This document shows positions 1 to 32,693 of a stretch of DNA of 32,693 nucleotides, one piece after another. Under the pieces are notes generated by a model. The model searched no databases. It worked only from the letters and a program-made list of their open reading frames with translations, and was not told where the DNA came from. Made by a program: the position numbers and the translations under genes. Every line of letters starts with the position of its first letter. The first letter of the stretch is position 1. The DNA is taken from contig JBFGZE010000028.1 of assembly GCA_041586955.1 (NCBI GenBank), positions 1-32,693 of the forward strand, read 5' to 3'. Origin of the DNA: Bacteriovoracaceae bacterium. GTDB lineage: Bacteria; Bdellovibrionota; Bacteriovoracia; Bacteriovoracales; Bacteriovoracaceae.

Positions 1-425
1 ATTTTGATATAATTCTCAATGATGACCATTATTTTTCAGTCCTATTACCTCCTCTTGATAGCACTGAAAAAGTTATCGAAGAGCTTTCAGATGAGGAACT
101 ATGGACCTATTTTATCATGGCACGAAATCATTTAGGTTTTTTAAAAAGACGCTTGACCCAAGATCTCAAACAAGTGAAATTAAATCGGCTCATTTTTACA
201 ACCATTCAAGGAATGGATGAAAAGGAAAGACGCCTTTTTTTAGACTTGCTCAAACAGCTGGGACCGAATTCTCTCAACATTGAAGAAAAATTCATTTTCC
301 AATTAATTGATGCATTTACTAAAAAAAATCTTTATCAAGAATGGAGAGCAGGAAAAAAAGAATTCATTGAAATCGGAAACCGCTTTCTCTCGCTTCCTTT
401 AAGAAAAGATCAAAAACTCCATTAA
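1..425 (+). CDS. 3' end of a hypothetical protein, truncated by the window edge
   Basis: The frame of ORF 117..425 is open back to position 3 (FDIILNDDHYFSVLLPP...TYFIMARNH), so the true start is outside the window. No family recognised. Confidence 0.6.
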   Translation, partial: FDIILNDDHYFSVLLPPLDSTEKVIEELSDEELWTYFIMARNHLGFLKRRLTQDLKQVKLNRLIFTTIQGMDEKERRLFLDLLKQLGPNSLNIEEKFIFQLIDAFTKKNLYQEWRAGKKEFIEIGNRFLSLPLRKDQKLH

Positions 426-706
426 GACTTGCTGGATTTCTTTAAAAGCATCATTATCTCTTCAATTGTTTCGTCTGTTTTTCTTGCTTCTCCCGCACCA
501 ATAGCATCTTTAACACAATGATAAAGATGCCCTTCTAATATTTCTAACTCAAGAGACTTAAGAGCGCTACGAACCGCTTTAACCTGGGTCAAAATATCAA
601 TGCAATATTTCTGAGATTCTAGCATCGACGATATACCTCGAATCTGCCCCTCGATTCGGTTTACCCTATTTTGCAATTTTTTGTGGTCTGCACCCTTTTG
701 TTCCAT
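422..706 (-). CDS. csoR: Copper-sensing CsoR/RcnR family repressor
   Basis: NRVNRIEGQIRGI, YCIDILTQ and HLYHCV give the Cys-His-Cys ligand set. Its ATG overlaps the copA stop. Confidence 0.93.
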   Translation of the reverse strand: MEQKGADHKKLQNRVNRIEGQIRGISSMLESQKYCIDILTQVKAVRSALKSLELEILEGHLYHCVKDAIGAGEARKTDETIEEIMMLLKKSSKS

Positions 707-2874
707 TAAATCAATCTCCTAATACGCAAACTATTACTGACGACAGAAATACTACTCATCCCCATCGCAATACTTGCCAAGATAGGTGGCAACATTGGTC
801 CACCAAAAAGATAGAGCAGGCCTGCTGCAACTGGAATTAAAAGAGTATTATAAACCAAAGATAAAAAGAGGTTTTGTTTAATTATGGTCATCGTCCCGTT
901 GGCGAGGGAAAGAAAATCGATGGCACGAGACAAATCCCCCTTTACAATAGTCACATCGGAAGCATTAATCGCAACATCTGTACCAGTTCCCATGGCCAAT
1001 GATAGATCCGCCTTGGCCAAAGCAGGGGCATCATTAACTCCATCGCCTATCATGGCGACCCTCTTACCTTTATCTTGGATCATTTTAATATAATCGGCCT
1101 TTTCAAGGGGAAGAGCATTGGCAATATAATGGTCAATCCCTAATTCTTTTGCGACGGAAGAAGCAACTTGCTCGTTATCACCCGTAATAAGCCAAGTTTC
1201 AATTTTTCGATCACGTAGATCGTCGATAACCTTGCGAGCCCCCTCTTTGATTTTATCGCCAACAATAATTAATCCTTTTAACTCACCATCTTTGGCAATA
1301 TAAACCTGGGTACCAATCTGGCCAGAAACAAACTGAGGTAAAAGTTCAATTTGATAATCGGACATTAATTTAGCGTTTCCAATAACATATTGATGATTGC
1401 TCATTTGGGCAATAACGCCTTTCCCTTTAATTATCTCAAAAGTGTCTGGTTCATGGATTGTAATTTTTCTTTTTTTCGCATAATTAACGATCGCCTGCGA
1501 TAAAGGATGTTCTGAAAATGATTCGATACTCGCAATATCTCTTAGAAACTCATCAGGATCGTTATCAAAGTAAATAAAATCGAGAACAAAGGGTTTTCCC
1601 TGTGTAATTGTCCCTGTTTTATCAAAAACAATGGCATTGATATTCACCGCCTTTTCAATAACTTCACCCCCGCCTATTAGAAGTCCACGCAAGGAAGCTC
1701 TTCCTGTCGCCACAACAACTGCTGTCGGAGTGGCGAGACCGAGGGCACAGGGGCAGGCAATCACAAGTACCGCAATAAAGTTCGATACCGCATTACCCCA
1801 TTGGGGGAGTGGGCCAAAAGCAAACCAAACGCTAAAAGTAAAAATCGCAATACCAATGACAATAGGTGTAAAAACGGAACTTATTTTATCGGCATAACGT
1901 TGAATATCAGGCTTATTATTTTGCGCATTTTCAACAAAGGTTACAATTTGTGCTAAAAATGTTTCAGCTCCTACTTTCTGCGCTCTATAATCAATAACAC
2001 TCATTCCATTAATTGTACCTGCAAAAACCTTATCACCTTTGTCCTTAACAATTGGGATCGGTTCTCCAGAAATCATTGATTCATCAACTGCTGAGTACCC
2101 ATTGATAACTTTACCATCAACAGGAAATTTCTCACCAGGAAGAACGCGGATAACCGCTCCAATACCTACGTCATCAATATCCACTTCACGAGGCACACCA
2201 TCAATCAGAACCGTGGCCTTTTTTGAACTTAGCTTAAGTAATGAATTAAGTGCTTCTTTCGTTTTCTTTTTCGCCTTTTCCTCAAAGTATTGCCCTAAAT
2301 AGACAAAGGATATAATAAATCCGACGGCCTCAAAATAAACTTTTTGGGTTAGCCCGATGGACAGGGAAAAATCAGAGAACAAGGTAATAAAGCTACTATA
2401 AAGGAACGCGGCACTGGTTCCAATCCCTATTAAAGTATTCATATTCGACTGGCCAGACGTCAAAAACTTAATGGCAGCTTTTTGAAATTTAAGCCCTACC
2501 CAAATCCAAATCGGCGTGGCCAGAATCATTTGGAAAAGCCAATTTAATCGATGCCCAGGCCACCCAACAAGCGGTCCCATCGCCAATAAAAAAATAATAG
2601 AAGAAAATAAGATAGCAAGAAAGAAACGATTAAGATTATTCTCATTTTTCCCTATCGAACCTTGCCCCTCCTCGAGAAAAGAATAGCCCAAGCTTTTAAC
2701 TTCATTGCGAATATTAACTTCGACACCGGGGTCCTGAAATTCAAATTTGCCTGTCTCTGTGGCAAAATTCACATTGGCAAGGTTAACACCATCAATTTTG
2801 CGAATGGCCTTCTCAATATTGGCCGCACAGCTCGCGCAGCTCATACCTGAAATTTTCACCTGTAGAGTGCTCAT
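706..2874 (-). CDS. copA: Cu(I)-translocating P1B-type ATPase
   Basis: N-terminal GMSCASC heavy-metal-binding domain, CPCALG, DKTGT, HP, GDGVNDAPALA, and the YN and MxxSS transmembrane Cu(I) ligands. Confidence 0.96.
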   Translation of the reverse strand: MSTLQVKISGMSCASCAANIEKAIRKIDGVNLANVNFATETGKFEFQDPGVEVNIRNEVKSLGYSFLEEGQGSIGKNENNLNRFFLAILFSSIIFLLAMGPLVGWPGHRLNWLFQMILATPIWIWVGLKFQKAAIKFLTSGQSNMNTLIGIGTSAAFLYSSFITLFSDFSLSIGLTQKVYFEAVGFIISFVYLGQYFEEKAKKKTKEALNSLLKLSSKKATVLIDGVPREVDIDDVGIGAVIRVLPGEKFPVDGKVINGYSAVDESMISGEPIPIVKDKGDKVFAGTINGMSVIDYRAQKVGAETFLAQIVTFVENAQNNKPDIQRYADKISSVFTPIVIGIAIFTFSVWFAFGPLPQWGNAVSNFIAVLVIACPCALGLATPTAVVVATGRASLRGLLIGGGEVIEKAVNINAIVFDKTGTITQGKPFVLDFIYFDNDPDEFLRDIASIESFSEHPLSQAIVNYAKKRKITIHEPDTFEIIKGKGVIAQMSNHQYVIGNAKLMSDYQIELLPQFVSGQIGTQVYIAKDGELKGLIIVGDKIKEGARKVIDDLRDRKIETWLITGDNEQVASSVAKELGIDHYIANALPLEKADYIKMIQDKGKRVAMIGDGVNDAPALAKADLSLAMGTGTDVAINASDVTIVKGDLSRAIDFLSLANGTMTIIKQNLFLSLVYNTLLIPVAAGLLYLFGGPMLPPILASIAMGMSSISVVSNSLRIRRLI

Positions 2875-2875
2875 T

Positions 2876-3109
2876 TTAGACCTTTGACATTTTGGTAACA
2901 GAAAAACCTAGTTCTTCAATTTCCTTTTTGATTGTCATTGTCGAGAGTGAATTTGAAGCAGTAATTTTAACGGTCTTATCGCTTAATTCAATCTCTGTGT
3001 TCTCAATCCCATCAATATCTTTAAGCCCTGCCTCAATTTTATTAGAACAGGAACCACATTTCATACCTTCAACTTCAAATATTAAACTTTGTCGACTAGA
3101 ACTCATCAT
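2876..3109 (-). CDS. copZ: Copper chaperone (single HMA domain)
   Basis: GMKCGSC motif in a 77-aa protein that ends 1 nt before the copA start. Confidence 0.9.
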   Translation of the reverse strand: MMSSSRQSLIFEVEGMKCGSCSNKIEAGLKDIDGIENTEIELSDKTVKITASNSLSTMTIKKEIEELGFSVTKMSKV

Positions 3110-3315
3110 AATTTCCTTTGTTTATAGTTGTATTTAATTTTAAATTCTATTGCCTTAGAGGCCTTACAAAACCTTTCAGACAAATATTCCCTAATTATAT
3201 GACATGGCCAAAAGGTTCTGCTCTTGAGTGTTTTCATTATTCTTGAAATAGAAAATGATCTCTCTTTTCTTTAGCGAGAAACATAAATCACTTGAGCTTA
3301 CCTGGCGCCCGCGAC

Positions 3316-3332
3316 ATACCCCTACAGGGTAT
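3316..3332 (-). promoter_or_regulatory. CsoR operator (ATACCC-N5-GGGTAT) overlapping a probable sigma-70 promoter
   Basis: The minus strand reads TTGCCT-17 nt-TATACCCTGTAGGGGTAT. This is the C/G-tract inverted repeat typical of CsoR operators, about 200 nt upstream of copZ. Confidence 0.8.
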
Positions 3333-3609
3333 ACTCCTTTCACTTAAAAAAGGCAAGCATTACCATCGGGACTTCACTTGCTATCGCCGCAACTCGTCAA
3401 TAAATATTGCTTCGTAAGTTGCCATCTGCTTTTCAATATTTAATTTAGGTTTAGAATTGATCGTGATAATTTTTGTGACAGTGGAACTTATACTTTATGT
3501 CACTAATTCCACTATAGTGATGCCTCGACAATATTCCCAAGTGATGTGCTTTTGATTGATTATCTAATTAAGACCATTCAACAGAAGAAGTTGTGGTCTG
3601 CTCATAAAC

Positions 3610-3639
3610 CCAGGTTCCACTTCTTGAAGCGGAACCTGG
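3610..3639 (-). terminator. Probable intrinsic terminator of the 3654..4364 gene
   Basis: CCAGGTTCC...GGAACCTGG stem 14 nt after the stop, followed by GTTTAT on the minus strand (weak U tract). Confidence 0.6.
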
Positions 3640-3653
3640 ATTGATATTCTATT

Positions 3654-4364
3654 TTAACGATAGAAAACGCATCTTTGACCACTATGTCTCGCACGTTCAC
3701 AGCGTCTCCAAGCTCTTCGGCAAGCACGATTTTTAGCATCTACCGGATGCCAGTCCCTGGCACGAGCTCTAAAGCGATCGACTCGTAGGCCATGACGGCC
3801 AATTAATAAAAAGTGACAGCTTCTTGAATAGGTAAACGGTCCAATTAGATCACGACGGTGTCCTCGACGGCCAAAAAATCGGAAGAAAAAACCACCTCGA
3901 CGATGACGATGGTGAATACGATGGCCACGGCTTCCGCCTCGTCGTCCGCGATTAAAGCGCGGGCCAGGACCACCTCGTCGCCCCCGATTAAAGCGCGGGC
4001 CCGAACCACCGCGAGGGCCACGATTAATACGTGCTCCTCGACCACCACGTCCGCGCACACCTACTCTCCCTCTACCTCTACGCCGCTTATCCTTATCAAC
4101 TTCTACTTCCTTTGTAATATTGTCCTTGGCCTCTAGAGCTTGGGCCGAAAGAGGGGCAGCTTCACAAAAACCATTATAGGCGACTTCTTTTTCAAGGCAT
4201 TTATTGATGGCCAATTCACAAGCTTTCTCTAGGACTTCATCATCCTCTTGAAAAGTGGCTATAAATGAATCATCCTCATCAAACATTTCGACCTCGCACA
4301 TCGCGCCGTACGAAAGATGGACGGAGAAAATAAATGATAGAAATAATATATATAATCCTTTCAT
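3654..4364 (-). CDS. Secreted hypothetical protein with two 4-Cys domains and an Arg/Gly-rich repeat linker
   Basis: Signal peptide MKGLYILFLSFIFSVHLSYG-A, AAGGAG ribosome-binding site 7 nt before the ATG, downstream hairpin and upstream sigma-54-like motif. Confidence 0.75.
   Translation of the reverse strand: MKGLYILFLSFIFSVHLSYGAMCEVEMFDEDDSFIATFQEDDEVLEKACELAINKCLEKEVAYNGFCEAAPLSAQALEAKDNITKEVEVDKDKRRRGRGRVGVRGRGGRGARINRGPRGGSGPRFNRGRRGGPGPRFNRGRRGGSRGHRIHHRHRRGGFFFRFFGRRGHRRDLIGPFTYSRSCHFLLIGRHGLRVDRFRARARDWHPVDAKNRACRRAWRRCERARHSGQRCVFYR
3930..4035 (-). repeat. Intragenic 36-nt (12-aa) tandem repeat, about 3 copies
   Basis: cgattaaagcgcgggcc at 3949 and 3985 and cgattaa at 4021. Protein reads GARINRGPRGGS / GPRFNRGRRGGP / GPRFNRGRRGGS. 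Confidence 0.85.
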
Positions 4365-4405
4365 CTTTACACTCCTTAAAGACGTTAAAAATCCCTACTT
4401 TGTAC

Positions 4406-4422
4406 AGCAAGTATCATACCAA
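4406..4422 (-). promoter_or_regulatory. Putative sigma-54 (-24/-12) promoter
   Basis: The minus strand reads TTGGTATGATACTTGCT, with exact GG-N10-GC spacing and a TTGC box, about 40 nt upstream of the ATG at 4364. Confidence 0.65.
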
Positions 4423-4783
4423 TTATTCTTTACATCTATCATCACTTAACGCAGATCTAAATGGTGCCAAAAAAAGTCACAGAGTCAGAATGTAACCAAG
4501 AAAAGAAATTTATAATGAATTAAATTATTGTGCTCAAATTAATCGGACGGTGTGGCCAATGTCACCCAAAGCATTCCTAATTAAAAAAAATATTTGATTT
4601 TTCAAAAAAGATTAAAGCTTAAGAAGTTTTGGTCAGGCATTCTTTTATAGGGAAATTGTCATTATTTAAAAATTAAAATACATCCACTAAAACAATACGT
4701 CATCTCGTTGATCAAATTGACGTCACTGTTATATAAAAATATTCATATTTGTAGCAATTCTTTAACAATGCTATAAAAAGAAA

Positions 4784-5392
4784 ATGAATATTTTAGATGA
4801 TCAACGTTTTAAGGCCATGGTAGGTTCATTATTTCTAGCGTCCCTCTTTGCTTTGGCATTTATCCTCATGCAAGTAATGACCTCCCAAGGGTTATTTGGG
4901 CTACAGGATAATGGCCCTCTTGTATTGGCCTTTGATATTAATTCTCCTTTTATCAATTATGGACTCGCAATTATCACCTCTTCAATTGTTCACACTGACA
5001 CTTCCCACCTATTACTCAATACGGCAATTCTCATTATTTTTGGACCCCGGGTGGAGAAGGCCCTCGGTAGATCAATTTATTTAACATTTTTTTTGTTTCT
5101 ACACCTTGTGTCTCTACTGGTATTGACTTTGACCTTTGGTATTGGCCTAGAACATTCAATCTTTGTGAGCGGAGCGAGTGCCGCCATCTTAGGAATATTA
5201 TCATTCTCTCTCTTAATACAGGGGAAATTTAAAACCAATATTTTGGCCTTTATCTTAATTGCTGGCGCTTCTATTCAAACGGCGACACCGGATTATATCT
5301 CGCTCATTGGCCATTTAACTGGGCTTGCAACAGGTACTATAACTTATCTGATTTGGAAATCTGTTCATCAAAAGATGAATCCAAATATTTAA
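4784..5392 (+). CDS. Rhomboid family intramembrane serine protease
   Basis: HxxxxHLLLN, FGPRVEKALG, catalytic GAS (SGASAA) and GHLTG, with about 6 hydrophobic segments. Confidence 0.88.
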   Translation: MNILDDQRFKAMVGSLFLASLFALAFILMQVMTSQGLFGLQDNGPLVLAFDINSPFINYGLAIITSSIVHTDTSHLLLNTAILIIFGPRVEKALGRSIYLTFFLFLHLVSLLVLTLTFGIGLEHSIFVSGASAAILGILSFSLLIQGKFKTNILAFILIAGASIQTATPDYISLIGHLTGLATGTITYLIWKSVHQKMNPNI

Positions 5393-6881
5393 TCAATCGT
5401 AAATTACCGGCCATATCCCATAAGTACCATCCTTCCTCTTTAGCAGTGGCAGCAGCAAATGTGGTTTCCCATTTTGCATCTCCCTTTTCGGGCATCCATG
5501 TGACAAGAACCTTTCCGCTGTCCGGGTGGAGAATAAAAAGACCCTTATCTTTACTTGCATAAACAAGAACATCTCTATATTGGTCATAATTAACGCCCGA
5601 TAAAGAAAGTCCTCTCGTTTTTGTTTCATAACACCAATTAACTTTACCGGTTTTCATATTTAAGCGACAAATCTTACCTTTAATATCACTATAAACCAGA
5701 TCGCCATCAATATTGAGTGGTACGCTGGCGATGGGTGCTAAATTACGATGCGAATAAGTGGGGACACCTGATTCTTGGTTAAAACAAGTGATCCCGCCGA
5801 TTTCCGATTTAAAATAAATTTCCCCCACCACATAACATACATCAGTGTCGACAATCACCGGTTTCATCCAACTAGATGCCGGAATTTCCCTTTTCCATAT
5901 TTTTTCACCTGTATTAAAGTCATAGGCGATAGCAAATGTTTTATTATTTTTAATATCTCCTCTTTCCCTTCCTGTTCCCGAATAAATTTTACCATTATTA
6001 AAAGTAACAGATGAATCTAAATGACCATCGTTCTGATGCCAAACTTTTTTTAAAGTCTGAGCGTCTAGAGCATAGAGTCCATCTGAACCAGACGGTGCAA
6101 ATAATAAAGTTTTACCATTATAAGATTGAATAAATGGCTGCCCCTCGGTATGCCCTTTAGTTGTAAACGATGATTCTAATTGACCATTTTCTAAGTTAAA
6201 GGAGTAGATACGAGCATGGTGTGTATCGTGAGTCCCCTCTCCAAAATAAAGGCGATTGTTCCAAACGATGGGGCCGGGAGAAATAAAAGTCCCCGTATAA
6301 AACTCACGAATGACTTTTTGCTCTTTACGGTTAAATTCTTTAATACGTCCATCTTTAGTGCCAAAAAATAATGTGTCCCCTGCATCGCCGGCGGCACGAA
6401 AACCTCCGCTTTGAAACTTCCAACTCTTCCCTAATTTAACTTCGTTCCAATTTGATTTATCATGGGTAATAGCGCCCCTTTTAAATTCATTTTGGCGGCC
6501 AGGAAAGTTTTGATACTTAATACCAGGCAACTTCCCTGATACATTTTTATTATTCCGTTCAATATTAAATAAAAAGGATGGCATATTTTTAACGTACACA
6601 TAACCTTTATAACCACCCCAAAAACAAAGGTTTGTCACAACCGCGGTTAGTATAAATCGAGGTTTTAAAAGTAATTCGAGGAATTTACGAGGACCTTCTG
6701 CCTTAAGTTCTATCCCAAATAATCCTGCGACAAAGGAGGCCGCGACAGAAATCCCCACACTGATGACAGTCAAAGGGATAAGCACTGTCGGAATAATTAA
6801 TTGATGAACTTCAACTATTGTTGAAACTTCACTGAAGAGTGATGCGACCATGACTACCATCCAACCATACTTTATCGCCAT
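5337..6881 (-). CDS. Membrane-anchored PQQ-binding-like (BamB-like) beta-propeller protein; start codon uncertain
   Basis: Repeated blades of the 'LYALDAQTLKKVW', 'AYDFNTGEKIWK' and 'LNMKTGKVNW' type after N-terminal hydrophobic segments. It overlaps the end of the upstream dikinase gene. Confidence 0.8.
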   Translation of the reverse strand: MAIKYGWMVVMVASLFSEVSTIVEVHQLIIPTVLIPLTVISVGISVAASFVAGLFGIELKAEGPRKFLELLLKPRFILTAVVTNLCFWGGYKGYVYVKNMPSFLFNIERNNKNVSGKLPGIKYQNFPGRQNEFKRGAITHDKSNWNEVKLGKSWKFQSGGFRAAGDAGDTLFFGTKDGRIKEFNRKEQKVIREFYTGTFISPGPIVWNNRLYFGEGTHDTHHARIYSFNLENGQLESSFTTKGHTEGQPFIQSYNGKTLLFAPSGSDGLYALDAQTLKKVWHQNDGHLDSSVTFNNGKIYSGTGRERGDIKNNKTFAIAYDFNTGEKIWKREIPASSWMKPVIVDTDVCYVVGEIYFKSEIGGITCFNQESGVPTYSHRNLAPIASVPLNIDGDLVYSDIKGKICRLNMKTGKVNWCYETKTRGLSLSGVNYDQYRDVLVYASKDKGLFILHPDSGKVLVTWMPEKGDAKWETTFAAATAKEEGWYLWDMAGNLRLIKYLDSSFDEQISKSDKL

Positions 6882-9174
6882 CTTTTAAACGTTGATGACA
6901 TCGATTAATACCACTAACTGCAGGAAGGCCCATTTCACGTGCCAAAATACCACAATGACTAAGGACTCCCCCTTTTTCTACTATAATTCCGCGTGATCTT
7001 GCAAAAAGAGATGTCCAACCAGGGTCAATGGCCTCTGCGACCAAAATAGCATCGTCAGGCCAATCTTGATCATCTAGATTAGCGAAATCGCTAACAACCC
7101 GAACAGTTCCTTCCACCAAACCTGGGGATATAGGTTCCCCTTCAAAAGAATCATCACCAGGGTTGGCCTCACCATTAATAACCCTTTCAATTTCATCAAG
7201 TCCTGTAATTGATGGAAATGAAAACTGCTTAAATGTTTGGCCCTTCATTTTACGCTCAGCGATCAAGTTCTTGACTTCCTTTGAAGAGAGAGTGGAAGTC
7301 CCCATTAATAATTCCTCGATTTCTAATAACGAAAGCCAATGAATATCTTTATTGACATCAAGGCGCTTTCCTATTTCTTCGCTAATAAAACGGATATGGG
7401 CATAAGGTCGCAAAAGCTCCATTTTCCATTGTTCTCGTAGCTCCAGCATCTCCTTGAGCAATTTCCACTCTTGAGCAATGATACTTCTTTTAAATGTGTC
7501 CATTGCCCCAATCTCTGTTTCAACAAGATCCTTTTTATTTTCAAATTTATCTTTATGCTCTTGGTATTTTTCCTCACTCATTTCGACAAAGGCCTTATCA
7601 CCAAGTTCAATCCAACGAGGATTGGAAAGATCTAGTTCACCAGGCCCCCGATGCCCATAACGCGACATAAAGAAAGATCTCGTATTTTTATAAGCACAGG
7701 CCTTTTTATAATAGAGATTCATTTCTGAAGTGGCGGTATGCAGACCATTTCCCATCCATTTTTTAATTAGCTCATTTGCTTTTTCCTCACCCTCGACCGA
7801 TTTTAGGATGGATAGGAGATTGGCAATAGTTGATTCTGTTAAAGTGATAAGGATAAGTGGCCAAAGTAAATAATTTTTAGAAAACCCATGACCTTCTTTT
7901 TGCAGGCGCTGAAGTAATTCATCATTACTCCAGCTATTGAAGACATCGGGCTTCATGGGACGCGCCATTTTATTTTTAAAATATAATAATTCCTGACGGC
8001 ATTGGTTAAGCCATTTTTTTCTATTGGCGGATAATTCCCAGCCAACCTTTGCCATTTTCCAAATAGCAAGAGGCGCCCTAAAGATTGTCGGCCAATCAAG
8101 CTTTTTCCAATCAAATTTCAAGTGAGGTCTAGGTTTAGGAACAATTGAGTACGGAATGGGTCCAAAAAAAAGAACATTTAGCTTGGACAAGTTCACATAT
8201 GCACGGCCATAGACTTCATCTAAAATACTACTCTCCGGGCAAAATTTCTGGTCCACAAAACTTAGATAGCCCAACCTTTCCAAGGCATCTCCAAACGCTT
8301 TATGAGGAGAAAAGGCCTCTTTCCAAATGCTCAATGTTAATTGGGTAGGAGTTCCCGCCCATTCAGCGAAAGTTTGACCATCCCATGCTGGCCGCTCAGG
8401 ATGATTTAATTTGAGACGCTGGAGTTCATCATCAACAATTTTTTGTTGGGAGGAGAGACTTTTAAGGGCAGTCACTGGTCGAGCCTGTAAAACGTAGAAG
8501 GTACCATCTTCATCGACAGACCATTCCATATCGACTTCCCCACTGACTAGCGATACGCCTTTTTTACCAGCTGCTTGAATCTCCTCCATATAATGAGGTT
8601 TCCATTCAGCAAAAGTGATCCCCTCGCCGCTCTTAGAGTTCGTTCTTTGGGGTGTTTTTCGCCCCGATACGAGCTCTTCACCAAGACCTTCAACCACTTC
8701 AAGTAAATCTTCATCATTAATTCCACGAGGGTCTTTTGAAAAATAGACGCCAGAAAACTTGGGGTTAAGCATTTTTTGAATAACGACACTCATTTTGGCG
8801 ACATTCTCGCCATCCATGAAATACTCGCGATAGGCGCGACTGGCCTGGCGATCAACAGAACAAAAACAGGCCTTAATCGCCGCTTTAATTTCTTCTTGCC
8901 CATGGACATTAAGGTAGGTCGAGTTTTGCCCCGCAAAACTAAACTCGGCGGAATCCTCACCGAGAGCGGAACTACGAATCGCAAGATTGGGCTGCCCCAT
9001 CTTTTCCCAAAGGGAAAAAATACGAGACCATTCCTCTTCTTTTTCAGGCATTGTTGTTAATATAGCGCCTTCTGGAACTGGCATTCCTTTTTGATACATT
9101 TGGGCCAATAAAAGGGCCTTTGAGCCTACATCTTTATTCGTAAAGTCGTGTTCACTAAAATGAATAAACGCCAT
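6829..9174 (-). CDS. PEP-utilizing enzyme family small-molecule dikinase (rifampin phosphotransferase/PigC-like architecture)
   Basis: N-terminal ATP-grasp motifs (GSKA, AIRSSALGEDS..SFAGQ, EGLGEELVSG, DMEW, LQARP), a central domain with YGHRGPGELDLSNPRW, and a C-terminal swivel His domain (DPGWT, GGVLSHCGILAREMGLP). Confidence 0.85.
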   Translation of the reverse strand: MAFIHFSEHDFTNKDVGSKALLLAQMYQKGMPVPEGAILTTMPEKEEEWSRIFSLWEKMGQPNLAIRSSALGEDSAEFSFAGQNSTYLNVHGQEEIKAAIKACFCSVDRQASRAYREYFMDGENVAKMSVVIQKMLNPKFSGVYFSKDPRGINDEDLLEVVEGLGEELVSGRKTPQRTNSKSGEGITFAEWKPHYMEEIQAAGKKGVSLVSGEVDMEWSVDEDGTFYVLQARPVTALKSLSSQQKIVDDELQRLKLNHPERPAWDGQTFAEWAGTPTQLTLSIWKEAFSPHKAFGDALERLGYLSFVDQKFCPESSILDEVYGRAYVNLSKLNVLFFGPIPYSIVPKPRPHLKFDWKKLDWPTIFRAPLAIWKMAKVGWELSANRKKWLNQCRQELLYFKNKMARPMKPDVFNSWSNDELLQRLQKEGHGFSKNYLLWPLILITLTESTIANLLSILKSVEGEEKANELIKKWMGNGLHTATSEMNLYYKKACAYKNTRSFFMSRYGHRGPGELDLSNPRWIELGDKAFVEMSEEKYQEHKDKFENKKDLVETEIGAMDTFKRSIIAQEWKLLKEMLELREQWKMELLRPYAHIRFISEEIGKRLDVNKDIHWLSLLEIEELLMGTSTLSSKEVKNLIAERKMKGQTFKQFSFPSITGLDEIERVINGEANPGDDSFEGEPISPGLVEGTVRVVSDFANLDDQDWPDDAILVAEAIDPGWTSLFARSRGIIVEKGGVLSHCGILAREMGLPAVSGINRCHQRLKDGDKVWLDGSHGRITLQ

Positions 9175-9546
9175 TATTATCCGCCTCGTTTTTGTCTACT
9201 TAACTCATACCGTCTGAAGCGGCAGAAAAACATGATTTAGATCAGATCCAGAACTAACAACTCGCAGCGCATTTTAAAAGAATGGGTTATTTTTGATCCG
9301 CCACATAAATATACTCTGTAGCACTATTAAGTTCTTTGATCACCGTAAGTCAAGATTACCTAAATCCCGATGACTTATATTTATTATCTAAAGTTCGCCA
9401 CCATACCCACTCACCTGAACAAAGCAGAGCACAACACAATATAGATCACCTTTTATTGCGACCTAGCTCCTATACTTTCAATCTCTCTGTTCTACTATAC
9501 ATTGGTAACAGTTCCCCTAAATTTCTCTTAAAAATGGATGGTTTTA

Positions 9547-10242
9547 ATGAGTCTTCATATCAATGCCAAACCCGGTGATATCGCTGAAACAATTCTGCTC
9601 CCCGGAGATCCTCTTAGGGCAAAATTTATTGCAGAAAAATTTTTGAATCATTCCCAATGTTTTAATGAAGTAAGAGGTATGTATGGGTATACCGGTTTTT
9701 ATAAAGGGAAAAGAGTCAGCGTTATGGGCTCTGGTATGGGACAGGCGTCCCTTGGTATTTATGTCAACGAGTTAATTGATGATTATCGGGTGAAAAATAT
9801 CATCCGCGTGGGCTCCTGTGGAAGTTATCAAAAAGAGGTTAACGTCCGAGATATTATCCTGGCGCAATCCGCCTCCACCGATGCCGCCCATAATAAAAAG
9901 ATTTTTAAGAGTATGGATTTTGCTCCTTGTGCAAATTTTAACCTCCTTCTGAAGGCACATAATTATGCACAAGAGAATAACATCGCCATCAAAGTGGGGA
10001 ATATTCTCTCCTCTGATACCTTTTATGATTATAATCAAGAGTCATGGAAATTATGGGCCGACTTTGGGATTTTGGCGGTAGAGATGGAATCGAACTTACT
10101 TTATAGCATTGCTGCTTTAAAAAAGGTCAACGCTCTCAGTATTTTAACCGTCAGCGATTCCCTGGTAACAGGAGAATCAACCTCGGCCCAAGAAAGGCAA
10201 TGTGACTTCATACAAATGATGGACATTGGCCTCAATATTTAA
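9547..10242 (+). CDS. deoD: Purine nucleoside phosphorylase DeoD
   Basis: MSLHINAKPGDIAETILLPGDPLRAK, GMG, RVGSCG, VEME and TVSD. The likely start is ATG 9547 rather than 9538. Confidence 0.95.
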   Translation: MSLHINAKPGDIAETILLPGDPLRAKFIAEKFLNHSQCFNEVRGMYGYTGFYKGKRVSVMGSGMGQASLGIYVNELIDDYRVKNIIRVGSCGSYQKEVNVRDIILAQSASTDAAHNKKIFKSMDFAPCANFNLLLKAHNYAQENNIAIKVGNILSSDTFYDYNQESWKLWADFGILAVEMESNLLYSIAALKKVNALSILTVSDSLVTGESTSAQERQCDFIQMMDIGLNI

Positions 10243-10247
10243 ATAAG

Positions 10248-11066
10248 TCATTTAAGACCGACAATATAGGAGTTCCAATTTAAGGAGTTTTCTTCTTCTT
10301 CGGTTGAATAATATTGGCCATTACCATAACCCTCTGCATCGCAATGCTCCCAATACACGAGGCTTTTAGAAAACCCCGCTTCCTCCAAACAATCCCTTAA
10401 CTCTGGGATTGACCAATGGCGAAAGTGATAATGAAAGGCCTTCAGCAATTGAGGCCCTTCATCATATTTGAAGTTAATAGTATAATTGGCCAAGCGATTG
10501 ACAGGATTAAAGTCTTCTCTCACAAACTCAAAAAGAAAGGGTGCAATATAGTCGCTATTATCAATATGGCGCTCTTGTACTTCGGGTATTTCACTATCAC
10601 TGCCACCAAAAATATCGAGAATAAGAAGACCTTTATCGTTAAGAGAGGCATGGCAATGGCGAAAGTATTCGACCAGCTCACTTCGTTTATGAATCAAACA
10701 ATATGAAAAATTAAAAGCGGCGATTAAATCCACCTTCACTGTTGTGGATATTGAATTTTGCCTTAGAACAGTTAGCCTTTCCTGCTCTCCCTTTGTTAAA
10801 TGAGCGAGGTAATTCTTCTTTCCGTAACTTAATGCCTCTTCATCAATATCGAGCGCTAAGGCCGAACGCTCTCGCGCTGATTGAACAAAACAACAACTAA
10901 GAGCAAAGGTACCACTAAAGTCTTCTCTTAAAGACATGGCGGCCTTATCATACACTTCCATAAAAATATCATTCATTCTTTGGACATCACTAAGAGGGTC
11001 CTGAACAGAGGCCAAATAAAGTGCGTGTTTATCTTCGATCATGAGTTTTTCTGTCATTTTATCCAC
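10248..11066 (-). CDS. Class I SAM-dependent methyltransferase
   Basis: LREDFSGT motif-I variant, ALDID acidic motif, AFNFSY, and L..KGLLILD. Confidence 0.75.
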   Translation of the reverse strand: MDKMTEKLMIEDKHALYLASVQDPLSDVQRMNDIFMEVYDKAAMSLREDFSGTFALSCCFVQSARERSALALDIDEEALSYGKKNYLAHLTKGEQERLTVLRQNSISTTVKVDLIAAFNFSYCLIHKRSELVEYFRHCHASLNDKGLLILDIFGGSDSEIPEVQERHIDNSDYIAPFLFEFVREDFNPVNRLANYTINFKYDEGPQLLKAFHYHFRHWSIPELRDCLEEAGFSKSLVYWEHCDAEGYGNGQYYSTEEEENSLNWNSYIVGLK

Positions 11067-11315
11067 ATCTATTGATTCAATTTAATTAACTTACCCATAA
11101 CATTAATTCTCAATCTTTTCAGTAAAAGAGTCATAAATTAATCTCAAGTACCAAAAGATTGGAAAGGCTTCCCTTGGAAAAGACGCCCAACGCCATACAG
11201 CTTTAACCACTTAAAATTGCTATACTTTTATCAAAAAGGCTATAAATCTATCAAGTATTAGTGTAAGTTAGGCTCGAATGAACGGGATTGCTGGCGTAGA
11301 ATTTTAAGGACGAAT

Positions 11316-12608
11316 ATGAATAGTATTCTGAATAAATATCGGCGACAAAGAAAAATTACAGAGTCCCTCTGTGATCATCTTGAAATTGAAGATTATGTGG
11401 TTCAAGCGTGCCCTGATGTCAGTCCCATAAAATGGCATCTCGGCCATACATCCTGGTTTTTTGATACTTTTATATTAAGGCCATTCTCTCCCTCTTACCG
11501 GCCCTTAAACTCACAATACTCGCTCCTTTTCAATTCTTATTATAAAACCTTTGGCCCACATTGGGAGCAAAGGCAACGTGGCCATTTATCACGCCCAACA
11601 GTTAATGAGATTTTTCAATATAGAAGCTGGGTCGATAATCAAATGGTCGAACTTTTAAGCAGTGGTACACCTCGCGAAAGTTTTGAGGCCATCAAAGAAT
11701 TAGTAGAATTGGGCATCAATCACGAACAACAGCATCAAGAATTAATATTAATGGATATAAAATATAACTTCTGGGTCAATCCTTTACGTCCCCATTATGC
11801 CGAACAGCTCAATAATAAAAACGCTGGGTCCAAGAATGAGAATCATATTATTCCATCCCAGTTTTTGACAATTCTTGGAGGCATGCGCAGTGTGGGAACA
11901 AAAGATAAACAACATTTTCATTTTGATAATGAAACTCCCAAACACGAACTTTATCTCACGCCATTTAATATTCAAAATCGTCTAGTCACCAATATAGAGT
12001 ATTTAGAATTCATCAATTGTGGGGGCTATGAAGATTTCAAATATTGGCATACCGATGCATGGGATATGATTCAATCGACTAAACTCAATTGTCCTTTATA
12101 TTGGGAAAATAGAGAGGGTGATTGGTACCAATTCACTCTTTACGGAATGAAAAAATTGGCTATGAATGAGCCTGTCTCTCATATCAGCTACTACGAGGCC
12201 CATGCCTACGCCCATTGGGCAGGGAAACGATTACCAACAGAAAATGAATGGGAAGTTGCCGCCAAAGAATTTGGCCTCTACCCTTCTAAAACTGACCATG
12301 TTTTAGACCGACATCAATATCATCCGAGAGAATATACCCCGCGCTCTACAAGTAATGGCATGGTTGATACCTTCGGCAACCTTTGGGAATGGACGGCAAG
12401 TGCCTACCTTCCCTACCCTGGTTATAAAAGGCGCCAAAATGCCTTAGGCGAATACAATAGCAAATTCATGGATGGCCAATATGTTCTCAAGGGAGGATCA
12501 TTTGCCACCTCAATTGACCATATTCGCAGTACCTATCGCAATTTTTATTATCCTGACAAACAATGGGCATTTACGGGTTTAAGGTTAGCGGAGGATATAG
12601 ATGAATGA
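11316..12608 (+). CDS. egtB: Ergothioneine biosynthesis sulfoxide synthase
   Basis: DinB-like domain (SPIKWHLGHTSWFF, HEQQHQE iron ligands) plus FGE-sulfatase domain (RLPTENEWE, GNLWEWT, VLKGGS). Overlaps egtD. Confidence 0.93.
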   Translation: MNSILNKYRRQRKITESLCDHLEIEDYVVQACPDVSPIKWHLGHTSWFFDTFILRPFSPSYRPLNSQYSLLFNSYYKTFGPHWEQRQRGHLSRPTVNEIFQYRSWVDNQMVELLSSGTPRESFEAIKELVELGINHEQQHQELILMDIKYNFWVNPLRPHYAEQLNNKNAGSKNENHIIPSQFLTILGGMRSVGTKDKQHFHFDNETPKHELYLTPFNIQNRLVTNIEYLEFINCGGYEDFKYWHTDAWDMIQSTKLNCPLYWENREGDWYQFTLYGMKKLAMNEPVSHISYYEAHAYAHWAGKRLPTENEWEVAAKEFGLYPSKTDHVLDRHQYHPREYTPRSTSNGMVDTFGNLWEWTASAYLPYPGYKRRQNALGEYNSKFMDGQYVLKGGSFATSIDHIRSTYRNFYYPDKQWAFTGLRLAEDIDE

Positions 12609-13599
12609 GTATATTTCTTTAAATAAACATCTACATAATCAAGATATATTTTTACGGGATCAATTTGCTCTCGACATTTTAATGGGATTCTCCTCTCCTA
12701 CAAAATTCATTAGTTCAAAGTACTTTTATGATGATCTTGGAAGCCGGTTTTTCAATCAAATTGCCGATAGCCCGGAATATTATCTTACGGCCTGTGAGTT
12801 TGAGATACTACGCTCATATAAGCAAGACATTGCGAAACAATTAGGTCCAGGGGAGTTTAATTTAATAGAGTTAGGTGCTGGGGATGGAAGAAAAACAAAA
12901 GTCCTCATTGAGGAATTTCTTCGAAGTGGTCATAAGTTTGAATACCTTCCCATTGATATTTCTGAATCGGCCATTTTCTACCTCTCTGAAGAATTTGGTA
13001 CCGAACATCAAGATTTATCATTCTTCGGAATTATTTCGGAATATGAAGAGGGATTAAGATGGATCAAAGAAAATCGTGACGGTCGAAGCTTTGTCTGCTT
13101 TCTTGGATCGAATATCGGTAATTTTGATCATGTTAACTCTCTTGCCTTCTTACGCTCTATTTGGAATACACTAAAAGATGGTGACCTCATGCTTATTGGA
13201 TTCGATTTAAAAAAAGATATTGATATTCTACTCAGTGCCTACAACGATATCGAGGGGATTACTAAAGAATTTAATTTGAATCTTTTAACACGTATCAATA
13301 AAGAATTGGGCGGAGAATTTGACCTCTCTAAGTTTGATCACTTTGGAACCTATAATCCAAAGGTCGGAGCAATGGAAAGCTATCTTATATCGCTCAGTGA
13401 TCAAACCGTTTATATTAAAGAATTACAAAAACATTTTCATTTCCAAGAATATGAGCCCATTCATTTAGAATATTCTTATAAATATCTTCAGTCTGACGTT
13501 GAAACGTTGGCCAAAAGTACTGGTTTTAAAGTCATCGATAATTTATATGACTCACAAAAGTATTTTTGTGATTCACTTTGGCAGGTTATCAAACATTAA
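12601..13599 (+). CDS. egtD: L-histidine N-alpha-methyltransferase
   Basis: SKYFYDDLGS, PEYYLT, IELGAGDGRKT, FLGSNIGNF, AYND..GIT..FNLN and EYSYKY. Confidence 0.93.
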   Translation: MNEYISLNKHLHNQDIFLRDQFALDILMGFSSPTKFISSKYFYDDLGSRFFNQIADSPEYYLTACEFEILRSYKQDIAKQLGPGEFNLIELGAGDGRKTKVLIEEFLRSGHKFEYLPIDISESAIFYLSEEFGTEHQDLSFFGIISEYEEGLRWIKENRDGRSFVCFLGSNIGNFDHVNSLAFLRSIWNTLKDGDLMLIGFDLKKDIDILLSAYNDIEGITKEFNLNLLTRINKELGGEFDLSKFDHFGTYNPKVGAMESYLISLSDQTVYIKELQKHFHFQEYEPIHLEYSYKYLQSDVETLAKSTGFKVIDNLYDSQKYFCDSLWQVIKH

Positions 13600-13668
13600 A
13601 TGATACCGGTAGAATCACTTGCATCTCATTCTTAAACTTACTCAATTCAAACCCAGAAAAGATACCTT

Positions 13669-16600
13669 TTATATAGCTTTTCCTTTTTGTAAAAATGAGT
13701 AAAGACACGGAATGAATAGCAGAGTAATGGTGGTGGAAAATGCCATTCCCCAGCCCATAACAAGCATCATCTCGGCCAACATGGAATCATATCCGGCAAG
13801 TCCATAGGCGGTAGGCAAAATGGCCACCACCGTGGTAATCGTCGTCACAACAACAGGGCGAAGGCGAGTCGACGCAGCTCTAGCAAGACCTTCTAAATAA
13901 TGCTCCCCAGGTGCTAATATATTTTTTTCAATTTTATCAATCATGATGATGGAATCATTGATCACCACTCCAATCATGCCAAGCGCCCCTACTGCCGCAA
14001 AAAAGCCATAAACACTCATTCCATGGGTGATAAGAACGATAATAGCACCGGCCAAACCAAAGGGTATTATTGATACAACTAGCAGTGGAGTAACCAAAGA
14101 ATTAAACATGATCACTAGAATTAGGTAAATTAAGATGATGACCAAAAGCAACGAATTGCGAAAATTGGAACGGGAGTCTCGTGAATCTTCAATCTCTCCT
14201 GTAAATCTCAAAATAGCACTCGGAAATTCTTTGTTAATTTTGGGAAAAATATTTTGTTCTAAGTCTTCCGCTATTTCGATGGGTGTTTTTTTTGTTTCAG
14301 GCCGCAGGTCGGCAAAAACCATCGTTGTTCTTTTATTATTAGTTCTTGCAATATTAGCCGGACGCATCACCTCTTCCATGGTAATGAATTTGTTTAAAAG
14401 AATCAGTTGTCCATTTTTATTAAGAACTTTAAGCTTTAAAAGACCTTTTAAATTTTTCTTATTCTCATCGGGTACCGTTAATCGCAACTCCACCTCTTCA
14501 TCACCTTTATTAATGGTATAAAGAGTTGATCCTTCCACAAAGGTGCGTAATGCCGTGGTCACAGATGAAGGATTGATATTAAGTCGTACCAATTTCGGTT
14601 GGTCTATTTTAAAAAGGTACTCCTTTTTAATGAGAGGCCTTTCCAGCTCGACATTATCAAGAGCTGGATTCTTTTCCATATGGTTCTTAATCATTTGAGT
14701 AATCTTACTGCGAATTTGGTCATTATTTTCTTGAACTTGTAATTCGATAGCACTTCCAGATCCACGCCCCCAACGACTTTTTAAAATCTTAACTTCTGTA
14801 AGGCCATTAATCTCTTTGCTCTTTTTTTCCCATTTCTCGCGCAATACCTTTAAAGATACATCTCTTTGATCAGCGGGAATAAGCTCTACTCTTATTCCGG
14901 CTTCATTTTCTTTAACTTCACCACCTCGGCGACTTTGACCGATTCTACTTCTCACGGCAACAATGCGACCGGGACCTTCATCCAGAAACATTTGTTCTAG
15001 GGGTGCAATGGCCTGGGCAGTTTCTAAACGTGACGCTCCTTGCTCGGCAAATGCCTTGACGTATATTTCTTTACTCTCTTCACGCGGGAACATAACAAAT
15101 TTCATCTTAGTGGCAAAAACATAACCACAACCAATAAGAACCGCGATGAAACCACAGATAATGATCAAGCGATGACGTAATAGGATCGCAAGTGTCTTGG
15201 CATAACTCGCCTCCCATTTATAAAACCAATTTCGATGGCCTCTCACCAGGTTATCTAAAATTGGTGTTTTTCCAGAAAGATGTGCCGGTAGAATAAAAAG
15301 AGATTCAATTAAACTTCCAAGTAACATAAATATCACCATCAAAGGGATATAAGATACGAATTTACCAAAATGACCTTCAAAAAAAAGAAGAGGAACAAAA
15401 GCGACACAGGTAGTAATAATACTCGCGAGAATGGGACGAAATACTTCTTGCGTGCCATCTATTGCCGCGGCAATTAATGTTTTTCCCTGGTTCACATGCC
15501 GAGAGATATTCTCGGCAATAATAATGGCATCATCAACGACGATTCCCATTACTATAATAATCCCGGCCAAAGTCATATTGTTGACAGTGTAGCCTGCTAA
15601 AAGAGCACATATAATGGTAAAAGCAAGTGAAAATGGAATTCCCATCGCTACCCAAAATCCTGATTTAATATCGAGAAAAATCATTAAAACAATAAGAATA
15701 AGTCCAAAACCAATTAACCCATTCCAATGAATAATAGATAGTCGGTTGGTAACATCAAATGATTCATCATCCATCAAATGTACTTTTATTGGCGAATCGA
15801 CATTCATTTGATTAAAGTGATTCACGAATCGAACAACCGCATCTCGTGCCGCTAAGATATCTGTCGAAACAGTTTTTTTGACATTCAATATTACAGCTTC
15901 ATGGCCATTAATTTTATGAATGGCATTAGCTCTTTCAAAACCATTGGAGATATCGGCTATTTTACTGAGCTTTAATAGAGGACCTTCATAGGAACCTTTT
16001 AAGGCGAGATCGTTAAGTGATTCCACAGTATCGAGTTCATGCAAGGCGGTGACCTTTGACTCTCCACGATCATTTAATGAACCTATGGGCGATCTAATAT
16101 GATTGGAGCGGATTTGGTTATAAATTTCCGTTATGGAGATTTCAAAGTTATCAAGCTCCCTCGGTCTTAAAAGAACCTGTAGTTCTGGCGCGAGGTAACC
16201 AGATTTTGAAACACTACTCACTTGCGGAAGAGATAATATTTGATTTTCAAAAGTAAGGGCGTACTGTTGCAGCTCTCTACGCCCACCAGCATCTAAAAAT
16301 TGATGTTCTCGATGCACTAAGGCGATATCAATAATCGCCTTTTCGCTCGAGCGAAACTGGTGAAATGTCGGAATTTTACGCACCTCTGTGGGTAAATTAG
16401 TTCGTAAAACTGCATCCTTTATATCTTGAATAACCTGCTGCTTGTTGGGTGCATTGGAATCGATAAAAATACGAAAGGAGCTACTCCCAAGACTTGAGGT
16501 GCTTTGTACCTCTTCAAGTCCGCTGACCGACTTTAGTTGTTCCTCAATGGGCTTAGTAATAAATAATTCGACGTCCGCAGCAGGGGCACCAGGATAATGA

Positions 16601-16752
16601 GTCACGACCCGGATCCAGTCCATGGCAAACTCTGGCATTTCTTCTTTTCCTATTCGCCACCATGCCAAGATGGAAAGCATAATAATGCCGAAAAAGAGAA
16701 CGTTTGTTAATAAGTGTTTTGTCGCAAAGTAGCGGATAAGTTTATTCATCAT
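13669..16752 (-). CDS. RND transporter permease subunit (AcrB/AcrD/AcrF family)
   Basis: 1027 aa with YPGA...VE..ITKPIE, TM4 GIVVDDAIIIAENI, TM10 GVVINDSI and RLRPVVVTT. Confidence 0.93.
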   Translation of the reverse strand: MMNKLIRYFATKHLLTNVLFFGIIMLSILAWWRIGKEEMPEFAMDWIRVVTHYPGAPAADVELFITKPIEEQLKSVSGLEEVQSTSSLGSSSFRIFIDSNAPNKQQVIQDIKDAVLRTNLPTEVRKIPTFHQFRSSEKAIIDIALVHREHQFLDAGGRRELQQYALTFENQILSLPQVSSVSKSGYLAPELQVLLRPRELDNFEISITEIYNQIRSNHIRSPIGSLNDRGESKVTALHELDTVESLNDLALKGSYEGPLLKLSKIADISNGFERANAIHKINGHEAVILNVKKTVSTDILAARDAVVRFVNHFNQMNVDSPIKVHLMDDESFDVTNRLSIIHWNGLIGFGLILIVLMIFLDIKSGFWVAMGIPFSLAFTIICALLAGYTVNNMTLAGIIIVMGIVVDDAIIIAENISRHVNQGKTLIAAAIDGTQEVFRPILASIITTCVAFVPLLFFEGHFGKFVSYIPLMVIFMLLGSLIESLFILPAHLSGKTPILDNLVRGHRNWFYKWEASYAKTLAILLRHRLIIICGFIAVLIGCGYVFATKMKFVMFPREESKEIYVKAFAEQGASRLETAQAIAPLEQMFLDEGPGRIVAVRSRIGQSRRGGEVKENEAGIRVELIPADQRDVSLKVLREKWEKKSKEINGLTEVKILKSRWGRGSGSAIELQVQENNDQIRSKITQMIKNHMEKNPALDNVELERPLIKKEYLFKIDQPKLVRLNINPSSVTTALRTFVEGSTLYTINKGDEEVELRLTVPDENKKNLKGLLKLKVLNKNGQLILLNKFITMEEVMRPANIARTNNKRTTMVFADLRPETKKTPIEIAEDLEQNIFPKINKEFPSAILRFTGEIEDSRDSRSNFRNSLLLVIILIYLILVIMFNSLVTPLLVVSIIPFGLAGAIIVLITHGMSVYGFFAAVGALGMIGVVINDSIIMIDKIEKNILAPGEHYLEGLARAASTRLRPVVVTTITTVVAILPTAYGLAGYDSMLAEMMLVMGWGMAFSTTITLLFIPCLYSFLQKGKAI

Positions 16753-16807
16753 TCAACTATAACTGCCATGATACGATCGTTCTAGCCTGAACAGTAAAAA
16801 ATTAAAC

Positions 16808-18259
16808 CTATAGAGATGTTAGTCTTTTTAGTTGACCAGACTTTTGCAGAAACCGGATAATAAAACGTTCGAGCGATATTTGTGATTTTTTATAATCAAT
16901 ATCTGTTTTTAACACTTCTTCATATTGAGTATTATAATCGTAAACAGATAAACTTCCCTGTTGTAGCTTCTTTTCATAAAAGCCAAGCTTCTCTTTAAGG
17001 AGACCGACCATCTTTTTATAGTTCATGACGATTTGCATTTGTTTTTTAATTTTTGCAACACCTTCTTTCAAATCAATTTCTTGCTCGAAGCGCGTTTTTT
17101 GTAACAATAATTTCTTTTGTTTCCAAAGAGCTTCCTTCATTAAACGTGACGATTTGGCCGCATAATTATGAACCGCTCGCTCCATAGTGAGTCCATAATT
17201 GGTTGTGGGAAATTGCCCCTCCCATACTTCTTTTTGCGCTAAACTATAGGTTTCTCGAACTCCGGCAAGTTTATAACTAGCACTCAAATCCATAGAGGGA
17301 AAGGAATCTCCTTTGGCCCAGGAAAATTCCCGCTTTGCTAAATTGACCTCTTCCATTCTTTTTTTCACTTCTGGGGAGTTATCGATTAGTTCTTTAAGGT
17401 CCCCCAGGCCTTTATCAATTTTTTTCCAATCTGAAACAAAGCCAAATTCTTTATCATATTTCCAAGGGTATTCTGTTTTTTGAAATAATTCTTGAGAAAT
17501 ATCTGCTGTAATTTTTTGAAATTTAATTTTTTGGTTTTCAAGCTTTTCTTGCGCTTTAAACAAATTAATTTGAGCATCGTTTTTTTGTATCAGAGATGCC
17601 TTTCCAAGAGAGAATTTCTTGACCATTAATTGAAATTTTTTTTCACCATTAATATAGGCCTGCTTTTTTAGATCCAATTGAAAAAGAGCATCCAATCCAT
17701 CGAGGTATTTTTCTATCAGTTTCACAATTAATTTACTTTGATCAATTTCGCTCTTCAATTGTCCCGTCCTGTCCTTCACAATGGCCTTATCATACTTTTT
17801 AGAGAAACGACCCCAATAAAAAAGATCTCTTAAGTCTTGCTCTAAGCTAAAGGTCAAAGATGGCTCGAAGGTTTTTTCAATACTACGAAATGTCGAGTTG
17901 GAATTGATAATATCAAGGCCATAAGGGACGCGAATAGTTGTTCCTGAGTAAAAGGACTTCGACATCGTTAGTCCATAACTTTGAGTTTTAGCAATAACTG
18001 AAGATGCGCCCCCGGCCCCGTCAAGAGACGAGCTACTGGGAGTGTTCGCTTTTGTATACCCTGCTTCTAAGCTGACATTAATATCAAATAATTCTGAGGC
18101 GCTAAGAACCTCTGAGCGACTGATATCAAGATCTAATTTCTTTTCTTGAAGCCCAAGGTTATTGCGACCAACGAGATCAAAAAAGACCTTTTTTGAGATA
18201 ATAAGCTCTTTTCCCAGAATACCCGAGAAAAACAAACAGAAAACACCAATAATATTCAT
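16808..18259 (-). CDS. TolC family outer membrane channel (paralogue 1)
   Basis: Two-fold repeat of helix / beta-hairpin / helix, with FPSMDLSASY and GKAS / GSLS turn motifs. The likely start is ATG 18259 (MNIIGVFCLFFSGILG signal peptide), not 18376. Confidence 0.8.
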   Translation of the reverse strand: MNIIGVFCLFFSGILGKELIISKKVFFDLVGRNNLGLQEKKLDLDISRSEVLSASELFDINVSLEAGYTKANTPSSSSLDGAGGASSVIAKTQSYGLTMSKSFYSGTTIRVPYGLDIINSNSTFRSIEKTFEPSLTFSLEQDLRDLFYWGRFSKKYDKAIVKDRTGQLKSEIDQSKLIVKLIEKYLDGLDALFQLDLKKQAYINGEKKFQLMVKKFSLGKASLIQKNDAQINLFKAQEKLENQKIKFQKITADISQELFQKTEYPWKYDKEFGFVSDWKKIDKGLGDLKELIDNSPEVKKRMEEVNLAKREFSWAKGDSFPSMDLSASYKLAGVRETYSLAQKEVWEGQFPTTNYGLTMERAVHNYAAKSSRLMKEALWKQKKLLLQKTRFEQEIDLKEGVAKIKKQMQIVMNYKKMVGLLKEKLGFYEKKLQQGSLSVYDYNTQYEEVLKTDIDYKKSQISLERFIIRFLQKSGQLKRLTSL

Positions 18260-18411
18260 AAGGCTACCTAGATCAGTTTTTAATATTCCTATTATCCTTC
18301 CATTAAAGTTCCTGCTCAAGGTAGAAATAACTGCGAAGCGCCCAAAAAACTCCCTTTTGAGGGAAAAAAAGATCATAAAAATCTAGTGAATTCCGACAAG
18401 AAACTATCATT

Positions 18412-20502
18412 ATGACAAATAAAAACTATCGAAAATACCCCGCTTTGCGGGATGACCTTAAGATATCTAAGATGAAGACTTCTGGCTCGATTCATTATGT
18501 GGTCAAAGACCCATTAAAAGAGCAATATTATCGCTTTAGTGAAGAAGAATGGCTGGTTATAGACTATTTCAGGGGATCAAAAACTCTAGAAGAGATAATG
18601 GCCCAGTTTAATTCAGACCATCAAGATATGGAAATCGACCTAGAGTCCGTTGAAGGCTATTGGAATCACTTGGATTCAATCAATATTCTACAAAAATCTC
18701 AAAAAGAAATGAATGTCATGCTCGTAGAGAAGATGAAAGAGATGCGCCAAAGTCAACTCCTGGCCAAAAAAGGAAGTCTCTTTTATAAACGTTTCCCGAT
18801 AATTGATCCCGACAAATTATTTGATAAGATCATTCCCTATATTGGATGGATTTGGAGCCTCCCTTTTTTTATCTTTTCATTTTCAATAATGATTACCGCT
18901 GTCATCATTATTTTAACCCATTGGACTGAATTCAATCAGGGTGTTTACGAAATCTTCAGCTTTTCAGAAATGTCAGCAGCTCATTTAATTACATTATGGG
19001 TTGTTATCTATGGAACAATTGCCCTGCACGAAGTTGGTCACGGTTTAACATGCAAATACTATGGTGGAGAAGTCCATGAAATAGGTTTTTTACTGCTCTT
19101 TTTTCAGCCTTGCCTATATTGTAACGTTAATGATGCCTGGCTATTTGATAAAAAGTGGAAACAAATATTGGTCACGCTGGCCGGTGGTTATATCGAATTC
19201 TTTATTGGTTCTATTTGCGCAATAATTTGGCTCATTACAAGTCCAAATACATTCATTAATGTCATCAGTATGCAAATCATGACTATTTGCTCGCTTTCAA
19301 CCGTATGCTTTAATTTTAATCCAATGATGAAGCTCGATGGCTATTACCTTTTATCAGACCTAGTCGAAGTCCCCAACCTTAAGGATGATTCGCTGGCGTA
19401 TTTAAAACACACTGTCGCTACTAAAATATTTCGAATGCCTGGCGAAAAATTCTATGCCACCAAAAGAGAAAAGCGTGTTTATCTTGTCTATGGAGTATGT
19501 AGCTTTATTTATATGACACTTTTATTGACAGGCCTTGTCGCCATGGCCAAAGGTATATTAGTCGATAGTTTTCACGAAATCGGTATTCTAATCACAGGTT
19601 TTATAGCCTATAAAATATTTGGTGGCCATGTCACAAAAAGTGGGTCTTTTATGCTGAAATTCTTTATCCAAAAAAGAAAATTCTTTAAATCCCCCAAATT
19701 TAAATTGGCCTTTGCAACAGCGATGGTGGGCCTAGTTATAACTCTCATTTTACCCATCCATTTTAAGCTTTATGGAAAATGTTTTTTAAATCCGCAAGCA
19801 ACCATTATAATGAGAACGATTGTCGACGGCCAAATCGAGAAGTTCTTTCTTAATGATGGCGAAATGATCAAATCGAGAGAAAATCTCTTTAAAATTAAAA
19901 ATGAAACAGTACCAATTAATCGCAAGATGGCCTCAACAGAGGTGAAGAAGCAGGAGTTAATGTTAAGAAAAACGCTTGTCCAAAATAAACGAAAATACCA
20001 AGAAGTAAAAAAGGAATTATTGTCTAAACAAATGACCCTTAAAGAACGAATTGCTGAAGAGACGGCATTAATCTACCGCTCACCAGAAATCTCGGGCCTA
20101 AATATGTTCTCTTGCCCTGATATCTATCAAAAGCTTGGAAGTTTTATTAACAAAGGTGATGAAATCTGCTCTATTCAAAAGATTGATGCCATGAAAACAA
20201 TTATTGAAATTAATGAAGCGCAAATAAGGTTTCTCCGAGCTGACCAAAAGGTAATTTTTAAATTATCATCCAACCCTGTTAAAAGTTATACTGGTAAAAT
20301 CAGCGAAATTCTACCTACCGGTAAGAACGATCCCAAAAACCCCCAGCGGAAAATATATAATGCGGTTCTAGAAATCAATAATCCAGGAGAATTACGCCCA
20401 GGAATGGAAGGCGTAGCAAAAGTTTATGGCATAGAAATGAGCATCTTTAAATATTTAATAGCAAAACTAACATCAACGTTAAGACTAGATTTATTTTATT
20501 AG
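18412..20502 (+). CDS. Fusion of a PqqD/RRE-like domain, an M50 (site-2) metalloprotease and a HlyD-type membrane fusion domain
   Basis: N-terminal P.LRDDL...YVVKDP...YYRF...GSKTLEEI, then HEVGH, LAGG and NFNPMMKLDGYY in a multi-TM region, and a C-terminal DGQIEKFFLNDG...LRPGMEG adaptor domain. Confidence 0.88.
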   Translation: MTNKNYRKYPALRDDLKISKMKTSGSIHYVVKDPLKEQYYRFSEEEWLVIDYFRGSKTLEEIMAQFNSDHQDMEIDLESVEGYWNHLDSINILQKSQKEMNVMLVEKMKEMRQSQLLAKKGSLFYKRFPIIDPDKLFDKIIPYIGWIWSLPFFIFSFSIMITAVIIILTHWTEFNQGVYEIFSFSEMSAAHLITLWVVIYGTIALHEVGHGLTCKYYGGEVHEIGFLLLFFQPCLYCNVNDAWLFDKKWKQILVTLAGGYIEFFIGSICAIIWLITSPNTFINVISMQIMTICSLSTVCFNFNPMMKLDGYYLLSDLVEVPNLKDDSLAYLKHTVATKIFRMPGEKFYATKREKRVYLVYGVCSFIYMTLLLTGLVAMAKGILVDSFHEIGILITGFIAYKIFGGHVTKSGSFMLKFFIQKRKFFKSPKFKLAFATAMVGLVITLILPIHFKLYGKCFLNPQATIIMRTIVDGQIEKFFLNDGEMIKSRENLFKIKNETVPINRKMASTEVKKQELMLRKTLVQNKRKYQEVKKELLSKQMTLKERIAEETALIYRSPEISGLNMFSCPDIYQKLGSFINKGDEICSIQKIDAMKTIIEINEAQIRFLRADQKVIFKLSSNPVKSYTGKISEILPTGKNDPKNPQRKIYNAVLEINNPGELRPGMEGVAKVYGIEMSIFKYLIAKLTSTLRLDLFY

Positions 20503-20510
20503 GATACGAT

Positions 20511-21251
20511 ATGAAAACAATTATTGCAGCTCTCTTTTCTATTTTAAATATTCAGGCAACGACAATTGGTATATTGCAAGGGAAAAAAGAAATCATTGTC
20601 TCTAGCAAAACCCAGGGAGAGATTAGAGAGATCCACTTCACTGAGGGAACCAAGGTTAAAGAGGGTGATATTATTTTATCTATTGATAATCAAAAGGAAA
20701 CAATAGAATATGAATTGGCCAAGAATGACTTTGATTCTGCGAAAGAGGATTATAATAAATCCAAAAAACTTAAAAAATACCTCTCGGGTGAGGAATTAAC
20801 AAAGAAGAGAAATTTATACCTTTCTAAGAAAGCGTCTTTTGAGCTAAAAGAATACGCTTTAAAAACAAAAGAAATTAAAACCCCGATAGATGGTATCCTC
20901 TCAAAGATCTTTCTTAAAGAAGGTGAAAATGTTGGTAGCGGAAAAGAGGCATTTGAAGTTATCTGGCCCGACAACCTTATCATTGACCTTGACATCAATG
21001 CCAAAAAGGCCCAGACCCTTGCGCTAGGCCAAGAAGTTTTATTTAACAGAGAAATTGACGATGGCGAGTTCAAGGCCAAAATTACCTTTGTTGGTAAAAC
21101 CGTAGATAAGGCATCTGGAACGATACATATTATTTTAGAATTAGATAATCCCCTTAAGGAGGACGGTAGTTATACCCTCACACCAGGGGAAATGGTTAAA
21201 ATACATTTCAAAGAAAAAGACTCTCAAAAGACAGTCATGACCAACAATTGA
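20511..21251 (+). CDS. Stand-alone periplasmic adaptor (membrane fusion protein) with a short signal peptide
   Basis: GEIREIHFTEGTKVKEGD, IKTPIDG, VDKASGT and LTPGEMV. Starts 8 nt after the M50 fusion gene. Confidence 0.88.
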   Translation: MKTIIAALFSILNIQATTIGILQGKKEIIVSSKTQGEIREIHFTEGTKVKEGDIILSIDNQKETIEYELAKNDFDSAKEDYNKSKKLKKYLSGEELTKKRNLYLSKKASFELKEYALKTKEIKTPIDGILSKIFLKEGENVGSGKEAFEVIWPDNLIIDLDINAKKAQTLALGQEVLFNREIDDGEFKAKITFVGKTVDKASGTIHIILELDNPLKEDGSYTLTPGEMVKIHFKEKDSQKTVMTNN

Positions 21252-23779
21252 TGAATCTTATCTAAAATAATTTTCCCAATTACGCGACTTCCTGTATAAA
21301 TTTTACCTCGGCCTGTCATTCCAGGTCGTAAAATACTGGCATCGCCATCCTTCGTTGTAATAATCGCTCGGGCCAAATAATAGGTTGTAGGGTCCGTTTC
21401 CAATAATTGTGTCGCCTCACCTCCTACCGAATTTAATTTAAAATCCTCAAAACTAACCGTAGGGTGACCAAAAACTTTGAATTTTACCGATTGATCCGAT
21501 TTTACGTGAATGATATTTTCTTGAGGCACCTCAAACTGGGCCAACATCTTTTCTTTGGAGGCAACCTTAATAATCTCCTTTCCATAAGTGACCGGAGTCC
21601 CCATCAACTCATGTAAATTCTCAGAGATAACGATCCCCTCTTCTTTCGCTCTAATAATAGAGCTATCAATCTTTTTTTCAAGAATAGTCATTTCATGAAT
21701 TAAGGATAATAATTCTTTTTCCTTAATTTTGTATTCAGCTATTTTCCGTTCATTCTTTAGCTTAAGCATCTCTACTCGAGTTTTCTCACGTGTTGATTCT
21801 TTCTGCTGGAGTTCGATAACAGAATCAGTAACATCTATTTCGGCCAGGATCTTTCCCTTCTCAACAAACTCTCCTTCCTTAACAAATACGTTTTTGACAA
21901 CGCCATTACTGAAAGAATAATAAGTATTAGTCAAAGGGATAATTTGAACAGACGTATTCACATTATAAGGAACCTTAACAATTGTAATGAGTAAGGACGC
22001 GGTGATTAGCCCTCCAACCAATTTAAGTATTTTTTTTAGCCCCCAATCTTTTATATTATAGAGTTTGGCAATTAATTCATCTTTAAGGTTAGTGAAATAC
22101 TGCCCACTAGGAATTGAATGATAGAGATCAACATTACGCAAAGAAACGGTTGTTTGAGTTGTTAAAATGCCTAATATTTCTTCGGTATTTGATGTCACCA
22201 AACCAGAATCGTCAGACTCGATATGGATGATACCAACTGGACCTTGATCATCCTTAAGTAATTTTATCCATATACTTTTGAGTTCATGGTCTTCCATATA
22301 TTTTTTTACAAACTCATGATCTGATACAAACTCATAAGCTTCACGATTATCAACATAGAGTTCATCCATTTCAAGCTTCAAAAACTGATTATGAATGATA
22401 TCAATATTCTTCTGCTCTTTATTGTCAAAATCAATTTCTTTTTCACCACTAATGGCGCGAAGTAAAACACAATCATCTCTCTTCATCTTCATGGTTGAAA
22501 CCGCCATAAGATCAAAAGGGATGAGCTCTCCTGATAAATTGACCAGAGAGACAAGCACACTATCTAAATCAAGTGTTGAGGTAATTTCTCGTCCAATATC
22601 AATAAGCGCGGTGAGATCTTTTGCCTTTTTTTCTGAGGCAAATAAGCGAGCATTTTTAATATACATTGCACTTGAACCGGCAAATAAATTAAGAAGTTCA
22701 AGGTCTTCCTCATTAAATAATGGAGCTGCCCCTGCTTTATTAAGGATTTGAATGGCGCCAATACATTCACCTTTAACAATAAATGGAGAGCAGATCATAG
22801 ACTTTGAGATAAAATTAGTTTTTTGATCAACCGCTCTCGAAAAATGGTCATCAAGTGAACAGTCTTCAATGATATGGGCCTCTTTTGACTCAATAACTGA
22901 TCCAATTATTCCTGTGCCTTTCTTAAGTTTAACCCCTTCAACCATATTTTTTGTTGGCCCATGGGCGTATTGACAGACATAACCTTCTTTTGAGTCTTCG
23001 ACCAGCCAGACTGAACCAACTTCAGCTCCCACTAAATGAATCGCTTTTTGCAAAACTAATGGCAGGAGTTTATCAATATCCATAGTTGAACTAAATAATT
23101 CATGCAATTCTGAGAAGGTTTGCATTCTTTTGAGAAGTCCATCCTGTTTTTTTAATGTTCTTCTAGTCTTAATATGCATAGCAACAGTCGTTGCCAGATC
23201 TTCTAAAAAAAACTTATCGGAATCTGAAAATGATTCGCTGACATTGATTTTATTCACCGTTTGGATAACACCCACAACTTCATTGGCATAGATTAAGGGA
23301 CATGATATTAGCGATTTTGTATTTGATTTCTTTTTATTAAAAAATCGTTGATCGGTACTCGTATCATAGACAATTGCCGACTTTTTATTCTCAGCACTCC
23401 AGCCGACAATCCCCTCACCGATTTTAAGGCTTAGCCCTTTGAGTTGAGAGGCCCCTGGGCCATGTGCGACTTTTAAATGAAGAAGATCCTCTTCAATGAT
23501 CCACAATGATCCACCTTCGGCCTCAACACCTTGACACACAATTTCAAGGAGTCCTTTCATCATATTAAAAAGACTGAGTGAGTTATTTTGGTAAAATTCA
23601 TTAATACGATGATAGCACGCGAGTTTTTTATCGGATAAGCTATCACTTTGGATCTCATTTTTTAAATGAAGACTTATAGGATTAACGGCGGTAACACCTT
23701 CTAGGACTTTAAATTTATTTTTTTCCTCTTCTCCTTTAACCACGACATCTTTCTTTTTAAAGCGAAACTTTAAGGCCAT
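21224..23779 (-). CDS. Three GAF domains, a TM helix and a HlyD-type membrane fusion domain
   Basis: GAF repeats (GEGIVGW...SLISCPL..VGVIQTVNK; GTGIIG...SMICSPF..IGAIQILNK; a divergent third), a TM segment, then GVVKNVFVKEGEFVEKG...LRPGMTGRGKI. Confidence 0.88.
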   Translation of the reverse strand: MALKFRFKKKDVVVKGEEEKNKFKVLEGVTAVNPISLHLKNEIQSDSLSDKKLACYHRINEFYQNNSLSLFNMMKGLLEIVCQGVEAEGGSLWIIEEDLLHLKVAHGPGASQLKGLSLKIGEGIVGWSAENKKSAIVYDTSTDQRFFNKKKSNTKSLISCPLIYANEVVGVIQTVNKINVSESFSDSDKFFLEDLATTVAMHIKTRRTLKKQDGLLKRMQTFSELHELFSSTMDIDKLLPLVLQKAIHLVGAEVGSVWLVEDSKEGYVCQYAHGPTKNMVEGVKLKKGTGIIGSVIESKEAHIIEDCSLDDHFSRAVDQKTNFISKSMICSPFIVKGECIGAIQILNKAGAAPLFNEEDLELLNLFAGSSAMYIKNARLFASEKKAKDLTALIDIGREITSTLDLDSVLVSLVNLSGELIPFDLMAVSTMKMKRDDCVLLRAISGEKEIDFDNKEQKNIDIIHNQFLKLEMDELYVDNREAYEFVSDHEFVKKYMEDHELKSIWIKLLKDDQGPVGIIHIESDDSGLVTSNTEEILGILTTQTTVSLRNVDLYHSIPSGQYFTNLKDELIAKLYNIKDWGLKKILKLVGGLITASLLITIVKVPYNVNTSVQIIPLTNTYYSFSNGVVKNVFVKEGEFVEKGKILAEIDVTDSVIELQQKESTREKTRVEMLKLKNERKIAEYKIKEKELLSLIHEMTILEKKIDSSIIRAKEEGIVISENLHELMGTPVTYGKEIIKVASKEKMLAQFEVPQENIIHVKSDQSVKFKVFGHPTVSFEDFKLNSVGGEATQLLETDPTTYYLARAIITTKDGDASILRPGMTGRGKIYTGSRVIGKIILDKIHQLLVMTVF

Positions 23780-23794
23780 TATTACCTCTATCCT

Positions 23795-25189
23795 TTATAT
23801 CGAAATGAGACCGCTAAGGTCTGCCAATTCTAGCTTTTGTTTAAATTTTTCATAAATAATTTGAAATAACTCTAACTCTACTTTTTCTAATTCTGTTATT
23901 TTTTTCTTTAATTCGAAGAAAGAGATTCGGCCCAAACTATAGAGCTTCTTCTTGCCATTAAAATTTACCTTTTCGAGCCTTAATCTTTTACGGAGCAATA
24001 GACTTTTAGTCTCAATATTAGAAAGCTCCCGTTTAATAGCATCCTTCTTGCTTAATTTCTCGTAATCATGTTTTTTTAATTGTATCAACTTCTGATTATA
24101 CCTAGCTAGCTCGGATGTCTTTTCCCTAATCCCAAAAAGTGCCTCTAAGCTGGTTGAAAAATTGATCGATATGGACCATTCGGGGTTCGTAAACTGAAAA
24201 CCGTTGGTAAACTCTCTAGTTAACTTTTTAGAAACGCTCGATGAGAGCGCGGACATCTCAAGGTCTAATTTTACCTGGTTATTTTCGCTTTCCTTTAGTC
24301 GATCAATCTTTAAATCGCTCAATTCTGACAAAACAAGTTGTCTTTTATAATCACGTGGTTTTAATTTTAATACGAGATCGTCAATATTGACTGATGGAAT
24401 GCGCCCCTCTGGCAATTGAATTGTGTTATTCGTTATACGCTTAAGAAGGTACAACTCCTTTAGGTATTTTAAATTAAGCGTCTCGATATTGACGTGAACT
24501 TTTTGAATTTCAATTTTATTTTCTAACCAATCAATCTGCCCTTCATGACCGCTTCTCTTTTTCGCCAATGTTTGTTTAAGTAGCCCCTCGTAATACTTCA
24601 AGGTCTTTAACTTTAATATTTTTTTCTGTCTTAAAAGGTAGACTTCGGCGAATGAAAGATAAGCTTCCTTTAATCTTTCTGCTAATTCTATTTTTAATTT
24701 CAAATCAGCTCTTTTTTTCTTAATGTCATTTTTGTAATAATTTTCGTGATTCGAGAACTTTTCATTTCTCATTAGAGGGTAAGTCATAATGCTTTTAAAG
24801 GCGGTGGTATAATAGCGCGGGCCAATAGCATTGATTGAATTTGAATGGGTCTCTAAAGTTTGCCACGATGTTTCAACCTCCAGGCCACTCAAAAATTTTT
24901 TAGTAAATCCTAGGCTGAGACCACTACTTTTTTCTTGGACCACGCTTAAATCAAGTGATGAATTAGAAAATGACTTTTCCTTTTCATAAAGCCCACTAAA
25001 AAAGATATTCCAATCAATAGAATGATCCTTAGCAATTGATTCATATTCATTGATTTTTACATTTTGTTTTTCTAATTGAATATTAGTGTTGTTTTCTAAG
25101 AGTAAAAGTTTTAATTCTTGTAGCCCCATTGGTCGACAATAAATCGTGTTTATGAAACTTAAAAAAATAAGAAATTTGAGTATAAACAT
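23795..25189 (-). CDS. TolC family outer membrane channel (paralogue 2)
   Basis: Signal peptide, 464 aa, TolC-like alternation of helices and strands, and LYSLGRISFFEL. Local similarity to paralogue 1. Confidence 0.75.
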   Translation of the reverse strand: MFILKFLIFLSFINTIYCRPMGLQELKLLLLENNTNIQLEKQNVKINEYESIAKDHSIDWNIFFSGLYEKEKSFSNSSLDLSVVQEKSSGLSLGFTKKFLSGLEVETSWQTLETHSNSINAIGPRYYTTAFKSIMTYPLMRNEKFSNHENYYKNDIKKKRADLKLKIELAERLKEAYLSFAEVYLLRQKKILKLKTLKYYEGLLKQTLAKKRSGHEGQIDWLENKIEIQKVHVNIETLNLKYLKELYLLKRITNNTIQLPEGRIPSVNIDDLVLKLKPRDYKRQLVLSELSDLKIDRLKESENNQVKLDLEMSALSSSVSKKLTREFTNGFQFTNPEWSISINFSTSLEALFGIREKTSELARYNQKLIQLKKHDYEKLSKKDAIKRELSNIETKSLLLRKRLRLEKVNFNGKKKLYSLGRISFFELKKKITELEKVELELFQIIYEKFKQKLELADLSGLISI

Positions 25190-25200
25190 TTATGTTTCCA

Positions 25201-25232
25201 AAAAAAAAGGGCAGGGAAAACCCCGCCCTTTC
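25201..25232 (-). terminator. Intrinsic terminator after the acidic repeat protein gene
   Basis: The minus strand reads AAAGGGCGGGG-TTTT-CCCTGCCC followed by T8, 10 nt after the stop. Confidence 0.88.
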
Positions 25233-25242
25233 ATTATACTCT

Positions 25243-28200
25243 TTAACTAGCTTGCTGATACGTACCGTCAACTTCTTCCCCTGCCGGGTGTCCACCGTCA
25301 TGATCTAAGAAGTCAGCTGACTCTGAAGAGATCACGAAAGAACCGTCATCGAAGTATTGTGTATCTTCAGGAAGGTCAATGGAAAATTGTCCTTCAGGGC
25401 CAATACTGATCGGTTCAGGTGCCATTTCATTTAAGGCGGCATTAGAGACATGCAACGAATGTCCCTCCTCATTATACTCTACGCCCTCAGGAATATGCGC
25501 ATGAAGAGTTCCTTCTGCGTCAATATGATACTCTATATCCTGTGGCATATCAGTCAGCTCATAAGAGCCGGCCGGGATATCAATAGTTCCCAATTCTGCA
25601 TTAAATGTAGCATCTTCAGGAATCTTAATATCAGCAGTTCCATCGGCATTCAAAGTAAAGTCTTCAGGAATCAAATCGCCACCCAATTCTTGCATGGCCA
25701 TATCTGCACTCATCTCAACTGTACCTGTGGCAGGATCAACATTAATTCCTTCAGGAGGAGTAATGGTAACAGATCCATCTGGGTTATCATTGACCCATTC
25801 TGGACCTTGCTCAACATAATCCATTCCAGGGTTTTCAATAAAATCGGCCGAACACTCAGGAATATTGGCGCCACCATCATCAAAATAATGCGTGTCATGC
25901 GGCAGATCAACTATAACAGAACCGTCATACTCCATAGTAATGGCATCAGGAGTCATTGCATTGGTCCAATAATGATCAAAATGAACACTACCTTCCTCAG
26001 CATTAAAATCCATCCCCTCTTGAAGATTGATACTAATAGTACCATCATCGTTAAGAGTCGCATCCATTTCAGCTGGAATTTCATCCATATGCATCTCCCC
26101 TGCAGGGAAAGTCAATGAATTAGAGGCAGCATCAAATGCCGTTCCTGCTGGAACCTGGGCGGTAATCGTCCCATCCTCATGAAGTGTTATATCATCAGGA
26201 ATATATTCTTCAAAATGCTCATTAACAAATTCGCTGTTCATTTCCATTTGACCGGCTTCAGCGTTAAACTCAAGTCCCTCTTGTGGAACAATGGCAACTG
26301 AACCATCTGGATTAACATTAACGAAGTCTGGGCCTTCAGTTACATACTCAGGAGCAGGGTTCTCAAGAAAGTCCGCTTGGTACTCAGGAACAGTAAATGA
26401 ACCATCATCATGAAATTGAGTGTCTTGAGGAAGATCAACCACAAGGTTACCTTCCGCTGTCACTTCAATAGGATCAGGTGTCAATTCATTAGTCCAATAA
26501 TTATCAAAGTGAACTTGACCAGCATCACCATCATAATTCATACCATCTTGAAGTGTGATCGTAATTGTACCATCAGCATTCACTTCAGGGTTAAAGTTTT
26601 CAGGAACCTCTGCCACATTCATTTCACCTTCTGGGAAGATTATAGCATTGGCTTCAGTGTCATATTGAGTTCCCTCTGGAAGATCGACATTCATCGTCCC
26701 GTCTGCATTGAAATGAATTTCTTCAGGCACGGGAATATGCTCGTCAATCATTTCATTGGGAATTGTCGCTTCACCAGCTTCTGCGTTAACTTCGATTCCT
26801 TCAGGAGGAGTAAAAGTATACTCACCCTCTGGGCCTACTTCTGAAAACTCAACATCATGAACAAAGTCAGGTTGCTCCGCTTCAATAAAGTCAACATGGT
26901 CGGCCGGAACGGTGAAAGAACCATCGTCAAAATACTCTGTTCCCTCTGGAAGAGCAATATTCACATTCCCCTCTGCGGTGATTTGCACGCTGTCGGGGGT
27001 AATTTCATTGGTCCAGTAATTATCCATATGAACAGAACCCGTATCCGGATTAAAATCCATCCCCTCTTGTAGCATAACTGTGGTTGTACCATCTGGGTTA
27101 ATATGGGCATCAACACCCTCAGGAACTTCATCAAGATTAATTTCACCTTCTGGCAAAACAACACCATTAATATCAGCATCGTATTGGGCCCCCTCAGGAA
27201 GAGGAATCTCAGAAGTACCATCGGCATTAATTTGTAAATCAGTTTGCTCTGAAAATGTTTCATTAAAAACTTCAGCATCCATGGTGGCAATTCCACCATC
27301 AACTTCAATTCCCTCTGGTGGTTCAAAAGTCACAGCACCATCTGGAGCAGTTTCAGTGAACTCAAGATCATTGATTATTTCTGGAGCTGGATTATCCATT
27401 TGACCTGCGGCCTCAGCAGAAATTTGGATTTGACCATCGTTATATTCAACACCATCTTGTGGTAATTGTACTTCAACACTACCGTCTAGGGAGATTTCGA
27501 CGTTTTCAGGAGTTATTTCATTCGCCCAATAATTGTCGACTTCAACTGACATATTTTCCATGTCAACTTCTATCCCCTGATCGGGAAGATTGACCATAAT
27601 AGACCCATCAGCATTTGGATAAGCTTCTAGTTCATTGGGAACTTCTTCTAAATTAATTTCCCCTTCAGGAAACATTAATTGATTGGAGGCCTCTAAGTAT
27701 TGAGTCCCTTCAGGCAAAGGCATTTCCATCCCCCCCTCTGGAGTAATCTCAACACCTTCTGGAAGTGGTAATTCTTCATTGGCCACCTCAATCGGAAAGT
27801 TGGCGGTTCCAGCATCAGGGTCAACAGTGACACCCTCTGGAGGTGTTGCCGAAAAAGATCCATCTGCTTGCGCCTCAACCCAATCCGGCTCAGACCAACC
27901 TTCGTGCTGGCCCATATCGCCTTCAGGAGCGTCATTATGAAACTCGTCAACTTCTTCTGATAATGTTTCATCTTGTTGCTCATACTCAGATTCAGGGGCG
28001 TCTTGTTCAAACATTTCACCCTGATGGGCCTGTGCCTCATCCAAGTATTGTCCTTCTTGGCCTTCAGGAGCTTGATCAAAAGACTCAGTTGAAGTTTGTT
28101 GAATTTCTTCCTGACCAGCTTGATCAGTGGTATCAGCATCAACGGCATCAACCATACCAGGATCAACCAGGCCGCCGCCGACCATTCCTGGTGCAATACG

Positions 28201-28251
28201 ATCTTCTAATTTCTTCGACTGAATTTTTTTCATAGATTTTTTCTTTGTCAT
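25243..28251 (-). CDS. Large hyper-acidic repeat protein with a basic KKLEDRIAP leader; putative exported cargo
   Basis: AAGGGAG ribosome-binding site, 1002-aa ORF with five ~172-176-aa repeats, its own terminator, and no hydrophobic signal peptide. Confidence 0.85.
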   Translation of the reverse strand: MTKKKSMKKIQSKKLEDRIAPGMVGGGLVDPGMVDAVDADTTDQAGQEEIQQTSTESFDQAPEGQEGQYLDEAQAHQGEMFEQDAPESEYEQQDETLSEEVDEFHNDAPEGDMGQHEGWSEPDWVEAQADGSFSATPPEGVTVDPDAGTANFPIEVANEELPLPEGVEITPEGGMEMPLPEGTQYLEASNQLMFPEGEINLEEVPNELEAYPNADGSIMVNLPDQGIEVDMENMSVEVDNYWANEITPENVEISLDGSVEVQLPQDGVEYNDGQIQISAEAAGQMDNPAPEIINDLEFTETAPDGAVTFEPPEGIEVDGGIATMDAEVFNETFSEQTDLQINADGTSEIPLPEGAQYDADINGVVLPEGEINLDEVPEGVDAHINPDGTTTVMLQEGMDFNPDTGSVHMDNYWTNEITPDSVQITAEGNVNIALPEGTEYFDDGSFTVPADHVDFIEAEQPDFVHDVEFSEVGPEGEYTFTPPEGIEVNAEAGEATIPNEMIDEHIPVPEEIHFNADGTMNVDLPEGTQYDTEANAIIFPEGEMNVAEVPENFNPEVNADGTITITLQDGMNYDGDAGQVHFDNYWTNELTPDPIEVTAEGNLVVDLPQDTQFHDDGSFTVPEYQADFLENPAPEYVTEGPDFVNVNPDGSVAIVPQEGLEFNAEAGQMEMNSEFVNEHFEEYIPDDITLHEDGTITAQVPAGTAFDAASNSLTFPAGEMHMDEIPAEMDATLNDDGTISINLQEGMDFNAEEGSVHFDHYWTNAMTPDAITMEYDGSVIVDLPHDTHYFDDGGANIPECSADFIENPGMDYVEQGPEWVNDNPDGSVTITPPEGINVDPATGTVEMSADMAMQELGGDLIPEDFTLNADGTADIKIPEDATFNAELGTIDIPAGSYELTDMPQDIEYHIDAEGTLHAHIPEGVEYNEEGHSLHVSNAALNEMAPEPISIGPEGQFSIDLPEDTQYFDDGSFVISSESADFLDHDGGHPAGEEVDGTYQQAS

Positions 28252-28506
28252 TAAACGACTCCCTTAAATGAAAATTTATGATTTTTGAGATGTTTTCATT
28301 ATCGAAATTAATGACCTCAATATGTAGGAGGAAAAAATTGTTTTTTTAATAAAAATAAAAGATTCATGAAATATCAATTAGTTGTAAAAGAGTAGTCACA
28401 AATTAGCACGAGAAGAGATTTCTCCCCATAAAAAAAGCGAATCAATCAAATACCTAAAGGGGACCTAAAGAATAAACCTTTGTAATGGTTTTAAATAAGG
28501 AAAATA

Positions 28507-29484
28507 TTAAATTATTAGATTATCATCATCCTCATAATCATGCCAAATAACACCTAAATGGATCACGCGAGAACCGACTTGGCAGACAGGATTAGTCGAC
28601 TTTGCCACGACAACCGCGTTCACCGGGGCGACAATTTCTTCAATAACTGAACCAAAAATATCTGTTATATTCGCAATGAGATCACCCTTCTTAATAAGAT
28701 CGGTTAAATTGGGGAAGACATGCAAGATTCCTCCATTTTTGGCATACACCCAAAAGGACTTTTTACAAATGATAGCGTCGTGATCGATGTCCTCCATCTC
28801 CTCGTCGATCATTCCTAAATCAACAAGAACATTATTAAGGCCAAAAATTGATGGCCTAATATGTTTTTTTTGAAAAAGATAAGGATCTCCGACTTCCACA
28901 GTGATAGTAGGAATACCTATACGAGAGGCCTCCCCTCTTAAAGTCCCTGCTTCACCACATTTATTGACGATTATTTGAGGCTCTTGTAACTCTGCCATTT
29001 GCGCGACAATTTCATGCGACATATCTGCTCGTACATACAGCGAGTTAATACGGCCAAAGCTCGCGGTGTGCAGGTCAATGAGGTAATCCACATTTTTGAC
29101 AATTTTATTAATAATCGAAAAGGCAAAAACTTCAGAGGTCGTACCATTCTTTTTTCCAGGCATAATGCGATTTAAATCCTTGCCGTCAGAAAATGCCCTC
29201 TCCCCAGCAAGAAATCCCGGAGTATTCAAAACAGGAGCGAGCAAAATGATTCCTGTTAATTCATTCTCGTTTATTTTGCCCCATAGTTCATGAATAATAG
29301 AGATACCATTCAATTCATTGCCATGAATAGCGGCAGTTACACCTAAGATGGGGCCAGGCCTCCCCTTGGCAATCATCAAAGGAATTTGCCAAAAATCCCC
29401 TAGAGCATTTTTAACAATATTGAGTTTGAACGTATTTTTACTATTGGCCGGTAAAGATCCCAAGTCTAAGTCGTTAATTTCCAT
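28507..29484 (-). CDS. Succinylglutamate desuccinylase/aspartoacylase family (M14-like) zinc hydrolase
   Basis: AAIHGNELNG, DLNRIMPG, IDLHTA, TVEVG and a C-terminal lipoyl-like domain. Confidence 0.9.
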   Translation of the reverse strand: MEINDLDLGSLPANSKNTFKLNIVKNALGDFWQIPLMIAKGRPGPILGVTAAIHGNELNGISIIHELWGKINENELTGIILLAPVLNTPGFLAGERAFSDGKDLNRIMPGKKNGTTSEVFAFSIINKIVKNVDYLIDLHTASFGRINSLYVRADMSHEIVAQMAELQEPQIIVNKCGEAGTLRGEASRIGIPTITVEVGDPYLFQKKHIRPSIFGLNNVLVDLGMIDEEMEDIDHDAIICKKSFWVYAKNGGILHVFPNLTDLIKKGDLIANITDIFGSVIEEIVAPVNAVVVAKSTNPVCQVGSRVIHLGVIWHDYEDDDNLII

Positions 29485-29496
29485 AGTCGTTATCCT

Positions 29497-30927
29497 TTAG
29501 ATCATAATTTCTCTTATTAAAGCATCATCATTATTTAGCGATTTAAATAATTTCAATGAAAATGGCCCTTTCGAAGTCATTAAATTTTGGGCCATTTTAT
29601 CAATGGCAATGATAGAAAGAATGGTTTGAATATACGCATCAATAAGGTCGTCCGTTCCAAGCCCTAACGAATTAAAATCTTTTCTATCCATTAGTAATAA
29701 GCGAGAGGTGTCAGAACCCCATTCATTCTCTCCCTTTTTGATAGAGAGGTTTGTACCTAAGACATCCCAGCTAGAGTTTTCAAGAAATGGCCGGATTGGG
29801 CCTAGCGCACGCCGGGCATAAATAGCACAGGGGTAAAACCCATCTTCCGTTGAATAAACCATCATTCTTAAATCAAAAATATAAATATTTCCTTTCGTAT
29901 TGGGAATGGTACCGATATGAAATAAATTTCCATTTTCCTCTCGAGAACTCCAATTATAATGACCAATTAAATGCTGAACAATAAATTGATCATAGGGATA
30001 ATTCTCGTTCATAAATTTGTATAACTCATCTTCATTCACGATAGTAAAAACTCCTTGTCCAGCATTGGAATAAGGGTTTTTTACAACTGCATGCCCTCCA
30101 AACTTTTTCACCCAAAGGGGTATTCCCAATTTATCGACATTCCGAATAGTTTTAGGTGTTCTAATTTGAAGACCCGTGTCCATTAATTCTAAGTTATAAA
30201 TTTCATAGGCCTTGTCTGCCAAAAGTTTATTTCGGCCTCCGGCCAAGCAGGTTAGTGTGGAATTGTAAATTAGAGTTTTTGTCTCAATTGGCATGCGATT
30301 CCACGGCCTCTGTGTGACATAGCGGAAGGCTGCTCTAATGGCCACTTTCCCTTTGGACGGATCATCGATATACATAATGCCATTATCAAAACTCACAAAA
30401 CTATGTTCACGGTTAAAATGAGGAACCAGATACACATCTTCATCCGTTAAGTCGGCAATAGTCGCCGCATAGCCAGAATTTTCCATATAGTTTTTATCGT
30501 ATATAACCGCCAAATCGCCCTTTGGTAATCTCCTCTGATTCAATAGAGGCAAAAAAGAATTTTCTATCAAACAACGATAACCCCTATATTCGTCTGAATC
30601 GCTTCTTGGGGGCATTGATTTTTGACCGGAGGGACAAGAATTGGTTTCAAGAACCACCATACTGCGATTTCCGATATCCGTGGTGACATAGAATAGATCC
30701 GATCCTCCCCAAAAAAAATGCTTGGATTGATATTTTAAAATTGTCATCAAGAACTGAGGGTCTAGTTGAGGGTGTAAATGAGTATAGCGCTTAACGATAC
30801 GCTCATGACTCATATCAAAAAAATAATTCACCAAAGAATGCAATTGAGAGTTGAGCGCTTTTGGATAGAAGTGTTTTTCTTGTTCAAAGCTATGCGGTTT
30901 AATTAATTCAACTTCTCTTTTCATCAT
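29497..30927 (-). CDS. Putative circularly permuted ATP-grasp ligase
   Basis: N-terminal D...VLETNSCPSG precedes VVKNPYSNAGQGV, FIVQHLI and DLRMMV. Confidence 0.65.
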   Translation of the reverse strand: MMKREVELIKPHSFEQEKHFYPKALNSQLHSLVNYFFDMSHERIVKRYTHLHPQLDPQFLMTILKYQSKHFFWGGSDLFYVTTDIGNRSMVVLETNSCPSGQKSMPPRSDSDEYRGYRCLIENSFLPLLNQRRLPKGDLAVIYDKNYMENSGYAATIADLTDEDVYLVPHFNREHSFVSFDNGIMYIDDPSKGKVAIRAAFRYVTQRPWNRMPIETKTLIYNSTLTCLAGGRNKLLADKAYEIYNLELMDTGLQIRTPKTIRNVDKLGIPLWVKKFGGHAVVKNPYSNAGQGVFTIVNEDELYKFMNENYPYDQFIVQHLIGHYNWSSREENGNLFHIGTIPNTKGNIYIFDLRMMVYSTEDGFYPCAIYARRALGPIRPFLENSSWDVLGTNLSIKKGENEWGSDTSRLLLMDRKDFNSLGLGTDDLIDAYIQTILSIIAIDKMAQNLMTSKGPFSLKLFKSLNNDDALIREIMI

Positions 30928-31160
30928 CGCCTCAATATAAAAGTATTCATTTATCTTTTCATTAAAGGGTATGACTTCTTCTTATCTATGATTGGCCATA
31001 AAAAATTTAAATGCTTTACTATAGGAAAATGAGACGGCCCCTCCAAATTAAGGAGAAGCACTATTGTAATTAAAAAAGAGGACAAAAAGAAAGAAAATTC
31101 AAACATCGAAATGATTAGCTCAAGTTTTTATCTTCTTAAAAAAATAAACGCTACAAGATT

Positions 31161-31196
31161 AGAGCATTAATGGAGACCCCATTCCATTAATGCTCT
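31161..31196. terminator. 14-bp perfect inverted repeat just after the SDR stop; terminator or stabilising hairpin
   Basis: AGAGCATTAATGGA-N8-TCCATTAATGCTCT. The U tract is on the + strand only. Confidence 0.6.
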
Positions 31197-31202
31197 TTTC
31201 TG

Positions 31203-31907
31203 CTACCAAGCTATTTTCTGACCATCTCGAAAAAACAAACCACTAGGACTCCCTTTCTCTAACTCAGCGGCCCACACAATTCCGACAACCCCTTCCTCTA
31301 TGGTTCGTGGTGCCTGTTCCCCCCCCATTTCAGTTTGTACCCATCCCGGACAAACAGAGTTCACGATAAACCCCTTCGTATGGTTTAACTCATTATGAAA
31401 TAAGATAGTCAGAATATTTACACCCGCCTTGGATATACGATAGGCCGGAAATCCTCCCCCCATTTCTGCGAGGGCACCCATTCCAGAACTGATATTGACA
31501 ACTCTGGGATTAGAGCTGTGCTCAAGGAGAGAAATTGTACCTTGAATCATATTAAGAGTACCAAGAGTATTATGGCCGAATGTTTCTAGCATCACGGAAC
31601 TTGGAATATCGAAAACGGTATAGTCACCCTCATTTAAAATTCCCGCATTATTGATGAGAACATCAAGATGACCAAATTTTTCGTAAAGAAAAGTGATTGC
31701 ATGAGCAATGTCCTCGGTATTGGTAACATCCAATTGCAGAGCATCCGCCCCTCCCCCTTGACTAATAATTTCATCTTGCACTTCACGGGCCTTCTTTAAA
31801 TCCCGGCCAGTGACCACAATATGATGCCCACGCTTGGCCAATGCCAAGGCCGTTCCCCTTCCTAAACCCCGAGTTGCACCAGTGATCAAGATAATATCCT
31901 CACCCAT
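31203..31907 (-). CDS. Short-chain dehydrogenase/reductase (carbonyl reductase-like)
   Basis: TGATRGLG, LDVLINNAG, NISS, YRISK and VCPGWVQTEMGG, with an AAGGAGG ribosome-binding site. Confidence 0.93.
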   Translation of the reverse strand: MGEDIILITGATRGLGRGTALALAKRGHHIVVTGRDLKKAREVQDEIISQGGGADALQLDVTNTEDIAHAITFLYEKFGHLDVLINNAGILNEGDYTVFDIPSSVMLETFGHNTLGTLNMIQGTISLLEHSSNPRVVNISSGMGALAEMGGGFPAYRISKAGVNILTILFHNELNHTKGFIVNSVCPGWVQTEMGGEQAPRTIEEGVVGIVWAAELEKGSPSGLFFRDGQKIAW

Positions 31908-31919
31908 AAATCCTCCTTA

Positions 31920-32570
31920 TCAGTTTTTGACGACCTTGAAGTTAAACTCTCCTGTCCGATAAAGAGCATATAAGCGCATCCAGAGCGGTAATATCTGTTC
32001 TGTTCCTCTGGAATTGGTGATATCACCAAGGTCATGGATCGTTTTCCATCCAAAATCCTCACATAATATCATTTTTGTCTGCCTCTTAGCATTTTCATCA
32101 TTACCACAAATAAATAAATCATGGTCCTCCTTAAGAAGCGATGGTTTAACCATCACAGCACAATTGACGGTATTCAATGCCTTAACCACATTGGTGCGAG
32201 GAAACATTTTTTGAATCTCCTCCCCCAGAGAATTATCATTACACATTAATAACCGAGGAGGCATTCCTTGTGAAAAATCAAGGGGATTAGAGACATCAAT
32301 TAATAGCTTACCAATAAGGTTTTGCTTTCCGGCCATCTTCAAGGCCTCGAGGGAGTATTCACCCTTGGTGCAGTTAAAAAGGACATCCGCATATTGAGAG
32401 GCCTCTGAAAAAGTACCTCCCACCCCTTTTCCTTTAGTTGACCTAACCCAGTTTTTGACTCCTTCGCTTACTTTAGAGCGAGACCCCATCATTACCTGAT
32501 GACCATTTTCTAATAATTTGTGTGCCAACGTTTGGCCAACCATTCCCGTGCCTAAAATCGCGTATTTCAT
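31920..32570 (-). CDS. NADP oxidoreductase, F420-dependent reductase-like family
   Basis: MKYAILGTGMVG, MGSR, IDVSNPL, VVKALNT and CGNDENAK. The likely start is 32570, following AAAGGAG. Confidence 0.85.
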   Translation of the reverse strand: MKYAILGTGMVGQTLAHKLLENGHQVMMGSRSKVSEGVKNWVRSTKGKGVGGTFSEASQYADVLFNCTKGEYSLEALKMAGKQNLIGKLLIDVSNPLDFSQGMPPRLLMCNDNSLGEEIQKMFPRTNVVKALNTVNCAVMVKPSLLKEDHDLFICGNDENAKRQTKMILCEDFGWKTIHDLGDITNSRGTEQILPLWMRLYALYRTGEFNFKVVKN

Positions 32571-32693
32571 GATGAACTCCTTTGTTAATGAGAGCATAAT
32601 CTTAAATATCGACAGATTTAAACTTGAATTTATTGAGAGAGTTTTTATGTGTATGGTGAAATAATTCTTCTTGTCCTTTTATTTTTAAAACTG

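Follow-up and report, generated by a model that had tools for sequence, protein, structure and literature searches.

A six-gene cassette from a Bacteriovoracaceae bacterium looks like a leader-guided protein secretion route without the usual ATP-driven pump

Judged by their sequences, six neighbouring genes of a Bacteriovoracaceae bacterium look like a widespread leader-guided route of protein secretion with no ATP-driven pump of the usual kind. They occupy positions 16808-28251 of the window (the whole stretch of 32,693 nucleotides that was analysed) and encode two TolC-family outer-membrane factors, an RRE-M50-HlyD fusion protein, a plain HlyD protein, a GAF-GAF-HlyD protein and a 1002-aa cargo. 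We read them as a self-contained cassette for export and maturation, with its substrate included, and give this reading, with the full mechanism proposed below, a probability of roughly 60%. The features discussed are:

13669-16752, minus strand: RND permease (PF00873, E 1e-145)
16808-18376, minus strand: TolC-family outer-membrane factor 1 (OMF1, TolC-1; PF02321, E 3e-16)
18412-20502, plus strand: RRE-M50-HlyD fusion protein (PF02163 and HlyD_3; Pfam, NCBIfam)
19027-19041, plus strand: HEVGH, M50 motif for zinc binding and catalysis (translation)
19312-19341, plus strand: NFNPMMKLDG, second M50 signature with the third zinc ligand Asp309 (translation)
20511-21251, plus strand: plain HlyD membrane-fusion protein, 246 aa, one N-terminal anchor helix (TIGR01730)
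21224-23779, minus strand: GAF-GAF-(190 aa)-TM-HlyD adaptor (Pfam, hydropathy)
23795-25189, minus strand: second, divergent TolC-family factor (OMF2, TolC-2; profile comparison)
25205-25232, minus strand: terminator-like hairpin (consensus scan, pattern match only)
25243-28251, minus strand: cargo, 1002-aa hyper-acidic repeat protein (composition; homologues beside machinery)
28171-28251, minus strand: N-terminal leader MTKKKSMKKIQSKKLEDRIAPGMVGGG of the cargo (8 Lys/Arg, no hydrophobic core)
28189-28209, minus strand: LEDRIAP, the motif in which the leader ends (translation)

Results

Every gene listed by the original prediction was confirmed in place by Pfam, NCBIfam and profile comparisons. 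As had been proposed there, we tabulated the homologues of the M50-HlyD protein with their neighbours, taking the 80 closest M50-HlyD loci and a neighbourhood of ~10 kb; the assembly of the bacterium's own genome is 88% complete and holds one M50-HlyD gene and one SecA gene. The gene set common to the window, nine Bdellovibrionota loci and one Planctomycetota locus (L016) consists of the six genes only, in an order that differs among the related loci. Because the same six genes are found together in other genomes, the arrangement is not a product of chance. The set travels as a unit while its flanking genes vary, and none of the 40 relatives sampled carries it; this pattern speaks for a mobile unit that is self-sufficient. 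Among the nine Bdellovibrionota loci, orthologues of OMF1 adjoin the M50-HlyD gene in eight, those of the plain HlyD protein occur in eight, and those of OMF2 and the GAF-HlyD protein in seven each (the latter also in L016). The expected co-conservation of cargo and machinery held as well: cargo homologues adjoin the machinery in eight of the nine and in L016, despite the rearrangements.

The RND permease did not hold its predicted place in the unit. Its gene is missing from all 10 related cassettes and from all 80 loci, and it therefore lies outside the conserved unit; on the same counts, a tripartite RND efflux pump was rejected as a known counterpart despite the RND gene in the window. The gene sits immediately downstream of OMF1 (55 bp, same strand) with no adaptor gene of its own, and from its sequence context it is probably a flanking, lineage-specific pump that borrows OMF1. 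Three other OMF-RND pairs in the genome likewise have no adjoining adaptor, so that this genome commonly arranges such genes in this way.

Both predicted TolC genes are present in the window. OMF1, recognised by PF02321, probably starts at Met40 (about 18259), which opens a signal-peptide-like stretch; phmmer detected no paralogue of it in the genome. OMF2 reaches E 0.075 by Pfam alone, and a profile of its eight orthologues matched the OMF1 profile with a probability of 100% in hhalign (E 7e-45) and the solved TolC 2wmz with E 3.8e-8. Three distinct membrane-fusion proteins (plain, GAF-fused and RRE-M50-fused) were likewise found by Pfam and NCBIfam, the plain one scoring 109 bits against TIGR01730 (cut-off 94.9 bits). 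The GAF-fused adaptor, described earlier as 3xGAF, was confirmed only in part: by Pfam, one GAF domain spans residues 73-203 and another 234-371, whereas residues 385-575 gave no Pfam match at E <= 1. Its N-terminal sensor domains are cytoplasmic, and it has one TM helix, at residues 583-601.

The fusion protein combines a cytoplasmic RRE-like domain (residues 1-95), an M50 intramembrane metalloprotease core (~135-446, 6-7 predicted helices) and a periplasmic membrane-fusion domain (447-696), the C-terminal part of which matches MacA/MexA (E 1e-11); its AF2 model has a pLDDT of 80. The RRE-like domain predicted for it was found, as were intact catalytic motifs. Across 16 sequences from several phyla, the M50 motifs HExxH and NxxPxxxxDG do not vary (H206, E207, H210; N301, N303, P304, K307, D309, G310). 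When residues 1-130 were modelled (pLDDT 82.5), residues 1-95 formed a beta3-alpha3 unit whose best PDB matches are leader-peptide-bound RRE domains (5v1u, 6jx3 and PqqD 5sxy; TM 0.62-0.76). By Foldseek this match is weak (best E 1e-2, TM 0.72-0.76, none at E <= 0.001), and the label RRE is one that the modelled fold supports.

The cargo has a pI of 4.05, a net charge of -226 and about five repeats of roughly 175 aa. Beyond residue 27 it contains 1 Lys/Arg, 233 Asp/Glu and 1 Cys, and its K+R content is the lowest among 1441 ORFs of at least 300 aa in the genome. It showed no recognised family. Neither a Sec nor a Tat signal was found on it, and the claim that it lacks a Sec signal was corroborated by hydropathy, which in 12-residue windows over the first 70 residues never rises above 1.14 and so reveals no hydrophobic signal-peptide core. 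A terminator-like hairpin (12-bp stem, 7 G-C pairs, T run) directly follows its stop codon, ahead of OMF2. The protein also carries a conserved C-terminal stretch, SxESADFL.

Cargo homologues range from 831 to 2079 aa, and in all of them KLE[DE]RIAPxMxGG comes after an initial K-rich stretch; L15, E16, R18, I19, A20, P21, G25 and G26 are invariant in 13 aligned N-termini. That LExR-leader proteins should accompany homologous loci had been set beforehand as a test. The motif LE[DEQNS]R..P gave 60 matches at 37 of the 80 M50-HlyD loci, in more than 8 phyla and always at the end of the leader-like part, against 1 match in the reversed-sequence control; many of the 43 loci without it are short contigs or Planctomycetes. 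Its carriers are giant acidic proteins and also ~50-aa peptides. At 13 loci, this one included, the motif stands at the head of repeat-rich proteins of 600-2079 aa that are conserved over their full length. In Gemmatimonadota the machinery adjoins 2-5 tandem ~50-aa peptides with variable tails only 3-11 residues long; these peptides stop 3-11 residues past RIAP and have no GG, the pair that is invariant in the 13 large-cargo leaders. Small motif-bearing peptides of Acidobacteriota (L041, L045) are Lys-rich, which shows that not every substrate is depleted in K/R.

The complex prediction that had been suggested as a check laid the leader over the RRE and the M50 active site. For residues 1-430 of M50-HlyD with residues 1-45 of the cargo, the score was 0.67 (0.65-0.69 over runs), while the best control reached 0.01. 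In calibration, the 0.67 mark was attained by 116 of the 157 complexes with a solved structure and by 2 of the 215 mismatched pairs, although our own alignments, used for this prediction, lie outside that calibration; the score may also come in part from solved RRE-leader structures that the model had learned. The runs had at least 85% of contacts in common, with a partner pLDDT of at least 56. In the predicted interface, leader residues 4-26 lie against the RRE (38-43, 71-86) and residues 203/206/207/210, 227-243 and 300-312, so that H206, E207 and H210 of HEVGH touch the leader in the model.

As to a motor, the cassette encodes no ATPase. The predicted lack of an ABC ATPase in the window was borne out: ABC_tran had no Pfam match in the 20 window proteins, the ABC signature was absent from all frames and Walker A from ORFs of at least 100 aa. 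ABC-like motifs occur in 2 of the 80 related loci, both more than 7 kb off. Nor did the C39 peptidase, also predicted to be missing, turn up in the window or in the whole 88%-complete assembly (PF03412, no match at E <= 0.01). The claim that the locus lacks a SecA gene fared equally well, with none in the window and none within ~10 kb in any of the 80 homologous loci, in a search sensitive enough for SecA proteins of the short kind (E 6e-150); PF07517 matched, in the 88%-complete genome, one canonical SecA (853-aa frame) and, at a sub-threshold 17 bits, one other sequence. K+R content was 0-2.1% in 13 large cargos of SecA-less cassettes and 3.2-8.4% in six large ORFs, presumed cargos, beside SecA-bearing cassettes, a contrast that draws on about three independent cargo families and in which, at five of the six SecA-bearing loci, the cargo is named by size and adjacency only. 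Of the 13 genomes whose cargos are poor in K/R, 12 have no short SecA, and one genome (G053) holds the SecA-less and SecA-bearing kinds together.

Comparison with known systems

The core of such a module has been described in silico by Kamneva, Poudel and Ward (2015, PLoS One, PMC4452313), as a patchy, laterally spread locus of a secondary SecA_DEAD, Peptidase_M50/HlyD, GAF/HlyD and HlyD, with or without OEP. The cassette shares with that module the M50-fused, GAF-fused and plain HlyD proteins, which co-occur in the related loci too, and the lack of an ABC transporter; TolC-type genes sometimes adjoin the module as well. In contrast to it, no SecA_DEAD gene lies here or near the 80 closest loci; and whereas the relevant text names no cargo or leader motif, here there are a LEDRIAP-leader candidate substrate and two TolC genes.

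The cassette shares with type I systems (HlyB-HlyD-TolC; LapBCE with its giant adhesins) the envelope-spanning MFP and TolC design, the hallmark being present here as three HlyD-domain proteins and two outer-membrane factors, and a presumed one-step transport of unfolded chains. Its cargo, like type I substrates, is acidic, repeat-rich, Cys-poor and free of a Sec signal, although RTX or HemolysinCabind repeats gave no match at E <= 10. Unlike type I systems it has no ABC transporter, and it has three different adaptors where those have one, the M50 protease being part of one of the three; and the signal-like element, C-terminal and uncleaved in type I, is N-terminal and probably cleaved. The export machines of double-glycine leader peptides (PCATs, e.g. 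CvaB-CvaA-TolC) recognise and cut an N-terminal leader themselves. Our model suggests a comparable handling of the leader by the machine, with a route via MFP and TolC, and we take the leader shape ..ELxxEELEERIAP to resemble the PCAT leader LSxxELxxIxGG. In place of a C39 cysteine protease, however, the cassette has an M50 metalloprotease with an RRE, it has no nucleotide-binding domain, and its substrates reach up to 2000 residues.

The best sequence matches of residues 30-398 of the fusion protein are RRE-dependent RiPP M50 leader peptidases, namely the daptide leader peptidase NF041824 (E 8e-48 for the N-terminal half) and YydH/LiaK NF058609, both far under the models' cut-offs (163.5 against 300 bits and 52.6 against 225 bits). 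The RRE-like N-terminal fold and the leader-bearing small peptides at some related loci extend this likeness, whereas the fused periplasmic adaptor and the 1002-aa substrate set the cassette apart; peptide-modifying enzymes were absent from the six-gene set and from seven Pfam-annotated loci. Lastly, the LEPR-XLL/LEPR-8K tag (NCBIfam NF012209), of which we found only two incidental mentions in print, likewise places a short L-E-x-R motif at the N-terminus of large proteins without a signal whose genes adjoin M50-HlyD cassettes; in a sister cassette of G053 the tag reads LEALEERILLSADPLL. Here, by contrast, LE[DE]RIAP is followed by GG and tied to SecA-less cassettes and K/R-free cargos, and NF012209 (cut-off 17 bits) matched neither the window cargo nor anything in the genome at E <= 1, and none of 14 cargo N-termini at E <= 10.

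Discussion

From these features we infer how the cassette might cleave and export its substrate, and also its stoichiometry, gating and energy source. The substrate, synthesised in the cytoplasm, would begin with a lysine-rich leader that is ~21-27 residues long and closes with LEDRIAP. On the cytoplasmic side, the RRE-like domain of the fusion protein would capture this leader via strand addition. The LEDRIAP segment would thereby come to lie against the conserved YCNVNDAW strand and reach into the HExxH/NPxxxxDG zinc site, where the M50 intramembrane protease would take the leader off. The unfolded chain might then cross an inner-membrane portal made of M50 membrane domains (we know of no M50 protease that forms a protein-conducting channel), enter a periplasmic tube of the three HlyD paralogues (M50-fused, GAF-fused and plain) docked to the TolC-type ducts, and exit the cell in one step. 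The cytoplasmic GAF domains may gate the machine upon binding a small ligand. Since the mature cargo is a polyanion nearly without Lys/Arg, we propose that the membrane potential, negative inside, moves it outward electrophoretically, with folding outside the cell as a help.

The leader recognition could be as described and the motor merely split off, an ATPase elsewhere, be it an ABC exporter or the housekeeping SecA, driving a type I-like transport. We consider this unlikely, though worth serious attention: to our knowledge all MFP-TolC protein exporters characterised so far work with an ABC transporter, and an unlinked motor is conceivable because the assembly is only 88% complete and about five ABC exporters (480-590 aa; six ABC_membrane matches on four contigs) are encoded elsewhere in the genome. 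Moreover, a short SecA_DEAD ATPase belongs to sister cassettes in the relevant text of PMC4452313 and is unlinked in Planctomycetes. Against a split-off motor stand the 80 loci without a nearby SecA-like gene and with only two instances of ABC motifs, the movement of the six genes as a unit between varying flanks together with their absence from the sampled relatives, and the lack of a short SecA in nearly all genomes with K/R-poor cargos. The adjoining RND permease might instead be a proton-driven engine in this genome, acting via the plain HlyD protein and OMF1. The proximity to OMF1, the missing adaptor and the score of the plain HlyD protein above the RND_mfp cut-off speak for such an engine, but we regard it as very improbable given its absence from every related cassette and locus and the three other adaptor-less pairs; besides, RND pumps draw their substrates from the periplasm or membrane and do not handle 1000-residue cytoplasmic proteins.

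Two further readings deny the export of the repeat protein by this machinery. The M50 protease might serve regulated intramembrane proteolysis in signalling, or the cassette a RiPP-like maturation of small peptides with export of a small product, as the resemblance to NF041824 and NF058609 and the tandem Gemmatimonadota peptides with their short tails would allow. This is quite improbable in view of a conserved set with no modification enzyme, of a motif that heads large proteins conserved over their whole length, and of two TolC genes and three adaptors, a heavy outlay for a signalling protease. That the repeat protein lies beside the machinery by accident and uses another route would fit its lack of a recognised family; we found no direct evidence for it, and the adjacency kept through rearrangements, the missing Sec or Tat signal and the specificity of the modelled leader-protease interface make it extremely improbable.

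The self-contained cassette can be taken one step further, to an ATPase-free one-step secretion in which the RRE-M50-adaptor fusion, its two adaptor paralogues and TolC form the whole conduit and the membrane potential expels the cargo; we offer this extension tentatively and think it rather unlikely. If it is true, electrophoresis by the membrane potential would demand that the leader-primed polypeptide be a near-Lys/Arg-free polyanion. Sister cassettes with ordinary Lys/Arg-containing giants would have needed, and recruited, a shortened SecA motor, and the same machinery with ~50-aa precursors would release peptides of 3-11 residues in Gemmatimonadota.

The cassette and its candidate cargo

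The open reading frame listing and the Pfam and NCBIfam scans recovered all the genes named in the original prediction:

13669-16752, minus strand: RND permease (PF00873)
16808-18376, minus strand: OMF1, an outer-membrane factor of the TolC family (PF02321, E 3e-16)
18412-20502, plus strand: M50-HlyD, a 696-aa fusion protein (Peptidase_M50 and HlyD matches)
20511-21251, plus strand: plain HlyD adaptor, 246 aa (TIGR01730)
21224-23779, minus strand: GAF-HlyD, 851 aa (Pfam GAF and HlyD)
23795-25189, minus strand: OMF2, 464 aa (OEP at E 0.075 in Pfam; profile comparisons)
25243-28251, minus strand: candidate cargo, a 1002-aa repeat protein (no family)

A profile of OMF2 and seven orthologues aligned with the OMF1 profile over 477 columns (probability 100%, E 7e-45) and matched solved TolC structures (E 3.8e-8); OMF2 is therefore a second, divergent TolC. 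The triple GAF domain ascribed to GAF-HlyD stood in part: two GAF domains were found (residues 73-203 and 234-371), and the next 190 residues gave no match. M50-HlyD is present in one copy in the assembly (3.46 Mb, 88% complete). A strong terminator-like hairpin, identified by pattern match only, lies 3' of the cargo stop codon (25232-25205), and a terminator directly after the stop is a layout common for highly expressed precursor genes. Promoter-like sites showed no excess (46 in the scan, 44.7 expected from shuffles). The sequencing runs listed for this organism are four DNA runs of one marine metagenome study, none of them of RNA.

The cargo is very acidic (pI 4.05, net charge -226) and lacks both a hydrophobic signal-peptide core and a twin arginine. 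Of its nine Lys/Arg, eight fall within the first 27 residues, MTKKKSMKKIQSKKLEDRIAPGMVGGG, while the other 975 residues hold one Lys/Arg, 233 Asp/Glu and one Cys. Its Lys+Arg content is the lowest among the 1441 ORFs of at least 300 aa in the genome, for which the median is 12%. Every homologue in the related loci (831-2079 aa) opens with a K-rich stretch and continues with KLE[DE]RIAPxMxGG, and when the N-termini of 13 large cargos from Bdellovibrionota, Planctomycetota, SAR324 and three Gammaproteobacteria were aligned, L15, E16, R18, I19, A20, P21, G25 and G26 were invariant. No second leader-bearing protein was found in the genome: the strict motif gave five six-frame matches, among which the cargo was the only real long ORF. 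Searches of the cargo against Pfam and NCBIfam yielded sub-threshold noise only, and an ESM Atlas look-up of its repeat (residues 290-650) gave no usable match. The cargo homologues also share a C-terminal stretch, F(V/T)(I/V)(S/P)xExADF(L/M) (window 25243-25420), and after it comes a tail rich in His, Gln and Gly, in many cases with AA at its end; the stretch may be a second signal or an anchor.

Elsewhere in the window, genes resembling EgtB (DinB_2 and FGE-sulfatase) and EgtD (Methyltransf_33, E 5e-95) lie immediately upstream of the RND gene with an 8-bp overlap (11316-13599) and constitute a pair for ergothioneine biosynthesis. For three ORFs of 476, 272 and 236 aa (29497-30927, 10248-11066 and 3654-4364) Pfam and NCBIfam gave no family; the first showed just a faint PSCyt2 match (E 0.09).

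Limits of the unit

We compared the window all-against-all with nine Bdellovibrionota loci and one Planctomycetota locus. Exactly six genes were common to these loci: OMF1, M50-HlyD, HlyD, GAF-HlyD, OMF2 and the repeat protein. Contig ends interrupt several of the nine Bdellovibrionota loci. Among these nine, the cargo homologue, OMF1 and plain HlyD were each found in eight, and OMF2 and GAF-HlyD each in seven. The order of the genes varies from locus to locus, and none of 40 relatives sampled (24 from the window's family, 1 from its order and 15 from its phylum) was found to carry the cassette. With six conserved genes in shifting order and no occurrence found among these relatives, the cassette thus acts like a self-contained mobile unit.

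The RND permease had been included, as a flanking gene, in the span of the candidate system, and the comparison places it outside the conserved unit: the permease is absent from all 10 related loci, and none of the window's flanking genes is common to any of them. It was also found in none of the best 80 loci of at least 590 (phmmer, E <= 1e-3). The RND gene comes after OMF1 with a gap of 55 bp. This OMF1 is the orthologue of the OMF1 found in cassettes of other genomes, and its own genome encodes no paralogue of it. We take the RND gene to be a pump specific to this lineage, which borrows OMF1 and lies outside the system.

RND pumps normally require an adaptor, and adaptor-less OMF-RND pairs are unusual. 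The genome holds four such pairs with no adjoining membrane-fusion protein gene, namely the window pair (13669-18376) and those on contigs C41, C49 and C99 (L101:4684-8969, L100:1227-5779 and L102:3-4547); a MarR gene precedes one of the four and a TetR gene comes after one. A classical OMF-MFP-RND operon turned up just once, on contig C11.

The M50-HlyD fusion is predicted to bind the leader

The HExxH (H206, E207, H210) and NxxPxxxxDG (N301 to G310) motifs of M50-HlyD are invariant in 16 sequences from several phyla. Residues 30-398 matched the daptide leader-peptidase model (E 8e-48) and the YydH/LiaK model (E 5e-14), in both cases far below the family cut-off. Three parts can be told apart in the AlphaFold2 model (pLDDT 80): a beta3-alpha3 unit at the N-terminus, a membrane core of helices, and a C-terminal region with a match to MacA/MexA adaptors (E 1e-11). 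When residues 1-130 were modelled alone (pLDDT 82.5), the best PDB matches were RRE domains: TbiB1 with leader peptide (5v1u, E 1e-2, TM 0.72) and lasso B1 with leader (6jx3, TM 0.76), together with PqqD, TigE, sactipeptide synthases and cyanobactin heterocyclases. With no PDB match at E <= 0.001, the basis for assigning an RRE is the consistent ranking of the fold and not statistical significance.

We then predicted the complex of fusion residues 1-430 (16-row alignment) with cargo residues 1-45 (13-row alignment). The score was 0.67 (0.65-0.69 in three runs) against 0.01 for the best control; of 157 solved complexes 116 attain the predictor's mark, as do 2 of 215 mismatched pairs, and custom alignments such as ours lie outside this calibration. 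At least 85% of contacts agreed between runs, with partner pLDDT of at least 56. In the model, leader residues 4-26 contact strand 38-43 and helix 71-86 of the RRE, the zinc-site residues 203/206/207/210, the invariant segment 227-243 (YCNVNDAW) and residues 300-312. The prediction thus supports leader binding by M50-HlyD, and part of the score may be due to likeness to solved RRE-leader complexes.

A leader motif shared across the family

Species-representative genomes contain at least 590 relatives of M50-HlyD, and we retained the best 80, each with flanks of 10 kb. A six-frame search of these 80 for LE[DEQNS]R[IVLATNSE][ATLVNS]P gave 60 matches in 37 loci against a single match in reversed sequences, bearing out the expectation that homologous loci co-occur with LExR-leader proteins. 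A metagenome search with the single M50-HlyD protein returned one irrelevant 31-residue match only.

The motif-bearing proteins fall into four classes. The first comprises large, very acidic proteins like the window's cargo, which in Alteromonadaceae and Thalassomonas carry Tcp10_C repeats. The second, in Gemmatimonadota, consists of two to five tandem peptides of ~50 aa with a conserved front (VRIELTxEQKKxIKxATGKDAxAxELxxEELEERIAP) and a variable tail of just 3-11 residues. In the third, from Acidobacteriota, Deltaproteobacteria, Limnocylindrales and Verrucomicrobiota MAGs, MKxxLxIEELEQRIAP is followed by 24-69 low-complexity residues, and in the fourth LDTLEDRxxP is found on large proteins of Planctomycetes. 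In all four the motif closes a conserved leader-like part and the variable part comes after it; judged from the sequences, this is the position expected of an element beside a processing site.

None of 31 motif-bearing peptides reached any Pfam or NCBIfam cut-off. Weak matches to RiPP leader models were seen for NF033737 (E 0.04-0.08, three peptides) and NF038399 (E 0.009, two peptides), and NF012209 (LEPR-8K) matched nothing in the genome and none of 14 tested N-termini. A full-text literature search for the motif strings or 'LEPR-XLL' gave nothing relevant. The LE[DE]RIAP leader lies outside all Pfam and NCBIfam models tested, so such substrates currently go unannotated.

In 11 Gemmatimonadota loci (L026, L034, L046, L048, L049, L053, L059, L062, L066, L073 and L074; for example L059:10256-12543 and L066:6558-6949), one to five peptide genes each (mostly at least two) of about 45-60 aa adjoin GAF-HlyD, HlyD and M50-HlyD. 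Their fronts end in ELEERIAP and their tails read LMF, LRI, IMLG, MRMKY and others. These peptides belong to no Pfam or NCBIfam family and, from sequence, resemble precursors from which very short peptides, possibly signals, would be exported. In Kolteria novifilia (L078:7652-9550) and a Gemmatales MAG (L042:7707-9785) the 'plain' adaptor carries a fused WD40 beta-propeller (HlyD_D23 plus WD40, 632-692 aa).

Absence of a linked motor and the Lys/Arg contrast

That the locus lacks an evident motor was confirmed. Neither an ABC signature, in any frame, nor a Walker A motif, in ORFs of at least 100 aa, is present in the window, and no C39 peptidase occurs in it or in the 88%-complete assembly. 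No SecA-like gene was found at the locus or in any of the best 80 loci of at least 590 (phmmer, E <= 1e-3), and ABC-like motifs occur in two of these 80, each more than 7 kb away. The SecA query was sensitive enough to recover, at E 6e-150, the short SecA_DEAD forms encoded by two Planctomycetes, and among 105 ORFs of seven diverse loci Pfam detected no SecA_DEAD, ABC_tran or ACR_tran. The flanks of the short SecA genes in Kolteria and a Gemmatales MAG contain no cassette genes. The assembly itself has one canonical SecA. Two Oligoflexia MAGs (G043 and G044, the genomes of loci L009 and L013) each carry two full-length canonical-looking SecA frames of 864-887 aa on different contigs, which could be a real duplication or bin contamination.

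In the accessible part of Kamneva, Poudel and Ward 2015 (PMC4452313), the module always had SecA_DEAD because the search started from secondary SecA_DEAD genes; the authors propose SecA_DEAD for the ATPase role and suggest that the M50 protein may form a pore, naming neither cargo nor leader. Since no SecA-like gene was found in our loci while the described module bears one, the window's clade represents a SecA-less form.

The two forms differ in their cargos. Thirteen large cargos (tail of at least 580 aa) of SecA-less cassettes, representing about three families, have 0-2.1% Lys+Arg and about 15-27% Asp+Glu, whereas six large ORFs adjoining SecA-bearing cassettes, five of them called cargo by adjacency alone because the N-terminus lies outside the DNA examined, have 3.2-8.4% and 7.5-14.5%, so that the Lys+Arg ranges do not overlap. 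Lys/Arg counts in the SecA-less set are as low as 0/1451 (Thalassomonas), 1/1463 (a Planctomycetota MAG), 1/1184 (Alteromonadaceae) and 1/981 (the window). One Psychromonadaceae genome, G053, has both forms (L103:1-19628, L104:574-2589 and L023) and is a natural comparison pair. Its SecA-less locus, L023, has a LEDRIAP-tagged cargo of 605 aa with 3 Lys/Arg in 582; its second cassette, in the order giant ORF, HlyD, OMF, x-HlyD, M50-HlyD and short SecA (671 aa), has a cargo of at least 4090 aa with the tag LEALEERILLSADPLL (LEERILL) and 8.4% Lys+Arg. Short SecA occurs in 6 of 300 sampled genomes of this class, G053 included. In all five other loci x-HlyD, M50-HlyD and SecA are consecutive, with plain HlyD next in three (L108, L109 and L110), and all five adjoin large ORFs with 3.2-7.5% Lys+Arg. 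The cargo of a Gemmatales locus, L040, has 5.3% Lys+Arg, and its genome has an unlinked short SecA. Short substrates fall outside the rule, as is shown by small Lys-rich Acidobacteriota peptides (L041, L045).

Discussion

We propose, with a probability of roughly 0.6, that the cassette is a leader-guided export and maturation system for the window's cargo. A cytoplasmic RRE would capture the leader, the LEDRIAP segment would enter the M50 site and the leader would be removed; the unfolded polyanion would then thread the membrane part of the fusion, a tube of three adaptor paralogues and TolC, with the GAF domains gating export. To our knowledge, all characterised MFP-TolC protein exporters need an ABC motor. 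A pump-less version driven by the membrane potential is a tentative idea: near-total loss of Lys/Arg is expected if the potential does work, because basic residues oppose crossing of a membrane that is negative inside, and this reading fits the presence of SecA where cargos are ordinary. An ATPase unlinked to the cassette is an equally speculative driver, for which about five ABC exporters encoded outside the window are possible partners.

Other explanations seem to us improbable to differing degrees. A cassette serving a small product or signalling would find its nearest counterpart in the short Gemmatimonadota peptides, and set beside the giant cargos of the first class we consider it unlikely. 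Export powered by the RND pump, whose gene adjoins OMF1 here and is missing from the related loci, is very unlikely, and chance placement of the repeat protein beside the machinery, given how regularly its homologues recur there, is scarcely credible.

The core of the module has been in print since 2015, in the accessible text by comparative genomics only (PMC4452313). Our literature search found no experimental work on the module, and neither the leader motif nor M50-HlyD exporters beyond Kamneva 2015. The searched part of a T1SS review (PMC8277102) has no relevant M50, GAF or SecA_DEAD passage, and a preprint (10.64898/2026.03.19.712371), in its available portion, treats giant Chlorobium proteins adjoining TolC/SapC as T1SS cargo and mentions no M50 protease. 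New here are a six-gene form that has two TolC genes and no SecA, the LE[DE]RIAP leader variant missed by the curated tag model NF012209, a substrate range widened to ~50-aa peptides, a controlled predicted model of leader and protease, and the Lys/Arg contrast between SecA-less and SecA-bearing cassettes.

The M50-HlyD family has 5,826 representatives at 50% identity (E <= 1e-30). The window's locus offers a compact test case, with six genes, one identifiable substrate, a leader of ~21-27 residues and no SecA, and the Lys/Arg contrast provides both a sequence rule for substrate prediction and a falsifiable hypothesis for crossing the inner membrane without ATP. If a leader-binding membrane protease has replaced the motor across many phyla, these cassettes would constitute a major unassigned secretion route.

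Follow-up and report, generated by a model that had tools for sequence, protein, structure and literature searches.

One gene in the window (the whole 32,693-nucleotide stretch of DNA analyzed here) encodes a protein of three parts: a PqqD/RRE winged helix, a seven-helix M50 site-2 protease, and a MacA/MexA-like HlyD adaptor (Table 1). On balance, we favor the view that the product of this fusion gene processes and exports proteins under the guidance of a leader. A first reading made from the DNA letters and their translations (the sequence-only reading) had proposed this anatomy of RRE, intact M50 protease, and periplasmic adaptor in a single polypeptide, and it was borne out by structural models and by Pfam and NCBIfam. 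The full-length AlphaFold2 model reached a pLDDT of 85.1. Sequence comparison shows homology of residues 1-400 to the daptide leader peptidase MpaP, so the fusion of an RRE to a site-2 protease is already known. What is new here is the C-terminal fusion to an adaptor together with its gene context, both of which appear to be undescribed. In the open literature that we searched, we found no paper in which a site-2 protease was paired with HlyD. The supplements of the daptide papers may list non-daptide RRE-peptidase fusions.

Table 1. Features of the fusion gene and its neighbors (positions are those of the window; residue numbers are those of the encoded protein)
Feature	Position	Strand	Remarks
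RRE - M50 site-2 protease - HlyD adaptor fusion gene	18412..20502	+	ATG start, 696 aa
Cytoplasmic PqqD-like RiPP recognition element (predicted), residues about 10-90	18439..18681	+	AlphaFold2 model, Foldseek
Long linker helix from RRE to membrane domain, residues 97-120	18700..18771	+	both models
M50 (site-2 protease) membrane domain, residues 133-426	18808..19689	+	six of seven predicted helices
HEVGH zinc-binding/catalytic motif, residues 206-210	19027..19041	+	H206, E207, H210; membrane helix 2
NPMMKLDG motif, residues 303-310	19318..19341	+	third zinc ligand Asp309
Seventh membrane helix, residues about 428-452	19693..19767	+	hydropathy peak 2.14 at 428-455
Periplasmic HlyD/MFP adaptor domain (predicted), residues 448-677	19753..20442	+	Pfam, NCBIfam, Foldseek
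Conserved C-terminal helix ending R-x-D-L-F/W	20443..20502	+	helix 678-690 in model
Short second HlyD-family adaptor, 246 aa	20511..21251	+	8 nt downstream of fusion gene
GAF-GAF-TM-HlyD protein, 851 aa	21224..23779	-	third adaptor; sensor domains cytoplasmic
Candidate TolC-like outer-membrane protein, 464 aa	23795..25189	-	weak Pfam OEP, E 0.075
TolC-family outer-membrane protein, 522 aa	16808..18376	-	Pfam OEP E 3.3e-16; divergent to fusion gene
Candidate cargo with N-terminal leader, extremely acidic repeat protein, 1002 aa	25243..28251	-	
Cargo leader, residues 1-21, MTKKKSMKKIQSKKLEDRIAP	28189..28251	-	cleavage predicted after P21

The membrane domain carries the combination that defines the M50 family, an HExxH motif in a membrane helix with NPxxxxDG downstream. 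In the full-length model, HEVGH lies inside helix 189-216 and NPMMKLDG at the end of helix 281-301. Both had been picked out as intact zinc ligands by the sequence-only reading, which had their coordinates right. In an alignment of 31 full-length relatives (27-58% identity), residues H206, E207, H210, N301, N303, P304, K307, D309, and G310 were invariant in 31 of 31 sequences, and, given this conservation, the motifs are no chance matches. The Pfam model Peptidase_M50 (PF02163) matched residues 196-277 at 31.1 bits, above its gathering cut-off of 27.2. Residues 191-318 matched the site-2 protease MjS2P (3b4r_A) with an E value of 0.016, and the NCBIfam daptide_HExxH model covered residues 30-398 (E 7.7e-48). 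The protein has seven hydrophobic segments, and the loops rich in K/R alternate between the two sides of the membrane, from which a topology with the N terminus inside and the C terminus outside is predicted. A K/R-rich loop (418-430) precedes the seventh helix, modeled at 428-445, and it is this helix that would place the adaptor in the periplasm. In the predicted layout, the RRE would lie in the cytoplasm, the zinc site near the cytoplasmic face, and the HlyD adaptor in the periplasm.

We modeled the N-terminal domain separately with AlphaFold2, using residues 1-125 and 39 aligned N-domains. The model had a mean pLDDT of 85.3, with 10-residue block means of 92-94 across residues 11-90. It shows three antiparallel strands (17-23, 26-33, and 38-43) followed by three helices (44-50, 59-69, and 77-89), which is the arrangement of a PqqD-like winged helix and the same pattern of strands and helices that had been described from the sequence. 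The top Foldseek matches in the PDB were RREs that bind leader peptides: leader-bound TbiB1, lasso B1, PqqD, TruD, CteB, and LynD (E 6.5e-3 to 0.16; probability 0.97-1.00). TM-scores were 0.72-0.76 on standalone RREs of about 85 residues and, when normalized on the target, 0.62-0.76 for TbiB1, lasso B1, and PqqD. Among ESM Atlas clusters with names, those nearest to the N-domain were PqqD at 0.94. By sequence alone, this kinship is subject to a caveat. Residues 1-130 had no match to Pfam PqqD (PF05402) at an E value of 10 or less, only chance-level matches being returned, and when the N-domain profile was run against PDB sequences, PqqD (5sxy) came third of six with a nonsignificant E value of 1.3. 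The window's N-domain misses the PF05402 gathering score of 23.4 bits, whereas nine of nine scanned family homologues, preselected as already bearing the PF05402 label, pass it with 23.7-32.5 bits; these nine also match the N-domain profile of the window's own family (E 8e-28 to 8e-15). Co-folding of RRE residues 1-96 with the cargo leader returned a score of 0.03 and "no answer," a result that speaks neither way on binding. Behind the RRE, the linker helix starts at residue 97 in both models and runs to 122 in that of the N-domain and to 120 in the full-length one, and it has a conserved consensus, LLxKS..E.N..L.EK.KE.RK, in the alignment of 31 relatives.

Residues 448-677 belong to the HlyD/membrane-fusion-protein family both by fold and by Pfam models that exceeded their cut-offs, in agreement with the periplasmic adaptor domain first read from the sequence. 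HlyD_3 matched residues 573-663 (E 1.7e-10; 42 bits against a cut-off of 22.2) and HlyD_D23 matched residues 453-665 (E 3.3e-9; 36.8 bits against 30), while TIGR01730 matched the domain with an E value of 1.3e-12. The domain comprises a lipoyl-like domain, a hairpin of helices 499-524 and 526-551, and a beta-barrel. Foldseek matched its fold to MacA, MexA, and AcrA with E values from 1e-12 to 1e-9, at TM-scores on the target of at most 0.71. The C-terminal tail has the consensus LRxDLF in the alignment of 31 relatives, with D693 nearly invariant.

To characterize the distribution of the fusion, we collected relatives and the loci that surround them. Among 8000 scored candidates, 1738 were related to the fusion protein at an E value of 1e-3 or less. 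With residues 1-430 as the query, we retrieved 2652 clusters at 50% identity (E of 1e-30 or less), and 570 loci were found in GTDB species genomes. The closest relatives are Bdellovibrionota and Oligoflexia metagenome-assembled genomes, and the host of the fusion gene is probably Gram-negative. Isolates of Thalassomonas and Algibacillus are also among the relatives. Across phyla, the conserved core is a triad consisting of the GAF-HlyD protein, the short HlyD protein, and the RRE-M50-HlyD fusion, to which TolC-like proteins are added in the closest relatives. The GAF-HlyD protein matched Pfam GAF (E 1.9e-31) as well as HlyD_D23 and HlyD_3; its homologues occur in 41 of 80 related loci and, in many phyla far removed from one another, lie directly 5' of the fusion gene. 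The short adaptor scored 109 bits against TIGR01730 RND_mfp (cut-off, 94.9), had BLAST homologues in 17 of the 80 loci, and sits directly 3' of the fusion gene in loci L001, L002, and L004-L008. In L001-L006 and L008, homologues of the 522-residue outer-membrane protein are likewise placed divergently to the fusion gene. The 464-residue candidate is conserved in five related loci; in L006, both outer-membrane proteins of the window match one and the same open reading frame (ORF).

We searched these loci for a motor. To our knowledge, all characterized HlyD-type adaptors work with an energized inner-membrane transporter of the ABC, RND, or MFS type. Within the window, no ORF combined a Walker A motif with LSGGQ, the signature of an ABC-type ATPase. 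Such ORFs were present in 5 of the 80 related loci, none of them closer than 4.5 kb to the fusion gene, and a single ABC_tran cluster appeared in four loci; we therefore rejected an ABC ATPase as a conserved partner. An RND pump gene (13669-16752) does occur beside the fusion gene. It forms an operon with the 522-residue outer-membrane protein gene, this operon has no adaptor gene of its own, and it faces the fusion gene over about 36 nt. RND homologues were found in only one of the 80 related loci besides the window, so the pump is not a general feature and stays as a local candidate only. One of the adaptors could in fact belong with the adjacent operon.

These observations bear on the possibility that the fusion protein is a leader peptidase only, like MpaP, and that its HlyD domain and the two other adaptors serve an ordinary energized pump encoded elsewhere or the adjacent RND pump. 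In that case, export would be type I secretion or tripartite efflux of the conventional kind, and the apparent lack of an ATPase or energy module would be an artefact of a search confined to neighboring genes. Both the operon that lacks an adaptor gene and the habitual pairing of HlyD-type adaptors with ABC, RND, or MFS transporters are what this explanation would predict. It also agrees with the daptide clusters, with which multi-component ABC transporters co-occur (PMC10036551). The rarity of RND and ABC-like genes around the fusion argues against it, as does the fact that the three adaptors, the outer-membrane proteins, and a leader-bearing ORF travel together. Furthermore, we know of no RND pump that moves proteins of 1000 residues. 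We regard the peptidase-only explanation as rather unlikely, at a level that still merits attention.

The leader-bearing ORF of the window encodes the 1002-residue acidic protein. It has a net charge of -226, and eight of its nine K/R residues fall within the first 21 positions. Repeats of about 172 residues are marked by DNYW[AT]NE at positions 239, 410, 583, and 759; they are visible in the protein only, and Tandem Repeats Finder detected no DNA repeats in the gene. The C terminus reads ...QQAS, the translation contains no hydrophobic signal sequence, and homologues of the protein occur in nine related loci. Pfam and NCBIfam scans of this protein and of seven other leader-bearing ORFs returned no family over its cut-off. 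Its leader is basic and ends in KKLEDRIAP, and L15, E16, R18, I19, A20, and P21 were invariant in 16 of 16 aligned leaders. Judged by this leader and its neighborhood, the acidic protein is a likely substrate of the fusion protein.

Using a hidden Markov model (HMM) of the leader motif, we searched six frames of the 80 related loci (1.28 Mb) and recovered 32 ORFs at E values below 1e-3 in 24 loci; the best reversed-sequence decoy had an E value of 0.18. None of the 32 ORFs was farther than 3.7 kb from the fusion gene, although the flanks extended to 10 kb, and 30 were on the same strand. The cargo gene of the window is 4.7 kb from the fusion gene and on the opposite strand. The model found no ORF in the other 56 of the 80 loci, nor in 28 of the 41 loci that have at least 5 kb on both sides. 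All proteins recovered by the leader profile were unnamed or annotated as "hypothetical," except for one labeled "flagellar basal body rod protein FlgF." Cargos with LE[DE]RIAP range in length from a few residues to about 2000, and many have a Gly-Gly pair after the motif. In other phyla, the same system is linked to short peptides with cores of 4-60 residues, including Gemmatimonadota peptides with only 4-11 residues after the motif. A loose regular expression for variant leaders was also applied to the 56 HMM-negative loci; its 68 matches were mostly noise, and the plausible ones, which were too few to count, comprised four N-terminal variants (in L022, L030, L048, and L072). Variant N-terminal LE-D/E-R motifs were seen on large Planctomycetota proteins, and they may be addresses for the same machine.

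Site-2 proteases have a second well-known role, which the same loci allow us to weigh. M50 proteases classically cleave anti-sigma factors, and the fusion protein could be a signaling enzyme of regulated intramembrane proteolysis, in which the winged helix and the GAF domains regulate while HlyD oligomerizes or senses the envelope. The leader-bearing proteins would then be unrelated neighbors or released signals instead of exported cargo. Of the 80 loci, 14 contain sigma-54 activators and 5 contain histidine kinases, which is compatible with such a role, as are the GAF sensor domains fused to the partner adaptor and the very short, pheromone-like peptides of Gemmatimonadota. Yet no anti-sigma/sigma pair was conserved among the 80 loci, the cargo leader offers no membrane helix for intramembrane cleavage, and the best matches of the N-domain are leader-binding RREs and not DNA-binding proteins. 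The leader motif also parallels a RiPP leader that ends at its cleavage site. We consider a signaling function very improbable.

The cargo itself suggests one more arrangement. Processing of the acidic protein by the fusion protein could take place in the cytoplasm or inner membrane, after which the adaptors could anchor or assemble this repeat protein into an envelope matrix, either periplasmic or on the cell surface, instead of secreting it. The repeats and extreme negative charge would suit such a matrix, the weak adhesin-like matches of the protein (pAdhesive_11 and aRib, both below cut-off) lean the same way, and the presence of two different TolC-like genes in the module fits as well. 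However, the short cores found in other phyla do not suit a structural role, and the cargo bears no resemblance to any known anchor. This arrangement seems to us quite improbable.

We return to the reading that we favor, in which leader binding, cleavage after Ala-Pro, and export would be coupled. The RRE would bind the LE[DE]RIAP leader at the N terminus of the neighboring 1002-residue protein, and the M50 site would cut directly after Ala-Pro (P21|G22), which would remove the only basic stretch of the cargo. The fused adaptor, the short HlyD protein, and the GAF-HlyD protein would build a periplasmic duct, and this duct would join one or both of the TolC-like proteins, through which the mature cargo would leave the cell. 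Power for this route might come from the proton gradient, from an unlinked pump, or, in the window, from the adjacent RND pump. Against this reading stands the observation that no energized inner-membrane transporter is conserved alongside the adaptors. Nor is any M50 protease known to form a channel for a protein of 1000 residues.

We also put forward, as a doubtful but far-reaching extension, that the RRE-M50-HlyD fusion, the GAF-HlyD protein, the short HlyD protein, and the TolC-like proteins together constitute a hitherto unrecognized, ATPase-independent secretion system of diderm bacteria. Such a system would be spread over thousands of lineages in many phyla, where it would read the LE[DE]RIAP leader, clip it in the membrane, and export cargo ranging from four-residue peptides to acidic proteins of 2000 residues. 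RREs and M50 leader peptidases are known from Gram-positive bacteria, where they belong to natural-product pathways for small peptides. In the fusion, this module for recognition and cutting is joined to a Gram-negative export adaptor and is linked to both very large acidic proteins and tiny peptides. The family and its context suggest a widespread, undescribed mode of cutting and exporting without a linked ATP motor. If true, this would be a new leader-addressed export route, and it would raise the sharp question of its power source. LE[DE]RIAP would become a simple sequence tag with which to predict substrates in metagenomes, and RRE-guided recognition would reach beyond RiPPs to whole proteins.

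Of the known systems, daptide biosynthesis is the closest to the N-terminal part of the fusion protein. It was a fusion of this kind, RRE plus site-2 protease (MpaP), that led to the discovery of daptide clusters, and the daptide leader motif reported there, ELExMEAP, ends at position -1 with Pro at -1 (PMC10036551). If the cut follows Pro, (K)LE[DE]RIAP agrees with this motif at -7 (L), -6 (E), -2 (A), and -1 (P). Processing by MpaB/C requires L(-7) and M(-4), an effect ascribed to the RRE of MpaB, and in the passages considered, cleavage by MpaP is stated rather than assayed (PMC10036551). The NCBIfam model for MpaP/DapP (NF041824, daptide_HExxH) shares the N-terminal architecture, with homology over residues 30-398, and the fusion protein scores 163.5 bits, below the curated cut-off of 300. 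By this measure, it is a homologue of the daptide protease and not an equivalog. It differs from MpaP in about 270 additional residues, which form a membrane helix and the HlyD adaptor. None of the Pfam assignments in the window corresponded to the daptide tailoring genes (oxidative decarboxylase, aminotransferase, and methyltransferase). Unlike daptides, the cargo ends in Ser instead of Thr and is 1002 residues long instead of a short peptide; in contrast to daptide clusters and their hosts, no ABC transporter is linked and the host is probably Gram-negative.

EpeP/YydH/LiaK (NF058609) is likewise an M50 protease for a ribosomal peptide, and EpeP is thought to export its peptide as well as to cleave it (PMC10885120). 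This model matched residues 134-323 of the fusion protein (E 4.7e-14). The score of 52.6 was far under the cut-off of 225, and the match included neither the RRE nor the adaptor region. The EpeP/YydH/LiaK systems are firmicute. At the other end of the protein, MacA, MexA, and AcrA have the adaptor fold in common with residues 448-677, but the hairpin here is short, each of its two helices having about 25 residues, and the adaptor is fused behind a seven-helix protease in a conserved module that lacks a cognate pump.

The proposed route can also be compared with ABC-driven secretion. Type I secretion consists of HlyB-HlyD-TolC and relies on a C-terminal signal. Both involve a large, very acidic repeat protein that lacks a Sec signal, along with adaptors of the HlyD family and outer-membrane proteins of the TolC family. 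The signal here is instead N-terminal and probably cleaved, there are three different adaptors, two of which carry cytoplasmic domains (RRE-M50 and GAF), and the ABC component that defines type I secretion is absent from the window and unconserved in related loci.

In peptidase-containing ABC transporters (PCATs) of the colicin V CvaAB-TolC type, the transporter has HlyD and TolC partners. The sequence-only reading had proposed that the fusion protein is a functional analogue of such a transporter without an ATPase. This idea gained from the lack of a conserved nearby ABC ATPase and from the conserved leader on a neighboring protein, and it lost in novelty to the RRE-protease fusion already known. 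We, too, infer such an analogy. Neither C39 nor ABC_tran, the domains that define PCATs, was found in the fusion protein or its neighbors, which makes it at most an analogue. The Gly-Gly pair behind the motif of many cargos is a point of likeness to these transporters. The protease here is an M50 metalloprotease instead of a C39 cysteine protease, the leader would be read by an RRE, and the adaptor is fused to the protease. What the two would have in common is their logic: an N-terminal leader is read and cut by an in-built protease, and HlyD together with a TolC-like channel completes the route, as we propose here.

Both zinc-site motifs of an M50 site-2 protease lie in the translated fusion ORF exactly where the sequence-only reading had placed them. 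Its claim that protease and adaptor share one polypeptide also held, as Peptidase_M50 (residues 196 to 277; 31.1 bits against a cut-off of 27.2), HlyD_D23 (453 to 665), and HlyD_3 (573 to 663) all exceeded their Pfam cut-offs. Across 31 aligned full-length relatives (27 to 58% identity), H206, E207, H210, N301, N303, P304, K307, D309, and G310 were invariant, which argues that the catalytic set is under selection and that the HExxH is not there by chance. In a full-length structure model (pLDDT 85.1), the RRE was followed by a linker helix (97 to 120), a helical membrane domain (133 to 426), a helix (428 to 445), and an adaptor (448 to 677) with hairpin helices 499 to 524 and 526 to 551. The adaptor fold resembled MacA, MexA, AcrA, and EmrA (structure comparison, E = 1e-12 to 1e-9). 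The modeled protein closes with a conserved C-terminal helix. Hydropathy indicated seven membrane segments, with K/R-rich loops at 1 to 147, 302 to 350, and 418 to 430 and K/R-free loops at 170 to 188, 276 to 282, and 386 to 392. From this distribution we infer an N-in, C-out topology, which would put the RRE and zinc site on the cytoplasmic side and the adaptor in the periplasm. In the alignment of full-length relatives, the terminal helix carries an R-x-D-L-[FW] tail (20443 to 20499, + strand, in the window) with a nearly invariant D693; we know of no counterpart in classical adaptors.

The first 130 residues matched nothing meaningful in Pfam by sequence alone. A profile built from 39 N-domains reached PqqD (5sxy) among PDB sequences only at E = 1.3. 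Structure comparison (Foldseek) gave TM-scores of 0.72 to 0.76 on standalone RREs of ~85 residues. An AlphaFold2 model from the 39-sequence alignment (pLDDT 92 to 94 as 10-residue block means, residues 11 to 90) bore out the predicted pattern of three strands (17 to 23, 26 to 33, and 38 to 43) and three helices (44 to 50, 59 to 69, and 77 to 89), which run into a long helix (97 to 122). Its top PDB matches were TbiB1 with leader (5v1u, 5v1v), lasso B1 with leader (6jx3), TigE, PqqD, TruD, CteB, LynD, and ThcOx (E = 6.5e-3 to 0.16; probability, 0.93 to 1.00); RREs are present in most of these proteins. Nine shorter homologues, picked for a prior PF05402 label, all scored above the Pfam PqqD cut-off over residues ~25 to 100 and matched the N-domain profile of the window's family at E = 8e-28 to 8e-15. 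As a lead only, PqqD clusters made up 17 of 30 matches to residues 1 to 100 in a language-model look-alike search (top score, 0.94). Thus, the model, the Foldseek matches, and the PF05402 homologues agree on a predicted RRE.

Judged by sequence searches, the fusion architecture is common. Among 8000 scored candidates, 1738 proteins were relatives at E ≤ 1e-3, annotated as "putative peptide zinc metalloprotease protein" or "HlyD family efflux transporter periplasmic adaptor subunit," and a pattern search of GTDB genomes gave 599 matches, of which 570 encode a relative. Residues 1 to 430 retrieved 11,094 clusters (50% identity) at E ≤ 1e-3 and 2652 at E ≤ 1e-30; of the best 150, 125 were fusion-sized (at least 575 aa). 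We surveyed the gene neighborhoods of 80 loci from other genomes. The nine closest (L001 to L009) came from Bdellovibrionota or Oligoflexia metagenome-assembled genomes, apart from L009, which is from a Planctomycetota one. In most of these, a TolC-like gene diverges from the fusion gene and a short HlyD gene lies directly downstream; genes for a GAF-HlyD protein, another TolC-like protein, and a large acidic protein are also there. L003 is a truncated locus, and L009 lacks both TolC-like genes. In Gammaproteobacteria, Magnetococcales, Acidobacteriota, Gemmatimonadota, and others, the GAF-HlyD gene, often with the short HlyD gene, is immediately upstream of the fusion gene. Clustering over 79 of the loci plus the window gathered 203 HlyD-domain ORFs into one cluster, and no other widely conserved family emerged from the 80 loci (sigma-54 activators in 14, a TPR protein in 12). 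Over the whole set, sigma-54 activators and histidine kinases were often neighbors.

The translated candidate cargo has no hydrophobic signal sequence at its start. Its homologues in nine loci (831 to 2079 aa) have a basic N-terminal stretch of varying length and share KLE[DE]RIAP. In the six-frame translation of the 80 loci (1.28 Mb), a leader-motif HMM matched 32 ORFs in 24 loci at E < 1e-3, the best reversed-sequence decoy reaching E = 0.18; none of the 32 is farther than 3.7 kb from a fusion gene, and 30 share its strand. The other 56 loci, chiefly Planctomycetota and Zixibacteria, gave no match. In 16 aligned leaders, L15, E16, R18, I19, A20, and P21 (window cargo numbering) were invariant, and GG follows the motif in most. 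The carriers vary widely in size and include acidic repeat proteins of 605 to 2079 aa, arrays of 54- to 112-residue stop-to-stop ORFs with G/N/P/S-rich cores in Acidobacteriota (four copies in L028), and Gemmatimonadota peptides with only 4 to 11 residues past the motif. The last, of ~45 to 60 aa, take the form M..K..VRIDLT..QK..[VI]K..TGKD...IELT..ELE[DE]RIAP and end in, e.g., VRIT, LKVL, or RKKFV; cleavage after AP would release a very short peptide. Planctomycetota loci lacked the canonical leader and showed a few N-terminal variants (LEDRNAPG, LEDRSLPG, LESREVP, and LEERKLLAP); two belong to proteins whose stop-to-stop lengths are 1061 and 1428 aa. These variants bring to mind the LE.LE.R.LL motif that opens many planctomycete secreted proteins. 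Against 5.8 billion proteins, the leader profile found 45 at E ≤ 1e-3, all unnamed or "hypothetical" save one labeled "flagellar basal body rod protein FlgF," and no Pfam or NCBIfam model covered the leader in the cargo and leader-bearing ORFs scanned.

Homology to the daptide system suggests that the RRE would bind the LE[DE]RIAP leader, whose proline would then mark the point after which the M50 site cuts (P21|G22 in the window cargo). The cargo has ~172-residue repeats and a net charge of −226, with eight of its nine K/R within residues 1 to 21, and such a cut would strip nearly all positive charge. The predicted 981-residue mature cargo (25243 to 28188, − strand) contains one Lys, no Arg, one Cys, and 23.5% Asp plus Glu. 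The fused adaptor, two further adaptors, TolC-like proteins, and lack of a Sec signal together suggest that cutting is coupled to envelope passage. The weakest point is inner-membrane crossing, for which the analysis turned up no channel or motor and any energy source is putative, and we know of no adaptors that work alone. For these reasons, the main rival is an ordinary pump as partner, either unlinked or, in the window, the adaptor-less OMP-RND operon that adjoins the fusion gene. Among the 80 loci, RND homologues turned up in just one, so the OMP-RND pairing with these adaptors may be specific to the window organism. The only adaptors near that operon are the module's three HlyD-domain genes. 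As annotated, the divergent OMP and fusion genes begin only ~36 nt apart (18376 to 18412). Translation of the OMP probably begins at a later Met, because a signal-like segment comes after MNIIGVF; the promoter region between the two genes is thus likely longer than these starts suggest.

Elsewhere in the window, one adjacent gene pair fits the EgtB/EgtD pattern of ergothioneine synthesis. Directly upstream in the copper-type module, a 77-aa ORF has a CxxC-containing start resembling that of the ATPase's HMA domain. A 236-aa ORF (3654 to 4364, − strand) whose start resembles a signal peptide and whose middle is repetitive and rich in Arg and Gly (RGRGGRGARINRGPRGG...) matched no Pfam family.

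Coordinates of features in the window and, where a locus handle (L) is given, in loci from other genomes
Feature	Position	Strand	Description
Fusion ORF	18412-20502	+	ATG start, 696 aa
HEVGH	19027-19041 (residues 206-210)	+	M50 motif
NPMMKLDG	19318-19341 (residues 303-310)	+	M50 motif
TolC-family gene, then RND permease	16808-18376, 13669-16752	-	Operon without adaptor gene
Adjacent gene pair	11316-13599	+	DinB_2 + FGE-sulfatase (430 aa); Methyltransf_33, histidine-specific methyltransferase (332 aa); Pfam
Copper-type module	422-3109	-	Metal-sensitive repressor (Trns_repr_metal); P-type ATPase with HMA domain
Candidate cargo	25243-28251	-	1002 aa, N-terminus MTKKKSMKKIQSKKLEDRIAPGMVGGGLVDPG
Gemmatimonadota leader peptides	L035 6254-6802; L047 6137-6913; L039 7764-8072; L066 4605-4763; L068 6736-6903; L071 3916-4101		
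Planctomycetota variant leaders	L022 1-360; L030 1570-4752; L048 20432-21028; L072 4659-8942	-; +; +; -	

The RRE-protease half of the fusion protein belongs to a known kind. The NCBIfam daptide intramembrane metalloprotease model matched residues 30 to 398 (E = 7.7e-48), at 163.5 bits, below its equivalog cut-off of 300, and the YydH/LiaK epipeptide protease model matched at E = 4.7e-14. In the open-access literature searched, no account emerged of the adaptor fusion, of a module with three adaptors, of the LE[DE]RIAP leader, or of protein-sized cargos. The fusion of an RRE to a site-2 protease is itself already known, since the daptide paper describes it (PMC10036551). There, an N-terminal ELExMEAP motif is common to daptide precursors and occupies positions −8 to −1 of MpaA, whose L(−7) and M(−4) are essential for MpaB/C processing, which the authors credit to MpaB's RRE; cleavage by MpaP appears as a statement in the Discussion (PMC10036551). 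EpeP, another M50 protease, is thought to cleave and export its own peptide, according to a review (PMC10885120). The systems differ in their transport genes: ABC transporters co-occur with daptide clusters (PMC10036551), whereas ABC-type ATPases occur in 5 of the 80 fusion loci, always at a distance of at least 4.5 kb, and in the window not at all.

Follow-up and report, generated by a model that had tools for sequence, protein, structure and literature searches.

A LE-x-RIAP leader on a large acidic repeat protein is probably read by a neighbouring RRE-bearing membrane protease

The first 21 residues of a 1002-aa acidic repeat protein from a Bacteriovoracaceae bacterium are likely a dedicated leader, bound by the RRE domain of a neighbouring M50-HlyD fusion and cut by that fusion, with the cargo exported via three adaptors and TolC-family channels. 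The neighbouring RRE-bearing membrane protease thus probably reads and removes this LE-x-RIAP tag during export. In silico, the tag is conserved, the genes are syntenic and co-distributed, the catalytic motifs are intact, the RRE is recognisable by its fold, and the tag recurs beside the protease family. The gene and its parts lie as follows in the window, that is, the whole analysed stretch of 32,693 nucleotides:

25243..28251 (-): acidic repeat protein gene, putative cargo, 1002 aa (ORF list)
28189..28251 (-): leader, residues 1-21, MTKKKSMKKIQSKKLEDRIAP, a Lys-rich stretch followed by LEDRIAP
28189..28209 (-): core motif L15-E16-D17-R18-I19-A20-P21, an instance of [LF]ExR[IV][AT]P
28156..28188 (-): conserved post-motif stretch, residues 22-32, GMVGGGLVDPG, with G25 and G26 invariant across the large-protein class
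27931..28155 (-): acidic low-complexity linker, residues 33-107 (by composition)
25309..27930 (-): five tandem repeats of ~175 aa (residues 108-282, 283-455, 456-628, 629-804 and 805-981)
25205..25232 (-): terminator-like hairpin between the cargo gene and the next gene (12 pairs, 7 of them G-C, and a T run; consensus match only)

The ORF begins MTKKKSMKKIQSKKLEDRIAPGMVGGG (the same start is also given as MTKKKSMKKIQSKKLEDRIAPGMVGGGLVDPGMVD), with residues 1-24 encoded at 28180-28251 on the minus strand and AAGGGAG at a distance of 7 bases upstream of the ATG. The leader is followed by the acidic linker, the five repeats and a short tail. Several features described in the first-pass annotation hold on recalculation: 7 Lys in residues 1-14 precede LEDRIAP, no 19-residue segment of the cargo reaches a Kyte-Doolittle value of 1.6 (neither an h-region nor a transmembrane segment is present), and the sequence switches abruptly from basic (pI 10.4, residues 1-21) to acidic (pI 4.05, remainder). 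Eight of the nine Lys and Arg residues fall within the first 18 positions (3, 4, 5, 8, 9, 13, 14 and 18; the ninth is at 876). A Sec or Tat signal peptide does not fit this N-terminus, which has no hydrophobic h-region and a single Arg, R18, hence no twin arginine. The cargo is very acidic (D+E, 23.5%) and repetitive, with a single Cys; such acidic, Cys-poor, repetitive sequence typifies proteins that pass unfolded through TolC-type channels on secretion. Pfam and NCBIfam searches of the cargo found neither an RTX nor a C-terminal signal family. A good fold is predicted for the repeat unit, and fold comparison gave no convincing solved relative, a result that implies neither novelty nor a function of the fold. 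Upstream of the gene there is no GG-N10-GC element of a sigma-54 promoter, and sigma-70-like matches are no more frequent than in shuffled sequence. The sequencing data listed for the stretch are three DNA runs, all from one study of marine metagenomes, and include no RNA.

Conservation of LEDRIAP exceeds chance in sequence comparisons, and the conservation among orthologues on which the first-pass reading depended is borne out. Homologues (n = 38) occur in metagenome-assembled genomes labelled Oligoflexia or Bdellovibrionota, and 32/38 carry LE[DE]RIAP in their first 150 residues; the other six are either partial records or begin within the motif or past it (at MVGGG, for instance). The 21-residue core KKLEDRIAPGMVGGGLVDPGM has a mean identity of 88% to the window copy (minimum 52%; 31 homologues) compared with 34-57% for whole proteins. 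The basic stretch ahead of the motif is variable, and the motif begins 12 to 85 residues from the first residue. An alignment of 16 large-protein leaders spanning Oligoflexia, Planctomycetota, SAR324, Magnetococcales, Chlamydiales and Thalassomonas has L15, E16, R18, I19, A20 and P21 invariant, together with G25 and G26 in all 16. Residues 22-32 may represent the prime side of a cleavage site or the start of translocation. We note that this stretch is conserved to the same degree as the leader, an observation that sits poorly with a simple throw-away leader. Within the window's genome (3.46 Mb, six frames), the strict motif [LF]ExR[IV][AT]P matches twice, once at the cargo gene and once as LEYRIAP deep inside a frame unlike a gene start; the cargo was the only ORF recovered by the genome-wide search for similar N-termini that had been proposed earlier. 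With LEDRIAP at residues 15-21 and no hydrophobic segment, the cargo falls into the LE-x-RIAP leader class, an informal class outside the curated libraries. Literature searches by motif string and by M50/HlyD/leader-peptide topic found no description of the tag.

Genes for a putative reader of the leader and an envelope-spanning apparatus lie alongside:

18412..20502 (+): RRE - M50 site-2 protease - HlyD fusion, 696 aa, proposed leader reader and peptidase (Peptidase_M50 and HlyD domains)
18433..18696 (+): RRE (PqqD-like leader-binding) domain, residues 8-95 of the fusion, assigned by fold only
20511..21251 (+): small HlyD-type periplasmic adaptor, 246 aa (domain search and synteny)
21224..23779 (-): GAF-GAF-HlyD protein, 851 aa (domain search)
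23795..25189 (-): divergent TolC-family (OEP) outer-membrane protein, 464 aa (signal-peptide-like N-terminus and OEP matches of orthologues)
16808..18376 (-): TolC-like outer-membrane protein (OEP), 522 aa (domain search)

The GAF-GAF-HlyD protein has a large cytoplasmic part, one transmembrane-like segment (residues 583-601) and then a periplasmic adaptor domain. The window copy of the 464-aa protein has no Pfam or NCBIfam match, and Pfam OEP is matched by 9/10 aligned members of its family (the window copy and nine orthologues; best E 4.5e-36). Cargo and M50-HlyD genes are ~4.7 kb apart in the window. Six orthologous loci were fetched; all encode the cargo, the 464-aa OEP protein and M50-HlyD, five encode GAF-HlyD (none in the fetched stretch of L020), five the small HlyD protein and four the 522-aa type of TolC within the stretch fetched. 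Gene order is shuffled among the six, and the AcrB and AstE genes near the window cluster are not conserved across them. The cargo is found in 8/201 genomes of the class, and an M50-HlyD orthologue (E <= 1e-160) is present in the same eight; a ninth genome contains nothing closer than a distant paralogue. In Alteromonadaceae and Thalassomonas loci, the tagged protein, GAF-HlyD, M50-HlyD, HlyD and OEP are encoded in this order on one strand. An ABC, MFS or conserved RND pump is missing from the conserved cluster, as is any ATPase, and the sole SecA_DEAD match in the genome is an 853-aa frame on another contig, the size expected of an ordinary SecA. The lack of a pump or ATPase to carry the cargo across the inner membrane weighs against the export reading.

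The protease of the fusion looks active from its sequence: the HExxH and NxxPxxxxDG motifs are kept in all 18 aligned sequences (H206, E207, H210, N301, N303, P304, D309 and G310 are invariant), and among curated families the daptide leader peptidase is closest to it. Residues 30-398 match this daptide intramembrane metalloprotease family (NF041824) with E 7.7e-48 and 163.5 bits, below the cut-off of 300 bits. Neither PqqD nor any other Pfam family matches residues 1-140 at E <= 10. RRE segment 41-95 contains 13 Asp/Glu and 4 Lys/Arg, an acidic composition that fits a Lys-rich partner. Models of M50-HlyD residues 1-420 with leader residues 1-50 support binding of the leader by the fusion, scoring 0.68, 0.70 and 0.68 in three runs (best of three controls, 0.01) and sharing at least 83% of contacts. 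The mark for such scores is passed by 116/157 solved complexes and 2/215 mismatched pairs, in a calibration made without analyst-built alignments of the kind used here. The pLDDT of the partner is at least 56, and the value of 57 in the complex model is low. In the modelled complex, L15-I19 sit between the beta3 strand of the RRE and the conserved face of the protease, with contacts from L15 to residues 38-41, 240 and 243 and from R18 to residues 238-243 and 312; leader residues 4-26 and 28-31 contact the protease chain, and H206, E207 and H210 lie within the interface. The score may be partly due to likeness to solved RRE-leader complexes.

These observations suggest a scheme in which the RRE domain of the fusion (18412-20502) would bind the leader in the cytoplasm, L15-I19 being paired with both the beta3 strand of the RRE and the protease's conserved CNVNDAW face, and the intramembrane zinc site would then remove the leader. 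The cut would most likely fall directly after the invariant Pro21, a position preferred by analogy to Pro(-1) of daptide leaders, or alternatively after the invariant Gly25-Gly26. The repeat protein would then leave the cell via the envelope-spanning M50-HlyD, GAF-GAF-HlyD and small HlyD proteins and the TolC-family channels. The first-pass proposal of a RiPP-like targeting and cleavage signal, cut near IAP/G, on a 1000-aa protein finds support in genomic context (synteny and co-distribution), motif conservation, fold and the complex model. Binding has the model behind it, and we infer cleavage, its position, export and the source of energy. Site-2 proteases usually cut membrane helices; the cargo leader, unlike that usual target, is not hydrophobic.

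The tag recurs beside M50-HlyD genes in many phyla. Loci of relatives were reached by an alignment-based search, whereas the single M50-HlyD protein as query found nothing, and 80 M50-HlyD loci (1.30 Mb) were analysed; the family is large, with at least 590 loci in one collection holding a single genome per species and 1738 proteins recovered by protein search. The strict motif occurs 61 times in 36/80 loci at a median of 2.25 kb from the protease gene, compared with 1 match in reversed sequence and the 2 in the whole 3.46-Mb genome. Carriers are tandem peptides of 45-55 residues and proteins of 600-2000 residues, among them a 1478-aa protein in Thalassomonas locus L046. A hidden Markov model (HMM) of a 35-residue core also recovers tagged ORFs adjoining M50-HlyD in Planctomycetota, Magnetococcales, Chlamydiales, Thalassomonas, Alteromonadaceae and Psychromonadaceae, with E-values of 3e-7 to 5e-5 that apply to a small locus database. 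The tag is absent within 10 kb in 44/80 loci. GAF-HlyD adjoins M50-HlyD in 39/80, and 12 of these 39 have no tag; in 6 of the 12 the available DNA stops at the GAF-HlyD gene or truncates the cargo gene. In many tagged small peptides no Gly-Gly follows the motif, so the part in common stops at Pro, and the tagged peptides of Gemmatimonadota have tails of only 3-11 residues. Fourteen tagged small peptides gave only sub-threshold rows against NCBIfam and Pfam (Amm_Lyn_leader, E 0.04-0.08; NHLP-clan Os17, E 0.009; DUF1192, E 0.003). No SecA-like neighbours were found in the 80 loci, and LEPR-like or LExLExR motifs in their flanks are chance-looking matches plus one candidate, L084, with a possible planctomycete-type N-terminus 8-9 kb from the protease gene.

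The first-pass annotation had filed the leader with the planctomycete LEPR-XLL and Planc_extracel families, and outright membership now appears improbable. The layouts are alike, in that all three have an N-terminal L-E-x-R-hydrophobic motif on large repetitive proteins with no Sec-type signal, preceded here by a basic stretch. However, NF012209 (the LEPR-XLL model, named LEPR-8K; 24 positions, threshold 17 bits) and PF07595 (20 positions, 25.5 bits) have no match at E <= 10 to the whole protein or its first 41 residues, and both are silent at the cargo locus; a six-frame scan of the genome returned one 10.6-bit match to NF012209 elsewhere and one 12.2-bit match to PF07595 on another contig. 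The cargo reads LEDRIAP rather than LEPRxLL, with both the Pro and the Leu-Leu replaced, and 30 collected LEPR segments read FExLEPR[LV][LM]L[SD]. Anchored consensus sequences are veELEeRIAP for 60 LExRIAP segments and FEaLEPRLLLS for the 30 LEPR segments. In cross-profile comparisons, 13/60 LExRIAP segments score with a LEPR HMM above the level that 1% of composition-matched shuffles reach (~0.6 expected), but only 3/30 LEPR segments do so with a LExRIAP HMM, a weak sequence signal on which we claim no homology of the two tags. We also found no backing in the literature for the earlier description of LEPR-XLL and Planc_extracel as known export and cleavage signals.

M50-HlyD is present in 15/15 LEPR-positive and 25/136 LEPR-negative Planctomycetota genomes, in two genomes the distance between LEPR-XLL and the machine is 2-4 kb, and a truncated SecA adjoins the protease in both LEPR loci examined. 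The resemblance of the cargo leader to LEPR-XLL is probably not accidental; LEPR-XLL proteins accompany this SecA-bearing variant of the same machine. The systems nevertheless differ, since LEPR-positive genomes contain up to 14 scattered matches each and the window's genome has one LE-x-RIAP protein and lacks the secondary SecA. NF012209 gave 1 match in total in five planctomycete genomes picked for having M50-HlyD, and Planc_extracel, positive in 2/151 Planctomycetota genomes, is too rare to judge association.

Two further readings accept the N-terminus as functional and assign it differently. It could be a double-glycine leader, cut by a C39 peptidase-ABC transporter after G25-G26 or G26-G27, with the M50 protease having another job. 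G25 and G26 are indeed invariant in 16/16 large-protein leaders, and HlyD and TolC partners are typical of double-glycine exporters. We nonetheless regard this as very unlikely, given that Peptidase_C39 (PF03412) was found neither in the genome, which is 88% complete, nor in the cluster, that the conserved cluster has no ABC transporter, that many tagged small peptides lack the Gly-Gly, and that the spacing of the cargo leader does not fit the classical consensus, LSxxELxxIxGG. Alternatively, the N-terminus might be read by RRE-M50 without being an export leader, serving instead as an anchor or as a proteolysis switch through which the GAF sensor governs release of a retained protein; or the machine might be a signalling device, with the big protein remaining in the cell envelope. 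GAF domains point to regulation, pump and ATPase are both absent from the cluster, the short tails of the Gemmatimonadota peptides resemble signals rather than structural cargo, and the conserved residues 22-32 could act after cleavage. Against this, the cluster encodes three periplasmic adaptors together with two TolC-family proteins, the operons of the Alteromonadaceae and Thalassomonas loci include an OEP gene, and the cargo is very acidic and repetitive with a single Cys, leaving a role outside export unlikely.

The favoured reading, a leader removed during export, has partial precedents in known systems. One is the daptide leader peptidase MpaP/DapP (NF041824), in which, as in the fusion, an RRE at the N-terminus precedes an HExxH-bearing M50 protease. 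In daptides, the leader has L at -7 and P at -1 and is removed by an RRE-fused site-2 protease (10.1101/2023.03.08.531785). L15 and P21 of the cargo would occupy the same positions if the cut follows Pro. The fusion differs in carrying a periplasmic HlyD adaptor and in scoring under the family cut-off, and its partners are two more adaptors and TolC-family proteins; the cargo has 1002 aa, compared with a few dozen residues for daptide peptides, and the cluster has none of the daptide DapB, oxidoreductase, aminotransferase and methyltransferase set. The cargo shares with RRE-dependent RiPP precursors a partner with an RRE domain predicted, by fold and complex model, to bind the leader, and departs from them in core modification, as there is no modifying enzyme among the conserved cluster genes and the cargo is a predicted folded repeat protein. 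HlyBD-TolC, LapBCE-LapA with LapG, and peptidase-ABC transporters offer a second comparison, with leaders cut by the exporter's protease, HlyD adaptors, TolC and acidic repetitive cargoes. Unlike these peptidase-ABC and type I exporters, the system in the window has no ABC transporter and no C39 domain, and its protease is an intramembrane M50 enzyme with an RRE. The cluster also resembles a GAF / Peptidase_M50 / HlyD module that Kamneva, Poudel and Ward (2015) described beside secondary SecA_DEAD proteins (PMC4452313), sharing the trio of GAF-HlyD, M50-bearing HlyD and plain HlyD/biotin-lipoyl proteins, often with OEP. Those authors suggested that the module is related to type I secretion, with M50 possibly forming a membrane pore; the main text names no cargo, as 'leader' does not occur in it and 'substrate' appears a single time, in a sentence of general scope. 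The window's genome is unlike that module in having no secondary SecA.

Taken further, LE-x-RIAP and its sister LEPR-XLL could serve as address tags for a so far undescribed route of secretion in diderm bacteria, an idea that we put forward tentatively. The route would consist of an RRE-site-2 protease-adaptor, two further adaptors and TolC, with no ABC, RND or MFS pump and with a truncated SecA motor in one branch, and its cargo would range from tripeptide-tailed signals to proteins of 5000 residues. The nature of the inner-membrane path and the driving force of transport then become the mechanistic question. If correct, this reading would offer a testable explanation of the LEPR-XLL motif, a secretome-prediction rule for many uncultured phyla and a simple motif with which to find cargoes of M50-HlyD machines, and the tag of ~30 residues could be put to trial in foreign-protein secretion. 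It would also mean that the principle of an RRE-read leader and an intramembrane protease, familiar from small modified peptides, addresses very large proteins as well, in the service of an envelope-spanning apparatus with no conventional pump, and it would give a function to the very large and unstudied gene family annotated as 'HlyD family / putative peptide zinc metalloprotease'.

The cargo ORF encodes a long acidic protein with a short basic leader, and lies among the following features of the window.

28180-28251, minus strand: first 24 codons of the cargo ORF, the bases originally flagged
25243-28251, minus strand: cargo ORF of 1002 codons with a good ribosome-binding site
18412-20502, plus strand: 696-aa protein joining a Peptidase_M50 domain to an HlyD domain (M50-HlyD)
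alongside the cargo gene: GAF-GAF-HlyD protein, 851 aa (GAF-HlyD)
alongside the cargo gene: HlyD adaptor, 246 aa (small HlyD)
alongside the cargo gene: TolC-like protein
downstream/alongside the cargo gene: 464-aa protein with a signal-peptide-like start

The cargo begins MTKKKSMKKIQSKKLEDRIAPGMVGGGLVDPGMVD, and the first-pass annotation had described this start correctly in all details (Lys-rich start, LEDRIAP, no h-region and the switch to acidic sequence). Eight of the nine Lys/Arg residues of the protein fall within residues 1-18, and nowhere in the protein does hydrophobicity reach the level expected of a signal-peptide core or membrane helix. Beyond the leader (residues 1-21), the cargo has a pI of 4.05, 23.5% Asp+Glu and one Cys; residues 33-107 form an acidic linker that is followed by five repeats of ~175 residues each. 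Ten orthologues carry 4 to 11 repeat units. The unit has a confident predicted fold (pLDDT 93.4), for which fold comparison found no convincing solved relative.

The leader is conserved among homologues. A protein search returned 38 cargo homologues, all from uncultured bacteria, with the named ones labelled Oligoflexia, Bdellovibrionota or Bdellovibrio-like. LE[DE]RIAP lies near the start of 32 of these; the remaining six are either incomplete records or have a start within or downstream of the motif. The 21-residue core KKLEDRIAPGMVGGGLVDPGM has a mean identity of 88%, compared with 34-57% for whole proteins, whereas the preceding Lys-rich run varies in length, so that the distance from the first residue to the start of the motif ranges from 12 to 85 residues. 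Loss of the motif in orthologues had been named as a refuting observation; with the motif kept in 32/38 and the core 88% identical, conservation therefore does not refute the leader.

The leader had also been likened to the LEPR-XLL and Planc_extracel export motifs, an assignment that we reject. Neither NF012209 (LEPR-XLL; model name LEPR-8K) nor Planc_extracel (PF07595) matched the cargo or its first 41 residues at E ≤ 10, nor the cargo locus when all six frames of the 3.46-Mb genome were scanned at the same threshold. The cargo ORF is the only one in this genome whose basic N-terminus leads into LE[DEP]R. Membership of the cargo in either family is ruled out on defining features.

The cargo and M50-HlyD genes share a distribution. 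Of the 201 class genomes covered, 8 contain the cargo, and an M50-HlyD orthologue occurs in the same 8, which are related rather than independent but span 7 genera; one further genome has only a distant M50-HlyD paralogue. The cargo gene accompanies machine genes in all six orthologous loci, taken from further genomes of this class, in shuffled order: M50-HlyD and the 464-aa protein in 6/6, GAF-HlyD and small HlyD in 5/6, and TolC in 4/6. The window copy of the 464-aa protein has no Pfam or NCBIfam match of its own; because Pfam OEP matches 9/10 members of an alignment of this copy with nine orthologues, it is a second TolC-family protein of the cluster. No pump or ATPase was found in the cluster. 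An AcrB-type RND pump (13669-16752, minus strand) adjoins the TolC-like gene and probably does not belong to the system, because it has no homologue in the six orthologous loci. Just upstream of the cargo (28507-30927, minus strand) lie an AstE/AspA-family deacylase, likewise absent from the six syntenic loci, and a 476-aa protein matching nothing in Pfam or NCBIfam, with a terminator-like hairpin (28407-28430) between them and the cargo gene. At 11316-13599 (plus strand), an EgtB-like gene (DinB_2 + FGE-sulfatase) precedes an EgtD-like histidine methyltransferase gene, which together look like an ergothioneine synthesis pair.

Similar tags occur beside M50-HlyD in other phyla. M50-HlyD fusions are very common (1738 proteins in one protein search), and a one-genome-per-species collection yielded at least 590 M50-HlyD loci, from which we retained the best 80. 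In six-frame translations of these 80, a 35-residue core profile recovered the orthologues and also matched ORFs adjoining the protease in Planctomycetota, Magnetococcales, Chlamydiales, Thalassomonas, Alteromonadaceae and Psychromonadaceae, with many weaker matches in Gemmatimonadota, Acidobacteriota, Verrucomicrobiota and a Limnocylindrales genome. Searching the 80 loci (1.30 Mb) with the strict pattern [LF]ExR[IV][AT]P (LE-x-RIAP tag) gave 61 matches, distributed over 36 loci and lying a median of 2.25 kb, and no more than 7.7 kb, from the protease gene; the same DNA reversed gave 1 match and the whole 3.46-Mb genome of the window 2. The match in locus L098, in a 21-residue frame, is probably chance. 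The tag is present in 27/39 loci with a GAF-HlyD neighbour versus 9/41 without. The other 44 loci contain no LE-x-RIAP tag, LEPR-like tag or SecA-like gene within 10 kb; they are mostly from Gemmataceae and other Planctomycetota (for example, L052, L058, L063, L076 and L099), and most lack a GAF-HlyD neighbour.

Tag bearers are of three kinds, and the portion common to all of them stops at the Pro. Gemmatimonadota encode tandem 45-55-residue peptides whose front (VRIELTxEQKxQIKxxTGKD...ELEERIAP) is long and conserved and whose Pro is followed by only 3-11 residues. In the peptides of Acidobacteriota, Verrucomicrobiota and others, the front is short (LxIEELEQRIAP) and is followed by a tail of 24-70 residues rich in Gly, Asn, Pro and Ser. 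The third kind are large proteins of 600-2000 residues, which have a Lys-rich start and then KLEDRIAP-x-x-x-GG, as in the window. No curated Pfam or NCBIfam family covers the tagged peptides. Twelve Gemmatimonadota loci (L047, L054, L067, L069, L070, L074, L080, L083, L087, L090, L094 and L095) have 2-6 tandem peptide genes each; their variable residues after the Pro include LRI, LMF, YRF, VRIT and TSIDPSIGTFF, and in L067 and L087 the peptide genes have a BTAD-AAA_16 regulator and Ser/Thr kinases nearby. These peptides could be exported signal peptides. Tagged large proteins of Tcp10_C-type repeats are found in an Alteromonadaceae MAG (L043:3851-7489; E = 3e-52) and a Thalassomonas strain (L046:2971-7404; E = 2e-65). 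Since these repeats are unrelated to that of the window, the tag is attached to different cargo types. The Alteromonadaceae and Thalassomonas loci have the one-strand order tagged protein, GAF-HlyD, M50-HlyD, HlyD, OEP. A literature search found no description of the LE-x-RIAP tag or of its association with the machine.

LEPR-XLL is associated with the same machine in Planctomycetota. In a sample of 151 genomes (raw counts irrespective of kinship), NF012209 is present in 15 and M50-HlyD in 40, the latter in 15/15 LEPR-positive versus 25/136 LEPR-negative genomes. Two genomes, G340 and G306, encode LEPR-XLL proteins at a distance of 2-4 kb from the machine; their remaining LEPR proteins do not adjoin it. 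One machine-adjacent protein carries FVFEQLEPRVMLDADL in a 5105-residue frame, and two have MFE[PQ]LEPRLLL[ND]GN. Locus L137 (G340:C1:178000-197900) encodes, in order, HlyD, OEP, a PBP-like protein, GAF-HlyD, M50-HlyD and a 707-residue truncated SecA; L138 (G306:C146) has a 744-residue truncated SecA together with M50-HlyD and GAF-HlyD. The LEPR-XLL giant proteins directly adjoin these sets in both loci. A secondary SecA was not found in the window's genome, which has only the ordinary SecA. A GAF/Peptidase_M50/HlyD gene set beside secondary SecA_DEAD proteins was described by Kamneva, Poudel and Ward (2015, PMC4452313), who suggested a relative of type I secretion; the available text names no cargo or leader for it. 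Both tags share E-x-L-E-x-R-hydrophobic, and cross-profile scores between them are weak; for this reason we treat them as sister tags belonging to one machine family, claiming no homology and not filing the cargo under LEPR-XLL.

M50-HlyD is a candidate reader of the leader. Its HExxH (H206, E207, H210) and NxxPxxxxDG (N301 to G310) motifs do not vary among 18 sequences drawn from several phyla. Among curated models, it matches best the daptide intramembrane leader peptidase NF041824 (E = 7.7e-48), with a score below the cut-off of that model. Residues 8-95 are predicted to form three strands and then three helices (pLDDT 84), a modelled RiPP recognition element (RRE) fold that Pfam sequence search did not detect. 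Complex models of M50-HlyD residues 1-420 with cargo residues 1-50, with an alignment for each, scored 0.68, 0.70 and 0.68, and the best of three controls 0.01; the score mark is reached by 116/157 solved complexes and 2/215 mismatched pairs, calibrated without the alignments used here. Contact agreement between runs was at least 83% and partner pLDDT at least 56. In the models, leader residues 4-26 and 28-31 contact RRE strand 38-43 and helix 71-90, as well as H206, E207 and H210, the invariant segment 227-243 and the NxxPxxxxDG region at 300-312. Confidence is highest for the contacts made by L15, E16, D17, R18 and I19. The models support binding of the leader by M50-HlyD, and part of the score may stem from likeness to solved complexes, because RRE-leader complexes are among those solved.

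In daptides, the leader is removed by a site-2 protease that carries a fused RRE, and conserved positions of the leader include L(-7) and P(-1) (10.1101/2023.03.08.531785). LEDRIAP would have the same spacing if cut after Pro21, and because of this analogy a cut between P21 and G22 is favoured, close to the 'IAP/G' site proposed initially. A cut after Gly-Gly, also proposed, is possible, as G25-G26 is invariant in the large-protein class; however, no C39 peptidase was found in the window's genome. Conservation extends past the leader through residues 22-32. The suggestion of a RiPP-like leader on a 1000-residue protein holds as the best-supported reading. On the basis of modelling and synteny, the leader is probably recognised by the RRE-M50-HlyD protein, with the exact cut and export proposed at lower confidence.
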